Positions 1 through 64,000 of a stretch of DNA of 64,000 nucleotides are shown here, piece after piece (the first letter of the stretch is position 1; the number at the start of each line of letters is the position of its first letter). The position numbers and the translations under genes are program-made. Under the pieces are notes generated by a model. That model made no database searches. It worked only from the letters and a program-made list of their open reading frames with translations, and was not told the DNA's origin. Location: positions 32,001 to 96,000 of the forward strand of contig JBDTZG010000008.1 in the NCBI GenBank assembly GCA_040005235.1, given 5' to 3'. This stretch comes from Acidobacteriota bacterium (GTDB lineage: Bacteria > Acidobacteriota > Thermoanaerobaculia > Multivoradales > UBA5704).

Positions 1-93
1 TGACGATTGTGGTGGTGGACGTTCAAGGCTAGGAGCGTCGTTCGCCTTGAGATCGCGCTGGTATGCTTGGCCTCTCTTAATCGGAGGTGGCCC

Positions 94-1014
94 ATGGCCC
101 GACGCTCGCGGTTCGCGCTCTTCCTCGTTTCGCTCCTGGGTTTTACTCTTCTTCCTGCCTACGGTGCGGCCGCCGCGCCCAAGAAACCCGCGAAGCCCGC
201 GGCCAAGCCGGCGGCAAAGCCAAAGAAACCCACCGGTCCCTACTTCCGGCTCGACAAGGTGACCTCGACGTTTTCTCACTTCTGTGGGTTTCGGGCGGCG
301 GGCGACAAGACCGGGGAGGTCAAAACGCTCCTGGTCTTCTCCGACGTGCCGGTCGATTGCGCCGCGGCCGATGCCGAGTTCGATCCCGAGGGAGCGATCG
401 AGGTGCAGATCGACGGCCTAAAAGGGGCCTACGTCGAGCTGCATCTCGACCCGGATGGCAAACACGCGAACGGCAACTGGAAGTCCAACGAGCCGAACGA
501 CGGCTTCAGCTTCGGCGGCCAGGGCGAGCTGGTCTTCGCGCGGCGTGATGAGGCGCGGGTCGAAGGGCGCTACCGCACGCTGACGCCCGAGAGTTTCTTC
601 CAGCAGACGTTCGAATTCGACCTGCCGTTCGCGGTCGATCTCCTCGCCGGCTCGATGGCCGGCACCCCGTTGCCCAAGGGGGGCGGCGATCCGGGCAAGG
701 CTTACCTCGCCTATTTGAAAGCGGTCGACAAGAAAGATCCGGCGGGGCTCCAGAAGTACTCGTCCGCGGCGCGCGCCTCGGAGATCAAGCAGCAGATCGC
801 CGATGAGATCTTCGAAGGGATGTTCGACAGCGCGCGGACCCAGGAGCTCAAGACCGCAGCGGTCACCGGCGGTCTGATCCGCGGCAATCGCGCGAAGATC
901 GACGTCTCCGGGGTCAACTACGACGGGGACAAAGTGGGCGGCCAGATCTTCCTGCTGCAAGAAAACGGCACCTGGAAGGTCGATTCGAAAGCCATCGGCA
1001 TTCGTTTCGACTAG
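94..1014 (+). CDS. Secreted hypothetical protein with Lys/Pro/Ala-rich linker and possible C-terminal NTF2-like domain
   Basis: ATG at 94 preceded by GGAGG. Signal-peptide-like N-terminus (MARRSRFALFLVSLLG...AYG). PKKPAKPAAKP linker. C-terminal 'ENGTWKV' ending typical of NTF2-like folds. Confidence 0.65.
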   Translation: MARRSRFALFLVSLLGFTLLPAYGAAAAPKKPAKPAAKPAAKPKKPTGPYFRLDKVTSTFSHFCGFRAAGDKTGEVKTLLVFSDVPVDCAAADAEFDPEGAIEVQIDGLKGAYVELHLDPDGKHANGNWKSNEPNDGFSFGGQGELVFARRDEARVEGRYRTLTPESFFQQTFEFDLPFAVDLLAGSMAGTPLPKGGGDPGKAYLAYLKAVDKKDPAGLQKYSSAARASEIKQQIADEIFEGMFDSARTQELKTAAVTGGLIRGNRAKIDVSGVNYDGDKVGGQIFLLQENGTWKVDSKAIGIRFD

Positions 1015-1064
1015 GCACGGGCGCGGCCGGCGGCGGATCTCACCCGTACGCTACACTTCCGAGC

Positions 1065-1883
1065 ATGCCGGAGCCACCTGCCGCACCGTCCCCTTCGACC
1101 CCCGACGCCCAATGGGGCAAAGCGACGGCCGACCGCGAAGAGATCCATTTCCTCGCCGGGCCGCGCTCGCGCAGCTCGGAGCTTGCGCGGGTCTTCCGCA
1201 TCATGCTCGAGTTGATTCGCGGGCTTCGCGGTCTCCATTTCGTCGGCCCCTGCGTCACCGTGTTCGGCTCAGCTCGCTTTCCCGAGACGCACCCCTGGTA
1301 CGCGCTCGCCCGCGAGGTCGGTGCCCGGCTTGCGCAGGCGGGCTTTACGGTCATGACCGGCGGGGGACCGGGGATCATGGAGGCCGCGAACCGCGGCGCC
1401 AAAGACGTCCGCGGTCGGTCGATCGGCTGCAACATCGTCCTGCCGCGCGAGCAGCAGCCGAATCCCTATCTCGACCGGTTCCTTGAATTCCGCTACTTCT
1501 TCGTCCGCAAGGTCATGCTGGTCAAGTACTCGTACGCGTTCGTGGCGCTGCCGGGCGGCTTCGGCACGATGGACGAGATGTTCGAATGCCTGACTCTGAT
1601 CCAGACGGGCAAGATTCAAAACTTCCCCGTGGTGCTGATGGGGGTCGACTATTGGCGGCCGCTGATCGAATTCCTGCGCGACACGATGGTGCCCAAGGGG
1701 ACGATCGCGCCTGAGGATCTGGAGCGGGTGACGGTCACCGATTCAGTCGAGGAAGCGGTCGCCGAGATCGTCAAGGCGGGGACCGAGGAATTCGGCCTCG
1801 CCCCCGAGAAGAAGTCGCCGCGCCGCCGCTGGTTCTTGGGCGAGCGCCCCATCGAGGAGGCCGGGGCAGGATCGCTCGATTGA
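1065..1883 (+). CDS. LOG family (TIGR00730-type) nucleotide phosphoribohydrolase / Rossmann-fold protein
   Basis: Motifs VTVFGSAR, TGGGPGIMEAANRGA, YFFVRKVML and PGGFGTMDE. Confidence 0.92.
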   Translation: MPEPPAAPSPSTPDAQWGKATADREEIHFLAGPRSRSSELARVFRIMLELIRGLRGLHFVGPCVTVFGSARFPETHPWYALAREVGARLAQAGFTVMTGGGPGIMEAANRGAKDVRGRSIGCNIVLPREQQPNPYLDRFLEFRYFFVRKVMLVKYSYAFVALPGGFGTMDEMFECLTLIQTGKIQNFPVVLMGVDYWRPLIEFLRDTMVPKGTIAPEDLERVTVTDSVEEAVAEIVKAGTEEFGLAPEKKSPRRRWFLGERPIEEAGAGSLD

Positions 1884-1905
1884 GGTCCCGGCTACCGAGC
1901 TCCTT

Positions 1906-3234
1906 TTACAGCATCTTGCTCGCCAGGTTCGCCAGCTCCGACCGCTCGCCCTTGTCCAGATTGATGTGGGCGTAGAGCGACTGGCCTTTGATCCGGTCGA
2001 TCAGGTACGAGAGCCCGTTCGAATGCGCGTCCAAGTACGGCGTGTCGATCTGGTAGATGTCGCCGGTCAAGATGATCTTGGTGTTCTCGCCTGCGCGGGT
2101 GATGATCGTCTTCACCTCGTGGGGAGTGAGGTTCTGCGCCTCGTCGACGACGAAGATGACGTTCGAAAAGCTCCGCCCGCGGATGTAGGCGAGGGGGACC
2201 ACGTGAAGCTTCTCCTGCTCGACCAGCTCGTCCACCCGTTTGAAATCGCGCTCGCGCTCGCCGAACTGGTTCTTGATGATCCCCAGGTTGTCCCAGAGCG
2301 GCTGCATGTAGGGGTCGATCTTCGACTTGATGTCGCCCGGGAGGAATCCCAGGTCGCGGTTCGACAGCGGTACCACCGGCCGCGCGACGTAGATCTGGCG
2401 GAACTGGCGCCGCTGTTCGAGCGCGCCCGCCAGAGCGATCAAGGTCTTCCCCGTGCCGGCCGGGCCGCTGATCGTCACCAAGGGCACGTCGGGATTCAAG
2501 ACGGCGTGGAGCGCAAAGGTCTGCTCGGCGTTCCGCGGCGAAACGCCGTAGGCCTGGGTCTTATGGACCCGCTCCAGCCGGTCGGTCTTCGGGTTGTAGG
2601 TCGCGAGCGCCGAGTTCGAGCTGGACCGGAGGATGAAGTACTGGTGGGCGATGGGGGCATCGGACAGAACCTCGCGCGCCGGGAGCGAATCGGTCTGATA
2701 GAGCCGGTCGATCAGTCCCGAATCGCCGACCTCGATCTCCTGCTTGCCGGTGTAGAGGTGGGCGAGATCTTTGATCCGGACCGTCTCGTAATCCTCGGCT
2801 TCGAGGTTGAGCGCCCGGGCCTTCAATCGAAGGTTGATGTCCTTGCTGACCAGGATCACCCGCCGGCCCGGCTCGCTCTTCGAGAGGGCGAGAACCGTGT
2901 TCAAGATCCGATGATCGGCCTTGCGCGAGCCGAAGACCGCCCCCGCATCCACGTCGACATCCTCTTCAGTGATCACCCGGAAGCGCCCGCGCGAGGTGCC
3001 ATCAAGCGGAATCCAAGATTGGAGCAGGTTGTGCTCGGACAATCGGTCCAGCTCGCGGATGAACTCGCGCGCCTGAAGGTTCAGGACCGAGTTGCCCTTC
3101 TTGAAGCCGTCCAGCTCTTCGAGAACGGCGATCGGCAGCGCGACGTCGTGCTCCTGGAAGTTCTGGAGGGCGGTGAAATCGTAGAGGACGACGGAGGTAT
3201 CGAGAACGAAGATCTTGCGCGCGACGTCGGACAT
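1906..3234 (-). CDS. PhoH family ATPase with N-terminal PIN domain (PhoH2/YlaK type)
   Basis: PIN motifs VLDTSV, LEELD, ADHRIL and SKDINLR. Walker A GPAGTGKT. LGFLPG, YIRGRS and DEAQN motifs. ATG at 3234 chosen over the ORF-track start at 3270. Confidence 0.93.
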   Translation of the reverse strand: MSDVARKIFVLDTSVVLYDFTALQNFQEHDVALPIAVLEELDGFKKGNSVLNLQAREFIRELDRLSEHNLLQSWIPLDGTSRGRFRVITEEDVDVDAGAVFGSRKADHRILNTVLALSKSEPGRRVILVSKDINLRLKARALNLEAEDYETVRIKDLAHLYTGKQEIEVGDSGLIDRLYQTDSLPAREVLSDAPIAHQYFILRSSSNSALATYNPKTDRLERVHKTQAYGVSPRNAEQTFALHAVLNPDVPLVTISGPAGTGKTLIALAGALEQRRQFRQIYVARPVVPLSNRDLGFLPGDIKSKIDPYMQPLWDNLGIIKNQFGERERDFKRVDELVEQEKLHVVPLAYIRGRSFSNVIFVVDEAQNLTPHEVKTIITRAGENTKIILTGDIYQIDTPYLDAHSNGLSYLIDRIKGQSLYAHINLDKGERSELANLASKML

Positions 3235-3339
3235 GGGGTGAGGGGTTCCTCCAAAAAATACCGACCCCAAGGCTAACGCACGGCGATCGATCGGACCAGG
3301 GGGAGGGGCTTTCCGAACGCAGCCGACCTGGATGTGATT

Positions 3340-6300
3340 TCAGTTCGCACGGAATTCGCGCTGCCATCGCGAAGCGAGCGCCGCGCGAAGCGGCAGCGCG
3401 AGCGGCAGCAACATCCCGCCGAAAGGGAGCGCGGCGGTCGCCTGGAGGAACCCACCCGCGAGGCGTAGGGGAAGTGGGATCGAGCGGTCGAAGAGGTGCC
3501 CGGGGCGCCAGGGTCGCAGGAACCAGACCGCTCGAACGCGGTGGAGCGCGAGGTGCGCGAGGGGAGAAGCGAACGCCACGGCGACCAGAAGCACCGGGCC
3601 GGCACCGGGAGTCGTGAGAGGGCGGCCGAGCGGGATTAGGGCCGCGGCGAGGGCCAGGTAGAGGAAGAGCCAGCGGAAACGGCGGAGCCCCTCGGGTACG
3701 GGAGCGGATCCCAGGATCACCAGGAAACCGCCGACCGCAGCGAAGGCCAGCACCAAAGACAGGGTGATGACGAAGTCACGCATCCGGCCGGCGCCGGCGA
3801 TCGGGCCGAGGACGAGCCCGAACGCGGTCGCCGCCTGGGTGAGGAAGAGCGCGCGGGCCGCGCCGGGAAGGTCGTTCCGCTCCGTCACAGTGCCGCGTCC
3901 GAGCGCACGGGTCGCCCGCGCGGCGCCGAGGGCCGCGAGACCCGCGACGGCTCCACCGGCGGCCAGCGCCCAGAGGTCGAATCGACCCGCCGCGAGGAGG
4001 CGCAGCCCATCCCACTCGCGCAGGCGGAGGCCGGCTGCCAGCTCCAGGCGACCCGCAAGCCAGGAGACGAGGCCCGCGAGCGCGAGCGCATCGAACGCCG
4101 TAAGAAGGCACTTCCAGCGCAGGAACGAGAGCCTTCCCTTCTCAGCGCGGCTCTCGTGGGTCGGCGCGGAAGGTGAACGAGCGAGTGCCACTTCGAGCGG
4201 TTCATTGGTGTCCGAAGTCCGCCGCCCGTAGGCCGACCCAACGAGGGTCTCGCTTCGTCGCTCGGCGGGCAGGAAGATGCGCAGCACGACCGGCAAGATC
4301 GAAAACGGGGCCGGGAGGAGCACGAGCAGCGGAAAGAGGTCGCGCTCGCGGCGCGGGCCGGGCCGAGCCGGCTCGGTGGCGACTTTTTCAGCCAACTCTT
4401 GGCGCAAGAGGAGCGCCGCGCCGACATGCAGGGCGGCGAGCACTACGACCGCCACGGGGAACGGCGCCTGTACGGCGAGCCAGATCGAGAGCCCGATGAG
4501 CGGCAGCACCGAGAGCGCCGCGGCGACGGCGGGCACGCCGAGCCGCAGCCCCGAGTCGGAGCGCGGTGTTTGCCGCGCAGCGGCGCCGAGATCGAGCGGT
4601 GGGATCGCCGACATGCGACGCTCGACGAACCGGCGCCAGGCGGGGATCAGCACCAAGCCGAGGCCGGGGATCGCGGAAGCGATGCGGCGCGCGGCGATCC
4701 AGAGCCGAGGAAGCGTGCGCGGAAACGGCGTCTTGGCCTCGAGGTAGCCGTCGGCGATCCAGGCTTGGAGCGGCAAGAAGGCGAGCGAGGCGGCGCCGAG
4801 CAAGTTGGCGATCTGGGGCTCGATCGTGATCGGTGCGTAGCCGCGAGGCCAGAGCTGCGATTCGCCCACGAGACCGCCGACCAGGAGCAGCATCGAGCTG
4901 ACGAACGCCGAATCGCCGAGCTCGAAGTGACGCCAGGGGCCGCCGCCGCGCAGATCGATCCGCGCCCGGAAACGGCGTCGCGCGATCCGTTGGGCGCGCT
5001 CCTTCGTGCTCCCGGCCGATGGGGAAGCAACGTCGATCTCTCTCGGGAGTGCCTCGGCGCGGGCGCGCAGCAGGCGCCGGGCGAGGCGCGTCCTCCAACC
5101 GCGAGGCAGCAGCGCGAGGGCAGGAAGGGCCAGCCCGCCGAACGGCAGGGCGACCGCCGCGACCAGCGCCGCGATCGAGAGGCGGGTCGAGCGCGGCAGG
5201 TGCCGATCCGCCAGGTCGGCGAGGCGCACCGGTTTGAGGGCGTTGGAACCGAGGGTCGCGAGCAGCACCACGCGGGCGGCGAGCGCTTCAGGCAGCAGGG
5301 GAGGAAGGAGGTCCGACCGTGTCCTGGCGAGCAGAGCGATGCCGACCGCGAGCGCAAACCCGCCGATCATGCCGATCAAGAGCGTGCCGACTCTCAACCC
5401 ACCCCCTTCGGGATCGGGGAGGCGGAGGGTGTAGTCGAGTAGGGCGGTGAGCAGCAGGACCAGCGCTCCGAGCGCACCCGAGTAGACCGCGAGGGAAATC
5501 ATCGCGGGAACGGCGTGGCTCGCCCAAAGGGCTCCGCCTTCTAGACCGATGAGCGCGAGGCCCGGCGCCACCGAGAGCAGGATCGCACGCGGCAGGGCGC
5601 GGATCAGCGCTCCTCGCCGAGCCATCGGTCCCGCCTGGATGACGTCTTTCACCACGTACGCCGCCGCGACGGCCATCGAGAGGACGAGCCAGATTGCCAT
5701 CGCGAGGCGCGCCCCCTCGATCTCTCCGCTCTTGGCGAGCAGAGCGCCGACCGGCGCCGTCTCGAACGGCAGGAGCACCACGGCGATCCCGGTGTAGAGG
5801 TCGCGCCGCCGCTCGGCCCGGTTCGGTTCCAGCGGGATTGGAGCGGTGCGCCGCCGGTTCTGCCAGAGCGCGAAGACGAACGTCGTCTCCTCGCGCCCTT
5901 CCCGCGCGGCGAGCACCCAAGGCCCGAGGGCGGCGAGCGGCCAGGCGCCGGGCAAGAAGAAGGTGAACGGCAACGCCTGATGGAACGCGCGGCGGAGTCG
6001 GCTCGCTGGGAGGCTTGGAGCGTAGATCCAGGTGGAGACGAAGCCGGCGATCTGCAAGAGCACGTGCGCCGCCGTGGCGAACCGGGTGCCTGCAAGCCCC
6101 GCCGGGGGTGGTGCTGCGAGCGCTGCGAGCAGAGCGAGGAACGGCACGACCTGGCCAGCGACCGTCCAGGCGACGAGGAATCCCAAGTCAGTGCGCAGCC
6201 TCGCCAGCAGGCGGTCGAGGCGCACCAGCGGCGGTCCTCTGCGCGCTACCCCGAGATCGAGCCGCGGTATGCCTTCGTCGGTGTCGCGTCCGAGCCGGCG

Positions 6301-6681
6301 CCAGGCGGGCCAGGCGTGCAGGCCGACCACCGGCAGAGCGGCGAGGGCCGCCAGGAGCGCCCGCAAAACGACCGGCAACGCACGGGCACCTGGTGTACGT
6401 GCGGCGAGCGAGCGGTGCAAGACGATCGCGTTCGCAACGAGCAGCAGGGCGAGAACCGGCCGCCACGCGGGATCGAGGGCCAAGCGATCGACGGGAACGA
6501 ACGAGCTCTCCAGGCCCCCTCTCCTTTCTGCGAATCGCAGGAACAGCAGCCCGCCGAGGCAGGCGAGCCCGACCAGCCTGGCGAAATACGAATCGTCCCA
6601 GGCGTGCCAGCGGGAGGTGCCCTGGGCGGTCCACGGTCCAGCGTTGGGGGAGCGCCTCATGGCCAAGCTCATTGCGGTCAT
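3340..6681 (-). CDS. Large polytopic membrane protein with two-fold internal duplication, unknown function
   Basis: 1113 aa with many hydrophobic segments. The halves share PAWRR...IPxLDLG, ETxxxxxW/Y and ALPFGGxxLP. Start overlaps the upstream gene's stop at 6678-6681. Confidence 0.75.
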   Translation of the reverse strand: MTAMSLAMRRSPNAGPWTAQGTSRWHAWDDSYFARLVGLACLGGLLFLRFAERRGGLESSFVPVDRLALDPAWRPVLALLLVANAIVLHRSLAARTPGARALPVVLRALLAALAALPVVGLHAWPAWRRLGRDTDEGIPRLDLGVARRGPPLVRLDRLLARLRTDLGFLVAWTVAGQVVPFLALLAALAAPPPAGLAGTRFATAAHVLLQIAGFVSTWIYAPSLPASRLRRAFHQALPFTFFLPGAWPLAALGPWVLAAREGREETTFVFALWQNRRRTAPIPLEPNRAERRRDLYTGIAVVLLPFETAPVGALLAKSGEIEGARLAMAIWLVLSMAVAAAYVVKDVIQAGPMARRGALIRALPRAILLSVAPGLALIGLEGGALWASHAVPAMISLAVYSGALGALVLLLTALLDYTLRLPDPEGGGLRVGTLLIGMIGGFALAVGIALLARTRSDLLPPLLPEALAARVVLLATLGSNALKPVRLADLADRHLPRSTRLSIAALVAAVALPFGGLALPALALLPRGWRTRLARRLLRARAEALPREIDVASPSAGSTKERAQRIARRRFRARIDLRGGGPWRHFELGDSAFVSSMLLLVGGLVGESQLWPRGYAPITIEPQIANLLGAASLAFLPLQAWIADGYLEAKTPFPRTLPRLWIAARRIASAIPGLGLVLIPAWRRFVERRMSAIPPLDLGAAARQTPRSDSGLRLGVPAVAAALSVLPLIGLSIWLAVQAPFPVAVVVLAALHVGAALLLRQELAEKVATEPARPGPRRERDLFPLLVLLPAPFSILPVVLRIFLPAERRSETLVGSAYGRRTSDTNEPLEVALARSPSAPTHESRAEKGRLSFLRWKCLLTAFDALALAGLVSWLAGRLELAAGLRLREWDGLRLLAAGRFDLWALAAGGAVAGLAALGAARATRALGRGTVTERNDLPGAARALFLTQAATAFGLVLGPIAGAGRMRDFVITLSLVLAFAAVGGFLVILGSAPVPEGLRRFRWLFLYLALAAALIPLGRPLTTPGAGPVLLVAVAFASPLAHLALHRVRAVWFLRPWRPGHLFDRSIPLPLRLAGGFLQATAALPFGGMLLPLALPLRAALASRWQREFRAN

Positions 6682-9600
6682 GGCAGCGACGCCACGGCCG
6701 GGGCGGAAGGCAGGTGGAGCGCGCGGGCGAACGCTTCGCGCACGACCGGGATCTCGACGGCCGCCCTGGGATTCTCGTCGCCGAGCCGAGAGGGAAGATG
6801 GGCGTTGAGAAACCAGAGGAGCGCCACTACGGCAGCCGGCCGCTTACCCGTGCGGAACGCGTCGGCGAATCGGTGGGCGAGCGCCGGGCGGCTCACGGTC
6901 GAATCGGCGCGCCAGAGCCGGCGACGCAGCTCGGTGAGGCCTGGGTCGTCCGGTCGCGCGGCCCCTTCGCCGAGCCAAGCCCCCAAGGTTTCGAGCCACT
7001 CCGAATCGGCCGCGTCGAGGCTCGCCCACACCTGCGCTTCGGCTCGCGCCTCGCTCCCGGTGACCGCTTCGGCCAAGGCGTTCGGAAAGGCGCCGCCCTG
7101 CCACAGCCAACGCTCGCGAAGCAGGAGCCGGCAGGCGGCATCTCGTGGCTCGCCCGGCGGGCAGAGGCGGGCGAGGTCCACCGCGCGCTCCGGGCGGAGC
7201 GGCGCGAGGAGGATCAAGGTCGCCGGTTCGCCCAGAGCGTCGGTCGAGAGGGCGCGCTCGATCCATGAGGTCCGTTCGGCCGCGGTGGCCAGGCAGAGCT
7301 CGAGAATCTTCCGCTCGCGCTCGGAGCGCAATTCACCGAACCCGGATTCGAGCGCCTTGGGGAAGCCTCGCGGCGCCTCTCCCGGCAAGGTTCCAAGGCG
7401 CTCGACCGCGGCGGTGAGGATCGGTGCGAGCGTTGGCCATCCGGCGCGCAGCTCCTCTTTCGCCGGACAGACGCCGAGGCTCTCGGGCAGGAGCGCGAGG
7501 CTGGAAGCCACCCTTTCGTTCCTCCGGGTCCTGCCGCGCGCGTCGCTCCGAAGCGTCTCCGGCAGGTTCGCGAACAGGCGGGCGAGCGCGGCGCGACGAT
7601 CGGGCCAGGGCACCTCCGCCAGAGTGGCGAGCCGGCGCGCCGCCTCGTCGATCTCCAGGTCCGCCCGTGCAGGCTCGCCGGCCGAGCCCAGTGCCGCGAT
7701 CTCGGGTGTCGCGGCGGCGAGCGCGCGGTCCGAATCGAAGCGGAGCGCCGAGCGGAGCAGGCCGAGCGCCGTGCCGCGGTCGGCGGCCTCGCCATGGGCG
7801 GCCTGTTCGAACGCGATCGCGTGACGGGCGAGTGCGAGGAGCGCTGCCGCCCGACCGGGCCCCTGCAGGTCCATCAGATGCCGTGCCGCGATCTCCGGCG
7901 GGTCGAGCGGTAGCTCAGCGAGCGCCGCCAGCGTGCAGATTTCGCCGGTGAGCTCACCGTCTTCGGCGAGCGCTGCGTAGAGCGCCGCCGGCGCGAGGTC
8001 CTCGGTGGGGAACCGCTCGGGCGGCAGCGCGGCGATCCGTGCCAGAAGGAGTCGCCGACGGTCGACCATGCCGTCGCACACCGACCGGGCGCGCCCCATC
8101 CGTTCTTCCGCGTCCTGCGCCGTGGAAGCCCAGCGGCGGGCGAGTTGCTCGCGCAGCTCATCCTCTTCCTCCGGCAAGAGGAGCGGCGCGGCGAGCGCGA
8201 GGCCCCGGAGGTCGCCGCGGATCGCGCACAGGCGAACGGCGGTTTCGATCCTTATCTCCGCACGCAGGGCAAAGCCGGCTCCGGCGTGCGGTGCGACGGC
8301 CGAGGCGTAGGTTTCCGCCTGGGCGATCAACCGTTCGAGCAGCGGCTCGGCGGTGAGCGAGCGGGCGAAGTGCAGCAGATCGGCGGGTGTCCTGCCGGGG
8401 GCGAACGCCGCGCCGTCGAGCAGGCCCGCCGCGCGGCGCGGCAGATCGTTCGCCGCAAGGTCGAGGAAACGGCATACCGACTCGGGCGAGGCGAGGGCCG
8501 GCGCAAAACGACCGTCTTCGAGCCAGACGGCCACGGCCTCCAGCCGGCGCTTGCGCTCGGAGCAAGCCGGCCGCGCCGCAAGGGAGCGCAGCGCGGCGAG
8601 GAGGCGCTCCGGCGGCACTTCGAGCCGTTCGAAGGCGTCTTCCGCTGCGGCGATGCGCCGTTCGCTCGGCTCCACTTCAAGAGCCAGGGCCGTGAGCGCC
8701 GCCCGGGCACCTCGGGAGGGAGCCACGGAGGCCAGCCGGTCGATTTCGGCCGCCGGCAGGCAAGCGAGCAGATCGCGCGCCGAATCGACCCGCTCGGCGT
8801 CGGGAAAATCCGTCCCGTCCAGGCCGATCTCCTCACAGTGCGCGCGCGCCGAAGCGGCGTCTTGAACCGCACGGCCGGTGAGAAACTCGATCTCCAGCCG
8901 CCGCCCGGGTGCCTTCTCTCGGAGGAGCGACAGGATTGCACGCTCCTCGGAGCCGGAGATCTCGCCGAGCCGCCGTGCGAGGGCGGGCCGGTCGTCGTCC
9001 GCCGTTTTGGAGAACGCCCGCCAAAGCCCCTCGGCGGCCGGATCGCCCCGGTCGAGCCAGGCCTCGGCCAACTCGCGGCGGATCGCGCGAGAATCCTCGG
9101 CCGGCAGGCGCGCCAGCCAGGCGCTCCAACGCTCGCCGATCTCCGGGCCGGCACGGCGCGCGGCGCCGCGCAGGCGGCCGAGGGCCGCGGACCGGCCCGG
9201 ATCGCGCGGCGGCAGCTGGGTGCTCTCGACCGTCTCGCGCAGCACCGCGAGCGTGGGCTCGCGGAGGGTTTCGCTCGCCAGTCCCGACGCCACCGCGGCG
9301 AGCGCCTCGACCCGCTGCCAGGGATCGGGCAGCCGCTTGGAGGCATCGATTGCGAGATTCCCCCGGCCGCTCCGCGCGAGCGCCGCGAGCAGCTCCGGCT
9401 CCGCCAGGCCGTCGGCGAGGCCCGAGAGGTGGAGGGCGGTCGCGGCGAAGCGGAGGAAGCGAGGCCAATCGGCCGCCGTGATGGCGAGCGGCAGCGCGTG
9501 CTCCAGCAGGTCGAAGACGCTCGGCTCGAAGCCGCCGAACCGCTCCGCCTGGCGCGCTAGCTGGTCGGTCTCTTCGAGGAGCCGGAACAGCCGAGTGCGA

Positions 9601-9725
9601 TCGCCCGCCGCGGCGAGATGGGCGGCGAGATGGCGCAGCGAATAGTCGGCGCGGAAAGCTTCGAGGTCGGTCGTTTCGGCCTCGTCCGGGCTCTCGTCGG
9701 CCGATGGGGGTGGAGCGAGGCTCAT
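6678..9725 (-). CDS. Large alpha-helical (TPR/HEAT-like) protein beginning with a STAND post-winged-helix motif
   Basis: 1015 aa, Ala/Leu/Arg/Glu-rich. N-terminal DYSLRHLAAHLAAAGDRTRLFRLL. ATGA-type overlaps with both neighbours. Confidence 0.72.
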   Translation of the reverse strand: MSLAPPPSADESPDEAETTDLEAFRADYSLRHLAAHLAAAGDRTRLFRLLEETDQLARQAERFGGFEPSVFDLLEHALPLAITAADWPRFLRFAATALHLSGLADGLAEPELLAALARSGRGNLAIDASKRLPDPWQRVEALAAVASGLASETLREPTLAVLRETVESTQLPPRDPGRSAALGRLRGAARRAGPEIGERWSAWLARLPAEDSRAIRRELAEAWLDRGDPAAEGLWRAFSKTADDDRPALARRLGEISGSEERAILSLLREKAPGRRLEIEFLTGRAVQDAASARAHCEEIGLDGTDFPDAERVDSARDLLACLPAAEIDRLASVAPSRGARAALTALALEVEPSERRIAAAEDAFERLEVPPERLLAALRSLAARPACSERKRRLEAVAVWLEDGRFAPALASPESVCRFLDLAANDLPRRAAGLLDGAAFAPGRTPADLLHFARSLTAEPLLERLIAQAETYASAVAPHAGAGFALRAEIRIETAVRLCAIRGDLRGLALAAPLLLPEEEDELREQLARRWASTAQDAEERMGRARSVCDGMVDRRRLLLARIAALPPERFPTEDLAPAALYAALAEDGELTGEICTLAALAELPLDPPEIAARHLMDLQGPGRAAALLALARHAIAFEQAAHGEAADRGTALGLLRSALRFDSDRALAAATPEIAALGSAGEPARADLEIDEAARRLATLAEVPWPDRRAALARLFANLPETLRSDARGRTRRNERVASSLALLPESLGVCPAKEELRAGWPTLAPILTAAVERLGTLPGEAPRGFPKALESGFGELRSERERKILELCLATAAERTSWIERALSTDALGEPATLILLAPLRPERAVDLARLCPPGEPRDAACRLLLRERWLWQGGAFPNALAEAVTGSEARAEAQVWASLDAADSEWLETLGAWLGEGAARPDDPGLTELRRRLWRADSTVSRPALAHRFADAFRTGKRPAAVVALLWFLNAHLPSRLGDENPRAAVEIPVVREAFARALHLPSAPAVASLP

Positions 9726-12004
9726 CGGGCGCCGAAAAGAAACTCTGCGAACCGCTGGTTCATCTCGGCGAGGCGTACCCGCTCGTCCTCGATCTGGTCC
9801 TTGCCCGCGATGAAATCGTGGAAGCTCGCATGGTAGAGCCGGTAGCGCTTGCCCCCTTCCGGAGAGCGAACGACGGAAAGGAAGGGCGCCCAGTCATCGA
9901 GCACCCGCCGTACCCGGTGCCGGTCCGAGACCCCGGCGAGCGCGCCGATCCACTCGAACGGCAGCGGTTCACGCGCCGCGGAGAGCGCCGCGAGCACCGG
10001 CAGGCGCTCCCCGTACCAAGTGGCCTCGTCGGCGGTCTTCATTCGCCGCCAGAGGTTGTCGTAGTAGTTCGCGAGGCCCTGCGGCAGCTCGTCGAGCGAG
10101 CCCCCGCCTCTCGCCTCGGCGGCCTCGATCTCGGGCAGGACGTAGCGAAGGTACATGAAGTTTCCTTCGCTCTTCTCCGCAAGGTCGGCGACGAACCGCT
10201 CGATCGAAAGGCCGCGTCGCTCGCGATAGGCGGCGATTCCGGGGCGTTCTGCGGCGCGCTCCAGATACTCGGTCACGTCCGCCCGGTTTTCCAGCGAGGA
10301 CGCGACGATCTCATCGGTCTCGATCCGCTCGGCGCGGAGCGGAATCTCGCCGCGCCGGGCGGTGACCAGAGCGAACACGCCGGCCGGCAAAATCGGCGGC
10401 AGATAGAGCAGGTTGGATCCGCCGGACTGGGCGCCGGTGTCCGCCTCGTCGAGCGCGTCGACCAAAAAGAACGCCCGCTCGCCGGGAGCCAGACGGCCGG
10501 AAACCTGGTCCAGGATCGACATCAGGAACTGGCCGCTATCGCCGCCCTCGGGCGGAAGTGAGCGAGCGAGGCCATAGGCGGCGATCAGCTGGGTGCATAA
10601 CGAACGGAGAAACTGGCCCGGGGTCTGGTTACCGCTCTGACGCTGGTTGAAATATCGAGGGTAGCCTCTCGCCTGGGCGAGCTTCGCGACGACCGCCGTC
10701 TTGCCGATCCCCGGATCGCCCCGAAGGAGAAAATAGCCGCTCTCGGACTTTTCCGCGAACGCATCGATCCGGTCGAACAGCCAGCGACGCCCGGCGAAGT
10801 CGCGGGTCTTCTCGGCGATCAGGCCGCGAAAGTCGGAGAGCGCCTTGCGCGCCCCCGCCCCCGGTCCGGTTCCTACCCCCGCGAGCGGCTCGACGAGCGC
10901 CATGTCCCCCTGCCGGAGGAAGAGGACCGGCACCGCAAACTCGGCGCTCTTGGGTTTCGCCGTATGCACCGCGAGGCGGGCCTCGCCCATCGCGGCTTCG
11001 AGCGGCAGCCCCAACGCCAGCTGGGTATAGAGAGCATGGGTGAAGGCGATGGCGTTTGAATCGCGCACCGACATCTGCATCGCGATCACCGCCGGAACCC
11101 CCGCGAGCACCAGAGCGGCGCCGACGCTCTGAAACGCGTCGCGCTCAATGGCGGCGGCGACGCGCCCCCCTTCGCAGGCGGAGAGAACGACCAGGCGCAA
11201 CTCGTCGCAGTCCTGAAGATGGTCGGCGAGGACTCGCCCCGAGACCGTCACTGGCGCCCGGCGGTCGGAGGAAAAGATGAGCATCCCCTCGCCAGTCTGC
11301 TCGTCGAGCTTGCCATGGCCGATCCAGTGGAGCATATGGACGGCGTCTTCACCCCAGGTCCGAAGCTCCGCGCGCAGGCCGGCGGGCTCGGGATCGGCCA
11401 GAAAGGAAAGCGACAGGCCGGGCACCTTGGAGAGGACCTGTTCGATCGTCAGAAATTCGCCCGCCACGTCGAGCCTCGGCTCCATCTTGGCGTCGCTCCA
11501 GGCGGTCAGAAGCCGAAGCGGGGTGGCGAGCGGTGGGCGGACGCCCCTTGGGACGAAGATCCGCCGCACCACCGGAGTCTTGGCCCCGAGCGCAAGAAAC
11601 TGACGCCGCTCTCGCCGATAGAGCAGCTCCCAGGGAAGGGCCGCGAGCGGAGCCAGCTCCGGCCGTTCGAGATCGAACCCGAGCTCGATCCGCAGACCCG
11701 CCTCGGCATCCCCTTCGATCTTCTCAGCCGCCGCGGCGAAGCGCTCGCCGACCTTCCCCGCGAACAGCCCGTCGAAGAGCCGCGCACCGATCTCTTCCGC
11801 AGCCATCGGCTCCGGTGCTGCAGGCTCCTCGCCACGAGCGGAGCCGGGGGGAACCAGCGCCGCGAGCACCGAAGGCAGCTCGGCCGGCTCGAACGGCATC
11901 CGCAGCGTGCCTTCGGCATCCCCCACCAGGCGCGAGCGAAGGCGAACGGCGAAGTCTCCGCCGTTCACCGGCTCGAAAGTGAGCTGAAGCTCCTCATAGC
12001 GCAC
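9722..12004 (-). CDS. CHAT (caspase-like) protease fused to NACHT/STAND P-loop NTPase
   Basis: LPWELL motif. Catalytic HWIGHG and LSAC. Walker A GDPGIGKT and Walker B FFLVDALDE. SEGNFMYL, LPQGLANYY and YRLYHASFHDF. GTG start with GGGGAGG RBS. Confidence 0.88.
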   Translation of the reverse strand: MRYEELQLTFEPVNGGDFAVRLRSRLVGDAEGTLRMPFEPAELPSVLAALVPPGSARGEEPAAPEPMAAEEIGARLFDGLFAGKVGERFAAAAEKIEGDAEAGLRIELGFDLERPELAPLAALPWELLYRRERRQFLALGAKTPVVRRIFVPRGVRPPLATPLRLLTAWSDAKMEPRLDVAGEFLTIEQVLSKVPGLSLSFLADPEPAGLRAELRTWGEDAVHMLHWIGHGKLDEQTGEGMLIFSSDRRAPVTVSGRVLADHLQDCDELRLVVLSACEGGRVAAAIERDAFQSVGAALVLAGVPAVIAMQMSVRDSNAIAFTHALYTQLALGLPLEAAMGEARLAVHTAKPKSAEFAVPVLFLRQGDMALVEPLAGVGTGPGAGARKALSDFRGLIAEKTRDFAGRRWLFDRIDAFAEKSESGYFLLRGDPGIGKTAVVAKLAQARGYPRYFNQRQSGNQTPGQFLRSLCTQLIAAYGLARSLPPEGGDSGQFLMSILDQVSGRLAPGERAFFLVDALDEADTGAQSGGSNLLYLPPILPAGVFALVTARRGEIPLRAERIETDEIVASSLENRADVTEYLERAAERPGIAAYRERRGLSIERFVADLAEKSEGNFMYLRYVLPEIEAAEARGGGSLDELPQGLANYYDNLWRRMKTADEATWYGERLPVLAALSAAREPLPFEWIGALAGVSDRHRVRRVLDDWAPFLSVVRSPEGGKRYRLYHASFHDFIAGKDQIEDERVRLAEMNQRFAEFLFGAR

Positions 12005-12204
12005 CGGGCACCTCCCCTCGCTTTGGTGTCGCGCGATTACCGCTCGGGCTTGCGCGAATAGTAATCCTGCGGGCCGGTTCGTTGGGGCGATCGATTCTGG
12101 TATTGAACGCGAGAAATTGCAGAACCGCGGCTCTTATCGGAACAGATCTTGCAGCTCCTTCTCAACCACGCTCGCTTGGAACGTGGTCGAAAGAGGAGTC
12201 CTGC

Positions 12205-13374
12205 ATGACGAAGATTTTCCTGTTGAACCGTCTGTGCGGCCTGGGTTTCGTGGCCGCGCTTGGCCTTTTGGGCATGGCCTTGCCGGCCACGGCCCAGACT
12301 TGCGATGGCTCGGGGGATGGCACCTGGAACGGCTGTCGCGGCACGGGTTGCCATGTCTGCTCGGAAAAGGTTTCCGCCTATGGCTGCTACTTTCTCAACC
12401 ACCCGTCCTGCATTCAGAACACCACGTGCGCCGGCCAGTTCTTCGATTGCGACGCGGGTTGCCCGCCGCCCACGGAAGCCGATCTCTGCGGCGCGACCAG
12501 CAAAGATGGCGACACTTTGTCCGACGTGCTGGAAGACCAGCTGGTTTGGCGCTTTGCCCCGGTCGTCCGCCTGCATCCGAGCGATTCGTACCGGCCGAGC
12601 AGCGCGGACTGGTACATGGCGCGGACCCAGATGAGGTTCGATCATTCCGGTTGCTCGGATGATCAGATTCTCAACAAAGGGCAGGTCACGACCAACAACA
12701 TCGACCTGCAGGCGCACCAGAACAAGAACGGCTGGCCGAGCTGCAGCCACAACAGCTCGGTGCAGTACTCCGACATGAGGACGTCCAACAGTCGGTTCTT
12801 CCTACAGATCCCGAACGACTCCGCCGAGCTGACCACCCGCCTCGGGGCTTCCTCGACCGACTGGACCTGCTATGCGCACGTGCGCTTCGCGCCGGGTTCG
12901 ACTACCCAGTACGACATTCAGTATTGGTTCTTCTTTCCCTACAACGGCGCTCTCGCGGTGGGCCAGGGCGGTCACGAGGGGGACTGGGAGCACATCACCG
13001 TCCGCGTCCAGAGCGACGGGACGACGCTCTCCCAGGTCTACTTCTCGGCGCATGACAACGAGGGGCAGTGGTACCTGCCCGGGCAGATCTCTTACACCAC
13101 CGACGGCCGGCCGGTCGCCTATTCGGCGATCAACAGCCACGCGAGCTACCCTTCGGCGGGCACCTGGAGCCGCGGCATCTTGCCGGCCGACCAAACCGCC
13201 GACGGCGGTCCGGCCTGGGACTGCCGCCGTAGCGTCTGGAACGTCGGCGAGGGCGGATTGCCGCTCAACAAAGGTCGCTACTGGCTGAATTACAGCGGAC
13301 GCTGGGGCGAGATCGGCGAGATCTTCAGCGGCCCGTGGGGCCCCGCATACCAGGCGTACTGGACCGTAAACTAG
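12205..13374 (+). CDS. Secreted protein with Cys-rich N-terminal module and Vps62/DUF946-like domain
   Basis: AGAGGAG RBS. Signal peptide. Cys-rich stretch. Motifs FAPVVRLHP, IQYWFFFPYN, HEGDWEHITV, YFSAH, NSHASY and YSGRWG. Confidence 0.75.
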   Translation: MTKIFLLNRLCGLGFVAALGLLGMALPATAQTCDGSGDGTWNGCRGTGCHVCSEKVSAYGCYFLNHPSCIQNTTCAGQFFDCDAGCPPPTEADLCGATSKDGDTLSDVLEDQLVWRFAPVVRLHPSDSYRPSSADWYMARTQMRFDHSGCSDDQILNKGQVTTNNIDLQAHQNKNGWPSCSHNSSVQYSDMRTSNSRFFLQIPNDSAELTTRLGASSTDWTCYAHVRFAPGSTTQYDIQYWFFFPYNGALAVGQGGHEGDWEHITVRVQSDGTTLSQVYFSAHDNEGQWYLPGQISYTTDGRPVAYSAINSHASYPSAGTWSRGILPADQTADGGPAWDCRRSVWNVGEGGLPLNKGRYWLNYSGRWGEIGEIFSGPWGPAYQAYWTVN

Positions 13375-13421
13375 ATTCCGCCTCGCTGGGAGGGGAGGGG
13401 GCCGAACCCCTGAAGGGCAGC

Positions 13422-13820
13422 CTACGGCTCGTTCTCCACCCCTTCGGCCGGCGGCGGACCCACATCGGCGTCTTCGGAGAGCGGCGCCGCCGAGGTGAGT
13501 CCTTCTTCCAACAGCTCGCGCGCTTCTTCCAGGCGTTCGGAGGGGACTTCGATCTGCACCGGGGTCATGGGATTGAAGCCCGGCGCGAAAGCGAACAGGT
13601 CGCTTCCGTCTTCGCCATCGGTTGCGAAGGGAATGCCCGCCTCGGTGAGCATCTCTTCGGCTGCAGCGATGGCGTTGGGATCGGTGGTTTCGAACGCGAC
13701 GTCGAGGTCGGAATTGGGGGTCTCTTCGTTCGGAGGAAGCTCGGGGAGGAGCGTAATTCCGCAATCAGTGCAGGTGGTGAATCCCTCGCGATATTCAGTA
13801 CGGCAGCTCGGGCAGAACAT
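13422..13820 (-). CDS. DUF2007-like protein with N-terminal zinc ribbon
   Basis: MFCPSCRTEYREGFTTCTDCG. LTEAGIPF...IEVPSERLEEARELL. AAAGGAG RBS. Confidence 0.8.
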   Translation of the reverse strand: MFCPSCRTEYREGFTTCTDCGITLLPELPPNEETPNSDLDVAFETTDPNAIAAAEEMLTEAGIPFATDGEDGSDLFAFAPGFNPMTPVQIEVPSERLEEARELLEEGLTSAAPLSEDADVGPPPAEGVENEP

Positions 13821-13890
13821 GGAGATCTCCTTTCACAGGCTGGCAGGAAAAGATTCAAGAACGAGATGATCCTAGCAGGTGCGCCGCGCT

Positions 13891-15537
13891 TCACGGCTTG
13901 CCGCAAAGCCGGCTGAGAAAATCGCCGGGCCGCTGTCCTAAGGGCGAATCCCCGATCAGAACCGAGTAGCTCGGCGGAAAGAACGTCACCTCGCCGGTGA
14001 CGCCCGCGCGCGCCGCCTGGGCTTTCACCTCATCGGGCCAATAGGCGAGGAGGGCGAAGCGCTGGGGGACCTGGCGGAGTCCTTCGCCGTAATGGTAGAG
14101 ATCGGCGTGGGTGTCGCAGGGCACGCCCCGAATCCACTCTTGCGAGGCGAAGTTGAGGGGATAGACCAGCCAATAGTCGCCGGCCACGAGGGTCACCCCT
14201 TGCCGACGGAGCAGGCCGAGCACCTGCCACTCTCCGGAAGCCGCGGCGTGCAGACGCTGGCGCATTAGGGTATTCGGCCAGAAATAGACGCTCGCCGAGT
14301 AGAGGGCCACGAGCGCCGCGAGCACGCCGGCCAGGACCGGACCCCAGGTGCGGCGCCAGGTGCTCAATGCGGCGAGGAAGATTCCCAAGGCGAGCGGTGC
14401 GAGAAGGTAGATCGGCAGCACGTAGCGCACGGTGAGGCCGCGGCTCCCTCCGGCTGCGGAAAGGACGTTGATCGCGACGGTGGCACCGATCAACAGCAGG
14501 GCGAGCACGCGCCGGTGTGGGTTGGCCTCGGTGTTCTTTTTCTTGGCCGGAATGGCGCCGGCTTCGGAAATTGCGCTCCGGTCGCCCCAGATGAAGAAGA
14601 AGGCGAAGGCCAGGAAGTAGACCGCGGCGGCGGGGAAGCGGAGCGCGCGGGTGAGGGGACCGGGAGGGCTAGGGCCCCCCTCCGGATCGGTCGACACGAA
14701 CAGCTCGGGCAGCTTGTAGGTGGAGAGGAAGTCGAGGTTGTCGATCACGCTCGCCCGATCGAGCGCCGGCCGGGCGACCGAGTTGGCGCCGTTGAACGAG
14801 GCGAGCGGATGCACGACGTTGTAGCCGATCCAGGGGGAGGCGCCGACCAGAAACCCCGCGAGCGCGAGCAGGCCGATCCGGGCGAGACGCAGAAGGCTCG
14901 ATCGTAAGGTCTCGGACCCGGGCCGTCGGAAGTGCAAGCGGAGGACCAGCCAGGCGATCACCGGCAAGGTCACGCAGAGGGTCTGGAGTGATGCCCACCA
15001 GGAGAGCCCGACGACTCCGCCGAATGCGAGCCAGAGGCCGCGCCGTTCCGGCTCGTCGGCCACCCACGCGGCGAGCCAGAGGGTGGCCGCTGCGAGCGCG
15101 AGCGTCACCGAATAGCCGTTCGGCTGATCCGTCCAGTAGAGGAACGCGGGGGAGGGGAGCGCCGCCGCGACCAGCCCCCATCGCGCGGCGGCAGGCCCGG
15201 CGAGACGGCGCACGAACAGCCAGGAAAAGAGCATTCCGAGCGAGCTGGCGAGCCAGGGCGCGTAGCCCATCGCCTGGCGCGTCGGACCGAGGATCAGAAA
15301 TGCGAGCGCGTGAAGGTACGACTCGATCGCGCCGATCCGGACGCCGTTGTAAAACACCTGAAGATCGCCGGCCAGGATGCGCAGCGCGCACAGACCGGTC
15401 TGGATGCAGTCCGCATCGGCCTGGAACTTGGTGACCGGAAAGATGATGACGAACCGCAAGGCGACCCCCGCAGCGAACAGCGCCGCGGTCGCGAGTCCGG
15501 CGATTGTGATCGAGTGGGAGAGCGACGGCCGCTTCAT
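13891..15537 (-). CDS. GT-C superfamily (PMT/ArnT-like) membrane glycosyltransferase
   Basis: Polytopic membrane protein with an acidic FQADAD motif after TM1. RYVLP and DYW motifs near the C-terminus. Confidence 0.65.
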   Translation of the reverse strand: MKRPSLSHSITIAGLATAALFAAGVALRFVIIFPVTKFQADADCIQTGLCALRILAGDLQVFYNGVRIGAIESYLHALAFLILGPTRQAMGYAPWLASSLGMLFSWLFVRRLAGPAAARWGLVAAALPSPAFLYWTDQPNGYSVTLALAAATLWLAAWVADEPERRGLWLAFGGVVGLSWWASLQTLCVTLPVIAWLVLRLHFRRPGSETLRSSLLRLARIGLLALAGFLVGASPWIGYNVVHPLASFNGANSVARPALDRASVIDNLDFLSTYKLPELFVSTDPEGGPSPPGPLTRALRFPAAAVYFLAFAFFFIWGDRSAISEAGAIPAKKKNTEANPHRRVLALLLIGATVAINVLSAAGGSRGLTVRYVLPIYLLAPLALGIFLAALSTWRRTWGPVLAGVLAALVALYSASVYFWPNTLMRQRLHAAASGEWQVLGLLRRQGVTLVAGDYWLVYPLNFASQEWIRGVPCDTHADLYHYGEGLRQVPQRFALLAYWPDEVKAQAARAGVTGEVTFFPPSYSVLIGDSPLGQRPGDFLSRLCGKP

Positions 15538-15562
15538 GCCGGCTTTGCGGCCTTCACGCAAT

Positions 15563-16291
15563 TCAAAGGGGGCGCCGGGCCACGAGAAGGAGCTCGGCGC
15601 CGAGTGCGGGGAGAACGCGGCGTTCGAGCTCGAGCAGCCCGGCCGCGAGCCGGCGCGAGAGGGGAGCCACGAACGGCGCGGCGACGAAGAAGGTCTCGGC
15701 GCTCACCGGTTCGAAGCCCGCTTCGGCGACCGCGCGCGTCAGACTCTTCCGGTTGAACAGGCCGAGATGCTGCTGGCGGTAGTCGACCGGGCCGACGAGG
15801 CTCACCAACCATTCGAGCAGCGGCCAGAGGCTCTTGGCGTTCGGAGTCGAGAGGATCAAATGACCGCCCGGGCGGAGCACGGCGTAGGCGTCGCGCAGGA
15901 ACCCGCCGACCTCGGCCGGGGGCAGGTGCTCGATCACCTCGACGCTCACCACGGCGTCAAATCGCCTTTCGAGCGCGGCGTCGCGCACGTCGGCGACGCG
16001 GAACTCGAATCCCGGGCGGGAGTAATGTTCCTGCGCGTAGGCGATCTGGGGCTCGGCGAGATCGATGCCGAGCGCGGTCTCGACCGGCCGCTTCAGGTTG
16101 CCGAGAAACGTCCCCGGGCCGCAGCCGAGATCGAGCAGGCTTTTGCAATCCACCGGCAGCTTCGACTCGACCAGGCGCAGGCGGTGGTGGTGCCAGAACC
16201 ACTGGACCCCGCGGCCGCGTCGGTACACCTTGTCGTAATAGCCTGGTTCGATCTCCAGGTAATGGTCGAGTCGGAACGTCGTATCACGCAC
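15563..16291 (-). CDS. Class I SAM-dependent methyltransferase
   Basis: LLDLGCGPG, GIDL, FDAVVSVEVIEHL and LRPGGHLILSTPN. The GTG start at 16291 is inferred; the ORF is open to 16408. Confidence 0.85.
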   Translation of the reverse strand: MRDTTFRLDHYLEIEPGYYDKVYRRGRGVQWFWHHHRLRLVESKLPVDCKSLLDLGCGPGTFLGNLKRPVETALGIDLAEPQIAYAQEHYSRPGFEFRVADVRDAALERRFDAVVSVEVIEHLPPAEVGGFLRDAYAVLRPGGHLILSTPNAKSLWPLLEWLVSLVGPVDYRQQHLGLFNRKSLTRAVAEAGFEPVSAETFFVAAPFVAPLSRRLAAGLLELERRVLPALGAELLLVARRPL

Positions 16292-16465
16292 GCAGGATCT
16301 CGGGCTCCTGCCGGGTCGGCGGGGTACGAGGGCGAGGGTGCGGAACCTTTGCGGGTGGCGACATTCCGATATTTTATCCGGAACTCCCACTTGGATGCAT
16401 GGAACCACCCCCGGAAGGCCGCCGCTCGGGCCAATCCCGCCGACGACCTCTCCGCGGGAGCCGCA

Positions 16466-16725
16466 GAAAGTCGCACAAGAATCTTCGTCGGGCGCACAAG
16501 AATCCGCGTTGGGGACGAGAGAATCGCCGCCGGGATCGAGCCCATCTTCGTTGGGATCGAGACAATCGCCGAAAGTCGCACAAGAATCCCCGATGGGCGC
16601 ACAAGAATCTGCGCCGGGGTGGAGCCCATCGCCGTCGGGATCGAGCCCAACGATGCCGGGGGCGAGAGAATCGCCGGAAGTCGCACAAGAATCTTCGGCG
16701 GTCGCACAAGAATCCGCGCCGGGGA
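16466..16725. repeat. Degenerate 21-bp tandem repeat with 105-bp higher-order period
   Basis: GAAAGTCGCACAAGAATC starts at 16466 and 16571, with a variant at 16676. CGCACAAGAATC, GAGAGAATC and GAGCCCATC units recur every 21 bp. Confidence 0.85.
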
Positions 16726-16816
16726 TCGGGGAGGCTAAGGCGGCCGTGAGAGTTCGCCCGGCGCTCTGACCCTCGCCGTCCTCGCCTATGATCCCCAGCC
16801 GGAGATCTTATTCGGC

Positions 16817-17875
16817 ATGAGCGACCCGTTGTTCTGGCACCGAGTGCAATTCGGTTTCACGATCGCCTATCACTACCTGTTTCCGCAGCTCACGATGGGG
16901 CTCGCCCTGCTGATCGTGGTGCTGAAGATCCAGGCGGTGCGGACGGGTGCGGCGCGCTATGCCGACGCGGCGCGGTTTTGGGTGCGGGTCTTCGGCCTCA
17001 ATTTCGCGATGGGGGTGGTGACCGGTCTGCCGATGGAGTTTCAATTCGGTACCAACTGGGCGCGCTTTTCGCATTTTGCCGGTGGCGTGATCGGCCAAAC
17101 GCTCGCGATGGAGGGGATCTTCGCGTTCTTCTTGGAATCGAGCGTCCTTGCCCTGCTGGTGTTCGGCGAGCGACGGCTCGGGCCAAAACGCCATCTTGCG
17201 GCGGCCGTCGCGCTGTTCGTCGGCAGCTGGCTCTCCGGCTACTTCATCGTGACGACCAATGCCTTTATGCAGAACCCGGTGGGGTATTCGACCGCTCCTG
17301 ACGGCACGCTCCAGATCGCGGACCTCGCGGCTTTCTTGGGCAACCCCTGGGCGCTCGCGCAATACGCCCACACCATGATGGCTGCCTTGGTGACCGCCTC
17401 TTTCGTGATGGCCGCGGTGGGGGCGTTCTGGCTCCTCCAAGGAAAACACCAAGACGCCGCCCGCGTGTCGCTACGAACCGGAGTGGTCACCGGCCTGTTC
17501 TCTTCGCTCCTGGTCGCGATGCCCACCGGTCACCTCCAAGGGCAACTGGCGGCGACCCACCAGAAGGTGGCGCTCGCGGCGATGGAAGGGCGATTCGAAA
17601 GCGGCCCGATGGCGCCGATCGCGATGATCGGCCAGCCGAACGTCGCGGAGCGCCGGCTGGACAACCCGATCGCGATCCCGGGCGTGCTCTCCTATATCGC
17701 CTACGGCGACTTCTCGAAAAACGTCCGAGGGCTGAACGAATTCCCCGAGGATCTCTGGCCCACCAACGTCGAGCTGCTCTATTACGCGTTCCACATCATG
17801 GTGGGCCTGATCGCGCGCGAGGTCGGCCATGGGCCGCGTTCGCTCGAACGTTCCGGCGTTCCCGTCGTTATATAA
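16817..17875 (+). pseudogene. cydA: Cytochrome bd oxidase subunit I with in-frame internal deletion (GRQPW region missing)
   Basis: YHYLFP, MEFQFGTNW, EGIFAFFLES, NAFMQNP, KVALAAMEG and FHIMVGL are present. The protein then jumps to the C-terminal REVGHGP. Only 352 aa. Confidence 0.75.
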
Positions 17876-17891
17876 GGGCCTGGCGACGACG

Positions 17892-18938
17892 ATGAACGCG
17901 CTCTGGTACGCCTTCGCCTCGGTGCTATTGGCCGGCTATGTGATCCTCGACGGTTTTGATTTCGGCGCCGGAGCGCTCCATCTGTTTGTGGCGAAGACCG
18001 ACCGCCAACGCCGCGAGGTGCTCGCCGCGATCGGCCCGTTCTGGGACGGCAACGAGGTCTGGCTGCTCGCCGCGGGCGGCCTCCTGTTCCTCGCTTTCCC
18101 CAAAGTACTCGGCGCGGGCCTTTCGGGCCTTTACCTGCCGGTCTTCTTCCTGCTCTGGGCGCTGATCCTGCGCGGCATCGCCATGGAATTCCGGTCGCAC
18201 GTCGAGGATGCGATGTGGCGCGGCCTTTGGGACATCGTCTTTTCGCTCGCGAGCGCGCTGCCGCCGGTCCTCCTTGGAGCGGCGCTCGGCAACCTCCTGC
18301 GGGGGGTGCCGCTCGACGGCACGGGCTATTTCGCCCTGCCGCTCTGGACCGATTTCACCGCTCGGGCGCCGTACGGCGTGCTCGACGGTTACACGACTCT
18401 GGCGGGTGTCCTGGCGCTCGTGGCGCTCGCCCATCACGGCGCGCTGTTTCTCGCCTGGAAGACGGAAGGCGAGGTTCACGAACGATGCCAAAACGCGGCG
18501 GCGCGGCTGTTCGTGCCGCTCGTCGCGCTCTGGCTCGCCGCCACCTGGGCCACCTATGCGCTCCGCCCCGATCTGTTCGAAAACCTGGCGGACCGGCCGC
18601 TGGCGCTCGTCGCCGCGCTGCTCGGCGTCGCGGGGATCATCGGTGCGCTTCTAAGTCGCCGCCGCGGGCAGCCCTTGCTCGCATTCGTCGGATCTTCGGC
18701 GTTCCTGCTCGGCATTCTCGTCGCGACCGTCACCTCGTCCTACCCGGTGATGATCCGCTCGACCCTCGATCCCAGCTTCTCGCTCACCGCCTTGAACGCC
18801 GCTTCGAGCGCGGAGAGCCTGAAGACCGGGCTCCTCTGGTGGCCGTTCGGATTTGCCCTCGCGCTCGCCTATCTGGCGCTGCTGCTTCATATCCACCGGG
18901 GAAAGGTCCGCTCGCCCGCCGAAGGGGAAGGGTACTGA
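17892..18938 (+). CDS. cydB: Cytochrome bd oxidase subunit II
   Basis: YVILDGFDFGAG, IGPFWDGNEVWL and LRGIAMEFR. Follows cydA. Confidence 0.93.
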   Translation: MNALWYAFASVLLAGYVILDGFDFGAGALHLFVAKTDRQRREVLAAIGPFWDGNEVWLLAAGGLLFLAFPKVLGAGLSGLYLPVFFLLWALILRGIAMEFRSHVEDAMWRGLWDIVFSLASALPPVLLGAALGNLLRGVPLDGTGYFALPLWTDFTARAPYGVLDGYTTLAGVLALVALAHHGALFLAWKTEGEVHERCQNAAARLFVPLVALWLAATWATYALRPDLFENLADRPLALVAALLGVAGIIGALLSRRRGQPLLAFVGSSAFLLGILVATVTSSYPVMIRSTLDPSFSLTALNAASSAESLKTGLLWWPFGFALALAYLALLLHIHRGKVRSPAEGEGY

Positions 18939-19909
18939 CCACGCCATCGCTCGAAACCCGCACCTTTCGCGCCGACCGCGGCGACGCGGGCGAGCGGCTC
19001 GACCTCGTTCTGGTGCGGCATCTGGCTGATCGGCCGGAGATCTCGCGCAACCGGATCCAGCATTGGATCGAAGCCGGGAGCGTCGAGATCGACGGTGCGC
19101 CCGTGGGCAAGCCTTCCGATCGCGTTCTGGCCGGGGCGCAGATCTCGGTTCTTCTTCCTGTTCTCGCCCCGCGGCTTGCGCCCGAGGCGGAAGAAATGGC
19201 GCTCGAGATCCTCTACGAGGACGAGTATTTTTTGGCGCTCAACAAACCGCCGGGCCTGGTCGTCCATCCCAACCGGAGCGAAGCGAAGGGCACTCTGCTC
19301 AACGCGTTGGTCTGGCGCTTCAAGACGGCGGGGGAGCCGGGGAACCCCCATCTGGTACAGCGGCTCGATCGCGGTACCTCCGGCCTGCTGCTGGTCGCCA
19401 AGCGCCCGGCGATGCACGCGGCGCTCGCGAAGGCGCTCCGCGCCGAGCGGGCGGAGAAGGAATACCTCGCGATCTGCTACGGCCGGCCGCCGCGAGCGAG
19501 CGGCAAGATCCACCTGCGGATCGATCGCCATCCGACCGCCCGCGGCCTGCGCATCGCCCTTCCGGCCGATTCCAATTTGGGCCAGGAGAGCCTCACCCTA
19601 TTCGACACGGTGGCCCGGGGCGGCGGGCTCTCCGTCGTGCGCTGCATCCTGCGCACCGGCCGGACCCATCAGATCCGCGTTCACCTCGCGGCGCTCGGGA
19701 TGCCGATCGTCGGCGATCCGCTCTACGGCATCCCAGGATGGAATGCGCTTCGCGATCCGGAGCTGTCGGTGCTCTGTCGGGAGCTTCCGCGTCAGGCGCT
19801 TCACGCCTTTCGCCTGCGCTTTGTCCACCCCGTCACTCGGGTTCCGCTGACGCTCGAAGCGCCGCTGCCGGACGACCTCCAAGCGCTGGTCGATCGCATC
19901 GGCGAGTGA
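18935..19909 (+). CDS. RluA/RluD family pseudouridine synthase with N-terminal S4 domain
   Basis: S4 motif RLDLVL...SRNRIQHWI. NKPPGLVVHP, catalytic QRLDRGTSG, TGRTHQIRVH and QALHA. Start uncertain (CTG at 18935 overlapping the cydB stop). Confidence 0.9.
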   Translation: MTTPSLETRTFRADRGDAGERLDLVLVRHLADRPEISRNRIQHWIEAGSVEIDGAPVGKPSDRVLAGAQISVLLPVLAPRLAPEAEEMALEILYEDEYFLALNKPPGLVVHPNRSEAKGTLLNALVWRFKTAGEPGNPHLVQRLDRGTSGLLLVAKRPAMHAALAKALRAERAEKEYLAICYGRPPRASGKIHLRIDRHPTARGLRIALPADSNLGQESLTLFDTVARGGGLSVVRCILRTGRTHQIRVHLAALGMPIVGDPLYGIPGWNALRDPELSVLCRELPRQALHAFRLRFVHPVTRVPLTLEAPLPDDLQALVDRIGE

Positions 19910-19990
19910 AACACCCCCGGGTTTCGTCGGATTTTTGGCGAAACACCCTCTTGTTTCAGCTCCATTTGACGAGAAACAAGGGGGTGTTTA
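19908..19990. promoter_or_regulatory. Three phased GAAAC-N8-GTTT(C/A) palindromic boxes (putative operator array)
   Basis: Boxes start at 19908, 19940 and 19973. Boxes 2 and 3 also form a near-perfect 17-bp inverted repeat. Confidence 0.55.
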
Positions 19991-20000
19991 AGATCTCAGA

Positions 20001-21371
20001 GTGTATTTTCCCCGGCATATCGATACGACGCTGAGGTCCTGGGCGGCTGAAAACGACCGCAAGCCGCTCGTGCTTCGCGGAGCGCGGCAAACCGGCAAGA
20101 CCGCCGCAGTTCGGCGCCTCGGCGAGCATTTCGACCTCTTTCTTGAGCTGAATCTGGAGCGTTTCGAGGATCTGTCGCTGGTGCGCTCCTGCCGCTCGGC
20201 CGAAGAGCTTTTGACCGCGCTTGCCGCCCGGCACAACCTGGAGCGCTTTCCGCCGCGGACGCTGCTGTTACTCGACGAGATTCAGGATAGCCCCGAGGCG
20301 GTCGGCTGGCTGCGCTTCTTATACGAGGACCATCCCGAGCTGTTTGTCGTGGCGGCCGGCTCGCTTCTCGAAGTCCGGCTTCAGGAGCGGGGGTTTTCGT
20401 TTCCGGTCGGCCGGGTCACGTTTCGCGTGCTGCGGCCGTTCACCTATTTCGAGTTTCTCGCGGCAAACGGGCGAGAGGTGCTCGCGGGCCATCTGGCCGC
20501 CTCGGTGTCCGAAGGGAGACCGATCGGCCCCGCGCTCCACGAGCAGGCGCTCGATCTGCTTCGGGACTACCTTCTGGTCGGCGGTATGCCCGAGGCGGTG
20601 GCGCGTTGGGTAGCCGAGCGTAACCCGGTCGCCGTCCGCGGCGTTCATCGCGATCTCGTCCAAGCGCTCGCCGAAGACCTTCAACGCTTCGGCAACCTGC
20701 GCGAGGCGGGCTACCTCGAAGCCGCGTTCGAGAATCTTCGCCACCACGTCGGCTTGCGATTCCGGTACGAGAATTTCGCTCCGGGGTACAAGAGCCAACT
20801 GATGAAGGACGCCCTCGCAAAGCTCGAGGCGGCGCTCCTAATCCATCGGGTCATCCCCACCAGTTCTTTGGCTCTTCCCTTGCGCGAGCGAACCCGTTCG
20901 GCGGCGAAGCTGCTGCCGTTGGACGTGGGTCTCGCGCTCTACACCTTCGGCTCGGGTTTCGAAACGGCTCGCGCTCTGCCGCTTTCCCAGATTCTGGACG
21001 GGCGAGCGGCAGAGATCTTCGTCGGCCAGCAGTTGCTCGCCGCGGCTCCGGGATTTCCCGGCGATCTTTTCTTTTGGGTGAGCGAGTCGGCGAGCAGCAA
21101 CGCCGAGGTCGACTATCTCGTGCCTATCGCTGGCCGGCCGGTGCCGGTGGAAGTCAAATCGACGGCGGCGGGCGCGCTCAAATCGCTGCATCAATTTCTC
21201 TCGCGAGCGGGCCTTTCGACCGGCGTTCGGCTGCACACCGGCTTGCCGGCCGACGAGCGCCTTCTAGTCCGCATGCCGGAGGGGCATTTGTCGTATCGGC
21301 TCCTTTCGCTGCCCGTCTACCTCGCCGAAAAGGTTCCACTTTTCAAGTTCAATGAAACGGAGTCCGGTTAG
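20001..21371 (+). CDS. AAA_14 ATPase with DUF4143 / PD-(D/E)XK-like C-terminus
   Basis: LRGARQTGKT, LLLDEIQ, AAGSLL, GGMPE and EVDYL...PVEVKS. Confidence 0.88.
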   Translation: MYFPRHIDTTLRSWAAENDRKPLVLRGARQTGKTAAVRRLGEHFDLFLELNLERFEDLSLVRSCRSAEELLTALAARHNLERFPPRTLLLLDEIQDSPEAVGWLRFLYEDHPELFVVAAGSLLEVRLQERGFSFPVGRVTFRVLRPFTYFEFLAANGREVLAGHLAASVSEGRPIGPALHEQALDLLRDYLLVGGMPEAVARWVAERNPVAVRGVHRDLVQALAEDLQRFGNLREAGYLEAAFENLRHHVGLRFRYENFAPGYKSQLMKDALAKLEAALLIHRVIPTSSLALPLRERTRSAAKLLPLDVGLALYTFGSGFETARALPLSQILDGRAAEIFVGQQLLAAAPGFPGDLFFWVSESASSNAEVDYLVPIAGRPVPVEVKSTAAGALKSLHQFLSRAGLSTGVRLHTGLPADERLLVRMPEGHLSYRLLSLPVYLAEKVPLFKFNETESG

Positions 21372-21500
21372 AGGCCGAGACACGCACCTTGCCTCCGGCG
21401 CGCGGAGGTGAAACCTTTCCCCCCTTCGATTCGTTCAGAGGAAGCAATTCTGCCGAGTGGCGCTAGCTTGCGCCCGACGGCAACCGGGGAGGTTGGGCCG

Positions 21501-22633
21501 ATGCGCGCGCTCCGTTCGTTGATTCTGATCTTGGCGGTGCCGGTTCTGTTGGGAGGTACCCTTGGCGCGGCCGAGCCTGCTTCCGCGGTTCCTGCGACTC
21601 CTGGGGACAGCGCTCCGGCGGCGGTTGCCGCGCCGTCGGCGTCGGAGTCGGCCGCCGCGGATTTCGACGTGGAAGCCGCCACCCGGGTCTATCTTTCGCG
21701 GGTCTCGCCCGCCGACAAGGAGCGTTCCGACTCCTATTTCGAAGGGGGCTACTGGCTCCAGCTTTGGAGCTTCCTGTACGGCCTGGGGGTATCCTGGCTC
21801 TTGCTCTCGCGGGGAATCTCCAGCCGCTTGCGCGACGCGGTGGAGCGGGCAGTTGGCAATCGAGCGATCCAGACGTTCCTCTACGCGGCGGCTTATTTCA
21901 TCGCTGCGGCGGTCCTTACGCTGCCGCTCACGATCTACTCCGATTACTGGCGCGAGCACTCCTACGGCCTCTCGAATATGACTTTCGGCGGGTGGTTCCG
22001 CGATGCCGCAGTCGGCCTGGGCGTTTCGGTGATCCTCGGTGGCCTGTTCATGGTTCTTCTCTACTGGGTCTTCCGCAAGGCGCCGCGCTCTTGGTGGATC
22101 TGGGGAACCGCGGTCTCCCTGGTCGGCCTGGTCGTCATGGCGTTGATCAGCCCGGTTTACATCGCGCCGCTGTTCAACGAGTACAAGCCACTCGGCGAGG
22201 GGCCGATCAAGGCTGAAATCTTGTCGCTCGCGCGGGCAAACGGAATCCCTGCCGACAACGTCTACGAGTTCGATGCGAGCAAGCAATCGAAGCGGGTGAG
22301 CGCGAACGTCAGCGGCCTTGGCTCGACGCTCCGGATTTCGCTCAACGACAACCTGCTCGCGCGGGTGAAACCCGAGGGCATCCAGGCCGTTATGGGGCAC
22401 GAGATGGGCATTACGTGCTCAACCACATCTATGAATTCATTCCGATATTCGCACTCATCATCCTGGTCGGCTTCGGGTTCCTGCGCTGGAGCTTCTATGG
22501 GGTCCTGTACCGCTACGGCGCTCGCTGGGGCGTGCGGGGGATCTTCTTCGACCACCCGAGCGGCCGGAGCCGCATCCTGATGGCGATGCGTTGGAAGAAG
22601 GAGCACTTGAAGGATCTGCCGGCGGTGCCGTAG
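21501..22633 (+). pseudogene. M48 (Ste24-like) metallopeptidase, frameshifted in HEXXH and internally deleted
   Basis: PLFNEY, DASKQS and SANVSG precede HEMG. After a 1-nt shift near 22408 the other frame reads HYVLNH...DHPSGRSRI. The ExxAD segment is absent. Confidence 0.8.
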
Positions 22634-22745
22634 TAAGGGGGCGCGCCGAATCGCTGACAGGGGCGGGAAGTCGCCCCGTCGACGGCCGGAGTGTCGCGGT
22701 AAAAAGTCGGTGAATGGGGCCCGATTCGAATACCATCCGCCGTCC

Positions 22746-23948
22746 ATGCGCCGCATTTTTTCTGCCTACCGCGCCGCGTTCGTCGGCCTGCCGCGACCGG
22801 TCTGGCTGCTCGCGATCTCGGCGTTGATCAATCGATGCGGCACCATGGTGCTGCCGTTTGCGACGCTCTATTTGACCAAAGAGCTGGGCTGGACGGTGCC
22901 CGAGGCGGGGCTGGCGCTGTCGTTCTATGGCGCGGGGGCGATGATCGGTTCGTTCTCCGGCGGCTGGCTCGCCGACCGGATCTCGGTCCGGCTCGTGCTG
23001 GTGACCAGTTTGGTTTGCAACGGCGTCGGCTTCCTGGCGCTCGAGCATCTGATGTCGCGAAGTGCGATCTGTTGGTTTCTCGTCGCACTCGGAATGTTTT
23101 CCGAGGCGTTCCGACCGGCGAACGCGACCGCGCTCTCGACGATCGCCGGCCCGGCGAACCGGGTGCGCGCGTTCACCCTCTATCGCCTGGCGATCAACCT
23201 CGGTATGAGCATCGGCCCGGTGATCGGCGGCTTCCTTGCCGAGCACGACTACCGCTGGCTGTTCCGGGTCGACGGCGGGACCTGTCTAGCGGCGGCGGCG
23301 ATGCTCGGGCTCCTGTTCCACGACCCGGTGACGCACGGCGGCCCGGCCGAGGATTCGGACGGAAGCGCGAGGGGCGGCCGCTCGCCCTGGCGCGACGGGC
23401 CGTTCGTCGCCCTGTTGGGCCTCGCGGTGCTGCTTGCGATGGTGTTCTTCCAGATCCAAAGCACCTACCCGCTCGCGCTCAACCGGGTCTACGGGTTCTC
23501 CGAGGCGGCGATCGGTCTGGCGCTCGCGGTGAACACGGTGGTCATCGTGCTGTTCGAGATGGTTCTCGCCCACGCACTACGCGACGCGCCCCATCTGCGC
23601 CTGGTCGCTTGGGGCTCGCTGCTGTTCGGCGTCGGCCTCGCGCTGCTGCCGCTCGGCCGGAGCTTCGCCTATGTTTGCGTGACGATTTTCGTCTGGACGA
23701 TCGGCGAGATGCTGTCGTTGCCGTTCCTTCAAGGAGTCGTCGCGGAGCGAGCCGACGCGAAGCGGCGGGGAACCTATCTGGGCCTGCTCAGCTTCGCGTT
23801 CTCGATCGCCTATATGAGCGGCCCGCCGATCGGAGCGTGGGTTTACGAGCGCTTCGGCCCGGACACCCTCTGGTACGCCTGCGGCGTCGCGGGGGTGGTT
23901 CTCTGGCTCGGGTTTGAGGCGCTCTCGCGGCGGGTGGCCCGGGCCTGA
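22746..23948 (+). CDS. MFS transporter
   Basis: About 12 TM segments. Motif A GGWLADRIS. INLGMSIGPVIGG. Confidence 0.9.
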   Translation: MRRIFSAYRAAFVGLPRPVWLLAISALINRCGTMVLPFATLYLTKELGWTVPEAGLALSFYGAGAMIGSFSGGWLADRISVRLVLVTSLVCNGVGFLALEHLMSRSAICWFLVALGMFSEAFRPANATALSTIAGPANRVRAFTLYRLAINLGMSIGPVIGGFLAEHDYRWLFRVDGGTCLAAAAMLGLLFHDPVTHGGPAEDSDGSARGGRSPWRDGPFVALLGLAVLLAMVFFQIQSTYPLALNRVYGFSEAAIGLALAVNTVVIVLFEMVLAHALRDAPHLRLVAWGSLLFGVGLALLPLGRSFAYVCVTIFVWTIGEMLSLPFLQGVVAERADAKRRGTYLGLLSFAFSIAYMSGPPIGAWVYERFGPDTLWYACGVAGVVLWLGFEALSRRVARA

Positions 23949-23951
23949 TCC

Positions 23952-24467
23952 TTAATCTCCGTCCTCCCCCTCTCCTCCCTCGTGCAGCCGTAGCTTTCTG
24001 TACCCGCGGTGCCAGTAGATCAGGGGGGGCTTAGTCGCGTTGGGAACGCCACTCGCCTGGACCAGGCCGAGGTAGATGCGGTGGGTTCCCGCTTCGTGGC
24101 GGGCTTCGATCGAGCAGTCGAGCCATGAGAGGGCGTCCAGGAGGACCGGCGCGCCGGTTTCCGCGGTGCCCCAGTTGCCTTGGGCGAAGCGGTCCTCGTC
24201 TTTCACCCAGGCGAAGCGGTTGGACAGCTCGGACTGTTCTTCCGACAGGATGTTGACCGCGAAGCTCGCGTCGGGCGCATTGAACATCTCCGCCGCCCGA
24301 TGGCGCTGGTCGATGATCACGGCGACCAGCGGAGGATCGGTCGAGACCGAGTTGAACGCCGAGACGGTGAGACCGTGGGTCCGATCGCCCGAACGGACGG
24401 TGACGATCGTGACGCCGGCCGGGAAGTGGGCGAGGGCCTGCCGAAACTGTTCGGAGCTAACTGGCAT
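23952..24467 (-). CDS. Flavin reductase-like FMN-binding protein
   Basis: FRQALAHFPAGVTIVT, SVSTDPP, AGTHRIYLG and PLIY. Confidence 0.9.
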   Translation of the reverse strand: MPVSSEQFRQALAHFPAGVTIVTVRSGDRTHGLTVSAFNSVSTDPPLVAVIIDQRHRAAEMFNAPDASFAVNILSEEQSELSNRFAWVKDEDRFAQGNWGTAETGAPVLLDALSWLDCSIEARHEAGTHRIYLGLVQASGVPNATKPPLIYWHRGYRKLRLHEGGEGEDGD

Positions 24468-24623
24468 GGGGTTCTCCCGAAGCGCATTTGCGCGATGGTT
24501 CAATCGTACCAAGCCGGGCGCCAAGAGTCGAAAAAAGCGTGGCCGGGTCGCCGTTTACACGAGCGTCCATTCTCATCTACTCTTCCCGTGCCGACGTAGC
24601 TTCCGCGGGAGGATTTTTAAACG

Positions 24624-26033
24624 ATGACCATTCAGGGTCGTGCGTGGGTGGGAACCCTGCTAGCCGTCGCATTCTCCGCGCTGCCGCTCCTGGCTCAGGC
24701 CGACGAGGCCGACAAGAACCCGAGAACCGATCCGGAGGGGGAGCCGGCCGAAGAGGCTTCCTCCTTACGTCCAAAGCTCGAATTTGGGCTGGAGGCTAAG
24801 GCTAACTTCCGCCAGAGCGACGAGAACCGGTTTCCGATCCGGACGTTCCAGCCGCCGTTCCAGCCGCCGATGCCGCAGCGCTTCCTGGAAACGGTCAATT
24901 CCGGCAGCCATTTCGAGCTGTCGAACCTGACCCTGTTCGCCGACGCGACCTGGAGCGAAAGTCTGGTCGTCCACGCGAAGATCGATTTCATCGACCTGTA
25001 CGAGCGCAACCCGACCTCCAGCGCCGACAAGGTGGACGTCGACGAGCTCTGGCTGCGGTTCGGCCACGATTCGCAACCGGCCGCGCTCTCCGCAGGGACC
25101 GGCGGCTATTTCAAGATCGGCAAGTTCGCGAAGTTCGAGCGCCAGAACGACCGCCACCTGGAGAGCTACGGCCTGGTTTCGACCGCCTTCAACCGGATCG
25201 AGGACGTCGGGGTAGAGCTGGGGCTCGATCTCGGCCGCCATGCCTATTTGAAGGGCTCGTTCACTCAGGGCAACCCGGTGTTCCTGCGCGATCCGAACGC
25301 TCTCGCGGGCGACAACGGCACCCCGGCGTTTCGCGAGACCAATCCGAATCCGGACTTGAAGAGCGGCATCGTGATCCCCTACGACGCGGCGACCCAGGAC
25401 GTCGATGCCGACGGCAACCTACAAAAGGGGCTGGGACTGGGGATCCGCTTCGCTAGCGAGGACGGCGCGAACGGCGTCGACGTGCTGGTGTTCGGCCGGC
25501 GCCGCACCCTCGCGGACCACGTCGATTTCAAAGGCAGCTTCTACGGCGCCGACATCGACCTGTTGAACGGTCCGGAGTCCCCTTTCCTCACCCGAGCGGA
25601 AGTCACGTTCCCGCTCACCTCCGATCGCAAGCAGGAGGTCGGCGGCAACGTCTGGATCTACTGGGGCGGAGCCTCGTTCTTCGGCCAGTACGTCGATCAG
25701 GATCTCGGCGGCCTTGGGCGGATCGGCTACGAAGGGGAGCTCGCCTGGCGCTTCGACCTGCCGCTCGTCGCGTCGCTCGATGGGCGCCAGTTGTTCCCAT
25801 CGATTCAGCCGGTGGTGCGCTATTCGAAGCTCGATCCCGACTTTCGTCCCGCGCCCAAGTCGCCGAGCCCGAGCTTTGCGTGGCAGTGGGAGAAGCTGGA
25901 TTTCGGCGTGCGCCTGACGGTCATTTCCGGCCTCGACCTGACCGCCGAGTACGCGAAGAACGATTTCCTCCTCCTGTCGGGCGCCAAGCGCGACAACAAC
26001 GAGACCTTGATTACCTTGAGGTGGCGCATTTGA
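24624..26033 (+). CDS. Putative outer-membrane beta-barrel (porin-like) protein
   Basis: Signal peptide. Alternating amphipathic beta-strands. C-terminal 'ETLITLRWRI' resembles a beta-signal. Confidence 0.65.
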   Translation: MTIQGRAWVGTLLAVAFSALPLLAQADEADKNPRTDPEGEPAEEASSLRPKLEFGLEAKANFRQSDENRFPIRTFQPPFQPPMPQRFLETVNSGSHFELSNLTLFADATWSESLVVHAKIDFIDLYERNPTSSADKVDVDELWLRFGHDSQPAALSAGTGGYFKIGKFAKFERQNDRHLESYGLVSTAFNRIEDVGVELGLDLGRHAYLKGSFTQGNPVFLRDPNALAGDNGTPAFRETNPNPDLKSGIVIPYDAATQDVDADGNLQKGLGLGIRFASEDGANGVDVLVFGRRRTLADHVDFKGSFYGADIDLLNGPESPFLTRAEVTFPLTSDRKQEVGGNVWIYWGGASFFGQYVDQDLGGLGRIGYEGELAWRFDLPLVASLDGRQLFPSIQPVVRYSKLDPDFRPAPKSPSPSFAWQWEKLDFGVRLTVISGLDLTAEYAKNDFLLLSGAKRDNNETLITLRWRI

Positions 26034-26038
26034 CCGGG

Positions 26039-26755
26039 ATGGGCAAAGCCGGCTCCGGGGTCCTTAGCAAGATCCTCGGACCGCTGCTCGCCGCGCTGTG
26101 GATCTATGCGGGCGGCGCCGCGGCGGCCGTGGCGGACGACCTGCGCGGCAAGATCGAGCTGCTCGCCCGCGGCGGCAAGGGGTTGGCCAAAGGGAGCGAC
26201 GTGCGTCAGGCGGTGGTCTTTTTCGAGCCGAAGGAGCAGCGGTCGACCCGGGCGCCCGAAAAGCCGTTCGAGATCGTCACCGAGGACAAGGAGTTCCTCC
26301 CCCGCGTGCTCGCCATCCCGCGCGGCAGCAAGGTCCGATTTCCGAATTCCGATCCGATCCTGCACAACGTCTTTTCGGTCTCGGGTGCCAACAGCTTCGA
26401 TTTCGGGCTCAGCCGCAAAGGACCGGGCCAGACGCGCCGGTTCGACGCGCCCGGCCTAGTGCGGGTGTTCTGTAACGTCCACCACTCGATGGTGGCCTAC
26501 ATCTGGGTGCTCGGCACCCCCTACTCGGCGTCCCCCGCGGACGACGGATCGTTCACGCTCTCGGGGCTGCCCAAAGGGCCGGGCAAGCTGACCGTCTGGC
26601 ACGAGCAGGCGGAGCCCTGGTCGATCGATCTTTCCGTCCCCGCCCCCGGTAAGGTCGCCGCGCGCCTGGAAGTCACCCGGCCGCGCATTCCGCCCCACGT
26701 CGACAAGACCGGGCGCTCCTACTTCCGCAACAGCCGTGAAAAATACGGGGGATAG
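26039..26755 (+). CDS. Periplasmic cupredoxin-like / carboxypeptidase-regulatory-like domain protein
   Basis: Signal peptide. FPNSDPILHNVFS...VFCNVHHSM supplies His/Cys/His/Met ligands. Start could also be TTG at 26030. Confidence 0.75.
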   Translation: MGKAGSGVLSKILGPLLAALWIYAGGAAAAVADDLRGKIELLARGGKGLAKGSDVRQAVVFFEPKEQRSTRAPEKPFEIVTEDKEFLPRVLAIPRGSKVRFPNSDPILHNVFSVSGANSFDFGLSRKGPGQTRRFDAPGLVRVFCNVHHSMVAYIWVLGTPYSASPADDGSFTLSGLPKGPGKLTVWHEQAEPWSIDLSVPAPGKVAARLEVTRPRIPPHVDKTGRSYFRNSREKYGG

Positions 26756-29366
26756 GCTCAAGGGCCTGCCGCTGGGGGTCAAGATCTTTCTCGCGACCTC
26801 CCTGCTGATCGCTCTGGCGGTCGGCGCCGCGGTCGCCGTGACGACGATCCTGGTGCGGCGCATCGCGCTCCAGGCGATCGACGAGACGCTCGCGCAGACC
26901 TCGGCGGCGCAGACCGCCTTTCAAGACGAGCGCGGCAAGAGGCTGCTCGCGACCGCGCGTCTGTTCGCGAGCGATCCGTCGCTCAACGCCTATGTCGCCG
27001 AGGCGGCGGCGACCCGCGACAGCTCGTCGATTCTCGATCTGCTCAACGAACGGCAGCGCGACGTGGGATTCGATTTCGCGATCGTGCTCGACTCGACGGG
27101 CAAGGTGCTCGCGCGCACCGACCGGCCGAACGGCGCGGGCGAGGATCTGGCGAACCGACCGCTGATCGCCAAGTCGATCACCGACTTCGAGGCGGCCGGC
27201 GTGTGGATCGAGGACGGCAGGCTCTACGACGCGGTCGCGGTGCCGCTCCAGCGCGAATTCAACCTGCTCGGTTTTTTCGTCGCCGGGTTCGCGATCACCG
27301 ACGCCTCGGCGCTCGAAGTGCAGAAGGTGAGCGGCAGCGAGGTGGCCTACGTCACGGCCGGTGCCAAAGGTCCGGTGGTCGTCGCCTCGACGATGCCGCA
27401 GCTCGCCCCCGTTCTTGCGCAGGCGCTCGCCGCCTCGCAGCACACGATGGGCGAGGTGATGGAAGAGGGGCGCGAGGTCACCCGCGTCCAGCTCTCCCTG
27501 CGCGACGAGCCCTGGATCGCGTCGGTGGTGCCGCTCAAGGACGCCGGGGGTAAGGCGGTCGGCGCCACGGTGGGGTTCGCCTCGCTGGCGCGCGAGCTGA
27601 CCAGCTATCGGGAGATTCAAAACGCGTTGATCGCCTCCGGCCTGGTCGCCGCCCTTCTCGCGCTGTTCCTGTCGTTCGGTCTGGCGCGGCGGATGCTCGC
27701 GCCGGTGCGACAACTGGCTGTGGCGGCCGGGGCGGCAAGGCAGGGCAACTACGATCAGAAGATCGACACCGGGCGACGCGACGAGGTGGGGGAGCTGGCC
27801 CGCTCGTTCGATCAGCTGCTCACCGATCTCCGCGAGAAGCGCGACATGGAGGTCTACGTCGCCGAGCTGTCGCGCAGTCTGCCGGAACCGGCGTCGGCGC
27901 GGCCGATGATCGGCACGGCCAAGGCGCGCGATCTGATCGTCTTCGCGATCGAGCTCAAGCGCTACGCGCGGACGGACGGCGACCCGGAGCAGGTGTTGGA
28001 GCGCCTGGCCTCGGACTGGAAGCGGATCGCCGGGGCGATCTCCTCCCGCCGCGGATTGGTCGAATCGGTCTCGGGACACCGACTGCTCGCGCGCTTCGAC
28101 GGCGAAGGACGTGGGCCGCGCGCGCTCGCCGCGGCGGCCGACATCTTGGGGTTGGAGCCGGACGGCAGCTCGGACGCACCCTCGCTCGCCCTCGCCTCGG
28201 GGGCGGCGGTGACCGGGCCGATCAGCTGGCGCGAGGGGGCCGACAACGCTCTGATCGGCCTGCCGGTGCAGCGTCTGGAAGGATTGTTGCGCGAGGCGGC
28301 GCCGGGTGACCTACTGCTCACGCGCGAGGTCCACGACGAGCTGGCAGCGACGCTGGAGGCGGCCGGCTACCGCCTCGCGCCGCGGAAGGGAGTGCTCTCG
28401 ACCCAGCCGTTCTATGCGCTCAGCGCCAACGTTGCGGCCCGAGTCACCGGCGCGCGCGGGGTGGCGTTGATCGAGGCCGCAGCGGCGGCTGGCGGCGCTA
28501 GGACCGGCGCGTATTCCAACGCCGCTCCGACGCTTTCGGGAATCTCGCCGGGCAGCCTGCTCGGGGCTCGGTTCGAGATCCTCGCGGTGCTCGGGGCAGG
28601 CGGAATGGGCGTCGTCTACAAGGCGCGCGACCGCGAGCTGGACGACCTGGTGGCGCTCAAAATGCTCAAGCGCGAGCTGTGGGGCGATCGCACCCAGCTC
28701 GATCGGCTGAAGAGCGAGATCAAGCTGGCGCGGAAGATCACCCACCCCAACGTCCTACGCACCCACGACTTCGGCGAGATCGACGGCGTGCCCTACATCT
28801 CGATGGAGTTCGTACGCGGCGTCACCCTGCGCTACCTGCTCGACCAGACCCAGTCGCTGCCGTATTCGGCCGCCCTGCGCCTGGCCCGTCAATTGTGCGC
28901 GGGCTTGAGCGCGGCGCACGCCCAAGGGGTGCTCCATCGCGACATCAAGCCGGAGAACCTGATCATCGAGGCGGCCGGCAACGCCAAGCTGATGGATTTC
29001 GGTATCGCCCGGCCGATCGACCGGATGGCGCCGGGGGAGACCCAAGCCGGCTGGGTGGTCGGCACCCCCATGTACATGGCGCCTGAAGTGCTCCAAGGGC
29101 GCGAGGCCGACGTGCGCGGCGACCTCTACGCCGTGGGCATACTGCTGTACGAAATCTTCACCGGCAAACCGCCGTTTTCCGGATCGACGCCCATCGAGAT
29201 CATGCTCAAACAGATCAAGGACGAGCCTCTGCCGCCGCGCGGTCCGAACGGCGATCTCGATCCGGCGCTCGCGGCCGCGATCCTTCGCTGCCTCAAAAAA
29301 GACCCGGCGGAGCGGTTCCCGAACGTCGACGGCCTGGCCCGGGTGCTCGAAGGGCTTACCGCATGA
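26736..29366 (+). CDS. Membrane sensor Ser/Thr kinase: TM-Cache-TM-HAMP, degenerate cyclase, kinase
   Basis: Two TM segments. HAMP motif DEVGELARSF. Kinase motifs LGAGGMGVVY, VALK, HRDIKPEN, DFG and GTPMYMAPE. Confidence 0.88.
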   Translation: MKNTGDRLKGLPLGVKIFLATSLLIALAVGAAVAVTTILVRRIALQAIDETLAQTSAAQTAFQDERGKRLLATARLFASDPSLNAYVAEAAATRDSSSILDLLNERQRDVGFDFAIVLDSTGKVLARTDRPNGAGEDLANRPLIAKSITDFEAAGVWIEDGRLYDAVAVPLQREFNLLGFFVAGFAITDASALEVQKVSGSEVAYVTAGAKGPVVVASTMPQLAPVLAQALAASQHTMGEVMEEGREVTRVQLSLRDEPWIASVVPLKDAGGKAVGATVGFASLARELTSYREIQNALIASGLVAALLALFLSFGLARRMLAPVRQLAVAAGAARQGNYDQKIDTGRRDEVGELARSFDQLLTDLREKRDMEVYVAELSRSLPEPASARPMIGTAKARDLIVFAIELKRYARTDGDPEQVLERLASDWKRIAGAISSRRGLVESVSGHRLLARFDGEGRGPRALAAAADILGLEPDGSSDAPSLALASGAAVTGPISWREGADNALIGLPVQRLEGLLREAAPGDLLLTREVHDELAATLEAAGYRLAPRKGVLSTQPFYALSANVAARVTGARGVALIEAAAAAGGARTGAYSNAAPTLSGISPGSLLGARFEILAVLGAGGMGVVYKARDRELDDLVALKMLKRELWGDRTQLDRLKSEIKLARKITHPNVLRTHDFGEIDGVPYISMEFVRGVTLRYLLDQTQSLPYSAALRLARQLCAGLSAAHAQGVLHRDIKPENLIIEAAGNAKLMDFGIARPIDRMAPGETQAGWVVGTPMYMAPEVLQGREADVRGDLYAVGILLYEIFTGKPPFSGSTPIEIMLKQIKDEPLPPRGPNGDLDPALAAAILRCLKKDPAERFPNVDGLARVLEGLTA

Positions 29367-30571
29367 GCTCGCGAATAGCATATGGACCGATGGCAACCGA
29401 GAGTCTTGCGGCAGCCGATCCGGCGGCCGACGCCGGAATCGACCTACTGCGCAAACTGCAGGAATACGAGACTCTGCTCGGCATCGCCCACGCGCTGTCG
29501 AGCACGCTCGATCTGTCGCGGGTGATCGATCTCGCGCTGGTCCAGGCCGAAGTGATTTGCAGCGCCGAAACCAGCTCGATCTGGGAGCTGGACGAAGGGA
29601 AGAACGAGCTGTTTTTCCGCGTCGTGAGAGGTACGGCCGCGCGAAGGATTCGCGATCTGCGCGTCGCGGTGGGCGAGGGGATCGCGGGCAGCGTCGCCGC
29701 TTCGGGTCGCGCGGAAGTGGTCAACGACGTGCTCGCCGATCCGCGTTGGAAGGGAGACCCCAATGACTCGTTCCATGCCCGGGCGATCCTCGCCGTGCCG
29801 CTCAAGGCGCATGGCCGGGTGGTCGGCGTCCTTCAGCTCTTGAACCCGCTCGATGGGCCAAGCTTTTCGGACGAGGACCTGCGGCGGATGGAGCAGTTCG
29901 CCGGGGTGCTCGCGCCCGCGATCGAAAATGCCCGCCTCTACGCGCTCCAGAGGCGCCAGTTCCTCGACACCGTGACGGCGATCGCCGAGGCGATCGAAAA
30001 GCGCGATCCTTATACCGGCGGTCACGTCCGCCGGGTGGTCGCGTACTCGGTGCTGCTCGGCACCGAATTGGGACTCGACCCGGCGGAGCTGGAAGAGATC
30101 TACCTCGCCGCCACGCTCCACGACGTGGGCAAGATCGCCACCCCCGACGCGGTGCTCAGGAAGCCCGCACCGCTGGACGAGCAGGAGGCCGCCGTCATGC
30201 GCCGCCACGCGGCGGACGGGGCGGACATCGTCGGGCGTATCCGCGAGCTGCGCCCGGTGCTCCCCGGGGTCCGCCACCATCACGAGCGGCTCGACGGCCA
30301 GGGCTATCCGGACGGCCTGGCGGGCGACGAGATCGCCCGCGTGGCGAAGATCATTGCGGTGGCCGACACGTTCGACGCGATCACCACCTCGCGACCGTAC
30401 CGGCAGGCTCTCGACTCGGCGCGCGCCGCGGCCGAAATCGAGGCGGGAGCGGGCACCCAGTTCTGTCCGCACGTCGTTGCGGCATTCCGTGCCCTCTACG
30501 CCCGCGAAGAGTTCTACCTCGACCGGGCGCTCGCCCTGGTTGCGGCGAAGTTCCCTGACCACGGCGAGTAG
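29363..30571 (+). CDS. GAF + HD-GYP cyclic dinucleotide phosphodiesterase
   Basis: GAF motifs GEGIAG and ENARLY. RDPYTGGH, LHDVGK, HHERLDGQGYP and VADTFDA. Confidence 0.92.
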   Translation: MSSRIAYGPMATESLAAADPAADAGIDLLRKLQEYETLLGIAHALSSTLDLSRVIDLALVQAEVICSAETSSIWELDEGKNELFFRVVRGTAARRIRDLRVAVGEGIAGSVAASGRAEVVNDVLADPRWKGDPNDSFHARAILAVPLKAHGRVVGVLQLLNPLDGPSFSDEDLRRMEQFAGVLAPAIENARLYALQRRQFLDTVTAIAEAIEKRDPYTGGHVRRVVAYSVLLGTELGLDPAELEEIYLAATLHDVGKIATPDAVLRKPAPLDEQEAAVMRRHAADGADIVGRIRELRPVLPGVRHHHERLDGQGYPDGLAGDEIARVAKIIAVADTFDAITTSRPYRQALDSARAAAEIEAGAGTQFCPHVVAAFRALYAREEFYLDRALALVAAKFPDHGE

Positions 30572-30613
30572 GCGTCCCGAGCCCGGGGTATCATGCCCCC
30601 CGGGAGCCGGGCG

Positions 30614-32191
30614 ATGCTGCGACTGCGTTATTCGATCGAAAACCAGGAACGGACGTTGCCGTTGTCGGGCACGCGCCTACGCATCGGACGCGAGGTCGAC
30701 AACGACATCGTGCTGCCCGACTCGTCGGTCTCGCGCCAGCACGCCGAGCTGGTCCACCAGGGGGGGGCGTGGATCGCCCGCGACCTCAAGAGCACGAACG
30801 GCATCCAGCTCAATCGTGCGCCGGTGCTCGAAGCTCGCCTCCAGGCGGGGGACCGGCTGACGATCGGCCTGTTCGAGATCGAGGTCGAGGCCCCACTTCC
30901 TGAGCCCGAGCTTCCCTCCGGCTCGATCGGCAAGCTGCCGGACGCGACGATTCTGCGGCCGATCTCGGACTTCGTCGCCGATTATGGGCTCGAAGGGGAC
31001 CGACGCCCCTCGGCGGACGGCGAAGGGCGATTCGCCAAAGTGATGTTCGGCTCGCTCGCCCGGCTTGCGCGCGAGCTGATCTCGGCCGAATCGGTCGACC
31101 AGGTGCTCGAACGGGTGGTGGCGATCGCCTTCGACGCCCTGCCGATCGACCGCGGGTTCCTTTTGCTTTCCGACGAGGAAGGGCACCTCGCCTGCGAGAT
31201 CGCGCGCTTCGGCGACCGGGTGGAACTGCGGCCGAGCGCGGAGGTGCCGGTCTCCAAAACCATGCTGGAAGCGGTGATGCGCGAGCGGGTCGCCCTGGTC
31301 ACTTACGACGCGATGTCGGACGGCCGACTGGCCGGGGGAGAGTCGATCCGCATGCACCAGATCCGCGCCGCGATGTGCGCGCCGCTCTGGTCCTCCGAGC
31401 GGATCGTCGGCGTCATGCAGGTCGATTCGCCGTCTCAGGTCGGCTCGTTCGCCGAGCGCGACCTCGATTTCCTGACCACCCTCTCGAACTTCGCCGCGGT
31501 GGCGATCGAAAGTGCGCGGAACGCCGAGCGCGCCCAGCACGAGCGCGCGATGCGGAATCGCCTGGAGCGCTACCACAGCCCGAGCGTGATCGAAGAGGTC
31601 TTGCGCGCCGAAGAGGGCGCCGGGCGGCGTGTCCGCACGGCCGAGGCGTCGGTGCTGTTCGCCGACCTGGTCGGTTTCACCCCGATCGCCGAAAGCTCAC
31701 CGCCGGAGGAGGTCGTCTACCTGCTCGACGCCTTTCTGGACCTCGCGGTCGAGGCGGTGTTCGACGCCGGAGGAACCCTCGACAAGTTCATCGGCGACTG
31801 CGTGATGGCGTTCTTCGGCGCGCCGGTCGCACAGGAAGATCATGCACTCCGCGCGGTAAAGGCGGGCATCGACATCCAGCGCCGCCTCGCCGAATGGAAC
31901 TCCGAGCGCACCCGCTCGAACCTGCCGACGCTCGCGGTGCGCATCGCGGTCAACAGCGGTTTGGTCCTGGTGGGCGACATCGGCAGCCGGAGGCGGGTCG
32001 ATTACACCGTCCTGGGTAATACCGTAAATGTCGCGTCTCGACTCGAAGCGCTGGTCGCCAAACCGGGCGACGTGGTCTTCGGCCCGGAGACCGCGCGGAT
32101 GCTAAACGGCGAAATCCCGATGGACTCGCTCGGAGAAGTCCAGTTGAAAGGGTTACGCCAGAAGATCGAAGCGTTCCGGGTCGTGCGATAG
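30614..32191 (+). CDS. FHA-GAF-class III adenylate/guanylate cyclase
   Basis: FHA motifs IGR, VSRQHA and STNG. GAF domain. Cyclase motifs LFADLVGFT, DKFIGDCVMA and YTVLGNTVNVASRLE. Confidence 0.92.
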   Translation: MLRLRYSIENQERTLPLSGTRLRIGREVDNDIVLPDSSVSRQHAELVHQGGAWIARDLKSTNGIQLNRAPVLEARLQAGDRLTIGLFEIEVEAPLPEPELPSGSIGKLPDATILRPISDFVADYGLEGDRRPSADGEGRFAKVMFGSLARLARELISAESVDQVLERVVAIAFDALPIDRGFLLLSDEEGHLACEIARFGDRVELRPSAEVPVSKTMLEAVMRERVALVTYDAMSDGRLAGGESIRMHQIRAAMCAPLWSSERIVGVMQVDSPSQVGSFAERDLDFLTTLSNFAAVAIESARNAERAQHERAMRNRLERYHSPSVIEEVLRAEEGAGRRVRTAEASVLFADLVGFTPIAESSPPEEVVYLLDAFLDLAVEAVFDAGGTLDKFIGDCVMAFFGAPVAQEDHALRAVKAGIDIQRRLAEWNSERTRSNLPTLAVRIAVNSGLVLVGDIGSRRRVDYTVLGNTVNVASRLEALVAKPGDVVFGPETARMLNGEIPMDSLGEVQLKGLRQKIEAFRVVR

Positions 32192-32212
32192 GCGCGGGGC
32201 CAGCCGACCGCT

Positions 32213-32848
32213 TCACCCGTGGATCGCCGGAGCCACTCCCAACCCCCGGGCAAGCTCGGCTTCGAATTCGCGCCAGCCCAGAAAACGCTCGGCGAGGGTG
32301 TCGGGATCGACGTTTCTTCCGGCCAGGCGATAGAACAGCTCCCAATGGCGGCGCTCGGCAGGGCCGAGATCGGCGAGCAGGCGGATGACCTCCCGGTCTT
32401 CGACCACCTCGGCGAGGCGGGTGAAGCGCTCGCAGCTGCGCGCCTCGACCAGGGCGCCGAACAGCAGGCGATCGACCTTGGTCCAGGGCTCGCGCCCCAG
32501 CACGATCCGTTCGCGCAGGCTCTGCGCCCAGCGGTTCTTCCTCCGGCCCCCGAGCGGCCAGCCGCGGCGGGTGAGGATGCCCACCACACGGCGAAAGTGC
32601 TGCACCTCTTCGGCAGCGAGCGACGCGGCGTGCTCGACCAGCTCGGCATCCTCAGGGTAGAAGCCGGCGAGCGACAGCGCATACATCGCCACCTGCTGTT
32701 CGCAGACCGCATGATCGGCGAGCAGCTCGGGCAGGTTCGCGGCAGCCAGCTCCGCCCAGGAGCGCGGCGTCGGGTGGAGCAGCGGCAGCGAGGCATAGAC
32801 CTCTTCGAAGTCGATCGGCGCAGCGCTTTTTTCACTCGGGCGTTTCAT
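32213..32848 (-). CDS. miaE: tRNA-(ms2io6A) hydroxylase MiaE family (ferritin-like di-iron)
   Basis: LADHAVCEQ, EEVQHF, EARSCERF and ERRH. Confidence 0.85.
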   Translation of the reverse strand: MKRPSEKSAAPIDFEEVYASLPLLHPTPRSWAELAAANLPELLADHAVCEQQVAMYALSLAGFYPEDAELVEHAASLAAEEVQHFRRVVGILTRRGWPLGGRRKNRWAQSLRERIVLGREPWTKVDRLLFGALVEARSCERFTRLAEVVEDREVIRLLADLGPAERRHWELFYRLAGRNVDPDTLAERFLGWREFEAELARGLGVAPAIHG

Positions 32849-32890
32849 CGGGGCGGATTGTATCGCCGGCTACGTTACAATCCCGCGCCA
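32849..32890. promoter_or_regulatory. Back-to-back TACAAT -10 boxes for divergent, probably leaderless transcripts
   Basis: TACAAT on minus (32857-32862) lies 8 nt before the miaE ATG. TACAAT on plus (32876-32881) lies 9 nt before the ATG at 32891. No SD sequence on either side. Confidence 0.5.
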
Positions 32891-34087
32891 ATGGTCCCTG
32901 AACTGAGGCGCGCCTTCAACGCGCAGTTTTCCCCCGAACGGTACGCCCGCGTCTGCGAAGTACTCGACGAGGCCGCCGGCCATCACATCCCCTTCCGCAT
33001 CTGCGAGACCCCGCTGTTCCTCCCGGCGGAGACCGCCCGCGAGCTGGCCCACGCGAGCCGCGAGATCCTGGCCCAGGTCACCACCCCGGAGTACGTCGCG
33101 GCGTCGGCGCGCGCGGTGCCGCAAGGGTCGTCGGTGCCCGGATTTGCCGGACCGCCGGTCTTCATCCAGTTCGATTTTGCCCTGGTCCGCGCCGAGGACG
33201 GCCGGATCGTGCCGCGGCTGATCGAGCTACAAGGCTTCCCTTCGCTCTACGGTTTCCAGGCTTTGCTCGCGCGGGTCTACCGCCAGGAGCTAAATCTTCC
33301 GGACGGCTGGACGCCCTTCTTCGGTGGTCTGGACGAGACCCACTACGCCGAGCTTCTCCGTCGCGTGTTGATCGCCGACGGCGATCCGGCCGAGACGGTG
33401 TTGCTCGAAATCGATCCGGAGAGCCAGAAGACGCGGGTGGATTTCGTCTGGACCGAAAAGCTCACCGGGGTGGCGACCGTGGACGTCAAGGACGTGATCG
33501 TCCGCGGCGACCGGGCCTACTATTGCGACCCACGCCAAGGCGGACGCGAAACGCCGATCCGGCGGATCTACAACCGGGCGATCTTCGACGAAGCCGAACG
33601 GCTCGGGCTCGACCTGCCGCCCGTGTTCCGGCAGCCGCTCGACGTCGAGTGGTTGGGACACCCCGATTGGTTCTTCCGGATCAGCAAATTCTCGCTGCCG
33701 TTCTTAAACAGCGAGTACTCGCCCCACTGCGGATTCGTCTCGGCCTTTCCCGAGCCGCCGGCCGATCTCGAAAACTACGTCCTGAAGCCGCTCCGCTCGT
33801 TCGCGGGCCTAGGGGTAGAGCTGAACGTCACTCGCGAGCGCCTGGCCCAGCTCGAACATCCGGAGGACTACATCCTCCAGAAGAAGGTCGAGTACGCCGC
33901 CATCGTCGAAACCCCCGACGTCCTGGCCCGCTGCGAAGTGCGGATGATGTACCTCTGGCTCCCCGAAGGCCCGCGCCTGGTCAACAACCTCGTCCGCATG
34001 ACCAAAGGCGCGATGGTTGGCGTCGATTTCAACAAAGACAAAACCTGGGTCGGCGCGAGTATCGGGCTGCATCCGCCGGTGGAGTAG
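32891..34087 (+). CDS. Conserved hypothetical protein, circularly permuted ATP-grasp / glutathionylspermidine synthase-like
   Basis: FDFAL...LIELQGFPS, IYNRAIFDE, HPDWFFRISK, YVLKPLRSFAGLGV and YILQKKVEY. Confidence 0.7.
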   Translation: MVPELRRAFNAQFSPERYARVCEVLDEAAGHHIPFRICETPLFLPAETARELAHASREILAQVTTPEYVAASARAVPQGSSVPGFAGPPVFIQFDFALVRAEDGRIVPRLIELQGFPSLYGFQALLARVYRQELNLPDGWTPFFGGLDETHYAELLRRVLIADGDPAETVLLEIDPESQKTRVDFVWTEKLTGVATVDVKDVIVRGDRAYYCDPRQGGRETPIRRIYNRAIFDEAERLGLDLPPVFRQPLDVEWLGHPDWFFRISKFSLPFLNSEYSPHCGFVSAFPEPPADLENYVLKPLRSFAGLGVELNVTRERLAQLEHPEDYILQKKVEYAAIVETPDVLARCEVRMMYLWLPEGPRLVNNLVRMTKGAMVGVDFNKDKTWVGASIGLHPPVE

Positions 34088-34165
34088 AGGGAGAGTCGAA
34101 GGCACCGACTTGCGCAGGAAGGACCCAAGGGCTAGGATTGGTCAAGGTTGACCAAGGAGACGCTC

Positions 34166-34408
34166 ATGGCTGAAGCTGTCTACAACCTCTACGAAGCGAA
34201 GACCGGCCTCTCGAACCTGGTGGATCGGGCGGCGGAGGGCGAAGAGATCGTGATCGCGAAGGCAGGCAAGCCCTTGGCGAAGTTGGTGCCCTTTCGCCGG
34301 GAACGGCCGCTCCGACAGCCAGGTGGGTGGGAAGGGAAAGTCTGGATAGCGGACGATTTCGACGCTCCGCTACCTGAAGAGTTGCTGGCTGCCTTCGAAG
34401 GCACCTGA
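34166..34408 (+). CDS. Phd/YefM family antitoxin
   Basis: NLYEAKTGLSNLVDRAAEGEEIVIAKAGKPLAKLVP and DDFDAPLP. AAGGAG RBS. Confidence 0.92.
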   Translation: MAEAVYNLYEAKTGLSNLVDRAAEGEEIVIAKAGKPLAKLVPFRRERPLRQPGGWEGKVWIADDFDAPLPEELLAAFEGT

Positions 34409-34791
34409 TGGCAGCTGACCGCCTGCTTCTCGATACTCACGTCTTTCTGTGGTGGCGAGGCGATCCGGCCCGACTCTCCCCGGAAGTTCGTCGGGCCATC
34501 TCGGAGGCCAATTTGGTACTCGTTAGCGCGGTCTCGGTGTGGGAAGCATCCATCAAATCGAGTTTGGGGAAGCTCAAATTGCCAACCTCGATCGAAGAGG
34601 GGGTAGCGGCAAGCGGCTTCGAGAAGCTACCGATTTCTTTTTCCCATGCTGCGGGAGTCGCTGATCTTCCGTTTCACCATCGCGATCCTTTCGATCGGCT
34701 GTTGATCGCACAGGCTCGCGTCGAGGGCGTCGTACTCGTTACTCACGATCGATCGTTCGAAAACTACCCGGTCGAAATCCTCTGGGCTTGA
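34408..34791 (+). CDS. VapC family PIN-domain toxin
   Basis: LLLDTHVFLW, SVWE, HRDPFDRLLIAQA and VTHD. Coupled to the antitoxin. Confidence 0.93.
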   Translation: MAADRLLLDTHVFLWWRGDPARLSPEVRRAISEANLVLVSAVSVWEASIKSSLGKLKLPTSIEEGVAASGFEKLPISFSHAAGVADLPFHHRDPFDRLLIAQARVEGVVLVTHDRSFENYPVEILWA

Positions 34792-34812
34792 GTCGTGTGA
34801 ATCGGATTCCGA

Positions 34813-35202
34813 TCATGGCGTTGCCGTTCGCCGTTCCTCTACTCGGTCCGGATCGTTGAAGCGGAAGATCTTGACCGTGACCCGACCCTCAGGCGTCAAT
34901 GGCCGGATGATCGGACCGTCCCACTCGAAGTGCTCCGACCAGACATCTTTTCGAGGATTGAAGAACGACGTCAGTTTTCCCGTGCTGGGATCGAACGAGC
35001 CGATGTTCGGTCCCTTGTGCCGGTTGCATAGAAAGCAGGCCAGGGCGAGGTTGCTTGCTTCGGTCTTGCCTTCGTGCTGGACAGCGATGACGTGGTCCGG
35101 CTCGTGCTCCTGAAAAGCCAGCTCCTCGGGGAGGAGGCAGTACTCACAGCGCGCGCCGGCTCGCTGCCGGACGAGGCGGCGCAGTCGTGCCGGTATTCTC
35201 AT
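34813..35202 (-). CDS. HNH endonuclease family protein
   Basis: RCEYC, DHVIA...GKT...NLALACFLCNRHKG and FNPRKDVWSEHF. Confidence 0.88.
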   Translation of the reverse strand: MRIPARLRRLVRQRAGARCEYCLLPEELAFQEHEPDHVIAVQHEGKTEASNLALACFLCNRHKGPNIGSFDPSTGKLTSFFNPRKDVWSEHFEWDGPIIRPLTPEGRVTVKIFRFNDPDRVEERRTATP

Positions 35203-35549
35203 CAAGCAGCCTTGAGTGTTACGGCGGCCTGGGCCTTGAGAAGCCTCACGAGGTGCTCGATTTTCTCAAACTCGTCCAGCTTACGCCGCTCCTCCTCCGA
35301 CAACAGGCCCGCTTGGTTGAGCGCCAACAGGCGTCGGGTGCGCTCCTGCGTTCGCTCGGATGCGTGGTAGGCAAGAATTTCTTTGGGTGAAGGGTCGCCG
35401 GACAAGAACTGGATCACCTCGGTCGCCGTCGCAGCCGCAGCGGTTTGGAAGCCGACGAGGCTGAGCTCCAGGACGGTCGAAAGGAAGGGCTCCAGAGGCC
35501 GGAGGCGTTGGGCCAGGTCGTCGGAAAGCGCCAGGGTAACGCTGGTCAT
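35202..35549 (-). CDS. Small hypothetical protein coupled to the HNH gene (antitoxin-like)
   Basis: MTSVTLALSDDLAQRL N-terminus (RHH-like). SPKEILA...LLALNQAGLLSEEE. Stop overlaps the HNH start. Confidence 0.7.
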   Translation of the reverse strand: MTSVTLALSDDLAQRLRPLEPFLSTVLELSLVGFQTAAAATATEVIQFLSGDPSPKEILAYHASERTQERTRRLLALNQAGLLSEEERRKLDEFEKIEHLVRLLKAQAAVTLKAA

Positions 35550-35621
35550 TTTGGCTCCCGGGCTCTGTGAACTGCCCTCAGGATGAGGGGGCGATCCTAA
35601 CACCACCTTGGCAGGGACCCC

Positions 35622-36524
35622 TCAGCGATAGAGAAACCGCAACGCCGCGGGTAGCCGCCTGCGCCAGCTCTGCTCGCTGTGGAGTCCTTTGGGGTCCGTG
35701 CGGAAGCGCAGGTTCAGGTCGCCGTAGCCGCGGGCGGCGAGGTGGCCGGCCATCTTGGCGACCAGGGGCAGGAGGGTGCCGCGCCCTTCGCGCATGCCGG
35801 AGTCGAGGTAGACGCGCGAAAACGGCGGTCGCGGCTGCTCGCGGACCCAGTCGAGGATCGCGCCGTCTCCTAGCCAGAATGAGGGTGACATTACGAGCGC
35901 GCCGCCCAGCTCCAGAGGACGGCGGAAATGCGCGTAGATGGCGGCCAGGCCGCCCATCGACGAGCCGCCGACCGCCGATCCGGCGGGGCCTTCGATCAGA
36001 GGCAGGCGTTCCGCCAAAGCGGGCTTCAGGGTGCCGAGCAGCCAATCGAGCAGGAGATCGATCTCTCCTTCGACCCCCTGGACCGGGAAGGGCGACAGCT
36101 CGCGGATCCGCTCGGGACCGCCGTGATCGATGCCGACCAGGATCGGTGCGAGCTTGCCCGCTCGGGCGAGCCGCTCGGCGGCCTCGTGGGCATACCAGCC
36201 TCCGGCGTACGAGGGCTCGTCATCGAAGACGTTCTGGCCGTCGAACAGGAAAAGGGTGAAGCGGGGGATCTCCGGCTTGAAATCGGTCGGCAGGTAGAGG
36301 CGAACGCGGCGCGGGACGAGGCCCGGCGTGGCATAAGGGCCCAGCACCTGGATCTTTCCCGGAGTCGGCTCCGGCCAGTCCGCGCCGGGAGCCAGGGGAA
36401 GCGGGGAAACCGGCGGCGCCGCTTCCGCTTCGAGCCGATCGGTTTCCGCGCCCGCCCCTTCGGCGAACGGCAAGTCATCGAGCAACGCCTCTTCGACATC
36501 ACGCAACCGGTTACACTCCCCCAA
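35622..36524 (-). CDS. Alpha/beta hydrolase (putative esterase family)
   Basis: LYLP...FDGQNVF, nucleophile GGSSMGG and HSEQSW. Start uncertain. Confidence 0.85.
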   Translation of the reverse strand: MGECNRLRDVEEALLDDLPFAEGAGAETDRLEAEAAPPVSPLPLAPGADWPEPTPGKIQVLGPYATPGLVPRRVRLYLPTDFKPEIPRFTLFLFDGQNVFDDEPSYAGGWYAHEAAERLARAGKLAPILVGIDHGGPERIRELSPFPVQGVEGEIDLLLDWLLGTLKPALAERLPLIEGPAGSAVGGSSMGGLAAIYAHFRRPLELGGALVMSPSFWLGDGAILDWVREQPRPPFSRVYLDSGMREGRGTLLPLVAKMAGHLAARGYGDLNLRFRTDPKGLHSEQSWRRRLPAALRFLYR

Positions 36525-36638
36525 AAAGCCCTGCGATTGCCCGCGAGCGGTTTGTCTACAGTTTATCAGGGCATGGGGACGCTGTCTTGAGCGTCGACCT
36601 GGCTTGAGCCTTTGGGCCGAAGTCTGTAGCCTGGCAGA

Positions 36639-37373
36639 ATGCCCGCCTCGCTGCCGCGCCGTGCCCTAAATGCCCTGTCCCGCCTGGCCGCCGGCCTTCC
36701 TTCCCGCGGCGTGGTATCCCCCGAGGTGGCCGACGATCTGTTCCAAGCGCACCTGGCGCTCTATGTCTTCGCCGCGCGATACGCGGCGGGCCGGCGCGTG
36801 CTCGATCTCGGCTGTGGCACCGGGTACGGCGCAGCACGGTTGATCGAGTCGGGAGCGGCTTCCGTCGTGGGCGTCGACCCCGACGAACGGCTGATCCGCT
36901 ATGCGCGCAAAAAGTTCGCCGGCCCTTCGGTGCGCTTCGTCGAAGCGCGGGCCGAAACCCTGCCGGGCGACCTCGGCCTGTTTGATACGGTGGTCGCGGG
37001 CAACGTCTTGCCGCATCTGGAGAAGCCGGCGCTCGCCATCGATCAGGCCGCGCGCCATCTCCAGCCCGAGGGCTCGCTGATCGCTTCGGTGCCGCCGATC
37101 GCCGACGACCGCGCGATGGAGATGCACCGCGCGGCCGGCGACCACCGGTCGAGCCTCTATCTCTGGGACTGGGAGACGCTCTTCAAGCGGCATTTTCACG
37201 ACCTGGCGCTGTTCCGACTTGAGGCGCCGCCGGGAACGGCGATCGATCTCGCGGATTCGTCGCCGTCGCGCCTGTCCGCCGCCGACTTCCGCACCGAAGA
37301 GATCCCGCTCGCCCGGGCGCGCGAGGCCGGCTCTCTCGCGGCGCTTTTTGTCGCAACCCGCCCGCGGCTGTAG
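36639..37373 (+). CDS. Class I SAM-dependent methyltransferase
   Basis: VLDLGCGTGYG, GVD and FDTVV...LPHL. Confidence 0.85.
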   Translation: MPASLPRRALNALSRLAAGLPSRGVVSPEVADDLFQAHLALYVFAARYAAGRRVLDLGCGTGYGAARLIESGAASVVGVDPDERLIRYARKKFAGPSVRFVEARAETLPGDLGLFDTVVAGNVLPHLEKPALAIDQAARHLQPEGSLIASVPPIADDRAMEMHRAAGDHRSSLYLWDWETLFKRHFHDLALFRLEAPPGTAIDLADSSPSRLSAADFRTEEIPLARAREAGSLAALFVATRPRL

Positions 37374-37406
37374 CGGTTTCTGGAGAGAAGATAAGCTAAA
37401 GGCGCC

Positions 37407-38399
37407 ATGGCGCGCGCTCCTGCTTCTCAGCTCGGACTGTTCGGCGACCCGCCCGCGAAGGCGTCCGCCGCTTCGGGCGTCGCGCCGCAGCCTCCCGATC
37501 CCTCTCTGGAGCGGCTCGCGGAGCAGATACCCCGAACCGTGTTCCTCGGCGGCTCCACCTGGTCGTATCCGGGCTGGGCCGGGCTGGTCTACGACCGCGA
37601 GTATTCGGAATCGAAGCTCGCCCGCGAGGGGCTCGGCGCGTACGCCAAGCATCCGCTGCTCAAGGCGATCGGCATCGACCGGACGCATTACCAGCCGCTG
37701 CCGGCGGAAGAATTCGCGGCCTATGCCGCCCAGGTGCCGGACGACTTCCGCTTTCTGGTCAAGGCGCACGAGGACTGCACCCTCTGGCGTTTTCCCGACC
37801 GGCCGCGCTACGGCGCGCGGCGGGGCCAGGGCAATCCCCTCTTTCTCGATCCGGCTTACGCTACGGAGCGGGTGGTGGGTCCCGCGGTCGAAGGGCTGGG
37901 CGCCAAGCTCGGCGCGATTCTGTTCGAGTTCGCGCCGCAAGATCTGGGGAAGCCGGAATACTTCGCGGCGGATCTCCAGGCGTTCCTCTCCGAGCTGCCG
38001 GGGGAGGCGACCTACGCCGTAGAGCTGCGCAACCGCGAGATGCTGGGGAAGGAATACGCAGCGGCGCTTGCCGCCTCCGGCGCCTGCCACTGCTTCAACG
38101 TCCACCCCCGCATGCCGGATGTCGCCGCGCAACGCCGGCTGGTGGCGCCGGGCCCGAAGACGATTCTCCGCTGGGTGGTCGGCCGCGGGCTGTCTTACGA
38201 GGAGGCGGGCACCGGCTTTCAGCCGTTCGATCGCCTGCATCGCGAGGATCCGGAAGAGAGAAAGGCGATCGCCGTGCTCGTGCGCGATGCGGTGGCCGAA
38301 GGCCGAGAAGCGCTGGTGACGATCAACAATACGGCGGAAGGGTGCGCGCCGCTTTCGGTGGGCAAGCTGGTCGAGGAATTTTCCCCTTCAGGGCAATAA
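37407..38399 (+). CDS. DUF72 domain protein
   Basis: GGSTWSYPGW, VPDDFRFLVKA, AVELRN and NNTAEG. Confidence 0.88.
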   Translation: MARAPASQLGLFGDPPAKASAASGVAPQPPDPSLERLAEQIPRTVFLGGSTWSYPGWAGLVYDREYSESKLAREGLGAYAKHPLLKAIGIDRTHYQPLPAEEFAAYAAQVPDDFRFLVKAHEDCTLWRFPDRPRYGARRGQGNPLFLDPAYATERVVGPAVEGLGAKLGAILFEFAPQDLGKPEYFAADLQAFLSELPGEATYAVELRNREMLGKEYAAALAASGACHCFNVHPRMPDVAAQRRLVAPGPKTILRWVVGRGLSYEEAGTGFQPFDRLHREDPEERKAIAVLVRDAVAEGREALVTINNTAEGCAPLSVGKLVEEFSPSGQ

Positions 38400-40691
38400 G
38401 GGTTCGAATCCCGTCGCCGTCTCGCGGATCAACAGCAGGTGAAAGCCGCGCCGCGGGCCGATCCGGACGAACCCCTCGTAGCCGGTGAAGCTCTCTTCGA
38501 CCCCAAACCAGCGGCCCGATTTTTCCGGCGCGGCGAGCGCGGCGAGCGCCTCGACGGTCGCGTCTTCGATGTCCGGCGCGATCAGGAAGGCGCCGCCGAT
38601 GTCACCGGTCTTGCCCCGTGCGCCTTTCGCCTGAATCACCGCGTCTCGGAATTCGGCGAGCGCCTGCGGGCAAGCGCGGGCGACCCGGCGGGCGACGTGT
38701 AGCGCCCTGCCGCCGTCGTCGAACGTTGCGAGGTCGAAGAAGTCGGCGCCCGTACCGTCCGGTCGAGGAAGATCGACGTGCAGCTTCGCGGAGCGAACCT
38801 CCCCGAGCCAATCGACCAGGTATTTCCAGCGCGCGGCGCGGTCGCGCTCGCGAAAGTAGGGGGGCAGCTCTTCCAAGCTCCACCCCAGAAAGCGGTGGAT
38901 CGGATCATCCTCCAGCCGCGCCATCGCGCCGGGCCGACCGGTCGGGGTGATTCCCGGGGTGCCCGGGATCGTCGGGATCGCCGGATCGAGCGAGACCTTG
39001 ATCCGTGCGGTGGTCTTGGTGCGCGAACCGATCTGCGTCCTTCCGCTGTCCAGAGTGCCTTTTGAGGAGATCCGCAGGTCGAAGTTGCGCAGCTCGCGGC
39101 GAAAGGTCGAGAACGAAGGAACGGGCGCGAGATCCTCGACCCGTGCCTCGACCGCGACCGCCGCCACCAACTCCGCCCAGGGCCGATCGATCGGCAGCCC
39201 TTCCCAGCCGGGGGAAAACATCTGGAGGATGCAGGTGCCCCCGGCAAATAGAAGCGTAGCCTTGGCGGCGCCGCGGGAGAGGTGGATCGCGCCCTCGAAC
39301 CCTTCTGCGCGCAGCTTTTCGCCCAGCGCCGGAAGGTTCACGAACGTCGAGTCGAGCCCCGCGTGGCGCACACGCCCGGGATGGAGCAGCCCTGCCAGGG
39401 CGCGCACGCGCGCTGCGCCCCCCGGCTCGGGGGCGGCGTAGAGGATTGCCGCCGACTTGGCCGGCAAGGCCTCGACCGCCGCATCGCCGGTCGCGTGCTT
39501 CCCCTCCACCGGGCCGATCGCCCCGACCACCAGGCCGTCAGCGATCAGCAGCCAGGCCGGCCCGAACGCCACCGCCCCGGCAAACGGCGCCGCATGGAGC
39601 GGCCGGTCGAGGAGCCTTTCGAGCAGGCCCTGGCGCTCCTGCACCCCCAGGTCCCGGCCCGGCCAGCTCGCCGCGACCGCCGGGACCGCAACCAGCGGCT
39701 CGACCGAAGCCCCGGTGTAGGTGGGCACGGTCGCCGCAGCTTCTATCGGGCTCGGCGCCGCCGTCCCGTTCGCCTCTGTTCTTTCAATCATCGAAATCCC
39801 GGCGACCCTTTGGGTCCTTTCCGTCTTTTCCGCCGCCGTTCCCAGGCCCATCGCCGCCAACAGCGCTTCCCGCATCTCCCCCGCGCTGGCGTACCTGTTG
39901 TCCGGCTCCACCTCGAGCGCACGCTCGATCGCCGCGGCCAGTCGGGCCGGAACGTGTGGCGCCAAGGTCCGCAACGGGCGTGGCGCCTCGGTGAGAATCG
40001 CCGTCGCGATCTGTAGGAAGTCGTCACCGCGGAACGGATAGGCGGCCGAGATCAGGAAGTAGAGGACGACGCCGGCCGAGAACAGGTCGGAGCGGCCGTC
40101 CACCTCCTGCCCGCGCAGCTGCTCGGGGGAGGCGAAGCGGGGGGTGGCAAGCAGGTAACCAGCCTGGGTCTTCACCAGGTCGGAGCCGCGCAAGCGGGCG
40201 ATGCCGAAATCGGTCACCTTCAACCGGCCGTCGGCGAGCAGCATCAGGTTCGCCGGCTTGATGTCGCGGTGGACCACGCCTGCTTTATGCGCCGCGTCGA
40301 GCGCCGCGAGCAGCTCTGCACCAAGCTGGGCCACCCGCTCGGGCGCCATCGGACCGTCCTCGCGGACGACCGCGTCGAGCGTGCGCCCTTCGAGCCACTC
40401 CATGGCGATCCACGGATTGCCCCCCTCGTCGCCGATCCGATAGAGCGTCGCCGAGCCCGGATGCGAGAGCGCCGCGGCGGCGCGCGCCTCCTGGAGGAAT
40501 CGGCGGTGGTACTCGTCCGTGGTCCTCTCGTCTCGCCCTTCGAGGGTTTTCGCGCGCAGCACCTTGATCGCCACGGTCCGTTCGAGCGCGGGCTCGAACG
40601 CGCGGAAGACGACCCCCATCGCCCCCTCGCCCACGCGCCGGTCGATGCGATAGGGAAAGGTGGCGGTCGGCTCGGGAGGAGGAAAGCTCAT
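38388..40691 (-). CDS. Cytoplasmic Ser/Thr kinase with uncharacterised C-terminal domains
   Basis: VGEGAMGVV, VAIK, HRDIKPAN, DFG and ATPRFASPE. About 450 aa of non-TM C-terminal extension. Confidence 0.88.
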   Translation of the reverse strand: MSFPPPEPTATFPYRIDRRVGEGAMGVVFRAFEPALERTVAIKVLRAKTLEGRDERTTDEYHRRFLQEARAAAALSHPGSATLYRIGDEGGNPWIAMEWLEGRTLDAVVREDGPMAPERVAQLGAELLAALDAAHKAGVVHRDIKPANLMLLADGRLKVTDFGIARLRGSDLVKTQAGYLLATPRFASPEQLRGQEVDGRSDLFSAGVVLYFLISAAYPFRGDDFLQIATAILTEAPRPLRTLAPHVPARLAAAIERALEVEPDNRYASAGEMREALLAAMGLGTAAEKTERTQRVAGISMIERTEANGTAAPSPIEAAATVPTYTGASVEPLVAVPAVAASWPGRDLGVQERQGLLERLLDRPLHAAPFAGAVAFGPAWLLIADGLVVGAIGPVEGKHATGDAAVEALPAKSAAILYAAPEPGGAARVRALAGLLHPGRVRHAGLDSTFVNLPALGEKLRAEGFEGAIHLSRGAAKATLLFAGGTCILQMFSPGWEGLPIDRPWAELVAAVAVEARVEDLAPVPSFSTFRRELRNFDLRISSKGTLDSGRTQIGSRTKTTARIKVSLDPAIPTIPGTPGITPTGRPGAMARLEDDPIHRFLGWSLEELPPYFRERDRAARWKYLVDWLGEVRSAKLHVDLPRPDGTGADFFDLATFDDGGRALHVARRVARACPQALAEFRDAVIQAKGARGKTGDIGGAFLIAPDIEDATVEALAALAAPEKSGRWFGVEESFTGYEGFVRIGPRRGFHLLLIRETATGFEPLLP

Positions 40692-40817
40692 CGGATCGAT
40701 CCCTCGGGCATTCAGAAGACGGCGGTGTCGGGCACACCCTGCACTACGCCATTTGCCGGATTTCAGATCGCGGTTACCGATCGCATAGAGTTCTCTTCTG
40801 GCGGAGGAGGAATCGCA

Positions 40818-41105
40818 ATGGTCAGTGCCGTGATCCTGCTGGTGGTGGAGAAGAACAAGATCAACGAGGTGGCCGAGCGCCTGGTCGAGTTGGACGGAAT
40901 CACCGAGGTCTACTCGGTAGCCGGCCAGTACGACCTGGTGGCGATCGCCCGGGTGCGCGACAACGAGCAGATCGCCGAGGCGGTGACCCGTCAGATGCTC
41001 AAGATTGAGGGCATCCTGCGCTCCGAGACTCTGATGGCGTTCCGCGCCTTCTCGCGCTACAACCTGGAGCGGATGTTCTCGGTCGGTCTGGAAGAAGGTG
41101 CCTGA
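40818..41105 (+). CDS. Stand-alone Lrp/AsnC ligand-binding domain protein
   Basis: GGAGGAGG RBS. EVYSVAGQYDLVA...IEGILRSETL. Confidence 0.88.
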   Translation: MVSAVILLVVEKNKINEVAERLVELDGITEVYSVAGQYDLVAIARVRDNEQIAEAVTRQMLKIEGILRSETLMAFRAFSRYNLERMFSVGLEEGA

Positions 41106-41511
41106 GGTCCCCGGAGCCGTGCTGTTCTTCGACGGCGGCTGCGGCCTCTGTCACAACAGCGTGCGCATCCTGATCGCGCTCGACCGCAAGGGCAAACTGA
41201 CCTTCGCCCCGCTCGGCGGCGAGCTGTTCGGCAAGCGCGTCCCGCCCGAAATCCGCGCCGGCCTGCCGGACAGCCTCGTGCTTTCGACTCCGGACGGCAA
41301 GCTTCACGTCCGCTCGAACGCCGTGCTGCGTGCTCTCGAAGTGATCGGCGGCCTCTGGACCTTTGAAGCCAAGATCGGCCGGCTGATCCCCGCCTTCCTC
41401 CGCGACCGCCTCTACGACGCGATCGCCCGCGCGCGCCACCGCTGGTTCGAGAAGCCCAAGACGGTCTGTCCCCTGATGCCGCCCGAGCTGCGGACGCGGT
41501 TCCGGGACTGA
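41098..41511 (+). CDS. DCC1-like thiol-disulfide oxidoreductase (DUF393)
   Basis: FFDGGCGLC, FAPL and RDRLYDAIARARHRWF. Confidence 0.9.
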   Translation: MPEVPGAVLFFDGGCGLCHNSVRILIALDRKGKLTFAPLGGELFGKRVPPEIRAGLPDSLVLSTPDGKLHVRSNAVLRALEVIGGLWTFEAKIGRLIPAFLRDRLYDAIARARHRWFEKPKTVCPLMPPELRTRFRD

Positions 41512-41607
41512 AAGTCTCGGCTTTTTCCCCGGGACCGCCGAGCACCAGCTCGGCACCGAGGCGGCCGGGATCGCCGGAGCGGCCGAGAGATTGCCCGGCG
41601 CGCCCAA

Positions 41608-41965
41608 CCGAAGCCGTCTCCGCCTTCTCCGAAGGGCTCTTCCGACGAACCGAAGGCGACTCCCGTCCGACCGAAGAGAACTCCGGACCGACCGGAAGGG
41701 TCCCGGGTGTTCGGGAATCCTCTTCCGTCCATCCGGAGCTGACTCCGGAACGACCGTGAGCCTCTCCGGAAGGCCGGGAGCTCTCTTCGGTCGGTGCGGA
41801 GCGCCCTTCTGACTTCCGGGAGTCTTCTTCCGCGTCCGCGGAGGCGTGCGGTTCCCTCCGGTGAACGCTCCCGGCCGGCCGTGAGGTTCTCCGGACGAGC
41901 CGGGAAGCTTCTTCGGGCGGTCGGAAGATCTCTTCGGACGGCCCGGAGATGTCTTCCGATGGCCC
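41608..41965. repeat. Degenerate 21-bp periodic intergenic array
   Basis: CCGAAG at 41608, 41629, 41650 and 41671, and CCGGAAG at 41692. Looser CGGAG/CGTGAG...CTCCG/CTTCCG units continue to about 41960. Confidence 0.65.
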
Positions 41966-42058
41966 CCGGTCGCTCGCCGATGTCCTATCCCCGGGTGTGC
42001 TCGTCCTGGGACCGCCGCCGTCTCGGCGGCGCTTTTCGCCGAGCTTCGCGCGAGCCCC

Positions 42059-42198
42059 GCGAGCGGTTGAAACCGCTCGCTACGTTACGACGTCCCTGGC
42101 GGGACGTTGACCGCCTCACCACACCAACCGTGGCCATATCACTGGGCGTATCGTCCCGGAGGGGGGACGTAACGTAGCGAGGAATTTCAATTCCTCGC
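42059..42198. repeat. Inverted pair of REP-like double-hairpin elements (REPIN/MITE-like)
   Basis: GCGAGCGG-TTGAAA-CCGCTCGC-TACGTTACG-ACGTCCCTGGCGGGACG at 42059-42106. Inverted counterpart at 42152-42198. Confidence 0.75.
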
Positions 42199-42222
42199 GG
42201 GCGCCCGGCACGCCGCCAATCC

Positions 42223-42494
42223 CTACCGGCCCGCGTTCTCCAGCTTAGCGCCGTGGTCCGCGTTCAGCGCGCGCTCGACGAGTTTCACGGCGTCTTCACG
42301 GTCGAGCCGGAAAAGCTGACCGCAACGGCTGAAGATCCTTCGATCGCCTGCTGGATTTCCGGCCACGGCGGATCACCTGCGCGCAACTCGCGCGAATCGA
42401 TCCACGCGTCCTGCTTGAGGTCGGCGAGCGTCCAACGCAGGTCGCGCACCAAGGCATCGTCATTCGAGCTGTGGGAGATGAAGAGCTTGCTCAC
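42223..42494 (-). pseudogene. Remnant of a TIR-domain gene (N-terminal TIR fragment joined out of frame to a distal fragment)
   Basis: GTG at 42494 reads SKLFISHSSNDDALVRDLRWTLADLKQDAWIDSRELRAGDPPWPEIQQAIEGS, a TIR_2-type start, and stops at 42285. A second frame reads LFRLDREDAVKLVERAL. Confidence 0.7.
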
Positions 42495-42504
42495 GGCGAA
42501 GACT

Positions 42505-45500
42505 TTACCTGCTGCGCGAATGCCCCACCATCTCCTTTTCGAACGCTTTCCCCACCGACCCGTGCAGCTCGCGCCATTTGGCGAGCGCCTTGTCGAGACG
42601 GCCGCGCATCTCCTCGAAAACCTTGCGCTGGGGAGCGGTGGGGGCGGAATCGGCCCCTTCGAGATCGGATTCGAGGCCGGAGAGGACGGCGCCGACGACC
42701 GAGAGGTCGAGGTCGCCGCCGCCGCTGTTGAGCTTCGCGAGGTCATCGCGGGTCGCTTTCGCGCCCTCGGCCAGACGTTTCGCTGCTTTGCGCTCGCCGG
42801 TGGCGAGTGGCGCGAGGCCCTTGTCGAAGGCGTCGATTTCTTCGAGCGCGTCCACCGTTTGGCCGAGGGCGTGGACGACCTCACCTGAGAATGCGTTGCC
42901 GGCCGCGAGGTCTTCTTCCGTCGCCGGGCTCCTCGGATCTTTCTTCACGAACAGCGGTTGTTCGAGCGTTGCGCCGTCTACGGTCAGGCGCAGGCGATAG
43001 CGGCCGGGGAGCACGAGCATTCCTTGCGGCAGGGTCGCCGTGTCGCGGTCGGGCACCGCGGCGATCGTGAAGTCGTAGTCGGTCGCCTTGGGCTGCGGGC
43101 CGCGCAGGTCCCACCAAAACCGGTTGTGCCCCACGTTCCTGGTGGGGACCGCGGGCGGCAGCAGCCAGCGGTCGGCGAAGTACTGCCGTGCGTCCGGCCT
43201 CCTGGGTGCCTCCGCGCTTGAAAATTTGCGGATGAGAATCCCTCCGGCGTCGAAGATCTCGATCTCGACCGGGCCTTTCGGGGTGCTCGGCAGAAAGTAA
43301 TCGATCGCCACTCCGGCCGGCGGGTTCGGCGTGGTTGGAAATTCGGGCGGCAACGGCGTGTCGCGGTTCTCGTTCGGCGTGAGCCGAATCGCCACGCTGG
43401 GCAGCGCGAGCGCCAGCCCCTGCTTGGCGCCGAACCCCGCACGCACCGCCGCGACGTCGTCGAGCACCCAGAGAGCCCGCCCCTGGGTGGCGATGACCAG
43501 GTCGTCGCCCTTGACCAGCAGGTCGTTAACCCCCGTGCGTGGCAGGTTCAACTGAAGGGGGGACCAGTGCGTGCCGTCGTCGAACGAGACGAAAACGCCT
43601 TGCCGGGTGCCGGCATACAGCAAGCCGGGGTGCTTCGGGTCGACGCGCACCACGTTCACCCAGGCCTCGGCGGGCAGGCCCGCCTCGGCGCGCCGCCAGT
43701 GGACGCCGAAATCGTGCGTCACGTAGAGCCAGGGCGAACGGTCGTCCAGACGGTGGCGGTCGATCGCCACGTAGGCGCTGCCGGGCTCGGAGCCGGCGTC
43801 GATCTGCGCCACCGCGCTCCAGGCAGGGAGGTCCTTGGGCGTCACGTCGGTCCAGTGCGCGCCGCCGTCTTGCGTCACGTGGATGCGCCCGTTGTCGGTG
43901 CCGACCCAAATCAAGCCGGAGGCGACGCGCGACGGGGCGATCGAGAAGATCGTGCCGTAGCCGCAGGCGGTGGTGCGCTCGATCGGCGGATCGACCCGAC
44001 CGGGCTCAGGCGTGCATCCCGGGGCGTTCGCCACCGCGCCGGTCAGGTCGGGGCTGATCGCCTCCCAGGTCTGTCCCTTGTCGAGCGAGCGGGATAGCAC
44101 CTGGGTCCCCTGATACAGCGCGTGCTGGGGGAGCCTCCAGAGGGCTTCGTCGGAGCCCAGTGCGTAATTTAGGGTGGACTGGGACTCTTCCGGCAGGACC
44201 GGCGGGCGCGGATCAATCGCGATCGGGGTGATCCAGGTGGTCCGGTTCGGCACTGTCGGCGGCCGGGTGCCGTAGGAAGAGACCGGCCAAGGGGAGACGT
44301 TCGCGACCCGGCCGGTGCGCGCGTCCCAGCGGCTGATCTTGCCGCCCAAACCGCTGCCGTAGACGATATTCGGATCGACCGGGTCCGGCAGATCGCCGTC
44401 GCGCTCGTCGCCGCCCACCGAATGCCAATCGCGGTAGGTGAGCTGGCCGTAGTTGCTGCGGGACGAGACCGAGACGGTGCCGCTGTCCTGCTGGCCGCTG
44501 TAGACGCGATAGGGGAATTGGTTGTCGATCCCCAGGCGATAGAACTGGCCCGTCGGCTGGTTGTACCAGGGGCTCCAGGTCTTTCCGCCGTTGACCGAGA
44601 CGGTGGTCCCCTGGTCGCTCGCGAGGATCATCCGCTCGGTGTGCGCGGGGTTGATCCATAAGTAATGGTAGTCGTCGCCGCCGGGCGAGCCCTTGATGTA
44701 GACGAAGGTCTTCCCGCCGTCGGTCGATTTGCGGAACGACTGGCCGGGAAAATAGACCACGTTCGGATCGCTGGGATCGGCGAAGATGCGCCCGAAGTAG
44801 CTGCTCGGGATCGAGCGGCTCGCCATTTCGAGCGCCCAGGTGGCGCCGCCGTCGTCCGACCGGTAGAGTCCCGCGCCTTTTTGCGCGTCGACCGCGGCGT
44901 AGACGCGCCGGCCGTTGGTGGTCGGCGCCACAGCGAGGCCGATCTTGCCGAGCGGCTCGTCGGGAAGGCCGGTGCGCGGCGCCGCGGCCCAGCTCTTCCC
45001 TCCGTCGGTCGAGCGCCAGATTCCGCTGCCCGGGCCGACCTGCGGTACGTGATAGCCCTGCCAGGGATAGAGCCGGGTCTGCCAGAACGCGGCGTAGAGG
45101 ACATCCGGCACTTCTCGGTCGGCGGAGATCTCGACCGCGCCGGTGTTCTCGTCGACGAACGCCACCCGGGACCAATTCTTGCCGCCGTCCTCGCTGCGAT
45201 AGATGCCGCGTTCCGGATTCGGCCCGAACAGATGGCCGAGGGCGGCCACCAGCAGCACGTTCGGATTGCGCGGATCGACCCAGATCCGGCCGATGTGACG
45301 CGTGTCGGCGAGCCCCATCGAGACCCAGGTTTCCCCTTCGTCGTCGCTCTTCCAGACGCCGTTGCCGTCCATCACGTCGAAGCGGGTCTGAGTTTGGCCG
45401 CTGCCGACCCAGAGAGTCCGGTTAGCCGAAGGTCCGGGAACGACCGCGAGGGCTCCTACGGAAGAAAACGGCGCACGGTCCGAGAGCGGACGCCAGGTGA

Positions 45501-45744
45501 CCCCGGAGTCGTCGGTCTTCCAGACTCCGCCGTCGGCGGCACCGAAGTAGTACGTGTCGATCTCGTCCGGCACCCCCGCAGCGATCACCGACCAGCCGGC
45601 GCGTAGGGGACCGAGCAGGCGCCAGCGGAGATCCTGATAGGCGGCGCCCGAGCTCGGATCAAGGGCGCGCGCAGAGGGCGGCGTGAGAGCGACCCAGGCT
45701 GCGAGGAGCATCAGGGCGGGGGCGAAGGCGCGGGCTCGTTTCAT
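42505..45744 (-). CDS. Secreted VPS10/BNR (Asp-box) repeat protein, glycosyl-hydrolase-like beta-propeller
   Basis: Signal peptide. WRLLGP. Many S/TxDxGxTW Asp-boxes. GGDDYH, GQFY and SGQQDSG. Confidence 0.9.
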   Translation of the reverse strand: MKRARAFAPALMLLAAWVALTPPSARALDPSSGAAYQDLRWRLLGPLRAGWSVIAAGVPDEIDTYYFGAADGGVWKTDDSGVTWRPLSDRAPFSSVGALAVVPGPSANRTLWVGSGQTQTRFDVMDGNGVWKSDDEGETWVSMGLADTRHIGRIWVDPRNPNVLLVAALGHLFGPNPERGIYRSEDGGKNWSRVAFVDENTGAVEISADREVPDVLYAAFWQTRLYPWQGYHVPQVGPGSGIWRSTDGGKSWAAAPRTGLPDEPLGKIGLAVAPTTNGRRVYAAVDAQKGAGLYRSDDGGATWALEMASRSIPSSYFGRIFADPSDPNVVYFPGQSFRKSTDGGKTFVYIKGSPGGDDYHYLWINPAHTERMILASDQGTTVSVNGGKTWSPWYNQPTGQFYRLGIDNQFPYRVYSGQQDSGTVSVSSRSNYGQLTYRDWHSVGGDERDGDLPDPVDPNIVYGSGLGGKISRWDARTGRVANVSPWPVSSYGTRPPTVPNRTTWITPIAIDPRPPVLPEESQSTLNYALGSDEALWRLPQHALYQGTQVLSRSLDKGQTWEAISPDLTGAVANAPGCTPEPGRVDPPIERTTACGYGTIFSIAPSRVASGLIWVGTDNGRIHVTQDGGAHWTDVTPKDLPAWSAVAQIDAGSEPGSAYVAIDRHRLDDRSPWLYVTHDFGVHWRRAEAGLPAEAWVNVVRVDPKHPGLLYAGTRQGVFVSFDDGTHWSPLQLNLPRTGVNDLLVKGDDLVIATQGRALWVLDDVAAVRAGFGAKQGLALALPSVAIRLTPNENRDTPLPPEFPTTPNPPAGVAIDYFLPSTPKGPVEIEIFDAGGILIRKFSSAEAPRRPDARQYFADRWLLPPAVPTRNVGHNRFWWDLRGPQPKATDYDFTIAAVPDRDTATLPQGMLVLPGRYRLRLTVDGATLEQPLFVKKDPRSPATEEDLAAGNAFSGEVVHALGQTVDALEEIDAFDKGLAPLATGERKAAKRLAEGAKATRDDLAKLNSGGGDLDLSVVGAVLSGLESDLEGADSAPTAPQRKVFEEMRGRLDKALAKWRELHGSVGKAFEKEMVGHSRSR

Positions 45745-45839
45745 GCGATCGATCTCCGGAAGGTACTCTGGCAGCCGGACGATACAGGACGGCGAGCGCG
45801 TGAGGTACTCTTGCTCCCTCGTTCTGTGGTTCTCATCTC

Positions 45840-48122
45840 ATGAAACCTGGCGATCGCATCGGCCATATCCAAATCTCGGAGCTACTGGGCCGAGGAGGCA
45901 TGGGCGACGTCTACGCCGGATTCGATGAAAAGCTCCAGCGCGACGTGGCGATCAAGATCCTGCGCGAGGGTCGTTGGCAGCGGGTCGCGCGCGCGCGTCT
46001 GCTACGCGAGGCGCGGGCGCTCTCCCGGCTCGACCATCCCCACATCTGCGCCATCTACGATCTGATCGAGACGCCGGAAGGCGATGCCCTGGTGCTCGAG
46101 CGGATCGTCGGTAAGAACCTGCGCCAAGCGGTGCGTGCCGGCCTCGACCGGGCCTCGCGGCTGCGCATCGCCGAAGAGATAGCCGACGTGCTGGTCGCCG
46201 CGCACGCCCACGGCATCGTCCATCGGGACCTCAAACCGACCAACGTCCTGCTGACGGAAGCAGGCGCGGTGAAGGTGCTCGATTTCGGCCTCGCCTATTC
46301 GCCCGAGGATGGGGATTTGCCGCAGGTGCGCTTGCCGCGGCTGAGCGGGGACCTTTCGGAGGCGGGAACGCCGGGTGACGAGGAAGAGGCCAGTGAGCTG
46401 GACACTGCGGCGCTCGCTCCATCGCCTTGGCCGGCGGACGATTCGTCGAGCGGCGTCGATTCGACCGAGACCTACCGCACCCAGTTCGGCGAGGTGGTGG
46501 GCACCCTGCCGTCGATGAGCCCCGAGCAGGCGCGCGGCGAGCCGGTGACGTTCGCGAGCGACATGTACGCATTCGGCCTGTTGCTCCAGAAACTGTTCAC
46601 CGGCCGGCCGGCCTACGACTCGACTCTGCCGACCCCGCGCCTGTTGTACGAAGTCCAAGAGGGGCGACGGCGGCCACTTCTCGGAGTCGGAGGCGGGCAT
46701 TCCGAGCTGATCCAGGCGCTTTGTTCTCTTGCTCCCGAAGAGCGCCCGACAGCCGCGGCGGCGCTCGCCCGGCTACGCCGAATCCGCGAGGCGCCGAAGC
46801 GCCGGGCGCTGCGCGCCGCGCTCGCGATGGCGGGGCTGCTGGCGCTAGGCGGCGTCGCGAAATACACCTTCGACCTGAAACGTGAACGGGACGGAGCGAT
46901 CTTCGCTGAAATGCGGGCCGAACGGGCAGGTGGCGAAGCCGAGGCGGTGGTCGATTTTCTGGTCGGGATGTTCCGGGTCGCCGATCCGGGTGAATCGCTG
47001 GGCAACCGAATCACCGCCCGCGAGCTGCTCGACCGGGGCGCCGAACGCTTGAAGACCGAGCTGGCGAAACAGCCGACCCGCCGCGCCCGTTTGGCGGACG
47101 CGATCGGCCAGACCTACCAGCGCCTCGGCCTCTACACTCAAGCGGAAGCGCTGCTCTCCGAGGCGCTCGAATTGAACCGTCGGCAGTTGGGAAACGACAG
47201 CGCGGAGGTCGGCATCAGTCTCTATCACCTGGGCGCTCTCCGGTTGGTGACGTTCGGCGAGTGCGAGCCGCTGCTCGTCGAAGCGGTGCGCATCCTGGAA
47301 AAAACCGAAGGGCCGCTCGATCCCGAGCTTGCCGGGGCGCTGAACGGTCTTGGGACGTTCTACGGCCGCAAAGGGGACGCCGTGCGGGCCGAGCCGGTGC
47401 TTCGACGCGCGCTCGCGATCCGCGAGAAGGTGCTCGGCCCCGACGATCCCTCGGTCGCCGCGACGCTCAACAACCTGGCGATCGTCGAATCGCGCAAGGG
47501 GCGCAACGACGAGGCCGAGAAGCTGTTTCGTCGCGGCCTCGCGATCCGCGAGAGAGTCCTGCCGGCCGACCACCCCGATCTCGCCGTGAACCTGGAGGCC
47601 TTGGCGGTCCTGTACGAAAACGTGAACCGGCCGAAGGAAGCCGAGGTGCTGCACCGCCGGGCGCTGGCGATCTGGGAAAAGGTGCTCGGCCCGACGCATC
47701 CGCGGCTCGGCTTGCTCCTCTCGAACCTCGCCAACACCGAAGACGCCCTCGGTTTTCCCACGGAGGCCGAGGCGCTGCACCGCCGCGCACTCGCGATCCG
47801 CGAGGCGGCGCACGGCCCGAACCATCCGGAGGTCGCGGTTTCGCTCCACGGGCTCGCGAACGTCCTATGGGGCGAGGGACGCAGGGCCGAGGCCGAAGCC
47901 GCGCTCCGCCGCGCCCTGGCGATACAGGAGCGCTATCCGGAAGGCGATGCCGAAGAGCATCGAAGCGCTGTCAAGGATCTCGCCGCGATGTTGCGCGCGA
48001 CCGGCCGGGGGGCCGAGGCGGTGGCGCTTGAAGCGACGGCGCCGCCCGCCGCCGCGAAGGCGCCGAGCCCGCCCGCGTCGGTCGCCAACGCGAAACCCCG
48101 CCCGCCGGCGGCCGCCGGATGA
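45840..48122 (+). CDS. Ser/Thr kinase with C-terminal TPR (kinesin-light-chain-like) repeats
   Basis: LGRGGMGDVY, HRDLKPTN and DFG. Repeats of RRALAIREKVLGPDDP...LNNLA. Confidence 0.92.
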   Translation: MKPGDRIGHIQISELLGRGGMGDVYAGFDEKLQRDVAIKILREGRWQRVARARLLREARALSRLDHPHICAIYDLIETPEGDALVLERIVGKNLRQAVRAGLDRASRLRIAEEIADVLVAAHAHGIVHRDLKPTNVLLTEAGAVKVLDFGLAYSPEDGDLPQVRLPRLSGDLSEAGTPGDEEEASELDTAALAPSPWPADDSSSGVDSTETYRTQFGEVVGTLPSMSPEQARGEPVTFASDMYAFGLLLQKLFTGRPAYDSTLPTPRLLYEVQEGRRRPLLGVGGGHSELIQALCSLAPEERPTAAAALARLRRIREAPKRRALRAALAMAGLLALGGVAKYTFDLKRERDGAIFAEMRAERAGGEAEAVVDFLVGMFRVADPGESLGNRITARELLDRGAERLKTELAKQPTRRARLADAIGQTYQRLGLYTQAEALLSEALELNRRQLGNDSAEVGISLYHLGALRLVTFGECEPLLVEAVRILEKTEGPLDPELAGALNGLGTFYGRKGDAVRAEPVLRRALAIREKVLGPDDPSVAATLNNLAIVESRKGRNDEAEKLFRRGLAIRERVLPADHPDLAVNLEALAVLYENVNRPKEAEVLHRRALAIWEKVLGPTHPRLGLLLSNLANTEDALGFPTEAEALHRRALAIREAAHGPNHPEVAVSLHGLANVLWGEGRRAEAEAALRRALAIQERYPEGDAEEHRSAVKDLAAMLRATGRGAEAVALEATAPPAAAKAPSPPASVANAKPRPPAAAG

Positions 48123-48970
48123 GCGCCGCGCTCGATCCGGTTCGGCCGATCGAGGTCGCCGATCGATTCGCCGGCCTCGGCCGCGAGTTGCTCGCCCTGC
48201 TGCGGTCGCTTTCCCCGTCCGACTGGGAGGCGCCGACCGTCTGCCCGGCCTGGAGCGTCCGCGACGTCGCGGCCCACCTGCTCGACACCGCTCTGCGGCG
48301 CCTCTCGTTCGGCCGGGACCGCCTGCCGATGGTGGCGCCCGAGGAACCGATCGATTCCTACGCCGGTCTGCTGAGCTTCCTGAACCGGCTGAACCACGAT
48401 TGGGTCCACGCGTTTCGCCGGGTGAGCCCGGAGCTGCTGATCGACCTTCTCGCGACGGTCGAGCCGCAGCTGGCCGCCTATTTCGAAACGCTCGATCCGC
48501 GGGCTCCGGCGCTCGGCGTGGCGTGGGCGGGGGAGAGCACCTCGGAACAGTGGTTCGACCTCGCCCGCGAGCTGACCGAACGCTGGCACCACCAGCAGCA
48601 GATCCGCCTCGCCGTGGGCGCGCCGCCGCTCGACGATCCGTTCTACGTCGCCCCCGTGCTCGATACCTTCCTGCGCGCTCTTCCGCACCGCTATCGCGAG
48701 GTGTCGGCGCCCGCGGGAACCGCGATCGGCTTCTCGTTCTCCGGCCGGGAGGAGTACCGGTTCACGCTGCGCCGGGAAAGCGAGAGCTGGGAGCTGCTCT
48801 ACGGCCGGGAGCCGGAGGGAGAGACCGCGTCCGTCGCGATGGCCGACGAGGCCGCTTGGCTGCTGTTGACCAAGGGCCTCGCCGGTGCGGCGGCGCGCGA
48901 TCGCTCGCGAGTGGCGGGGGATGGGAAGTGGCTCGATCCGTTCTTCTCTACATTGGCGGTGATGGCGTAA
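48119..48970 (+). CDS. MDMPI N-terminal domain / DinB-superfamily metalloprotein
   Basis: DWEAPTVCPAWSVRDVAAHL and ERWHHQQQIR. Confidence 0.85.
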   Translation: MSAALDPVRPIEVADRFAGLGRELLALLRSLSPSDWEAPTVCPAWSVRDVAAHLLDTALRRLSFGRDRLPMVAPEEPIDSYAGLLSFLNRLNHDWVHAFRRVSPELLIDLLATVEPQLAAYFETLDPRAPALGVAWAGESTSEQWFDLARELTERWHHQQQIRLAVGAPPLDDPFYVAPVLDTFLRALPHRYREVSAPAGTAIGFSFSGREEYRFTLRRESESWELLYGREPEGETASVAMADEAAWLLLTKGLAGAAARDRSRVAGDGKWLDPFFSTLAVMA

Positions 48971-48975
48971 CCCGC

Positions 48976-49563
48976 TTATCGCCCTTCGCGGTCGTCCACC
49001 CAGATCCGCACCGTGTCGCGATCCTCGGTGACGGCGACCAGCTCGCCGCGGCCGTTGCGGGCCAGGGCGTCGATCGCGGCGGAAAAATCAAGCTCGCCCG
49101 GATCTCCGGAAAGGAGGGCGTCGACCACCGGAGCCGGGATGCGGACGACCGCTTCGCCGTTGCCGTCGCCAGGATGGCTCGCGCGGAAGACCAGATGGCC
49201 GCCGGCTTTGCTCACCGAGAGCCGACCTTCATGGTCCTCGAACGTGGCGATCTTCGCCTCCGGCAGGTTGCGGACTTCGCGCCAGATCTTGCGCAGCTGG
49301 GCCGGCGGGATCTCGTGGTCGTCGATGACGATCCGGCTGCCCGAGTGAATACCGTCGGGAATCAGCGCCGCGAGGGCCTGGACGAAGCTCACCGGCACGT
49401 CGATCGAGACGTGGCCGCTGCCGTCGCCGTGCTGACGGGCCGCATGCCCCTCGGAACCGCTTTGAATGTCGAGGTGAAAATAGGGGCCCGCGGCGGCCGC
49501 CGGCAGGGAGAGGGCAACGAGCAGGGCGGGCAGGAGGATGAGGGAAAGCACGTGTCGTTTCAT
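48976..49563 (-). CDS. Secreted hypothetical protein
   Basis: ATG at 49563 with GGAG RBS. Signal peptide MKRHVLSLILLPALLVALSLPAAAA. C-terminal DTVRIWVD. Confidence 0.65.
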   Translation of the reverse strand: MKRHVLSLILLPALLVALSLPAAAAGPYFHLDIQSGSEGHAARQHGDGSGHVSIDVPVSFVQALAALIPDGIHSGSRIVIDDHEIPPAQLRKIWREVRNLPEAKIATFEDHEGRLSVSKAGGHLVFRASHPGDGNGEAVVRIPAPVVDALLSGDPGELDFSAAIDALARNGRGELVAVTEDRDTVRIWVDDREGR

Positions 49564-49653
49564 GATCGAGTTCTCCAGGTGATGTCTATCCAGACGAGCG
49601 CGGAGGGGCCGATGTTTCAAACCGCCAAGTCCGCCGCGGTCTAGAATCGGCCG

Positions 49654-51897
49654 ATGAACGAACCCGGAGGCTCGCCGCCTGCGGTCTCGCTGGAACCGCG
49701 GGCGGTGGTCGCGACGATCCCTGCGATCACGGCGGTCGCGGCGTGGAGCCTGCTCGCGGCGCTCTGGCTGCTCTCCGTCGGTGCGCGCTTCGGCGGGGCG
49801 GTGTCGCTGGCGAGAGTGATTTTCCCTCTGGCGCTCGCGGCGACGGGGGGCTGGGCCTTCCTCTGGCTGCGAACCCACGTTCGAACCCGCCAATGGCTGA
49901 TCCCGACGCTTCTCGCGCTGTCGCTCGTCGTCCGCCTGATCGGCGCCGATCACGAGGTCTCCGGCCGTTATTGGGGCGATGAAGGGACCTACTACCAGCA
50001 TGCGACGCAGATCAACGAGGGAAAGCTCCTCACCCGCTCGTTCGTTTACCCGCACCTCACCTACGACCTTTACGCCTTTGTGCTCTGGCTCGCCGGGCTG
50101 TTTCCGAGCGCGACGGCCGGTGCGGTGCGCGCACTTTGGGGGGTGACCGAACCGCTCGAACGGGAGTGGCTGATCCTGCGCCTGGTGGCGGCCTTGCTCG
50201 GCGCGTTCACGGTCGTCCCTGTGGCGCTCCTGGCACGAAGGATCGCGTCGAAGGCGGCATCCCGCCTCAATCTGGGAACCTTGGCCGGGGCGTTCGCCGG
50301 CCTGCTGCTGATCGCGAACCCGCATTTCAACATGGGATCGCACTTGTTCATCTGCGACGCCCCCTCCGCGTTCTTCGCCGCCGTCTCGCTCGCGTTCGCG
50401 GGGCGGTTGCTCGACGCCGAGAAGAATCGCGACTACGTGGCGGCGGGAATCTGGGCCGGGCTCGCCGCGGCGGCGAAGTACCCCGCCGGGGTGGTCGCGG
50501 TGGCGATCGTGGCGCTTTGGGCGAGTTGGCGCTTCGCCCAGTATCGCCTACCCCAGGGTTTGGTTTCGTGGGTCCCGCAGCGACTGGCTGCTGCCGAAGG
50601 CGCCCGAAGGAGCGAGGAGGCCCACGAAACCAATACCCGGCCCGGAGCGAAACCGAGGCGCTGGAGCTGGGGCCTCCTCTGGGCGGGGCTCGCCGCGATC
50701 TCCGCCTTCGTCGCGGTGATGCCGAGCCTCGCGGTCTATCCGGACATCGCCCTGTTCGGCCAGCGCGGAATGCTGTTCGGCGCCCGACAGTACGCGCTCC
50801 ACGGCTGGATCGGCGTCACCCCGCATAGCAACGCGGCGTTCTACCTGCAACTGTTGGTCGAATCGTTCGGTCCGGCGACGCTGGTCATCGGACTGCCCGG
50901 CCTGTTCGCGCTCGACCGACCGACGCGCGGCCGGTGGCTGCGGATGGCGGTCTTTCCCGCGCTGTTCCTCGGACTGCTGTTCTCGATGGCGATGGTGGTC
51001 AAGCGCAATCTCTACCCGGCGATGCCGCCGCTCGCCGCCCTTCTCGGAGTCGGCCTCGCGGCGGCGGCGGTTTGGGCGCTCGGTCGAATCGCCGAGAAAA
51101 AGCCAAGGTTACGTTTCGCGGTCGTGCCGCTGCTCGCCGCACTCTGCCTGGCTCCGCCGGCCTGGCGGACGACGATCGAGACGATCGGCTACGCCCGCGC
51201 TTCGACCCGCGAGCTGGCGGCGGCCTGGGTCTACGCGAACCTGCCGCCCGGCGCGCGGATCGTCAAGGAGCAGTACACGCCAAACTTTCCCGACGGCACG
51301 TTCGAGATCGTCCCCACCCGCTTCGCCGGCCGGCTGGCCGAGCCCGAAATGCGCGAAGCGGGCAACGACTACCTGCTGCTCGCAAGCGACGCCTACAAGC
51401 GCTTTCTTGACCCCGAGCTGCTGACCAAAGAGCACCACAAGGGGATCGCCCAGAACTATTCGACGATCCTCGCCAGCTACCCGAAAATCGGCGAATGGAT
51501 CCCCAACCGCATCCGCCTCGGGCCGATCGTCCAGCTCTACCGCCTGGAACCCCTCCCCGCCGACTGCCGCACCGGCGGACCGATCTCCGCCCGCGACGCC
51601 CACGTCCCCGATCTGCGCATGCGCACCGGGCCGAACGTGGCCTATCAACTGCCGGGCCAGTGGGTGCTCTTCAAGGGCTGCTTCGCCGCGGGCAAGTACT
51701 CTTTCCATCTCGACGGAACAATCGCTGGTCCCGGCTCGCTCCGCGGGGTCGACGCGGCGAATCGCAAGGTCGCGGACACGCCGTTGGGGGGCGAACCGGT
51801 TGCGGTGGATCTGCCGTCACAGGGCAAGTATTTCTTCTACGTGTCGCTGCCGGAGGGGAGCCGGCTGCGGGGGGTGGTGCTCGAACCTGCCGGATGA
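49654..51897 (+). CDS. GT-C (family 39/PMT_2, ArnT-like) glycosyltransferase
   Basis: YWGDEG, YPHL, GLAAAAKYP and RNLYP. Multiple TM segments. Soluble C-terminal domain. Confidence 0.85.
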   Translation: MNEPGGSPPAVSLEPRAVVATIPAITAVAAWSLLAALWLLSVGARFGGAVSLARVIFPLALAATGGWAFLWLRTHVRTRQWLIPTLLALSLVVRLIGADHEVSGRYWGDEGTYYQHATQINEGKLLTRSFVYPHLTYDLYAFVLWLAGLFPSATAGAVRALWGVTEPLEREWLILRLVAALLGAFTVVPVALLARRIASKAASRLNLGTLAGAFAGLLLIANPHFNMGSHLFICDAPSAFFAAVSLAFAGRLLDAEKNRDYVAAGIWAGLAAAAKYPAGVVAVAIVALWASWRFAQYRLPQGLVSWVPQRLAAAEGARRSEEAHETNTRPGAKPRRWSWGLLWAGLAAISAFVAVMPSLAVYPDIALFGQRGMLFGARQYALHGWIGVTPHSNAAFYLQLLVESFGPATLVIGLPGLFALDRPTRGRWLRMAVFPALFLGLLFSMAMVVKRNLYPAMPPLAALLGVGLAAAAVWALGRIAEKKPRLRFAVVPLLAALCLAPPAWRTTIETIGYARASTRELAAAWVYANLPPGARIVKEQYTPNFPDGTFEIVPTRFAGRLAEPEMREAGNDYLLLASDAYKRFLDPELLTKEHHKGIAQNYSTILASYPKIGEWIPNRIRLGPIVQLYRLEPLPADCRTGGPISARDAHVPDLRMRTGPNVAYQLPGQWVLFKGCFAAGKYSFHLDGTIAGPGSLRGVDAANRKVADTPLGGEPVAVDLPSQGKYFFYVSLPEGSRLRGVVLEPAG

Positions 51898-52040
51898 GCG
51901 TCTGAAATGCGCGCCCGGAAGCTTTGGGAGGCTACCCGAGGAGGTCGGGGAAGCCTCCTGGGGCGCAGGGGAAGGGATCCGAGCAAGCGCCGGCAGTGGA
52001 GTATTGGAGTTAATCCTGGAAGACGATGCAGTTGTTGTTG

Positions 52041-52526
52041 CTACGAGAAGAGCGTCCGCATCCTGCGCGGCATAGCTCGTGCGTCTATAAAATTCCTCGC
52101 CAGCTTACACAAATCCAAATCTTGCGAAACGATCCGAGCGGGGCTCCTGCTCAGCGCCGTGCCAATTATCTGACAATCGGCCCTGATCGCCGCCCTGCTC
52201 CGCGTCCCATCTTCTAGAATTTCGTCGATGATTCGTGACTCTTTGTTTGACCGCCAGACATTCGCAGCTGCAATCGCGGCAGGGGCGTCGTACGGGATGA
52301 CAATGAAGTCCCGGAGTATCTGTGCTCCCGCCGCGGCATGCTCTGCCGTCGGAACTCGAAGCAGCAGCTCTCCAAAGACGACCGCGGAAATCGCCACGCG
52401 ATCACCTCCTCCGCGGAGGCTGTCGATGAAAGCTCCAGCTTCTGCTACCATTTCCTCCTGACCTTCAGTGAACTCTTTCTTGACTCCCCAAACTAAAATC
52501 TGTGTATCAAGGAAGACTAGGCTCAT
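52041..52526 (-). CDS. PIN-domain protein (VapC-like)
   Basis: VFLDTQIL, VFGELL, ADCQII and SQDLDL supply the acidic PIN residues. ATGA overlap with the upstream gene. Confidence 0.8.
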   Translation of the reverse strand: MSLVFLDTQILVWGVKKEFTEGQEEMVAEAGAFIDSLRGGGDRVAISAVVFGELLLRVPTAEHAAAGAQILRDFIVIPYDAPAAIAAANVWRSNKESRIIDEILEDGTRSRAAIRADCQIIGTALSRSPARIVSQDLDLCKLARNFIDARAMPRRMRTLFS

Positions 52527-53305
52527 AAATCGCCGTCCTCTCGGATGCTCGATAACAGAAGTCCTACTTCTATCTCTTCGTCCCAGTACTTGCCGATTGA
52601 ATCGCTGAGGCGGTCAATCGCTTCCTTTAGATCGACATCCACATAGGGAGATATCGAAGTTGCTCGGAATTCAAGGATATCGCCGGTCACTGAATCCCAC
52701 CTTGCAACACCAGAGATTCCAACCCATGTGTAGAGCCGTGGGCTCAGGGCCTTTGCGTCTTCAGCGCTGATATCTCCATAAATAGTTACATCTTCAGAGA
52801 TTTTCAATGCAAAACTTGGCTCGGCGCCGCCGATTCTCTGCAGGTAGCCGTACAAGGAGGTTTCACCTTCGATGGAGGATAAGGAGGCGACCTGGGTGAC
52901 AGGGGTGATTATCGTTTTGAAGTCGTCATTGTCCCGAGGAGTGGTTAGCTCTGCGATGCAGTCATATTTACGGGTTATTGCAGATAGAACCTTGACAAAT
53001 TCGATTGATGATTTATCAACGCCGATATAGTTTTGCCCCTCAATCGCCCTACCAAGGACATAGAACGACTGTGCTGCGAGGTCAGGAACGAGCGAGTCGA
53101 AGCCGTAACCAGCGCTCGCGTTCGCCACCGAGCTAAGAGACACAAGGATCTTATCTTTTGGCAGGCCCGGGCAATGCGTGCTTATATGCCGGGAAACGTA
53201 GTCCTCCAGTTTTTTTAGGACACGCGCCAAGTCGCCGGCTCCTATCCGCGCAAGCGAAATACCGCCGCCCTGGAATCGCACCTGAATAGGGTCTGGGAGC
53301 ATCAT
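52523..53305 (-). CDS. Hypothetical protein in an AT-richer islet, coupled to the PIN gene
   Basis: ATG at 53305 with GAAAGGGG RBS and TATAAT upstream (53346-53351, minus). Atypical codon usage. Confidence 0.75.
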   Translation of the reverse strand: MMLPDPIQVRFQGGGISLARIGAGDLARVLKKLEDYVSRHISTHCPGLPKDKILVSLSSVANASAGYGFDSLVPDLAAQSFYVLGRAIEGQNYIGVDKSSIEFVKVLSAITRKYDCIAELTTPRDNDDFKTIITPVTQVASLSSIEGETSLYGYLQRIGGAEPSFALKISEDVTIYGDISAEDAKALSPRLYTWVGISGVARWDSVTGDILEFRATSISPYVDVDLKEAIDRLSDSIGKYWDEEIEVGLLLSSIREDGDL

Positions 53306-53424
53306 GTCGGACCCCCTTTCGGCAGAGAAGGACTTTTGCGACTCAATTATACCCTGCACCAAAGGAGTGTGCAAAATGCGGGCCTCGCCGGGATCATTCT
53401 GCCCCCCTCCTCGCAGAAGTCAAG

Positions 53425-53850
53425 CTAACTCCCCGTCTTCCCCGCCAACCGCTCGAACGACTCGCGGAACGCCTCCGGCATGCGGCAGGGCCGGCCGGTC
53501 GATTTGTCGATCCAGAGGTGCTCGGAGTTGCCGGTCACCAGCAGCTCGCCGTTCTTGTGGACTTCGTAGGCGAAGTGGATGCCGCGGCTGCCCAGGTGCT
53601 CGCCCCAGCAGGTGACCTGTACCGTGTCGCCGTAGCGGGCCGGGCGGCGGTAGCGGGCGGAGATTCCGGTCACCATCAGCAGGTAGCCCATGTTCTCGAT
53701 TTCGGCGTAGTGGAAGCCGGACATCTCGCAGATCCGGGTGCGGGCGAGCTCGAACCAGATGATGTAGTTGGCATGATGGACGACCGCCATCTGGTCGGTC
53801 TCGGCGTAGCGGACTTCGATGTCGATCGTGGAGCGGACGGGCTCGGGCAT
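53425..53850 (-). CDS. Acyl-CoA thioesterase (YbgC/4HBT family)
   Basis: VRYAETDQMAVVHHANYIIWFELAR and YRRPARYGD. Confidence 0.92.
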   Translation of the reverse strand: MPEPVRSTIDIEVRYAETDQMAVVHHANYIIWFELARTRICEMSGFHYAEIENMGYLLMVTGISARYRRPARYGDTVQVTCWGEHLGSRGIHFAYEVHKNGELLVTGNSEHLWIDKSTGRPCRMPEAFRESFERLAGKTGS

Positions 53851-53877
53851 GCGTCATTCTCCAAGAAAGAGGGTGCT

Positions 53878-54591
53878 TCACGCCCGGTCGAGCGGGCCCC
53901 GGCTGTAGCGCAGGACGGTCCAGAGGATTTTGTAGCCGGCGGCGATCGTGCCGCGGATCGTGCCGGTGATTTTGGAGACTCCTACCCGCTTTCGGTACGA
54001 CACCGGCACTTCGACCACCCGCAATCCGGCGCGCAGGGCTTTGACCTGAAGCTCCGCGGTCCAGCCGAAGTTGGGGTCGGACATGCCGACGCGCTCGAGA
54101 GCGTCCCAGCGGGCGGCGCGAAACGGCCCCAGGTCGGTGTAGCGGTGGCCGTAGAGCAGGCGGATCAACAGGCATGCGACGAGGTTGCCGGCGCGCGCCT
54201 GGGGGAGCAGCGCGCCGCGCTCGCGGCGGCCGAGCACGCGGGAGCCGATCACCACGTCGGCGGTTCCGGCGAGGATCGGCGCGACCACCTCCGGCAGCTC
54301 CTCCGGGTGATCGGAAAAGTCGGCGTCGATGAAGACCACGATGTCCGGCGGATCGTGCTTCCGCAGGTGGGCGAGTCCCGCCAGGCAGGCGCTGCCGTAG
54401 CCGCGGCGCGCGGCGGGAACGACCACCGCGCCCCCGGCGACCGCCACTTGGGCGGTCGCGTCGGTCGAGCCGTTGTCGGCGACCACGATGCGCCGAACCG
54501 GCGGACGGGGGAGACCCGCGAGCACCAGAGGCAGCGAAGCCTCTTCGTTGAGCGCGGGGATGACGACGTCGATCGCGGCGGTTGCATTCAT
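53878..54591 (-). CDS. GT2 family glycosyltransferase
   Basis: VIPALNEE, DNGSTD, GYGSAC, FIDAD and TDLGPFRA. Confidence 0.92.
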   Translation of the reverse strand: MNATAAIDVVIPALNEEASLPLVLAGLPRPPVRRIVVADNGSTDATAQVAVAGGAVVVPAARRGYGSACLAGLAHLRKHDPPDIVVFIDADFSDHPEELPEVVAPILAGTADVVIGSRVLGRRERGALLPQARAGNLVACLLIRLLYGHRYTDLGPFRAARWDALERVGMSDPNFGWTAELQVKALRAGLRVVEVPVSYRKRVGVSKITGTIRGTIAAGYKILWTVLRYSRGPLDRA

Positions 54592-54762
54592 CTGGAGAGG
54601 CTCGTTCGAGTCCGTCCGCGTTGGACGGCGCCGGATTTTATGCCATGCTCGCCGTCATCCGCGGGATCCTTTCCGGCCGCGGGAACACCGGCCCTCTCCG
54701 GGCGGGCATCGGACGGCTTGGTTGCTCGGACGCTTCCGCCCCCAGGGTCATCGAGGAGCTTC

Positions 54763-55386
54763 ATGTCGCGCGTTCCTTCTTATCTCGCCTTCCTCGCCGC
54801 AGCAACCGTCTGCGGGATATCCGCGACCGCCGCCGCATCGGCGGCCGCTGCGCTGCCGGGCAAATTCCATCGTCTCACCCTGCCGAGCGCGAGCCCGAAG
54901 TTTCCGTTCCCCTACACGATCGAGGTCCCCGAAGGGTGGACCGCTCGCCAGGTGCTGAACGATCCGGGTCTTTGGATCGGCCCGCCGGACGCCAAGCCGA
55001 ACGTCGATCCGCGGTTCATCTACGTGCGGATCTCCACCGTCTCGCTCGCAGATCCGAATTCGGTCGTCGCGGCGATCCGCGAGAACGACGCCAAGGACGA
55101 TACTTGGAAAGCGGTCGTCGCGGTCAAAGAGGTCCACGGCGCGCGCGGCGTGCTGGTGCAGATCGATCGGGGCAAGGACGCCGAAGCGCGCTCCAGCCTG
55201 ACGCTCAAGCTGCCGCTGCCCAAGACCAGCGTCGATTTCGTCGGCCAGGCCGGCAAGGCCGACTTCGCCAAGCAGCGTCCGCTCTACGAGCGAATCCTGT
55301 TCTCGGCCCAGCCGGTCCCCATGCCGGCGGCGCCCGCGACGCCGGCAGCCGCCAAGCCGGCGCCGGCCACCAAGCCCGGCGGGTAG
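54763..55386 (+). CDS. Secreted hypothetical protein (possibly PsbP/DcrB-like fold)
   Basis: GAGGAG RBS. Signal peptide. YTIEVPEGW motif. Pro/Ala-rich tail. Confidence 0.6.
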   Translation: MSRVPSYLAFLAAATVCGISATAAASAAAALPGKFHRLTLPSASPKFPFPYTIEVPEGWTARQVLNDPGLWIGPPDAKPNVDPRFIYVRISTVSLADPNSVVAAIRENDAKDDTWKAVVAVKEVHGARGVLVQIDRGKDAEARSSLTLKLPLPKTSVDFVGQAGKADFAKQRPLYERILFSAQPVPMPAAPATPAAAKPAPATKPGG

Positions 55387-55392
55387 GCGGCG

Positions 55393-55959
55393 ATGCCGAT
55401 CCATCCGTTCGAAGGGCGCCGGCCCCGGCTCGGCGCACGGGTCTGGCTCGCCCCGTCGGCCCATGTGGCGGGCGACGTGACGCTCGGCGACGACGTCTCT
55501 TTCTGGTTCCATACGATCGCCCGCGGCGACGTTCATTGGATTCGGATCGGTGCGCGAACCAACGTCCAGGATGGTTCGGTGCTCCACGTCACCCACGAAC
55601 GGTTTCCGCTCTCGATCGGCGCAGACGTGGTGATCGGCCATCAGGCGACGGTCCACGGCTGCACGGTCGAAGACGGCGCGTTGATCGGCATTGGGGCCAG
55701 AGTGTTGGACGGCGCGGTGGTCGAAACCGGGGCGCAGATCGGGGCCGGCGCCGTGGTGGCCCCCGGGCATCGCATCCCGGCGGGAATGCTCGCGCTGGGC
55801 ATACCGGCGCGGCCGGTGCGCGAGTTGTCGGAGGCGGAGCGAGCGGAAATCCGCGCCATCGCCGCTCGCTATGCGGCGCTCAAGGAGCGGTACCGGTTGG
55901 AGCTCGCGGCAACTCCGGACGTTCTCGATCCCGAGGCGACGCCGGATTCCCAAAATTAG
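55393..55959 (+). CDS. Gamma carbonic anhydrase family (YrdA-like) hexapeptide-repeat protein
   Basis: ARGDV, TNVQDGSVLH and GHQATVHGC. Confidence 0.92.
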   Translation: MPIHPFEGRRPRLGARVWLAPSAHVAGDVTLGDDVSFWFHTIARGDVHWIRIGARTNVQDGSVLHVTHERFPLSIGADVVIGHQATVHGCTVEDGALIGIGARVLDGAVVETGAQIGAGAVVAPGHRIPAGMLALGIPARPVRELSEAERAEIRAIAARYAALKERYRLELAATPDVLDPEATPDSQN

Positions 55960-55984
55960 CGGTTTGCATGCGAGGTCTCTACCA

Positions 55985-57766
55985 GTGAATACCCGGCGCG
56001 GCGCAGGAACGATTGGACCAGACGACATCGGGAGCTCGGTGCTCCTCAAAGCTTGGGTACAGCGACGCCGCGATCACGGCGGCGTGATTTTTCTCGATCT
56101 GCGCGATCGCAGCGGCGTGGTCCAAGTGGTGATCAAGCCCGATCTCCAGCCGGAAGCGGCCTCGGCGCTCGGGGCGGTTCGCTCCGAATGGGTGATCGAG
56201 GTCGAGGGCCGGGTGGTGGCGCGGACTCCCGAGAACGTGAATCCGGAGGTCGCGACCGGCACGCTTGAGGTTCTCGCGGACCGCGGCGTGGTGCTCACCC
56301 GCGCCGAGCCGCTGCCGATCCCGCTCGACGGGCGGGTCGAGGCGGGCGAGGATCTTCGCCTGCGCTACCGCTATCTCGACCTGCGCGGCGCGGAGCTGCA
56401 GAAGAATCTGATGCTTCGCCATCGGGTGGTCCACGAGGCGCGCAATTATTTTCACGACGCCGAGTTCATCGACGTCGAGACGCCGATTCTCACCCGTTCG
56501 ACCCCGGAAGGGGCGCGCGACTACCTGGTCCCCAGCCGCGTCCACCGCGGCTCGTTCTACGCCCTGCCGCAGTCGCCGCAGCTGTTCAAACAGCTGTTGA
56601 TGGTCGCCGGTTTCGAGCGCTACGTGCAGTTCGCCCGCTGTTTCCGCGACGAGGACCTGCGCGCCGACCGCCAGCCGGAATTCACCCAGATCGACCTCGA
56701 AATGTCCTTCCCGACCGAGGAGGAGATCTACGAGCTGATCGAGGGACTGTTCCGGCGCATCTTCCCGCTCTCGCCGCTCGGCATCGAGCTGCCGCAGCCG
56801 TTCCCGCGCCTCACCTATGCCGACGCGGTCGCGCGTTACGGCAGCGACCGGCCCGACCTGCGCTTCGAATTGGAGATCCGCGATCTCACCGAGCGGCTCG
56901 GGGGGACCGGCTTCCGGGGATTCTCCGAAGCGGCGGCGAGCGGCGGCGCGATTCGCGGCTTCGCGATCCCGGGCGCCGCGGAGGCGAGCCGCAAGCAGGT
57001 CGACGGCTGGATCGAAATCGCCCGCCGCACCGGCGCGGCCGGCGTGCTGACCTTGAAGCGCAAAGCGGGCGAGACGATCTTCCAGGTGAAAGGTGCGCTC
57101 ACCGAAGGCGAGGTCGCGGGCGCAGCCGACGCGCTCGGTCTCGAAGAAGGGGCGCTCGCGCTCCTGGTTGCCGGACCGGCCAAGACCGTGGCCGCGGCGC
57201 TCGGAGCTCTGCGGCTGGAGCTGGCGAAAACCTACGGATTGATTCCCGCCGGGCGCCACGCGTTCCTTTGGGTGACCGACTTTCCGCTGTTCGAACGGAA
57301 TTCGGAAGGCAACCGCTGGGACGCTATGCACCACCCGTTCACCAGCCCCGACCCGCGCGACTTCGAGCTGCTGGCGACCGACCCGGGGCGCGTTCGCGCG
57401 CGGGCCTACGACGTGGTGATGGACGGTATCGAGCTGGGCGGCGGATCGATCCGGATTCACGATCCGGAGGTCCAAGCGCAAATGTTCCGGCTGCTCGGAA
57501 TCGACGACGCCGAAGCCGAGGCGCGTTTCGGCTGGTTCCGCGAGGCGCTGCGCTACGGCACGCCGCCGCACGGCGGGATCGCGCTCGGTCTCGATCGGAT
57601 GGTCATGCTGCTCGCGGGAGCTTCATCGATTCGCGACGTGATCGCGTTTCCGAAGACCGCTTCGGCGACCGACCTGCTCACCGAAGCCCCCTCCACGGTC
57701 GATGCCCGCCAGCTGGCCGAGCTGGGAATCCAGCTCGCGCGGCCGGCACGCCCGGCCGAGGCCTGA
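55985..57766 (+). CDS. aspS: Aspartate--tRNA ligase (probably non-discriminating Asp/Asn type)
   Basis: RRRDHGGVIFLDLRD, TPEGARDYLVP, LPQSPQLFKQ, FRDEDLRADRQPEFTQ, HHPFT and PPHGGIALGLDR. GTG start inferred. Confidence 0.95.
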   Translation: MNTRRGAGTIGPDDIGSSVLLKAWVQRRRDHGGVIFLDLRDRSGVVQVVIKPDLQPEAASALGAVRSEWVIEVEGRVVARTPENVNPEVATGTLEVLADRGVVLTRAEPLPIPLDGRVEAGEDLRLRYRYLDLRGAELQKNLMLRHRVVHEARNYFHDAEFIDVETPILTRSTPEGARDYLVPSRVHRGSFYALPQSPQLFKQLLMVAGFERYVQFARCFRDEDLRADRQPEFTQIDLEMSFPTEEEIYELIEGLFRRIFPLSPLGIELPQPFPRLTYADAVARYGSDRPDLRFELEIRDLTERLGGTGFRGFSEAAASGGAIRGFAIPGAAEASRKQVDGWIEIARRTGAAGVLTLKRKAGETIFQVKGALTEGEVAGAADALGLEEGALALLVAGPAKTVAAALGALRLELAKTYGLIPAGRHAFLWVTDFPLFERNSEGNRWDAMHHPFTSPDPRDFELLATDPGRVRARAYDVVMDGIELGGGSIRIHDPEVQAQMFRLLGIDDAEAEARFGWFREALRYGTPPHGGIALGLDRMVMLLAGASSIRDVIAFPKTASATDLLTEAPSTVDARQLAELGIQLARPARPAEA

Positions 57767-57776
57767 TTCGAGCCGC

Positions 57777-59150
57777 ATGGCCTGGACCGAGGACCTGCTG
57801 GCCAACCACGCCGCGCTGTCGGAGGTGGACATTCGCTTTCGCGATTTTGCGATGGCCACCCCCAACTGCCTGGACATGGACTACCTGTTGAAGTTTGGGT
57901 TCCAGGAGCCCGAGTCCGTCTACTACACCGGCGGGCTTCACCCTTGGCCGTTCTTCGTCGGCCGCCAGATGCGCTCCGAGCTGGAGCGCGTGACCCTCGG
58001 CCTGTCGCGCCTGCATCGCCTGATCCCGGAACGGATCTTCGACAACGATCCGGAGCGGATCGCGGCCTACTACGGACTCGATCCGCTGTTCACCGAGCTT
58101 CTGGTCGAGCCGCCGAACGGGCTCGATTCGGCGCTCGCGCGGGCCGACCTGGTGGGATCGAGCGATGGCTTGAAGTGCGTCGAATTCAACTTCGGTTCCC
58201 GCCTGGGCGGCACCGAGGCGAGATACCGCACGGGGATCTATCGCCAAGTGCCCGAGTTTCAGGAATTCCTGGCACGAGAGGGGCTCTCCTGGGCGCATCG
58301 CGACACGGTGCGCGAGATGTTCGCGCATTTCTTCGACGAGGCGCTGCGGCTCGGGCTGGGCAAGGAAGGGACGCTGAACCTCGGCCTGCTGATCGATCAG
58401 CCGTTGCTGTTCGGAATGGGCGAGCGCTTTGCCCGCGAATTTGACGCCGCGCTACGCGACTCCGGCCTGCCGCTCGGCGGCCGCCTGCACGTCTGTTGGC
58501 AGCACCAATTGCGAGAGGAGGAGGGCGCCCTTCGCCTCGCCGGCGCCCGTCTCCATGGCCTGGTCGAAATGACCGTTCGCGGTACCCATCCCGCCGTCTA
58601 TCCGCTCGCCGCCGCGGGCGAGCTCGTGCTGTTCAACGGGCCGATCCACGCGATCCTCGCGGGCAAGCAGAATCTCGCGTTGCTCTCGGAGTACCAGGAC
58701 TCGGAGTGCTTCACCGCCGAAGAGCGGGAGCTGCTCCGCGGCCACCTGCCGTGGACCCGTGTGGTGGAGCGGAAAGACGTGCGCTTCGACGGCCGCGATT
58801 GGGATCTGCCGACCCTGCTCGCGGAGCGTCGGGGTGACCTGGTTTTGAAGTCCTGCCGGTCGCTCGGGGGTAAGGACGTGGCGATCGGCCGGGCCTCGAC
58901 CGACGCGGAGTGGCAGGCGGCGATCGACACCGCGCTGTCGGGCGATCTTTGGATCGTTCAGGAGTTCGTGGTCTCCAAAAGCTATCTGGCGCTTTCCGAC
59001 GCCGGGGTCGAGCGCCACGATCTGATCTGGGGTCCGTTCGCCTTCGGCTCCCGCTTCGGCGGCAACTTCCTTCGCCTGCAGCCGACGCGGGTCGGCGGGG
59101 CGATCAACGCCAGCCGGACCGGCTCGGCAAGCAGCATGTACGAAGTCTGA
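57777..59150 (+). CDS. Circularly permuted ATP-grasp / glutathionylspermidine-synthase-like ligase, paralogue A
   Basis: ARADL...CVEFN, GKQNLALL, HLPWT, LVLKS...GGKDV and WIVQEFV. Confidence 0.75.
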   Translation: MAWTEDLLANHAALSEVDIRFRDFAMATPNCLDMDYLLKFGFQEPESVYYTGGLHPWPFFVGRQMRSELERVTLGLSRLHRLIPERIFDNDPERIAAYYGLDPLFTELLVEPPNGLDSALARADLVGSSDGLKCVEFNFGSRLGGTEARYRTGIYRQVPEFQEFLAREGLSWAHRDTVREMFAHFFDEALRLGLGKEGTLNLGLLIDQPLLFGMGERFAREFDAALRDSGLPLGGRLHVCWQHQLREEEGALRLAGARLHGLVEMTVRGTHPAVYPLAAAGELVLFNGPIHAILAGKQNLALLSEYQDSECFTAEERELLRGHLPWTRVVERKDVRFDGRDWDLPTLLAERRGDLVLKSCRSLGGKDVAIGRASTDAEWQAAIDTALSGDLWIVQEFVVSKSYLALSDAGVERHDLIWGPFAFGSRFGGNFLRLQPTRVGGAINASRTGSASSMYEV

Positions 59151-59159
59151 GGACCGCCC

Positions 59160-60539
59160 ATGGCCTGGACCCAAGAGCTGCTCGACAACCACCGGGCGCT
59201 GTCCGAAACCGACGTCCGCTTCCGTGACTTCGCGATGGCCAACCCGAAATGTCTCGATCTGGAATACCTCATGGGGTTCGGCTTCCGCGAGGACGAGGTG
59301 CTCTATTACACGGGCATCCTGCATCCGTGGCCGTTCTTCGCCGGTCCGGACGTGCTCGCCGAGATCGAGCGGGTGACGATGGGGCTCTCGCGACTGCACC
59401 GCCGGATTCCGGAGCGGATCTTCGACAACGACCCGGAACGGATCGCCGAACATTTCGGGCTCGATCCGCTCTACGCAGAGCTGCTGCTCGAACCCCCGAA
59501 CGGCCTCGATTCCGCGCTCGGCCGCGCCGACCTGGCCTGGTCGGAGGGCGGCGGGTTCAAGTGCCTGGAGTTCAACTTCGGCGCCCGCATCGGCGGCGGA
59601 GAATCGAGGTTTCGCGCCGAGCGTTACGAGCGGGTGCCCGAGCTGCGCGAGTTCTTCGAGCGCGAGGGAATCCCCTGGACGGCGCAGAAGAACACCACGC
59701 GCGAGATCTTCCACCACTTTCTCGACGAGGCGTTGAAGCTGGGCCTCGGCCGGGAGGGATATTTGAACCTCTCGATGCTGCTCCACCAGAAGCTCGATTT
59801 CGGACTGGCAGAGCGGTTCAAGGGCGAATTCGATCTCGCGCTCGCCGAGCGCGGCCTGCCGCTCGGCGGTCGCCTTTACCTCTCTCAGCTCGAAGAGCTG
59901 TACGAGAAGGACGGCGCGCTCTACTCGGGAGACCGGCGGATTCACGGCATGATCGAGATGACCCCGAAATGGACCCATCCGGCCGCCTATCCGCTCGCAG
60001 CGGCCGGCGAGCTGGTGCTGTTCAACGGGCCGATCCATTGGATTCTGTCGGGCAAGAATAATCTGGCGCTCCTATCCGAGAACCAGGATTCGGATCGGTT
60101 CACGCCGGAGGAGCGCGAGCTGCTTTCCGCCCATCTTCCCTGGACCCGCATAGTCAACCGGCGCGAGGTGAGGTTCGACGGTAAAGATTGGGACCTAAAG
60201 ACGCTGCTGGCCGAGCGCCGCGGCGATCTGGTGCTCAAATCGTGCCGCTCGCTCGGGGGCAAGGACGTGGTGGTCGGCCGCGCCAGCACGGACGAACGCT
60301 GGCAGGAGGCGATCGACACCGCCTTTTCGGGCGACCTTTGGATCGTCCAGGAGTTCGTTCCTTCGCGGGGTTTCCTGGCGCTCTCGGCCGAGGGGGTCGA
60401 GCCCCACGACCTGATCTGGGGGCCGTTCGCCTTCGGCGACCGCTTCGGCGGGACCTTCCTACGCCTGCAACCGGCCCGGATCGGCGGGCCGATCAACGTC
60501 AAGCGCGCGGGCTCCGCCGCCAGCTTGTTCGAACCTTGA
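59160..60539 (+). CDS. Circularly permuted ATP-grasp / glutathionylspermidine-synthase-like ligase, paralogue B
   Basis: Same motifs as paralogue A and colinear with it over the full length. GAGG RBS. Confidence 0.75.
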   Translation: MAWTQELLDNHRALSETDVRFRDFAMANPKCLDLEYLMGFGFREDEVLYYTGILHPWPFFAGPDVLAEIERVTMGLSRLHRRIPERIFDNDPERIAEHFGLDPLYAELLLEPPNGLDSALGRADLAWSEGGGFKCLEFNFGARIGGGESRFRAERYERVPELREFFEREGIPWTAQKNTTREIFHHFLDEALKLGLGREGYLNLSMLLHQKLDFGLAERFKGEFDLALAERGLPLGGRLYLSQLEELYEKDGALYSGDRRIHGMIEMTPKWTHPAAYPLAAAGELVLFNGPIHWILSGKNNLALLSENQDSDRFTPEERELLSAHLPWTRIVNRREVRFDGKDWDLKTLLAERRGDLVLKSCRSLGGKDVVVGRASTDERWQEAIDTAFSGDLWIVQEFVPSRGFLALSAEGVEPHDLIWGPFAFGDRFGGTFLRLQPARIGGPINVKRAGSAASLFEP

Positions 60540-60563
60540 GGCCCCCTTCGTGAGCCAACTTCC

Positions 60564-61673
60564 GTGAGCGAAATTTTTCGATCTACCTTGGCGCACGGCC
60601 GCGGCGGCTCGGGGGTGACCTCGATCCTGATCGGGCCGGGCGCGCTTTCGGCCGGCGCCGAGTTGGCCTCCTCGTTCGTCGCAGACCGCACCGTCTTCCT
60701 GATCTCCAGCCGGCCCCTGTTGGAGCTTCATGGCTACCGGCTCGGACCGCTCTGCGGCCGGGCGCGGCGCTGTGAAGTGCTGGAGATCCCCGACGGCGAA
60801 GCGGCGAAATCGACCGAGGTGCTCGACGGTCTTTGGCGGCGGATGGCTCTCTCCGGCGGCAAGCGCGACAGCCGGGTGCTGGCGTTCGGCGGCGGCAGCG
60901 TCGGCGACCTCGCCGGCTTTGCGGCGGGCTGCTTCCTGCGTGGCCTGGATTTCGCGCAGCTGCCGACCACGCTGCTCGCCCAGGTGGATGCCTCGATCGG
61001 CGGCAAGACCGGCATCGACCTGCCCGAGGGCAAGAACCTGGTCGGCCTGTTCCATCATCCCGAGCTGGTGATCGCCGACACCGACGTGCTTGGGACTCTG
61101 CCGCCCGCGGAGCTGCGCTCCGGCCTGGTCGAGGCGATCAAGATGGCGGCGTTGCTCGATCTCGACCTGTTCGGGCGGATCGAGCGCGACCTGCCCGCGC
61201 TGCTGTCCGCCGAGCCCGGAGCGCTCGCTCCGGTGGTCGCGGCGGCGGCGGCGGCGAAGGTGGCGGTGGTCGAACGCGATCCGGCCGAGGAGGGCGACCG
61301 GCGGCTGCTCAATTTCGGCCACACGCTCGGCCACGCGATCGAGGCGGCGCTTGGGTTTACCGGCCTGCGCCACGGCGAGGCGGTGGCCTATGGCCTGCTG
61401 TTCGCGCTACGCCTGTCGCGCAAGCGTGGACTGCCGGCGGAGGACGCGGAGCGTCTCCGCTCGCTGCTTTTCCGCTTGGAGCTACCGGCCCTGCCGCCGG
61501 TCGCTGGGCCTGAATTGTTGGCGGGGATTGCGCGCGACAAGAAGGCGGTCGAGGCGGGCCTTGCCTGGGTGCTTGCCGCCCGGCTGGGCCAAGGACGGAT
61601 CGAGCCGCGGGTCGACCCGGCGGAGATCGAAACGGAGCTCGTGGCGTTCCTCGCGAGCCCTTGGGCTTCGTGA
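60564..61673 (+). CDS. aroB: 3-dehydroquinate synthase
   Basis: GGGSVGDLAGF, PTTLLAQVDASIGGKTG, KNLVGLF, LNFGHTLGHAIE and HGEAV. Confidence 0.95.
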   Translation: MSEIFRSTLAHGRGGSGVTSILIGPGALSAGAELASSFVADRTVFLISSRPLLELHGYRLGPLCGRARRCEVLEIPDGEAAKSTEVLDGLWRRMALSGGKRDSRVLAFGGGSVGDLAGFAAGCFLRGLDFAQLPTTLLAQVDASIGGKTGIDLPEGKNLVGLFHHPELVIADTDVLGTLPPAELRSGLVEAIKMAALLDLDLFGRIERDLPALLSAEPGALAPVVAAAAAAKVAVVERDPAEEGDRRLLNFGHTLGHAIEAALGFTGLRHGEAVAYGLLFALRLSRKRGLPAEDAERLRSLLFRLELPALPPVAGPELLAGIARDKKAVEAGLAWVLAARLGQGRIEPRVDPAEIETELVAFLASPWAS

Positions 61674-61745
61674 ACCGTTCCGGAGCGGCAAGTCGTCTAT
61701 AATGCGAGCTTTGGAACTTAGGTCAAAATCCCGTCCAGAGCGCTC

Positions 61746-63500
61746 ATGACGAATCCTCGCAGCCTATTCCGTCGCCTTTCGCTGCGTTCGGTCCTGTTTT
61801 TCGTCCTGCTCCTCTCGGGCATCCTCCCTCTGGTGCTCTCCGGCGCGCTGCTGCTGCTGCAAAATCGCGGGCTGCTGCAAAACGCCGAGCGCGACGTGCT
61901 GATCCGCGAGGTCGGCGCGCTCTCCCGCCAGGTGGACGCCGATCTGGTGGCGACCCGCCGGGAGCTGACCCTGGTGGGTCAGGTTCTGCTCGCCACCCCC
62001 GGATCGGAGGACGTCCTCACGCGGCTCGACCAGCCGTGGGTGGCGCCCTATCTGAGCGAGGTCACCCGCACCTCGGCGGCGCGCGTGATCGGCGTCTTCG
62101 ACATCGCCGGCCACGCTTTGCTGCCGCCTTTGAGCCGCGAGCGCGGCGAAGCGGTCGACACGGCGTTTCGCATGTCGCTCTCCCACCTCGCGCCGACCTA
62201 CGTTTTCGTCCGCGGCGAGCAGAAGAATCCGCTGGCGGCGCTCGCGGTGCCGGTGCCGCCCAAGGCGCCGCGGCTCGTGGTGGTCGCCCTGTTCGCATTC
62301 ACTCCGGCCGCCGACCTCTACCGCGAGGAGGCGGGCAAGGAAGGGGCGATCGCTCTGATCGACGAACGGGGCGAGATCCTCTGGCAGCGCGGCTTCAGCC
62401 CCGAGACCACCCGCGCGTTGATCGCCTCGAAGGTGCTGGTCGACTTCAAGAACCGGCCGCTCGACCTGACCAAGGAATACGTCGTCGCCACCGCCGGCCG
62501 GCCGCAGCGCTATCTCGCCCAGGTGAGCAGCGTGCGCGAGAGCGGCTGGGGGGTGGTGGTGCAGAAGCCGGCCCGGCTGGCGTTCGAGATGGTGCGGAAG
62601 ATGCTGTGGAACACCATCGCCTCGACCGTCGTGCTGATCGGCGTGGCGCTCGGCGTCGCGTTCTTCGCCGCCCGGCGCGCCAGCCGGCCGATTCAGACCT
62701 TGGCCCAGCGCACCCACGAGATCGCCGAGGGGCATTTCGAACGGCGATTGGAATCCGAAGGGGTCGGCCGCGAGCTCGGCGATCTGGCCGAAGACTTCAA
62801 TCGCATGAGCGGCCAGCTCGAAAGTTTCGTCGAGCAGCTGCGCGCCGCGGCGCAGGCGAACCGCGATCTGTTCATCGGCTCGTTGCGCGCGTTCGCCGCC
62901 GCGATCGACGCCAAGGACCCTTACACCCGCGGCCATTCGGAGCGGGTGGCGACGTTCGCTCGCGCGATCGCCGGAAGGCTCGGTTTTTCCGATGACTTGA
63001 TCGAAAAGATTTGGATCGGCGCGCTGCTCCACGACGTGGGCAAGATCGGCGTCGACGACCGGATCTTGAAGAAAGTCGGCGTGCTCACTCCGGACGAGTA
63101 CGATCAAATGAAGCTGCACACCGTGATCGGCGCCGAAATCCTGTCGCCGATCGAGCAGCTCAAAGACGTCCTGCCCGCCGTTCGCTGGCACCATGAAAGC
63201 TGGAACGGCCGAGGCTATCCGGACGGTTTGCGCGGCGATCAGATCCCGCTTTTCGCGCGGATCGTGGCGGTCGCCGACACGTTCGATGCGGTGACCACGA
63301 ACCGACCGTATCAGCAGGCGTACGATCTTCGTTTTGCGGTCGATACGATCACCAAGCTCGCCGGCAGCCGGTTCGACGCCAAAGTGGTGACGGCGTTCCT
63401 GCGCGCCTACGACGCCGGAGAGATCCATCCGGCCGAAGACCGCGCGGCCGGCCCGCACGGTGCCGTTCAGCCCTTCGAATTAATGGTGGCCCGAGGTTAG
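61746..63500 (+). CDS. Membrane Cache-HAMP-HD-GYP phosphodiesterase
   Basis: Two TM segments. HAMP domain. KDPYTRGHSERV, LHDVGK and HHESWNGRGYP. Confidence 0.92.
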   Translation: MTNPRSLFRRLSLRSVLFFVLLLSGILPLVLSGALLLLQNRGLLQNAERDVLIREVGALSRQVDADLVATRRELTLVGQVLLATPGSEDVLTRLDQPWVAPYLSEVTRTSAARVIGVFDIAGHALLPPLSRERGEAVDTAFRMSLSHLAPTYVFVRGEQKNPLAALAVPVPPKAPRLVVVALFAFTPAADLYREEAGKEGAIALIDERGEILWQRGFSPETTRALIASKVLVDFKNRPLDLTKEYVVATAGRPQRYLAQVSSVRESGWGVVVQKPARLAFEMVRKMLWNTIASTVVLIGVALGVAFFAARRASRPIQTLAQRTHEIAEGHFERRLESEGVGRELGDLAEDFNRMSGQLESFVEQLRAAAQANRDLFIGSLRAFAAAIDAKDPYTRGHSERVATFARAIAGRLGFSDDLIEKIWIGALLHDVGKIGVDDRILKKVGVLTPDEYDQMKLHTVIGAEILSPIEQLKDVLPAVRWHHESWNGRGYPDGLRGDQIPLFARIVAVADTFDAVTTNRPYQQAYDLRFAVDTITKLAGSRFDAKVVTAFLRAYDAGEIHPAEDRAAGPHGAVQPFELMVARG

Positions 63501-63503
63501 CGC

Positions 63504-63866
63504 ATGGCATTTGAAGACACCCTGGCTCGATTGCTCGCCGCGCAGCAAGATGCCGTCGGCGTTCTGTTCCTCGACTCGACCGGCGAGACCGTTCACCTCG
63601 CCTGCGCCGAGATCTCGAAGTACGACCTGCAGGTGATCGGCGCCTATATCGGGATCTACATGCGCCATCTCGACAAGGTGATGACGCTCAATCATCTCGG
63701 CAAGACTCAGCTGATCCACATCGAGAAGCGCAAGGTCCACATCCACGTGATGATGCTGCCGGACGGCTACTGCCTGGCACTCGTGCAGCGCCATCCGGGG
63801 CAGGTGGCGCGTGCCCGCGCCCGGCTGAGGGCGGCGGGCGCCGAATTGGTGCGCGAGCTGTTCTAG
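63504..63866 (+). CDS. Roadblock/LC7 (MglB/MglC-like) domain protein
   Basis: 120 aa. AVGVLFLDSTGE...YCLALV followed by a terminal helix, matching the roadblock pattern. Confidence 0.7.
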   Translation: MAFEDTLARLLAAQQDAVGVLFLDSTGETVHLACAEISKYDLQVIGAYIGIYMRHLDKVMTLNHLGKTQLIHIEKRKVHIHVMMLPDGYCLALVQRHPGQVARARARLRAAGAELVRELF

Positions 63867-63889
63867 CTTCGCAACAAGCCAACTCTTCG

Positions 63890-64000
63890 ATGCGCGCCGT
63901 TTTGTTCGAGGGAGTCCGCCGACTCGTCTGCCAAGAGGTCCCCGACCCGGGAATCCTCGATCCGGGAGACGCGATCGTCGCCGTGCGCGCGGCAGGAGTC
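63890..64000 (+). CDS. Zinc-dependent alcohol dehydrogenase (5' fragment, runs off the window)
   Basis: MRAVLFEGVRRLVCQEVPDPGILDPGDAIVAVRAAGV is a typical MDR N-terminus. Confidence 0.75.
   Translation, partial: MRAVLFEGVRRLVCQEVPDPGILDPGDAIVAVRAAGV

Follow-up and report, generated by a model that had tools for sequence, protein, structure and literature searches.

Three genes on the minus strand of a 64,000-nt stretch of DNA from an Acidobacteriota bacterium (the window) form a locus that looks like an undescribed membrane-bound relative of the bacterial immune sensors. The evidence leans modestly toward a split, membrane-tethered NLR-like machine made of three proteins: a caspase-fold protease joined to an NTPase, a separate helical solenoid, and a polytopic membrane protein. 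If it is such a split NLR-like system, it probably serves conflict or defence.

Locus layout and the CHAT-NACHT protein

The locus consists of the following elements.

9722..12004, minus strand: gene 1, CHAT protease and NACHT-type STAND NTPase (760 aa, GTG start; Pfam)
6678..9725, minus strand: gene 2, all-alpha solenoid of an unnamed family (1015 aa)
3340..6681, minus strand: gene 3, polytopic membrane protein with two tandem module copies (1113 aa)
9722..9725, minus strand: ATGA overlap of the gene 1 stop (TGA) and gene 2 start (ATG)
6678..6681, minus strand: ATGA overlap of the gene 2 stop (TGA) and the first ATG of gene 3
12011..12017, minus strand: Shine-Dalgarno-like GGGGAGG preceding the GTG start of gene 1

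A first-pass annotation of the sequence had described three minus-strand genes coupled by 4-nt start/stop overlaps, and both junctions do read ATGA when gene 3 is started at its first ATG. A public record places that start 7 codons later (residue 8), which would give a short gap with gene 2 instead of the 4-nt overlap. The gene 1/gene 2 junction has the same 4-nt overlap in three related loci (L008, L011 and L019; ORF coordinates). A promoter scan of the locus returned 0 promoter-like sites, and a single terminator-like site falls within gene 1, fewer than the 5.8 that shuffled sequences would give. The lack of any conspicuous internal terminator, together with the ATGA junctions, counts in favour of an operon. 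The GC content of the operon is 71.4% vs 66.6% for the remainder of the window, while GC3 is similar to that of the neighbouring genes (0.82-0.84 vs 0.85-0.88). Horizontal transfer, judged from GC, was therefore rejected; given the GC3 values, the higher GC of the operon is attributable to its Ala/Arg/Leu-rich proteins.

Gene 1 contains the features listed below.

10952..11650, minus strand: CHAT (caspase-fold) domain, residues 119-351 (Pfam PF12770)
11315-11317, minus strand: codon of the putative catalytic His230
11174-11176, minus strand: codon of the putative catalytic Cys277
10307..10798, minus strand: STAND P-loop NTPase core, residues 403-566 (Pfam AAA_16, NPHP3_N, NACHT)
10697-10720, minus strand: Walker A GDPGIGKT, G429-K435 (invariant, 9/9)
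10445-10465, minus strand: Walker B LVDALDE, D516/E520/D522 (invariant, 9/9)
9725..9772, minus strand: C-terminal helix, residues 745-760, predicted contact with gene 2 (complex model)

All four motifs cited in the first-pass annotation (HWIGHG, LSAC, GDPGIGKT and LVDALDE) are present in the gene 1 translation, and its assignment as an intact CHAT protease fused to a STAND NTPase is borne out by Pfam domains and motif invariance. The CHAT match is strong (E 2e-23; 83.6 bits, cut-off 24); among solved structures, the closest in sequence are two CHAT proteins, 8tl0 (E 5e-16) and 8rot (E 2e-9). H230 (in GHG) and C277 (in SAC/NAC), invariant in 9/9 aligned sequences, presumably form the CHAT catalytic His-Cys dyad. 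The NTPase core scores above the cut-offs of AAA_16 (36.8 bits vs 32.6) and NPHP3_N (30.5 vs 24.8), and marginally above that of NACHT (27.4 bits vs 26.7). GDPGIGKT and LVDALDEAD, likewise invariant in 9/9 sequences, fit the Walker A pattern GxxxxGK[ST] and a Walker B motif with following acidic residues, the latter taken here to be the NACHT-specific pattern. As for the helical lid and winged-helix module expected behind the NTPase core, AAA_lid_TANC1 falls under its cut-off in gene 1 (E 0.006-0.022) and is above it in the orthologue from L019 (30.2 vs 29.1). The chain ends after the putative winged-helix region and has no repeat or sensor arm of its own, the arm corresponding to gene 2; in long NACHT relatives at greater distance, WD40 or TPR repeats follow the NTPase.

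Gene order, fusions and the solenoid

Conservation of the neighbourhood across genomes, raised as a check by the first-pass annotation, is seen: the three genes co-occur, and the order CHAT-NACHT, solenoid, membrane module(s) is kept in 10 of the 16 related loci that have at least 2.4 kb of upstream DNA, at 25-49% identity. Because an identical gene order recurs in other organisms at this level of protein identity, the three genes are, on sequence grounds, real rather than chance ORFs of GC-rich DNA. The CHAT-NACHT gene lies directly upstream of the solenoid gene in 10/16 loci, and the order-conserving loci are drawn from different orders of the phylum; all named genome records with related loci (9/9) are Acidobacteriota. 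Ten key relatives are annotated as 'hypothetical protein' or left unnamed, with the exception of P0026 ('serine/threonine protein kinase'). Among eight canonical loci, mean pairwise identity is highest for NACHT (49%), intermediate for CHAT and the solenoid (41% each) and lowest for the membrane modules (30-31%), which are the fastest-evolving part of the system. The remaining loci (6/16) lack any NACHT match, suggesting that the solenoid-membrane pair can work without gene 1. The membrane module adjoins the solenoid gene in 17/17 loci with flanking DNA, or 16/16 once the duplicate pair L013/L019 is counted as one.

Fusions reveal which parts are coupled. P0040 and P0161, 2 of the 120 long NACHT relatives, are single-chain CHAT-NACHT-solenoid proteins with the gene-2 domain fused at the sensor-repeat position; P0040 is the only such fusion among the 150 solenoid representatives listed, and in it the helix equivalent to the gene 1 C-terminal helix continues in frame into the gene-2 domain. 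The membrane module shares a chain with the solenoid in 35 of these 150 representatives (26 C-terminal, 9 N-terminal; E 1e-10 to 6e-78), and ORFs with this solenoid-membrane fusion can be seen in the L020 DNA. Such chains indicate that the physical partner of the membrane module is gene 2 and not gene 1. The N-terminal position is also interchangeable. CHAT-NACHT is replaced by TIR in P0092 and P0094, by SEFIR/TIR in P0127 and by SEFIR/TIR plus a protein kinase in P0026; L021 has a C25-like peptidase directly upstream, and L016 and L026 contain the solenoid-membrane pair with no protease in the locus. Read from these architectures, the constant core is the solenoid and membrane pair, with CHAT-NACHT as one interchangeable partner alongside TIR, SEFIR/TIR-kinase and the C25-like peptidase.

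The AF2 model of gene 2 is all helical (mean pLDDT 79), and the protein has no TM segment. It belongs to no Pfam or NCBIfam family and has no meaningful PADLOC match, while its own family comprises 179 cluster representatives at E <= 1e-3. Foldseek returned only generic solenoids (SKI3, karyopherins, FANCI/D2) at TM 0.13-0.20, uninformative on function, and a PDB sequence search with the gene-2 profile gave no match below E 0.5. An APAF1_C lead (Atlas score 0.85, 29% of one cluster) was dropped because a Pfam search of residues 1-250 of gene 2 came back empty, even at E <= 10. The first-pass annotation had named gene 2 as the sensor. That proposal holds to the extent that gene 2 occupies the place of the sensor repeats in single-chain relatives; it is better described as the detached C-terminal arm of a STAND protein than as an independent sensor, and it is its position that would point to a sensory role.

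Complex modelling addressed the pairing of gene 1 with gene 2, and the docking site falls on one further feature.

9591..9668, minus strand: first long helix of gene 2, residues 20-45, predicted docking site of gene 1 (complex model)

When residues 381-760 of gene 1 were modelled with residues 1-450 of gene 2, a pairing that the first-pass annotation had suggested modelling, docking was predicted with a score of 0.69 vs 0.00 for the best of 3 controls, from small alignments (8-9 rows) and with a predictor that may draw in part on solved NLR structures it has memorised. The C-terminal helix of gene 1 (745-760) is placed on the first helix of gene 2 (20-45), model runs share at least 58% of contacts, and partner pLDDT is at least 79. 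In benchmarking, the mark was attained by 58/80 solved complexes and 2/110 mismatched pairs, counts that hold only roughly here because own alignments were used. The model thus supports gene 1-gene 2 binding.

These data also bear on whether the three genes are neighbours by descent only, with gene 1 independent of genes 2 and 3. Such independence would account for the loci that lack gene 1 (6/16) and would accord with the abundance of CHAT proteins in these genomes (7 matches in the genome studied here). It is nonetheless very improbable, given an arrangement that 10 loci spread over different orders of the phylum preserve at 25-49% identity, the ATGA overlaps at the junctions, the in-frame fusions P0040 and P0161, and a complex model that passes with controls at 0.00.

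The membrane protein, its surroundings and possible modes of action

Gene 3 consists of two copies of one module.

5038..6660, minus strand: membrane module 1, residues 8-548 (profile HMM from alignment A2)
3349..5019, minus strand: membrane module 2, residues 555-1111 (profile HMM)

Hydropathy gives 20-25 hydrophobic segments, and the two halves align with each other, a tandem duplication of a ~560-aa polytopic module. The AF2 model of module 2 is all helical (pLDDT 68.7). Gene 3 has no Pfam, NCBIfam or PADLOC family and no usable match in the Atlas search. For the membrane module, the best Foldseek matches are MFS transporters (E 0.13, TM ~0.13), and the best VIA-align match is a UbiA homologue (Z 6.9 over 108 residues), which lies below the helical-bundle noise level; missing fold matches of this kind do not make its fold new. 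On hydropathy alone, no loop exceeds 68 aa and every loop of at least 38 aa is Arg/Lys-rich, so that gene 3 seems to offer little extracellular surface and could equally be a latent effector. Of the three roles offered in the first-pass annotation (substrate, effector or receptor), that of protease substrate is the less general, because CHAT-NACHT is only one of several interchangeable partners of the pair, and a part as anchor or sensor is the more general. Gene 3 may be an anchor, a sensor or a protease-released effector.

In a split, membrane-tethered NLR-like machine, the two ~560-aa multi-pass modules of gene 3 would sit in the cytoplasmic membrane and hold the gene 2 alpha-solenoid at their cytoplasmic face, with the winged-helix region and C-terminal helix of gene 1 docked on the first helix of gene 2. 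The three proteins would thereby rebuild the STAND layout of CHAT effector, NACHT switch and solenoid arm, with a membrane module added. A signal at the solenoid-membrane pair, possibly a foreign protein or a membrane change caused by infection or damage, would release the NACHT switch; CHAT domains would then be brought together as the proteins oligomerise in an NTP-dependent manner, and the protease, once active, would cut cellular or system proteins, leading to cell arrest or death. A bolder extension, possible although doubtful, is a bacterial 'transmembrane NLR', a membrane receptor complex that reads an envelope event and directly drives interchangeable immune outputs. Phage adsorption, genome injection, membrane damage or cell contact could be the event. 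The receptor, put forward just as tentatively, would combine the new multi-pass module with the new solenoid, and its outputs would be the NACHT-gated caspase, TIR and SEFIR/TIR-kinase.

The loop and partner data also apply to an alternative in which gene 3 is a latent effector, analogous to gasdermin, Pepco or EACC1 modules: the membrane protein (with or without the solenoid) would be the death effector, silent until the NACHT-activated CHAT protease cuts it or its tether, and would then permeabilise the membrane. Precedent comes from bacterial gasdermin operons, described as using CHAT/caspase-like proteases, some with NACHT or repeats, to cleave adjacent pore-forming substrates (10.1101/2021.06.07.447441), and from Pepco and EACC1 modules, whose adjacent substrates are described as likewise cleaved by proteases (PMC12642450). 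The locus encodes no other candidate substrate: no same-strand ORF of 30-150 aa is conserved within 500 nt upstream of gene 1 in the 8 canonical loci, and the intergenic gaps are too short for a small pro-toxin gene (ORF coordinates). The long Arg-rich, low-confidence loops of gene 3 could house a cleavage site, and rapid evolution of the membrane modules would suit an effector. Known cleaved effectors, however, are small soluble pro-proteins, whereas gene 3 is an 1100-aa protein with 20-plus TM segments and has no gasdermin or other Pfam match; Pfam finds no gasdermin or other pore-former family in genes 2 and 3 or in the window neighbours. The pair also occurs with TIR or SEFIR/TIR-kinase and without a protease (L016, L026), which means that proteolytic release cannot be its general mode of activation. 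Taken together, these points leave the latent-effector alternative unlikely.

The genomic surroundings bear on whether the function is immune. The neighbours in the window encode a PhoH-PIN protein, a LOG-like protein, a Vps62-domain protein, a PMT_2-like glycosyltransferase and cytochrome bd oxidase, and the sole defence-candidate match in the surroundings is PDC-S01, 8 kb away; the window is not an obvious defence island. The host organism is a soil bacterium. Among relatives, 3 of 18 independent loci (L012, L024 and L020) have GAP1-N2 and/or DO-GTPase2 genes immediately upstream of the unit. In L022 a second CHAT-NACHT is fused to a Septu-like PtuA/PtuB pair, L015 has a CHAT-ThsB-like TIR protein, and CHAT-FGE proteins occur near L014 and L021. 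Tandem solenoid-membrane arrays are found in L015, L020 and L023. The solenoid itself is patchy, with a single copy in the genome studied here and none in 400 other genomes sampled from the phylum.

HetF, the top NCBIfam match of gene 1, is a CHAT protease of cyanobacterial differentiation and cell division. Along with the housekeeping neighbours in the window, it would fit a membrane-stress, developmental or cell-cell recognition pathway, in which a membrane complex governs regulated proteolysis, in place of an immune one, and STAND-caspase systems are described as enriched in multicellular and social bacteria (Kaur et al. 2020, PMC7159879). The HetF match is confined to the CHAT core, however, at 40.6 bits vs a cut-off of 1200. 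The patchy spread (0/400) and tandem paralogue arrays are typical of conflict systems, as are the swapped TIR, kinase and protease heads and the Septu-like, ThsB-like and GAP1/DO-GTPase neighbours, and GAP1-N2/DO-GTPase genes are themselves classed as conflict systems (PMC7159879). Non-immune signalling is therefore a distinctly unlikely account. From the conflict-type partners of its relatives we infer a role of the split NLR-like machine in the defence or regulated cell-death circuit proposed by the first-pass annotation.

Relation to known systems

Bacterial STAND/NLR-like proteins are regarded as ancestors or analogues of animal and plant innate immune receptors, and those studied are, to our knowledge, nearly all single soluble chains sensing phage proteins in the cytoplasm. 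As supposed at the outset, the three-gene arrangement matches no named system in the libraries and the literature text searched. Two unnamed protein families are defined here: a solenoid of ~1000 aa (179 cluster representatives) and a multi-pass membrane module of ~560 aa. Should the pair act as a sensor, it would allow membrane control of an NLR-type switch to be studied; should gene 3 instead be an effector, it would represent a new type of membrane killer under protease or NTPase control.

Bacterial gasdermin operons (10.1101/2021.06.07.447441), as described there, resemble the locus in placing a caspase-fold protease and NLR-type module beside a membrane-acting partner, with regulated cell death as the presumed outcome. 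The present locus differs in its membrane partner, an integral membrane protein of 1113 aa whose family is unnamed, in the separate 1015-aa solenoid encoded between the protease and membrane genes, and in the occurrence of the solenoid-membrane pair without a protease as well.

The single-chain antiviral STANDs, described as including Avs families, bNACHT and Apaf-1-like caspase-STAND-propeller proteins (PMC13581612, 10.1101/2022.07.19.500537), share the logic of N-terminal effector, central NTPase switch and C-terminal repeat sensor, and the NACHT part of gene 1 has long WD40/TPR-armed relatives. In most members of the present system, by contrast, the arm is a separate gene, and it is a new solenoid family tied to a multi-pass membrane module. 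Matches of gene 1 to Avs1b (AVAST type 1) are far below cut-off in NCBIfam (22.4 bits vs 1500) and of partial coverage only in PADLOC (28.7 bits). The PADLOC SAVED_CHAT match covers the CHAT part only (profile 102-276 of 498); neither the SAVED sensor nor the CRISPR context of SAVED-CHAT/type III CRISPR-associated CHAT systems was found, Pfam giving no SAVED family.

Protease-effector modules in which cysteine or serine proteases combine with varied sensors, including 'transmembrane STAND ATPases' (PMC12642450), are similar in joining protease to STAND and in that some of the STAND sensors are described as membrane-associated; the CHAT-FGE kind listed there also occurs near L014 and L021. The modules described there, unlike the present loci, encode a small pro-toxin next to the protease (Pepco, EACC1, MBL or alpha/beta-hydrolase), none of which is conserved here. 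The comparison of their 'transmembrane STANDs' with the solenoid-membrane family is one of text description alone.

The conflict systems of Kaur, Burroughs, Iyer and Aravind (PMC7159879) are described as combining a constant core with swappable effectors (caspase, TIR, FGS/FGE) and as often membrane-proximal, both likenesses to the present system. The core here is a solenoid and membrane module, not the GTPase-GAP1 or MoxR-vWA pair described there. No GAP1-N2 was found in the genome studied here (rated 100% complete), which places this locus outside the GAP1-N2/DO-GTPase type, and the terms 'multi-TM' and 'Acidobacteria' are absent from the main text of that paper. Should the 'transmembrane NLR' prove true, tandem solenoid-membrane arrays would represent a diversified receptor repertoire, and the logic of a receptor placed at the membrane, as in Toll/IL-17 receptors, would be combined with that of NLRs in one prokaryotic system.

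Architecture of the operon and its CHAT-NACHT protein

The candidate system comprises three open reading frames in a 6.2-Mb genome of 140 contigs, at the following positions of the window.

9722-12004, minus strand: gene 1, CHAT-NACHT protein, 760 aa, GTG start
6678-9725, minus strand: gene 2, solenoid protein, 1015 aa
3340-6681, minus strand: gene 3, membrane protein, 1113 aa

The gene 1/gene 2 and gene 2/gene 3 junctions both read ATGA, the stop codon of each gene overlapping the next start, as the first-pass annotation had described for three minus-strand genes with 4-nt overlaps. A Shine-Dalgarno-like motif, GGGGAGG, precedes the GTG of gene 1, and gene 3 has an alternative start 7 codons downstream, the one chosen in a public record. 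Horizontal transfer was considered as a source of the operon's elevated GC content (71.4% vs 66.6%) and rejected because GC3 is uniform; the excess reflects amino-acid composition.

The assignment of gene 1 to a CHAT protease joined to a NACHT-type STAND NTPase holds, with all four motifs originally named being present in the translation. Pfam matches above curated cut-offs place CHAT at residues 119-351 (E 2e-23) and AAA_16, NPHP3_N and NACHT at residues 403-566, NACHT marginally so. In an alignment of gene 1 with seven syntenic orthologues and a fused relative (P0040), His230, Cys277, the Walker A segment G429-K435 and the Walker B residues D516, E520 and D522 are invariant in 9/9 sequences. 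By sequence criteria, gene 1 is a member of both families. The same genome contains six further CHAT matches (L002-L007, on contigs C122, C23, C11, C8, C1 and C7) in open frames of 566-1109 aa; the C122 match aligns to gene 1 residues 7-445.

Two unnamed families and their conserved order

Gene 2 matches no Pfam or NCBIfam family, returns a single meaningless PADLOC match (E 0.022) and lacks hydrophobic segments. Its structure model is an all-helical solenoid (mean pLDDT 79), in keeping with the helical protein foreseen earlier. Foldseek retrieves generic solenoids only (SKI3, karyopherins; TM-scores 0.13-0.20), and no PDB sequence matches the gene-2 profile below E 0.5. A word-indexed search of 5.8 billion clusters found 9 relatives of gene 2 and 1 non-self relative of gene 3; exhaustive profile searching with the solenoid alignment (A1) returned 179 gene-2 cluster representatives at E <= 1e-3, 169 of them at E <= 1e-10. 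One solenoid sub-family (L010, L011, L013/L019, L014, L022, P0040, P0161) lacks profile positions ~775-890, about 115-130 residues.

Gene 3, with no Pfam, NCBIfam or PADLOC match, contains 20-25 hydrophobic segments and is indeed the large membrane protein that had been proposed. By sequence comparison it is an internal duplication: with composition correction its halves match each other at E 1.5e-6 (37 bits; the maximum in 100 shuffles is 23.5 bits), without it at E 4e-20, and in L011, L014 and L024 they are separate genes of ~560-600 aa. An AF2 model of one membrane module is all helical (pLDDT 68.7) and gave no fold-search match above noise (Foldseek best E 0.13; VIA-align best Z 6.9 over 108 residues). 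On hydropathy alone, loops are at most 68 aa long and every loop of at least 38 aa is Arg/Lys-rich; nothing therefore points to a large periplasmic domain.

Scans of genomes and metagenome contigs yielded 19 loci, of which 18 are independent (L013 and L019 being one sequence, at 99.985% identity). Mapping with profile HMMs of the four modules shows CHAT-NACHT followed by the solenoid and then two membrane modules in the window and in L008, L011, L012, L014, L017, L019 and L024; L010 and L018 begin in the same order before the contig ends, and L022 has a single membrane module. The three-gene neighbourhood, whose conservation across genomes the first-pass annotation proposed to test, does recur: gene 1 lies directly upstream of the solenoid gene in 10/16 loci whose upstream DNA extends for 2.4 kb or more. 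A NACHT HMM match is absent from six loci (L015, L016, L020, L021, L023, L026), and a membrane module abuts a solenoid gene in 17/17 loci with flanking DNA, with tandem arrays of solenoid-membrane units in L015, L020 and L023. Across the eight canonical loci, pairwise identity averages 49% in NACHT, 41% in both CHAT and the solenoid, and 30-31% in the membrane modules; gene order is therefore conserved far outside the circle of close relatives, and the membrane modules are the fastest-evolving component. Pure coincidence as the origin of the neighbourhood is effectively excluded, and its anatomy and linkage are directly observed. In L016, the solenoid gene is split into four frames, suggesting indel errors of long-read assembly, and carries a ~509-aa N-terminal extension (8495-10021) that neither Pfam nor PADLOC recognises and that may be a further type of head module.

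The system is rare and patchy. All nine loci in named genome records are from Acidobacteriota (3 Holophagales, 4 Thermoanaerobaculia or Thermoanaerobaculaceae, 2 unclassified), the window's own genome has one solenoid copy, and 0/400 evenly sampled other genomes of the phylum have any.

Fusions, predicted contact and proposed mechanism

Among the 150 solenoid representatives listed, 35 match the membrane-module HMM in the same polypeptide (E 1e-10 to 6e-78, mostly full length), the module being C-terminal to the solenoid in 26 and N-terminal in 9; the DNA of L020 encodes fused ORFs of 1548 and 1595 aa. Because a cytoplasmic solenoid can be joined at either end, both ends of the module are probably cytoplasmic. 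Two single-chain CHAT-NACHT-solenoid proteins, P0040 (1591 aa) and P0161 (1606 aa), occur among the 120 long NACHT relatives listed. In P0040 the gene-1 C-terminus continues in frame, across a linker of ~25 residues, into the gene-2 N-terminus. In more distant long NACHT relatives the NTPase is followed by WD40 or TPR repeats, and kinase or TIR heads are frequent; gene 2 therefore takes the position of the classical STAND sensor arm. Both single-chain fusions belong to the solenoid sub-family with the ~775-890 deletion.

A model of the complex between residues 381-760 of gene 1 and residues 1-450 of gene 2, one of the pairings earlier suggested for modelling, predicts contact with a score of 0.69, compared with 0.00 for the best of 3 controls, although likeness of the split STAND halves to solved NLR structures may have raised it in part. 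As a rough calibration, given the custom alignments, 58/80 solved complexes and 2/110 mismatched pairs reach this mark. The runs share at least 58% of contacts, with partner pLDDT of at least 79. In the model, residues 676-684, 714-718 and 745-760 of gene 1 contact residues 20-45 of gene 2; these are precisely the two ends that P0040 carries as one uninterrupted chain. As a prediction, the model supports binding of the two proteins.

The evidence best supports a split NLR-like machine tethered to the membrane, for which we infer the following course. The membrane modules would keep the solenoid at the cytoplasmic face of the membrane, and the first helix of the solenoid would bind the CHAT-NACHT protein at its winged-helix and C-terminal helix. 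The NTPase switch would be released when the solenoid-membrane pair receives a signal, and oligomerisation would then activate the caspase-like protease. The main rival, by analogy with the gasdermin, Pepco and EACC1 paradigm, would make gene 3 a latent effector released by the protease, and the absence of a conserved small ORF beside gene 1, which leaves no other encoded substrate, speaks for it. As a general rule, however, it conflicts with the occurrence of the same solenoid-membrane pair in loci without any protease and with its service to TIR and kinase heads. A Pfam scan of 20 of the 150 listed representatives, namely every one with an N-terminal or otherwise unexplained extension, found a CHAT-STAND head in one (P0040) and TIR-type heads in four (TIR in P0092 and P0094, SEFIR/TIR in P0127, SEFIR/TIR plus protein kinase in P0026); the other 15 match no Pfam family, most of their extensions being membrane modules by HMM.

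Genomic surroundings and relation to known systems

The window's neighbouring genes are ordinary (PhoH-PIN, LOG-like, Vps62-domain, PMT_2-like glycosyltransferase, methyltransferase, cytochrome bd oxidase), and include the following.

12082-13374, plus strand: Vps62-domain protein, 430 aa, with hydrophobic N-terminal segment and Cys-rich stretch (Vps62 Pfam E 2e-24)
13891-15561, minus strand: PMT_2-like membrane glycosyltransferase, upstream of the system with one gene between
16817-18938, plus strand: cytochrome bd oxidase subunit I, profile positions 1-323 of 418 only, ORF end overlapping subunit II
20001-21371, plus strand: AAA_14/DUF4143 ATPase, full-length match to PADLOC phage-defence candidate PDC-S01 (E 2e-123), 8 kb from the operon
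21408-22580, plus strand: M48-type peptidase ORF, Peptidase_M48 profile 4-74 of 186 only, then a low-complexity Ser/Ala/Gly-rich tail

The Vps62-domain gene is divergent from gene 1 and was not found beside the system in other loci; a PMT_2-like glycosyltransferase lies directly upstream in L008 (5914-7668). The shortened oxidase subunit may reflect truncation or frameshift, and the M48-type ORF is probably a frameshifted or broken gene.

Elsewhere, GAP1-N2 and DO-GTPase2, described as membrane-proximal conflict systems (Kaur et al. 2020, PMC7159879), lie directly upstream of the unit in L012 and L024, and DO-GTPase2 lies upstream in L020; the window's own genome has no GAP1-N2. A C25-like peptidase directly precedes the solenoid gene in L021, and TPR-CHAT and CHAT-FGE proteins are encoded nearby in L021 and L014. 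Directly downstream of the three-gene unit in L022, a second CHAT-NACHT module of the same clade (14870-19335; NACHT HMM E 1e-175) forms a fusion with a Septu-like PtuA ATPase (PADLOC E 7e-51), and a PtuB-like gene (E 3e-30) comes next; these matches suggest a variant of Septu headed by a caspase-NLR module. In L015, a 611-aa protein (20826-22661) with CHAT and a ThsB-like TIR (PADLOC E 7e-34) follows a tandem solenoid-membrane array without a NACHT gene. These conflict-type neighbours, the paralogue arrays and the patchy distribution make non-immune signalling the less likely role. The system is real and conserved, probably conflict-related, and open to direct testing.

A literature search covering the running text of papers found no description of the three-gene arrangement, consistent with its not having been recognised as a named system at first pass. 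Membership of gene 1 in the Avs1b, HetF, SAVED-CHAT or gasdermin systems was rejected because it lacks their defining features. 'Transmembrane STAND ATPases' have been named as sensors of Pepco modules (PMC12642450), and, from the text of that paper, some overlap with the solenoid-membrane system may exist. The working logic resembles that of a known kind, the STAND/NLR immune sensor with a caspase-like effector; what is new is the two unnamed families, solenoid and membrane module, the conserved division between separate genes that are translationally coupled, and the obligatory membrane module.
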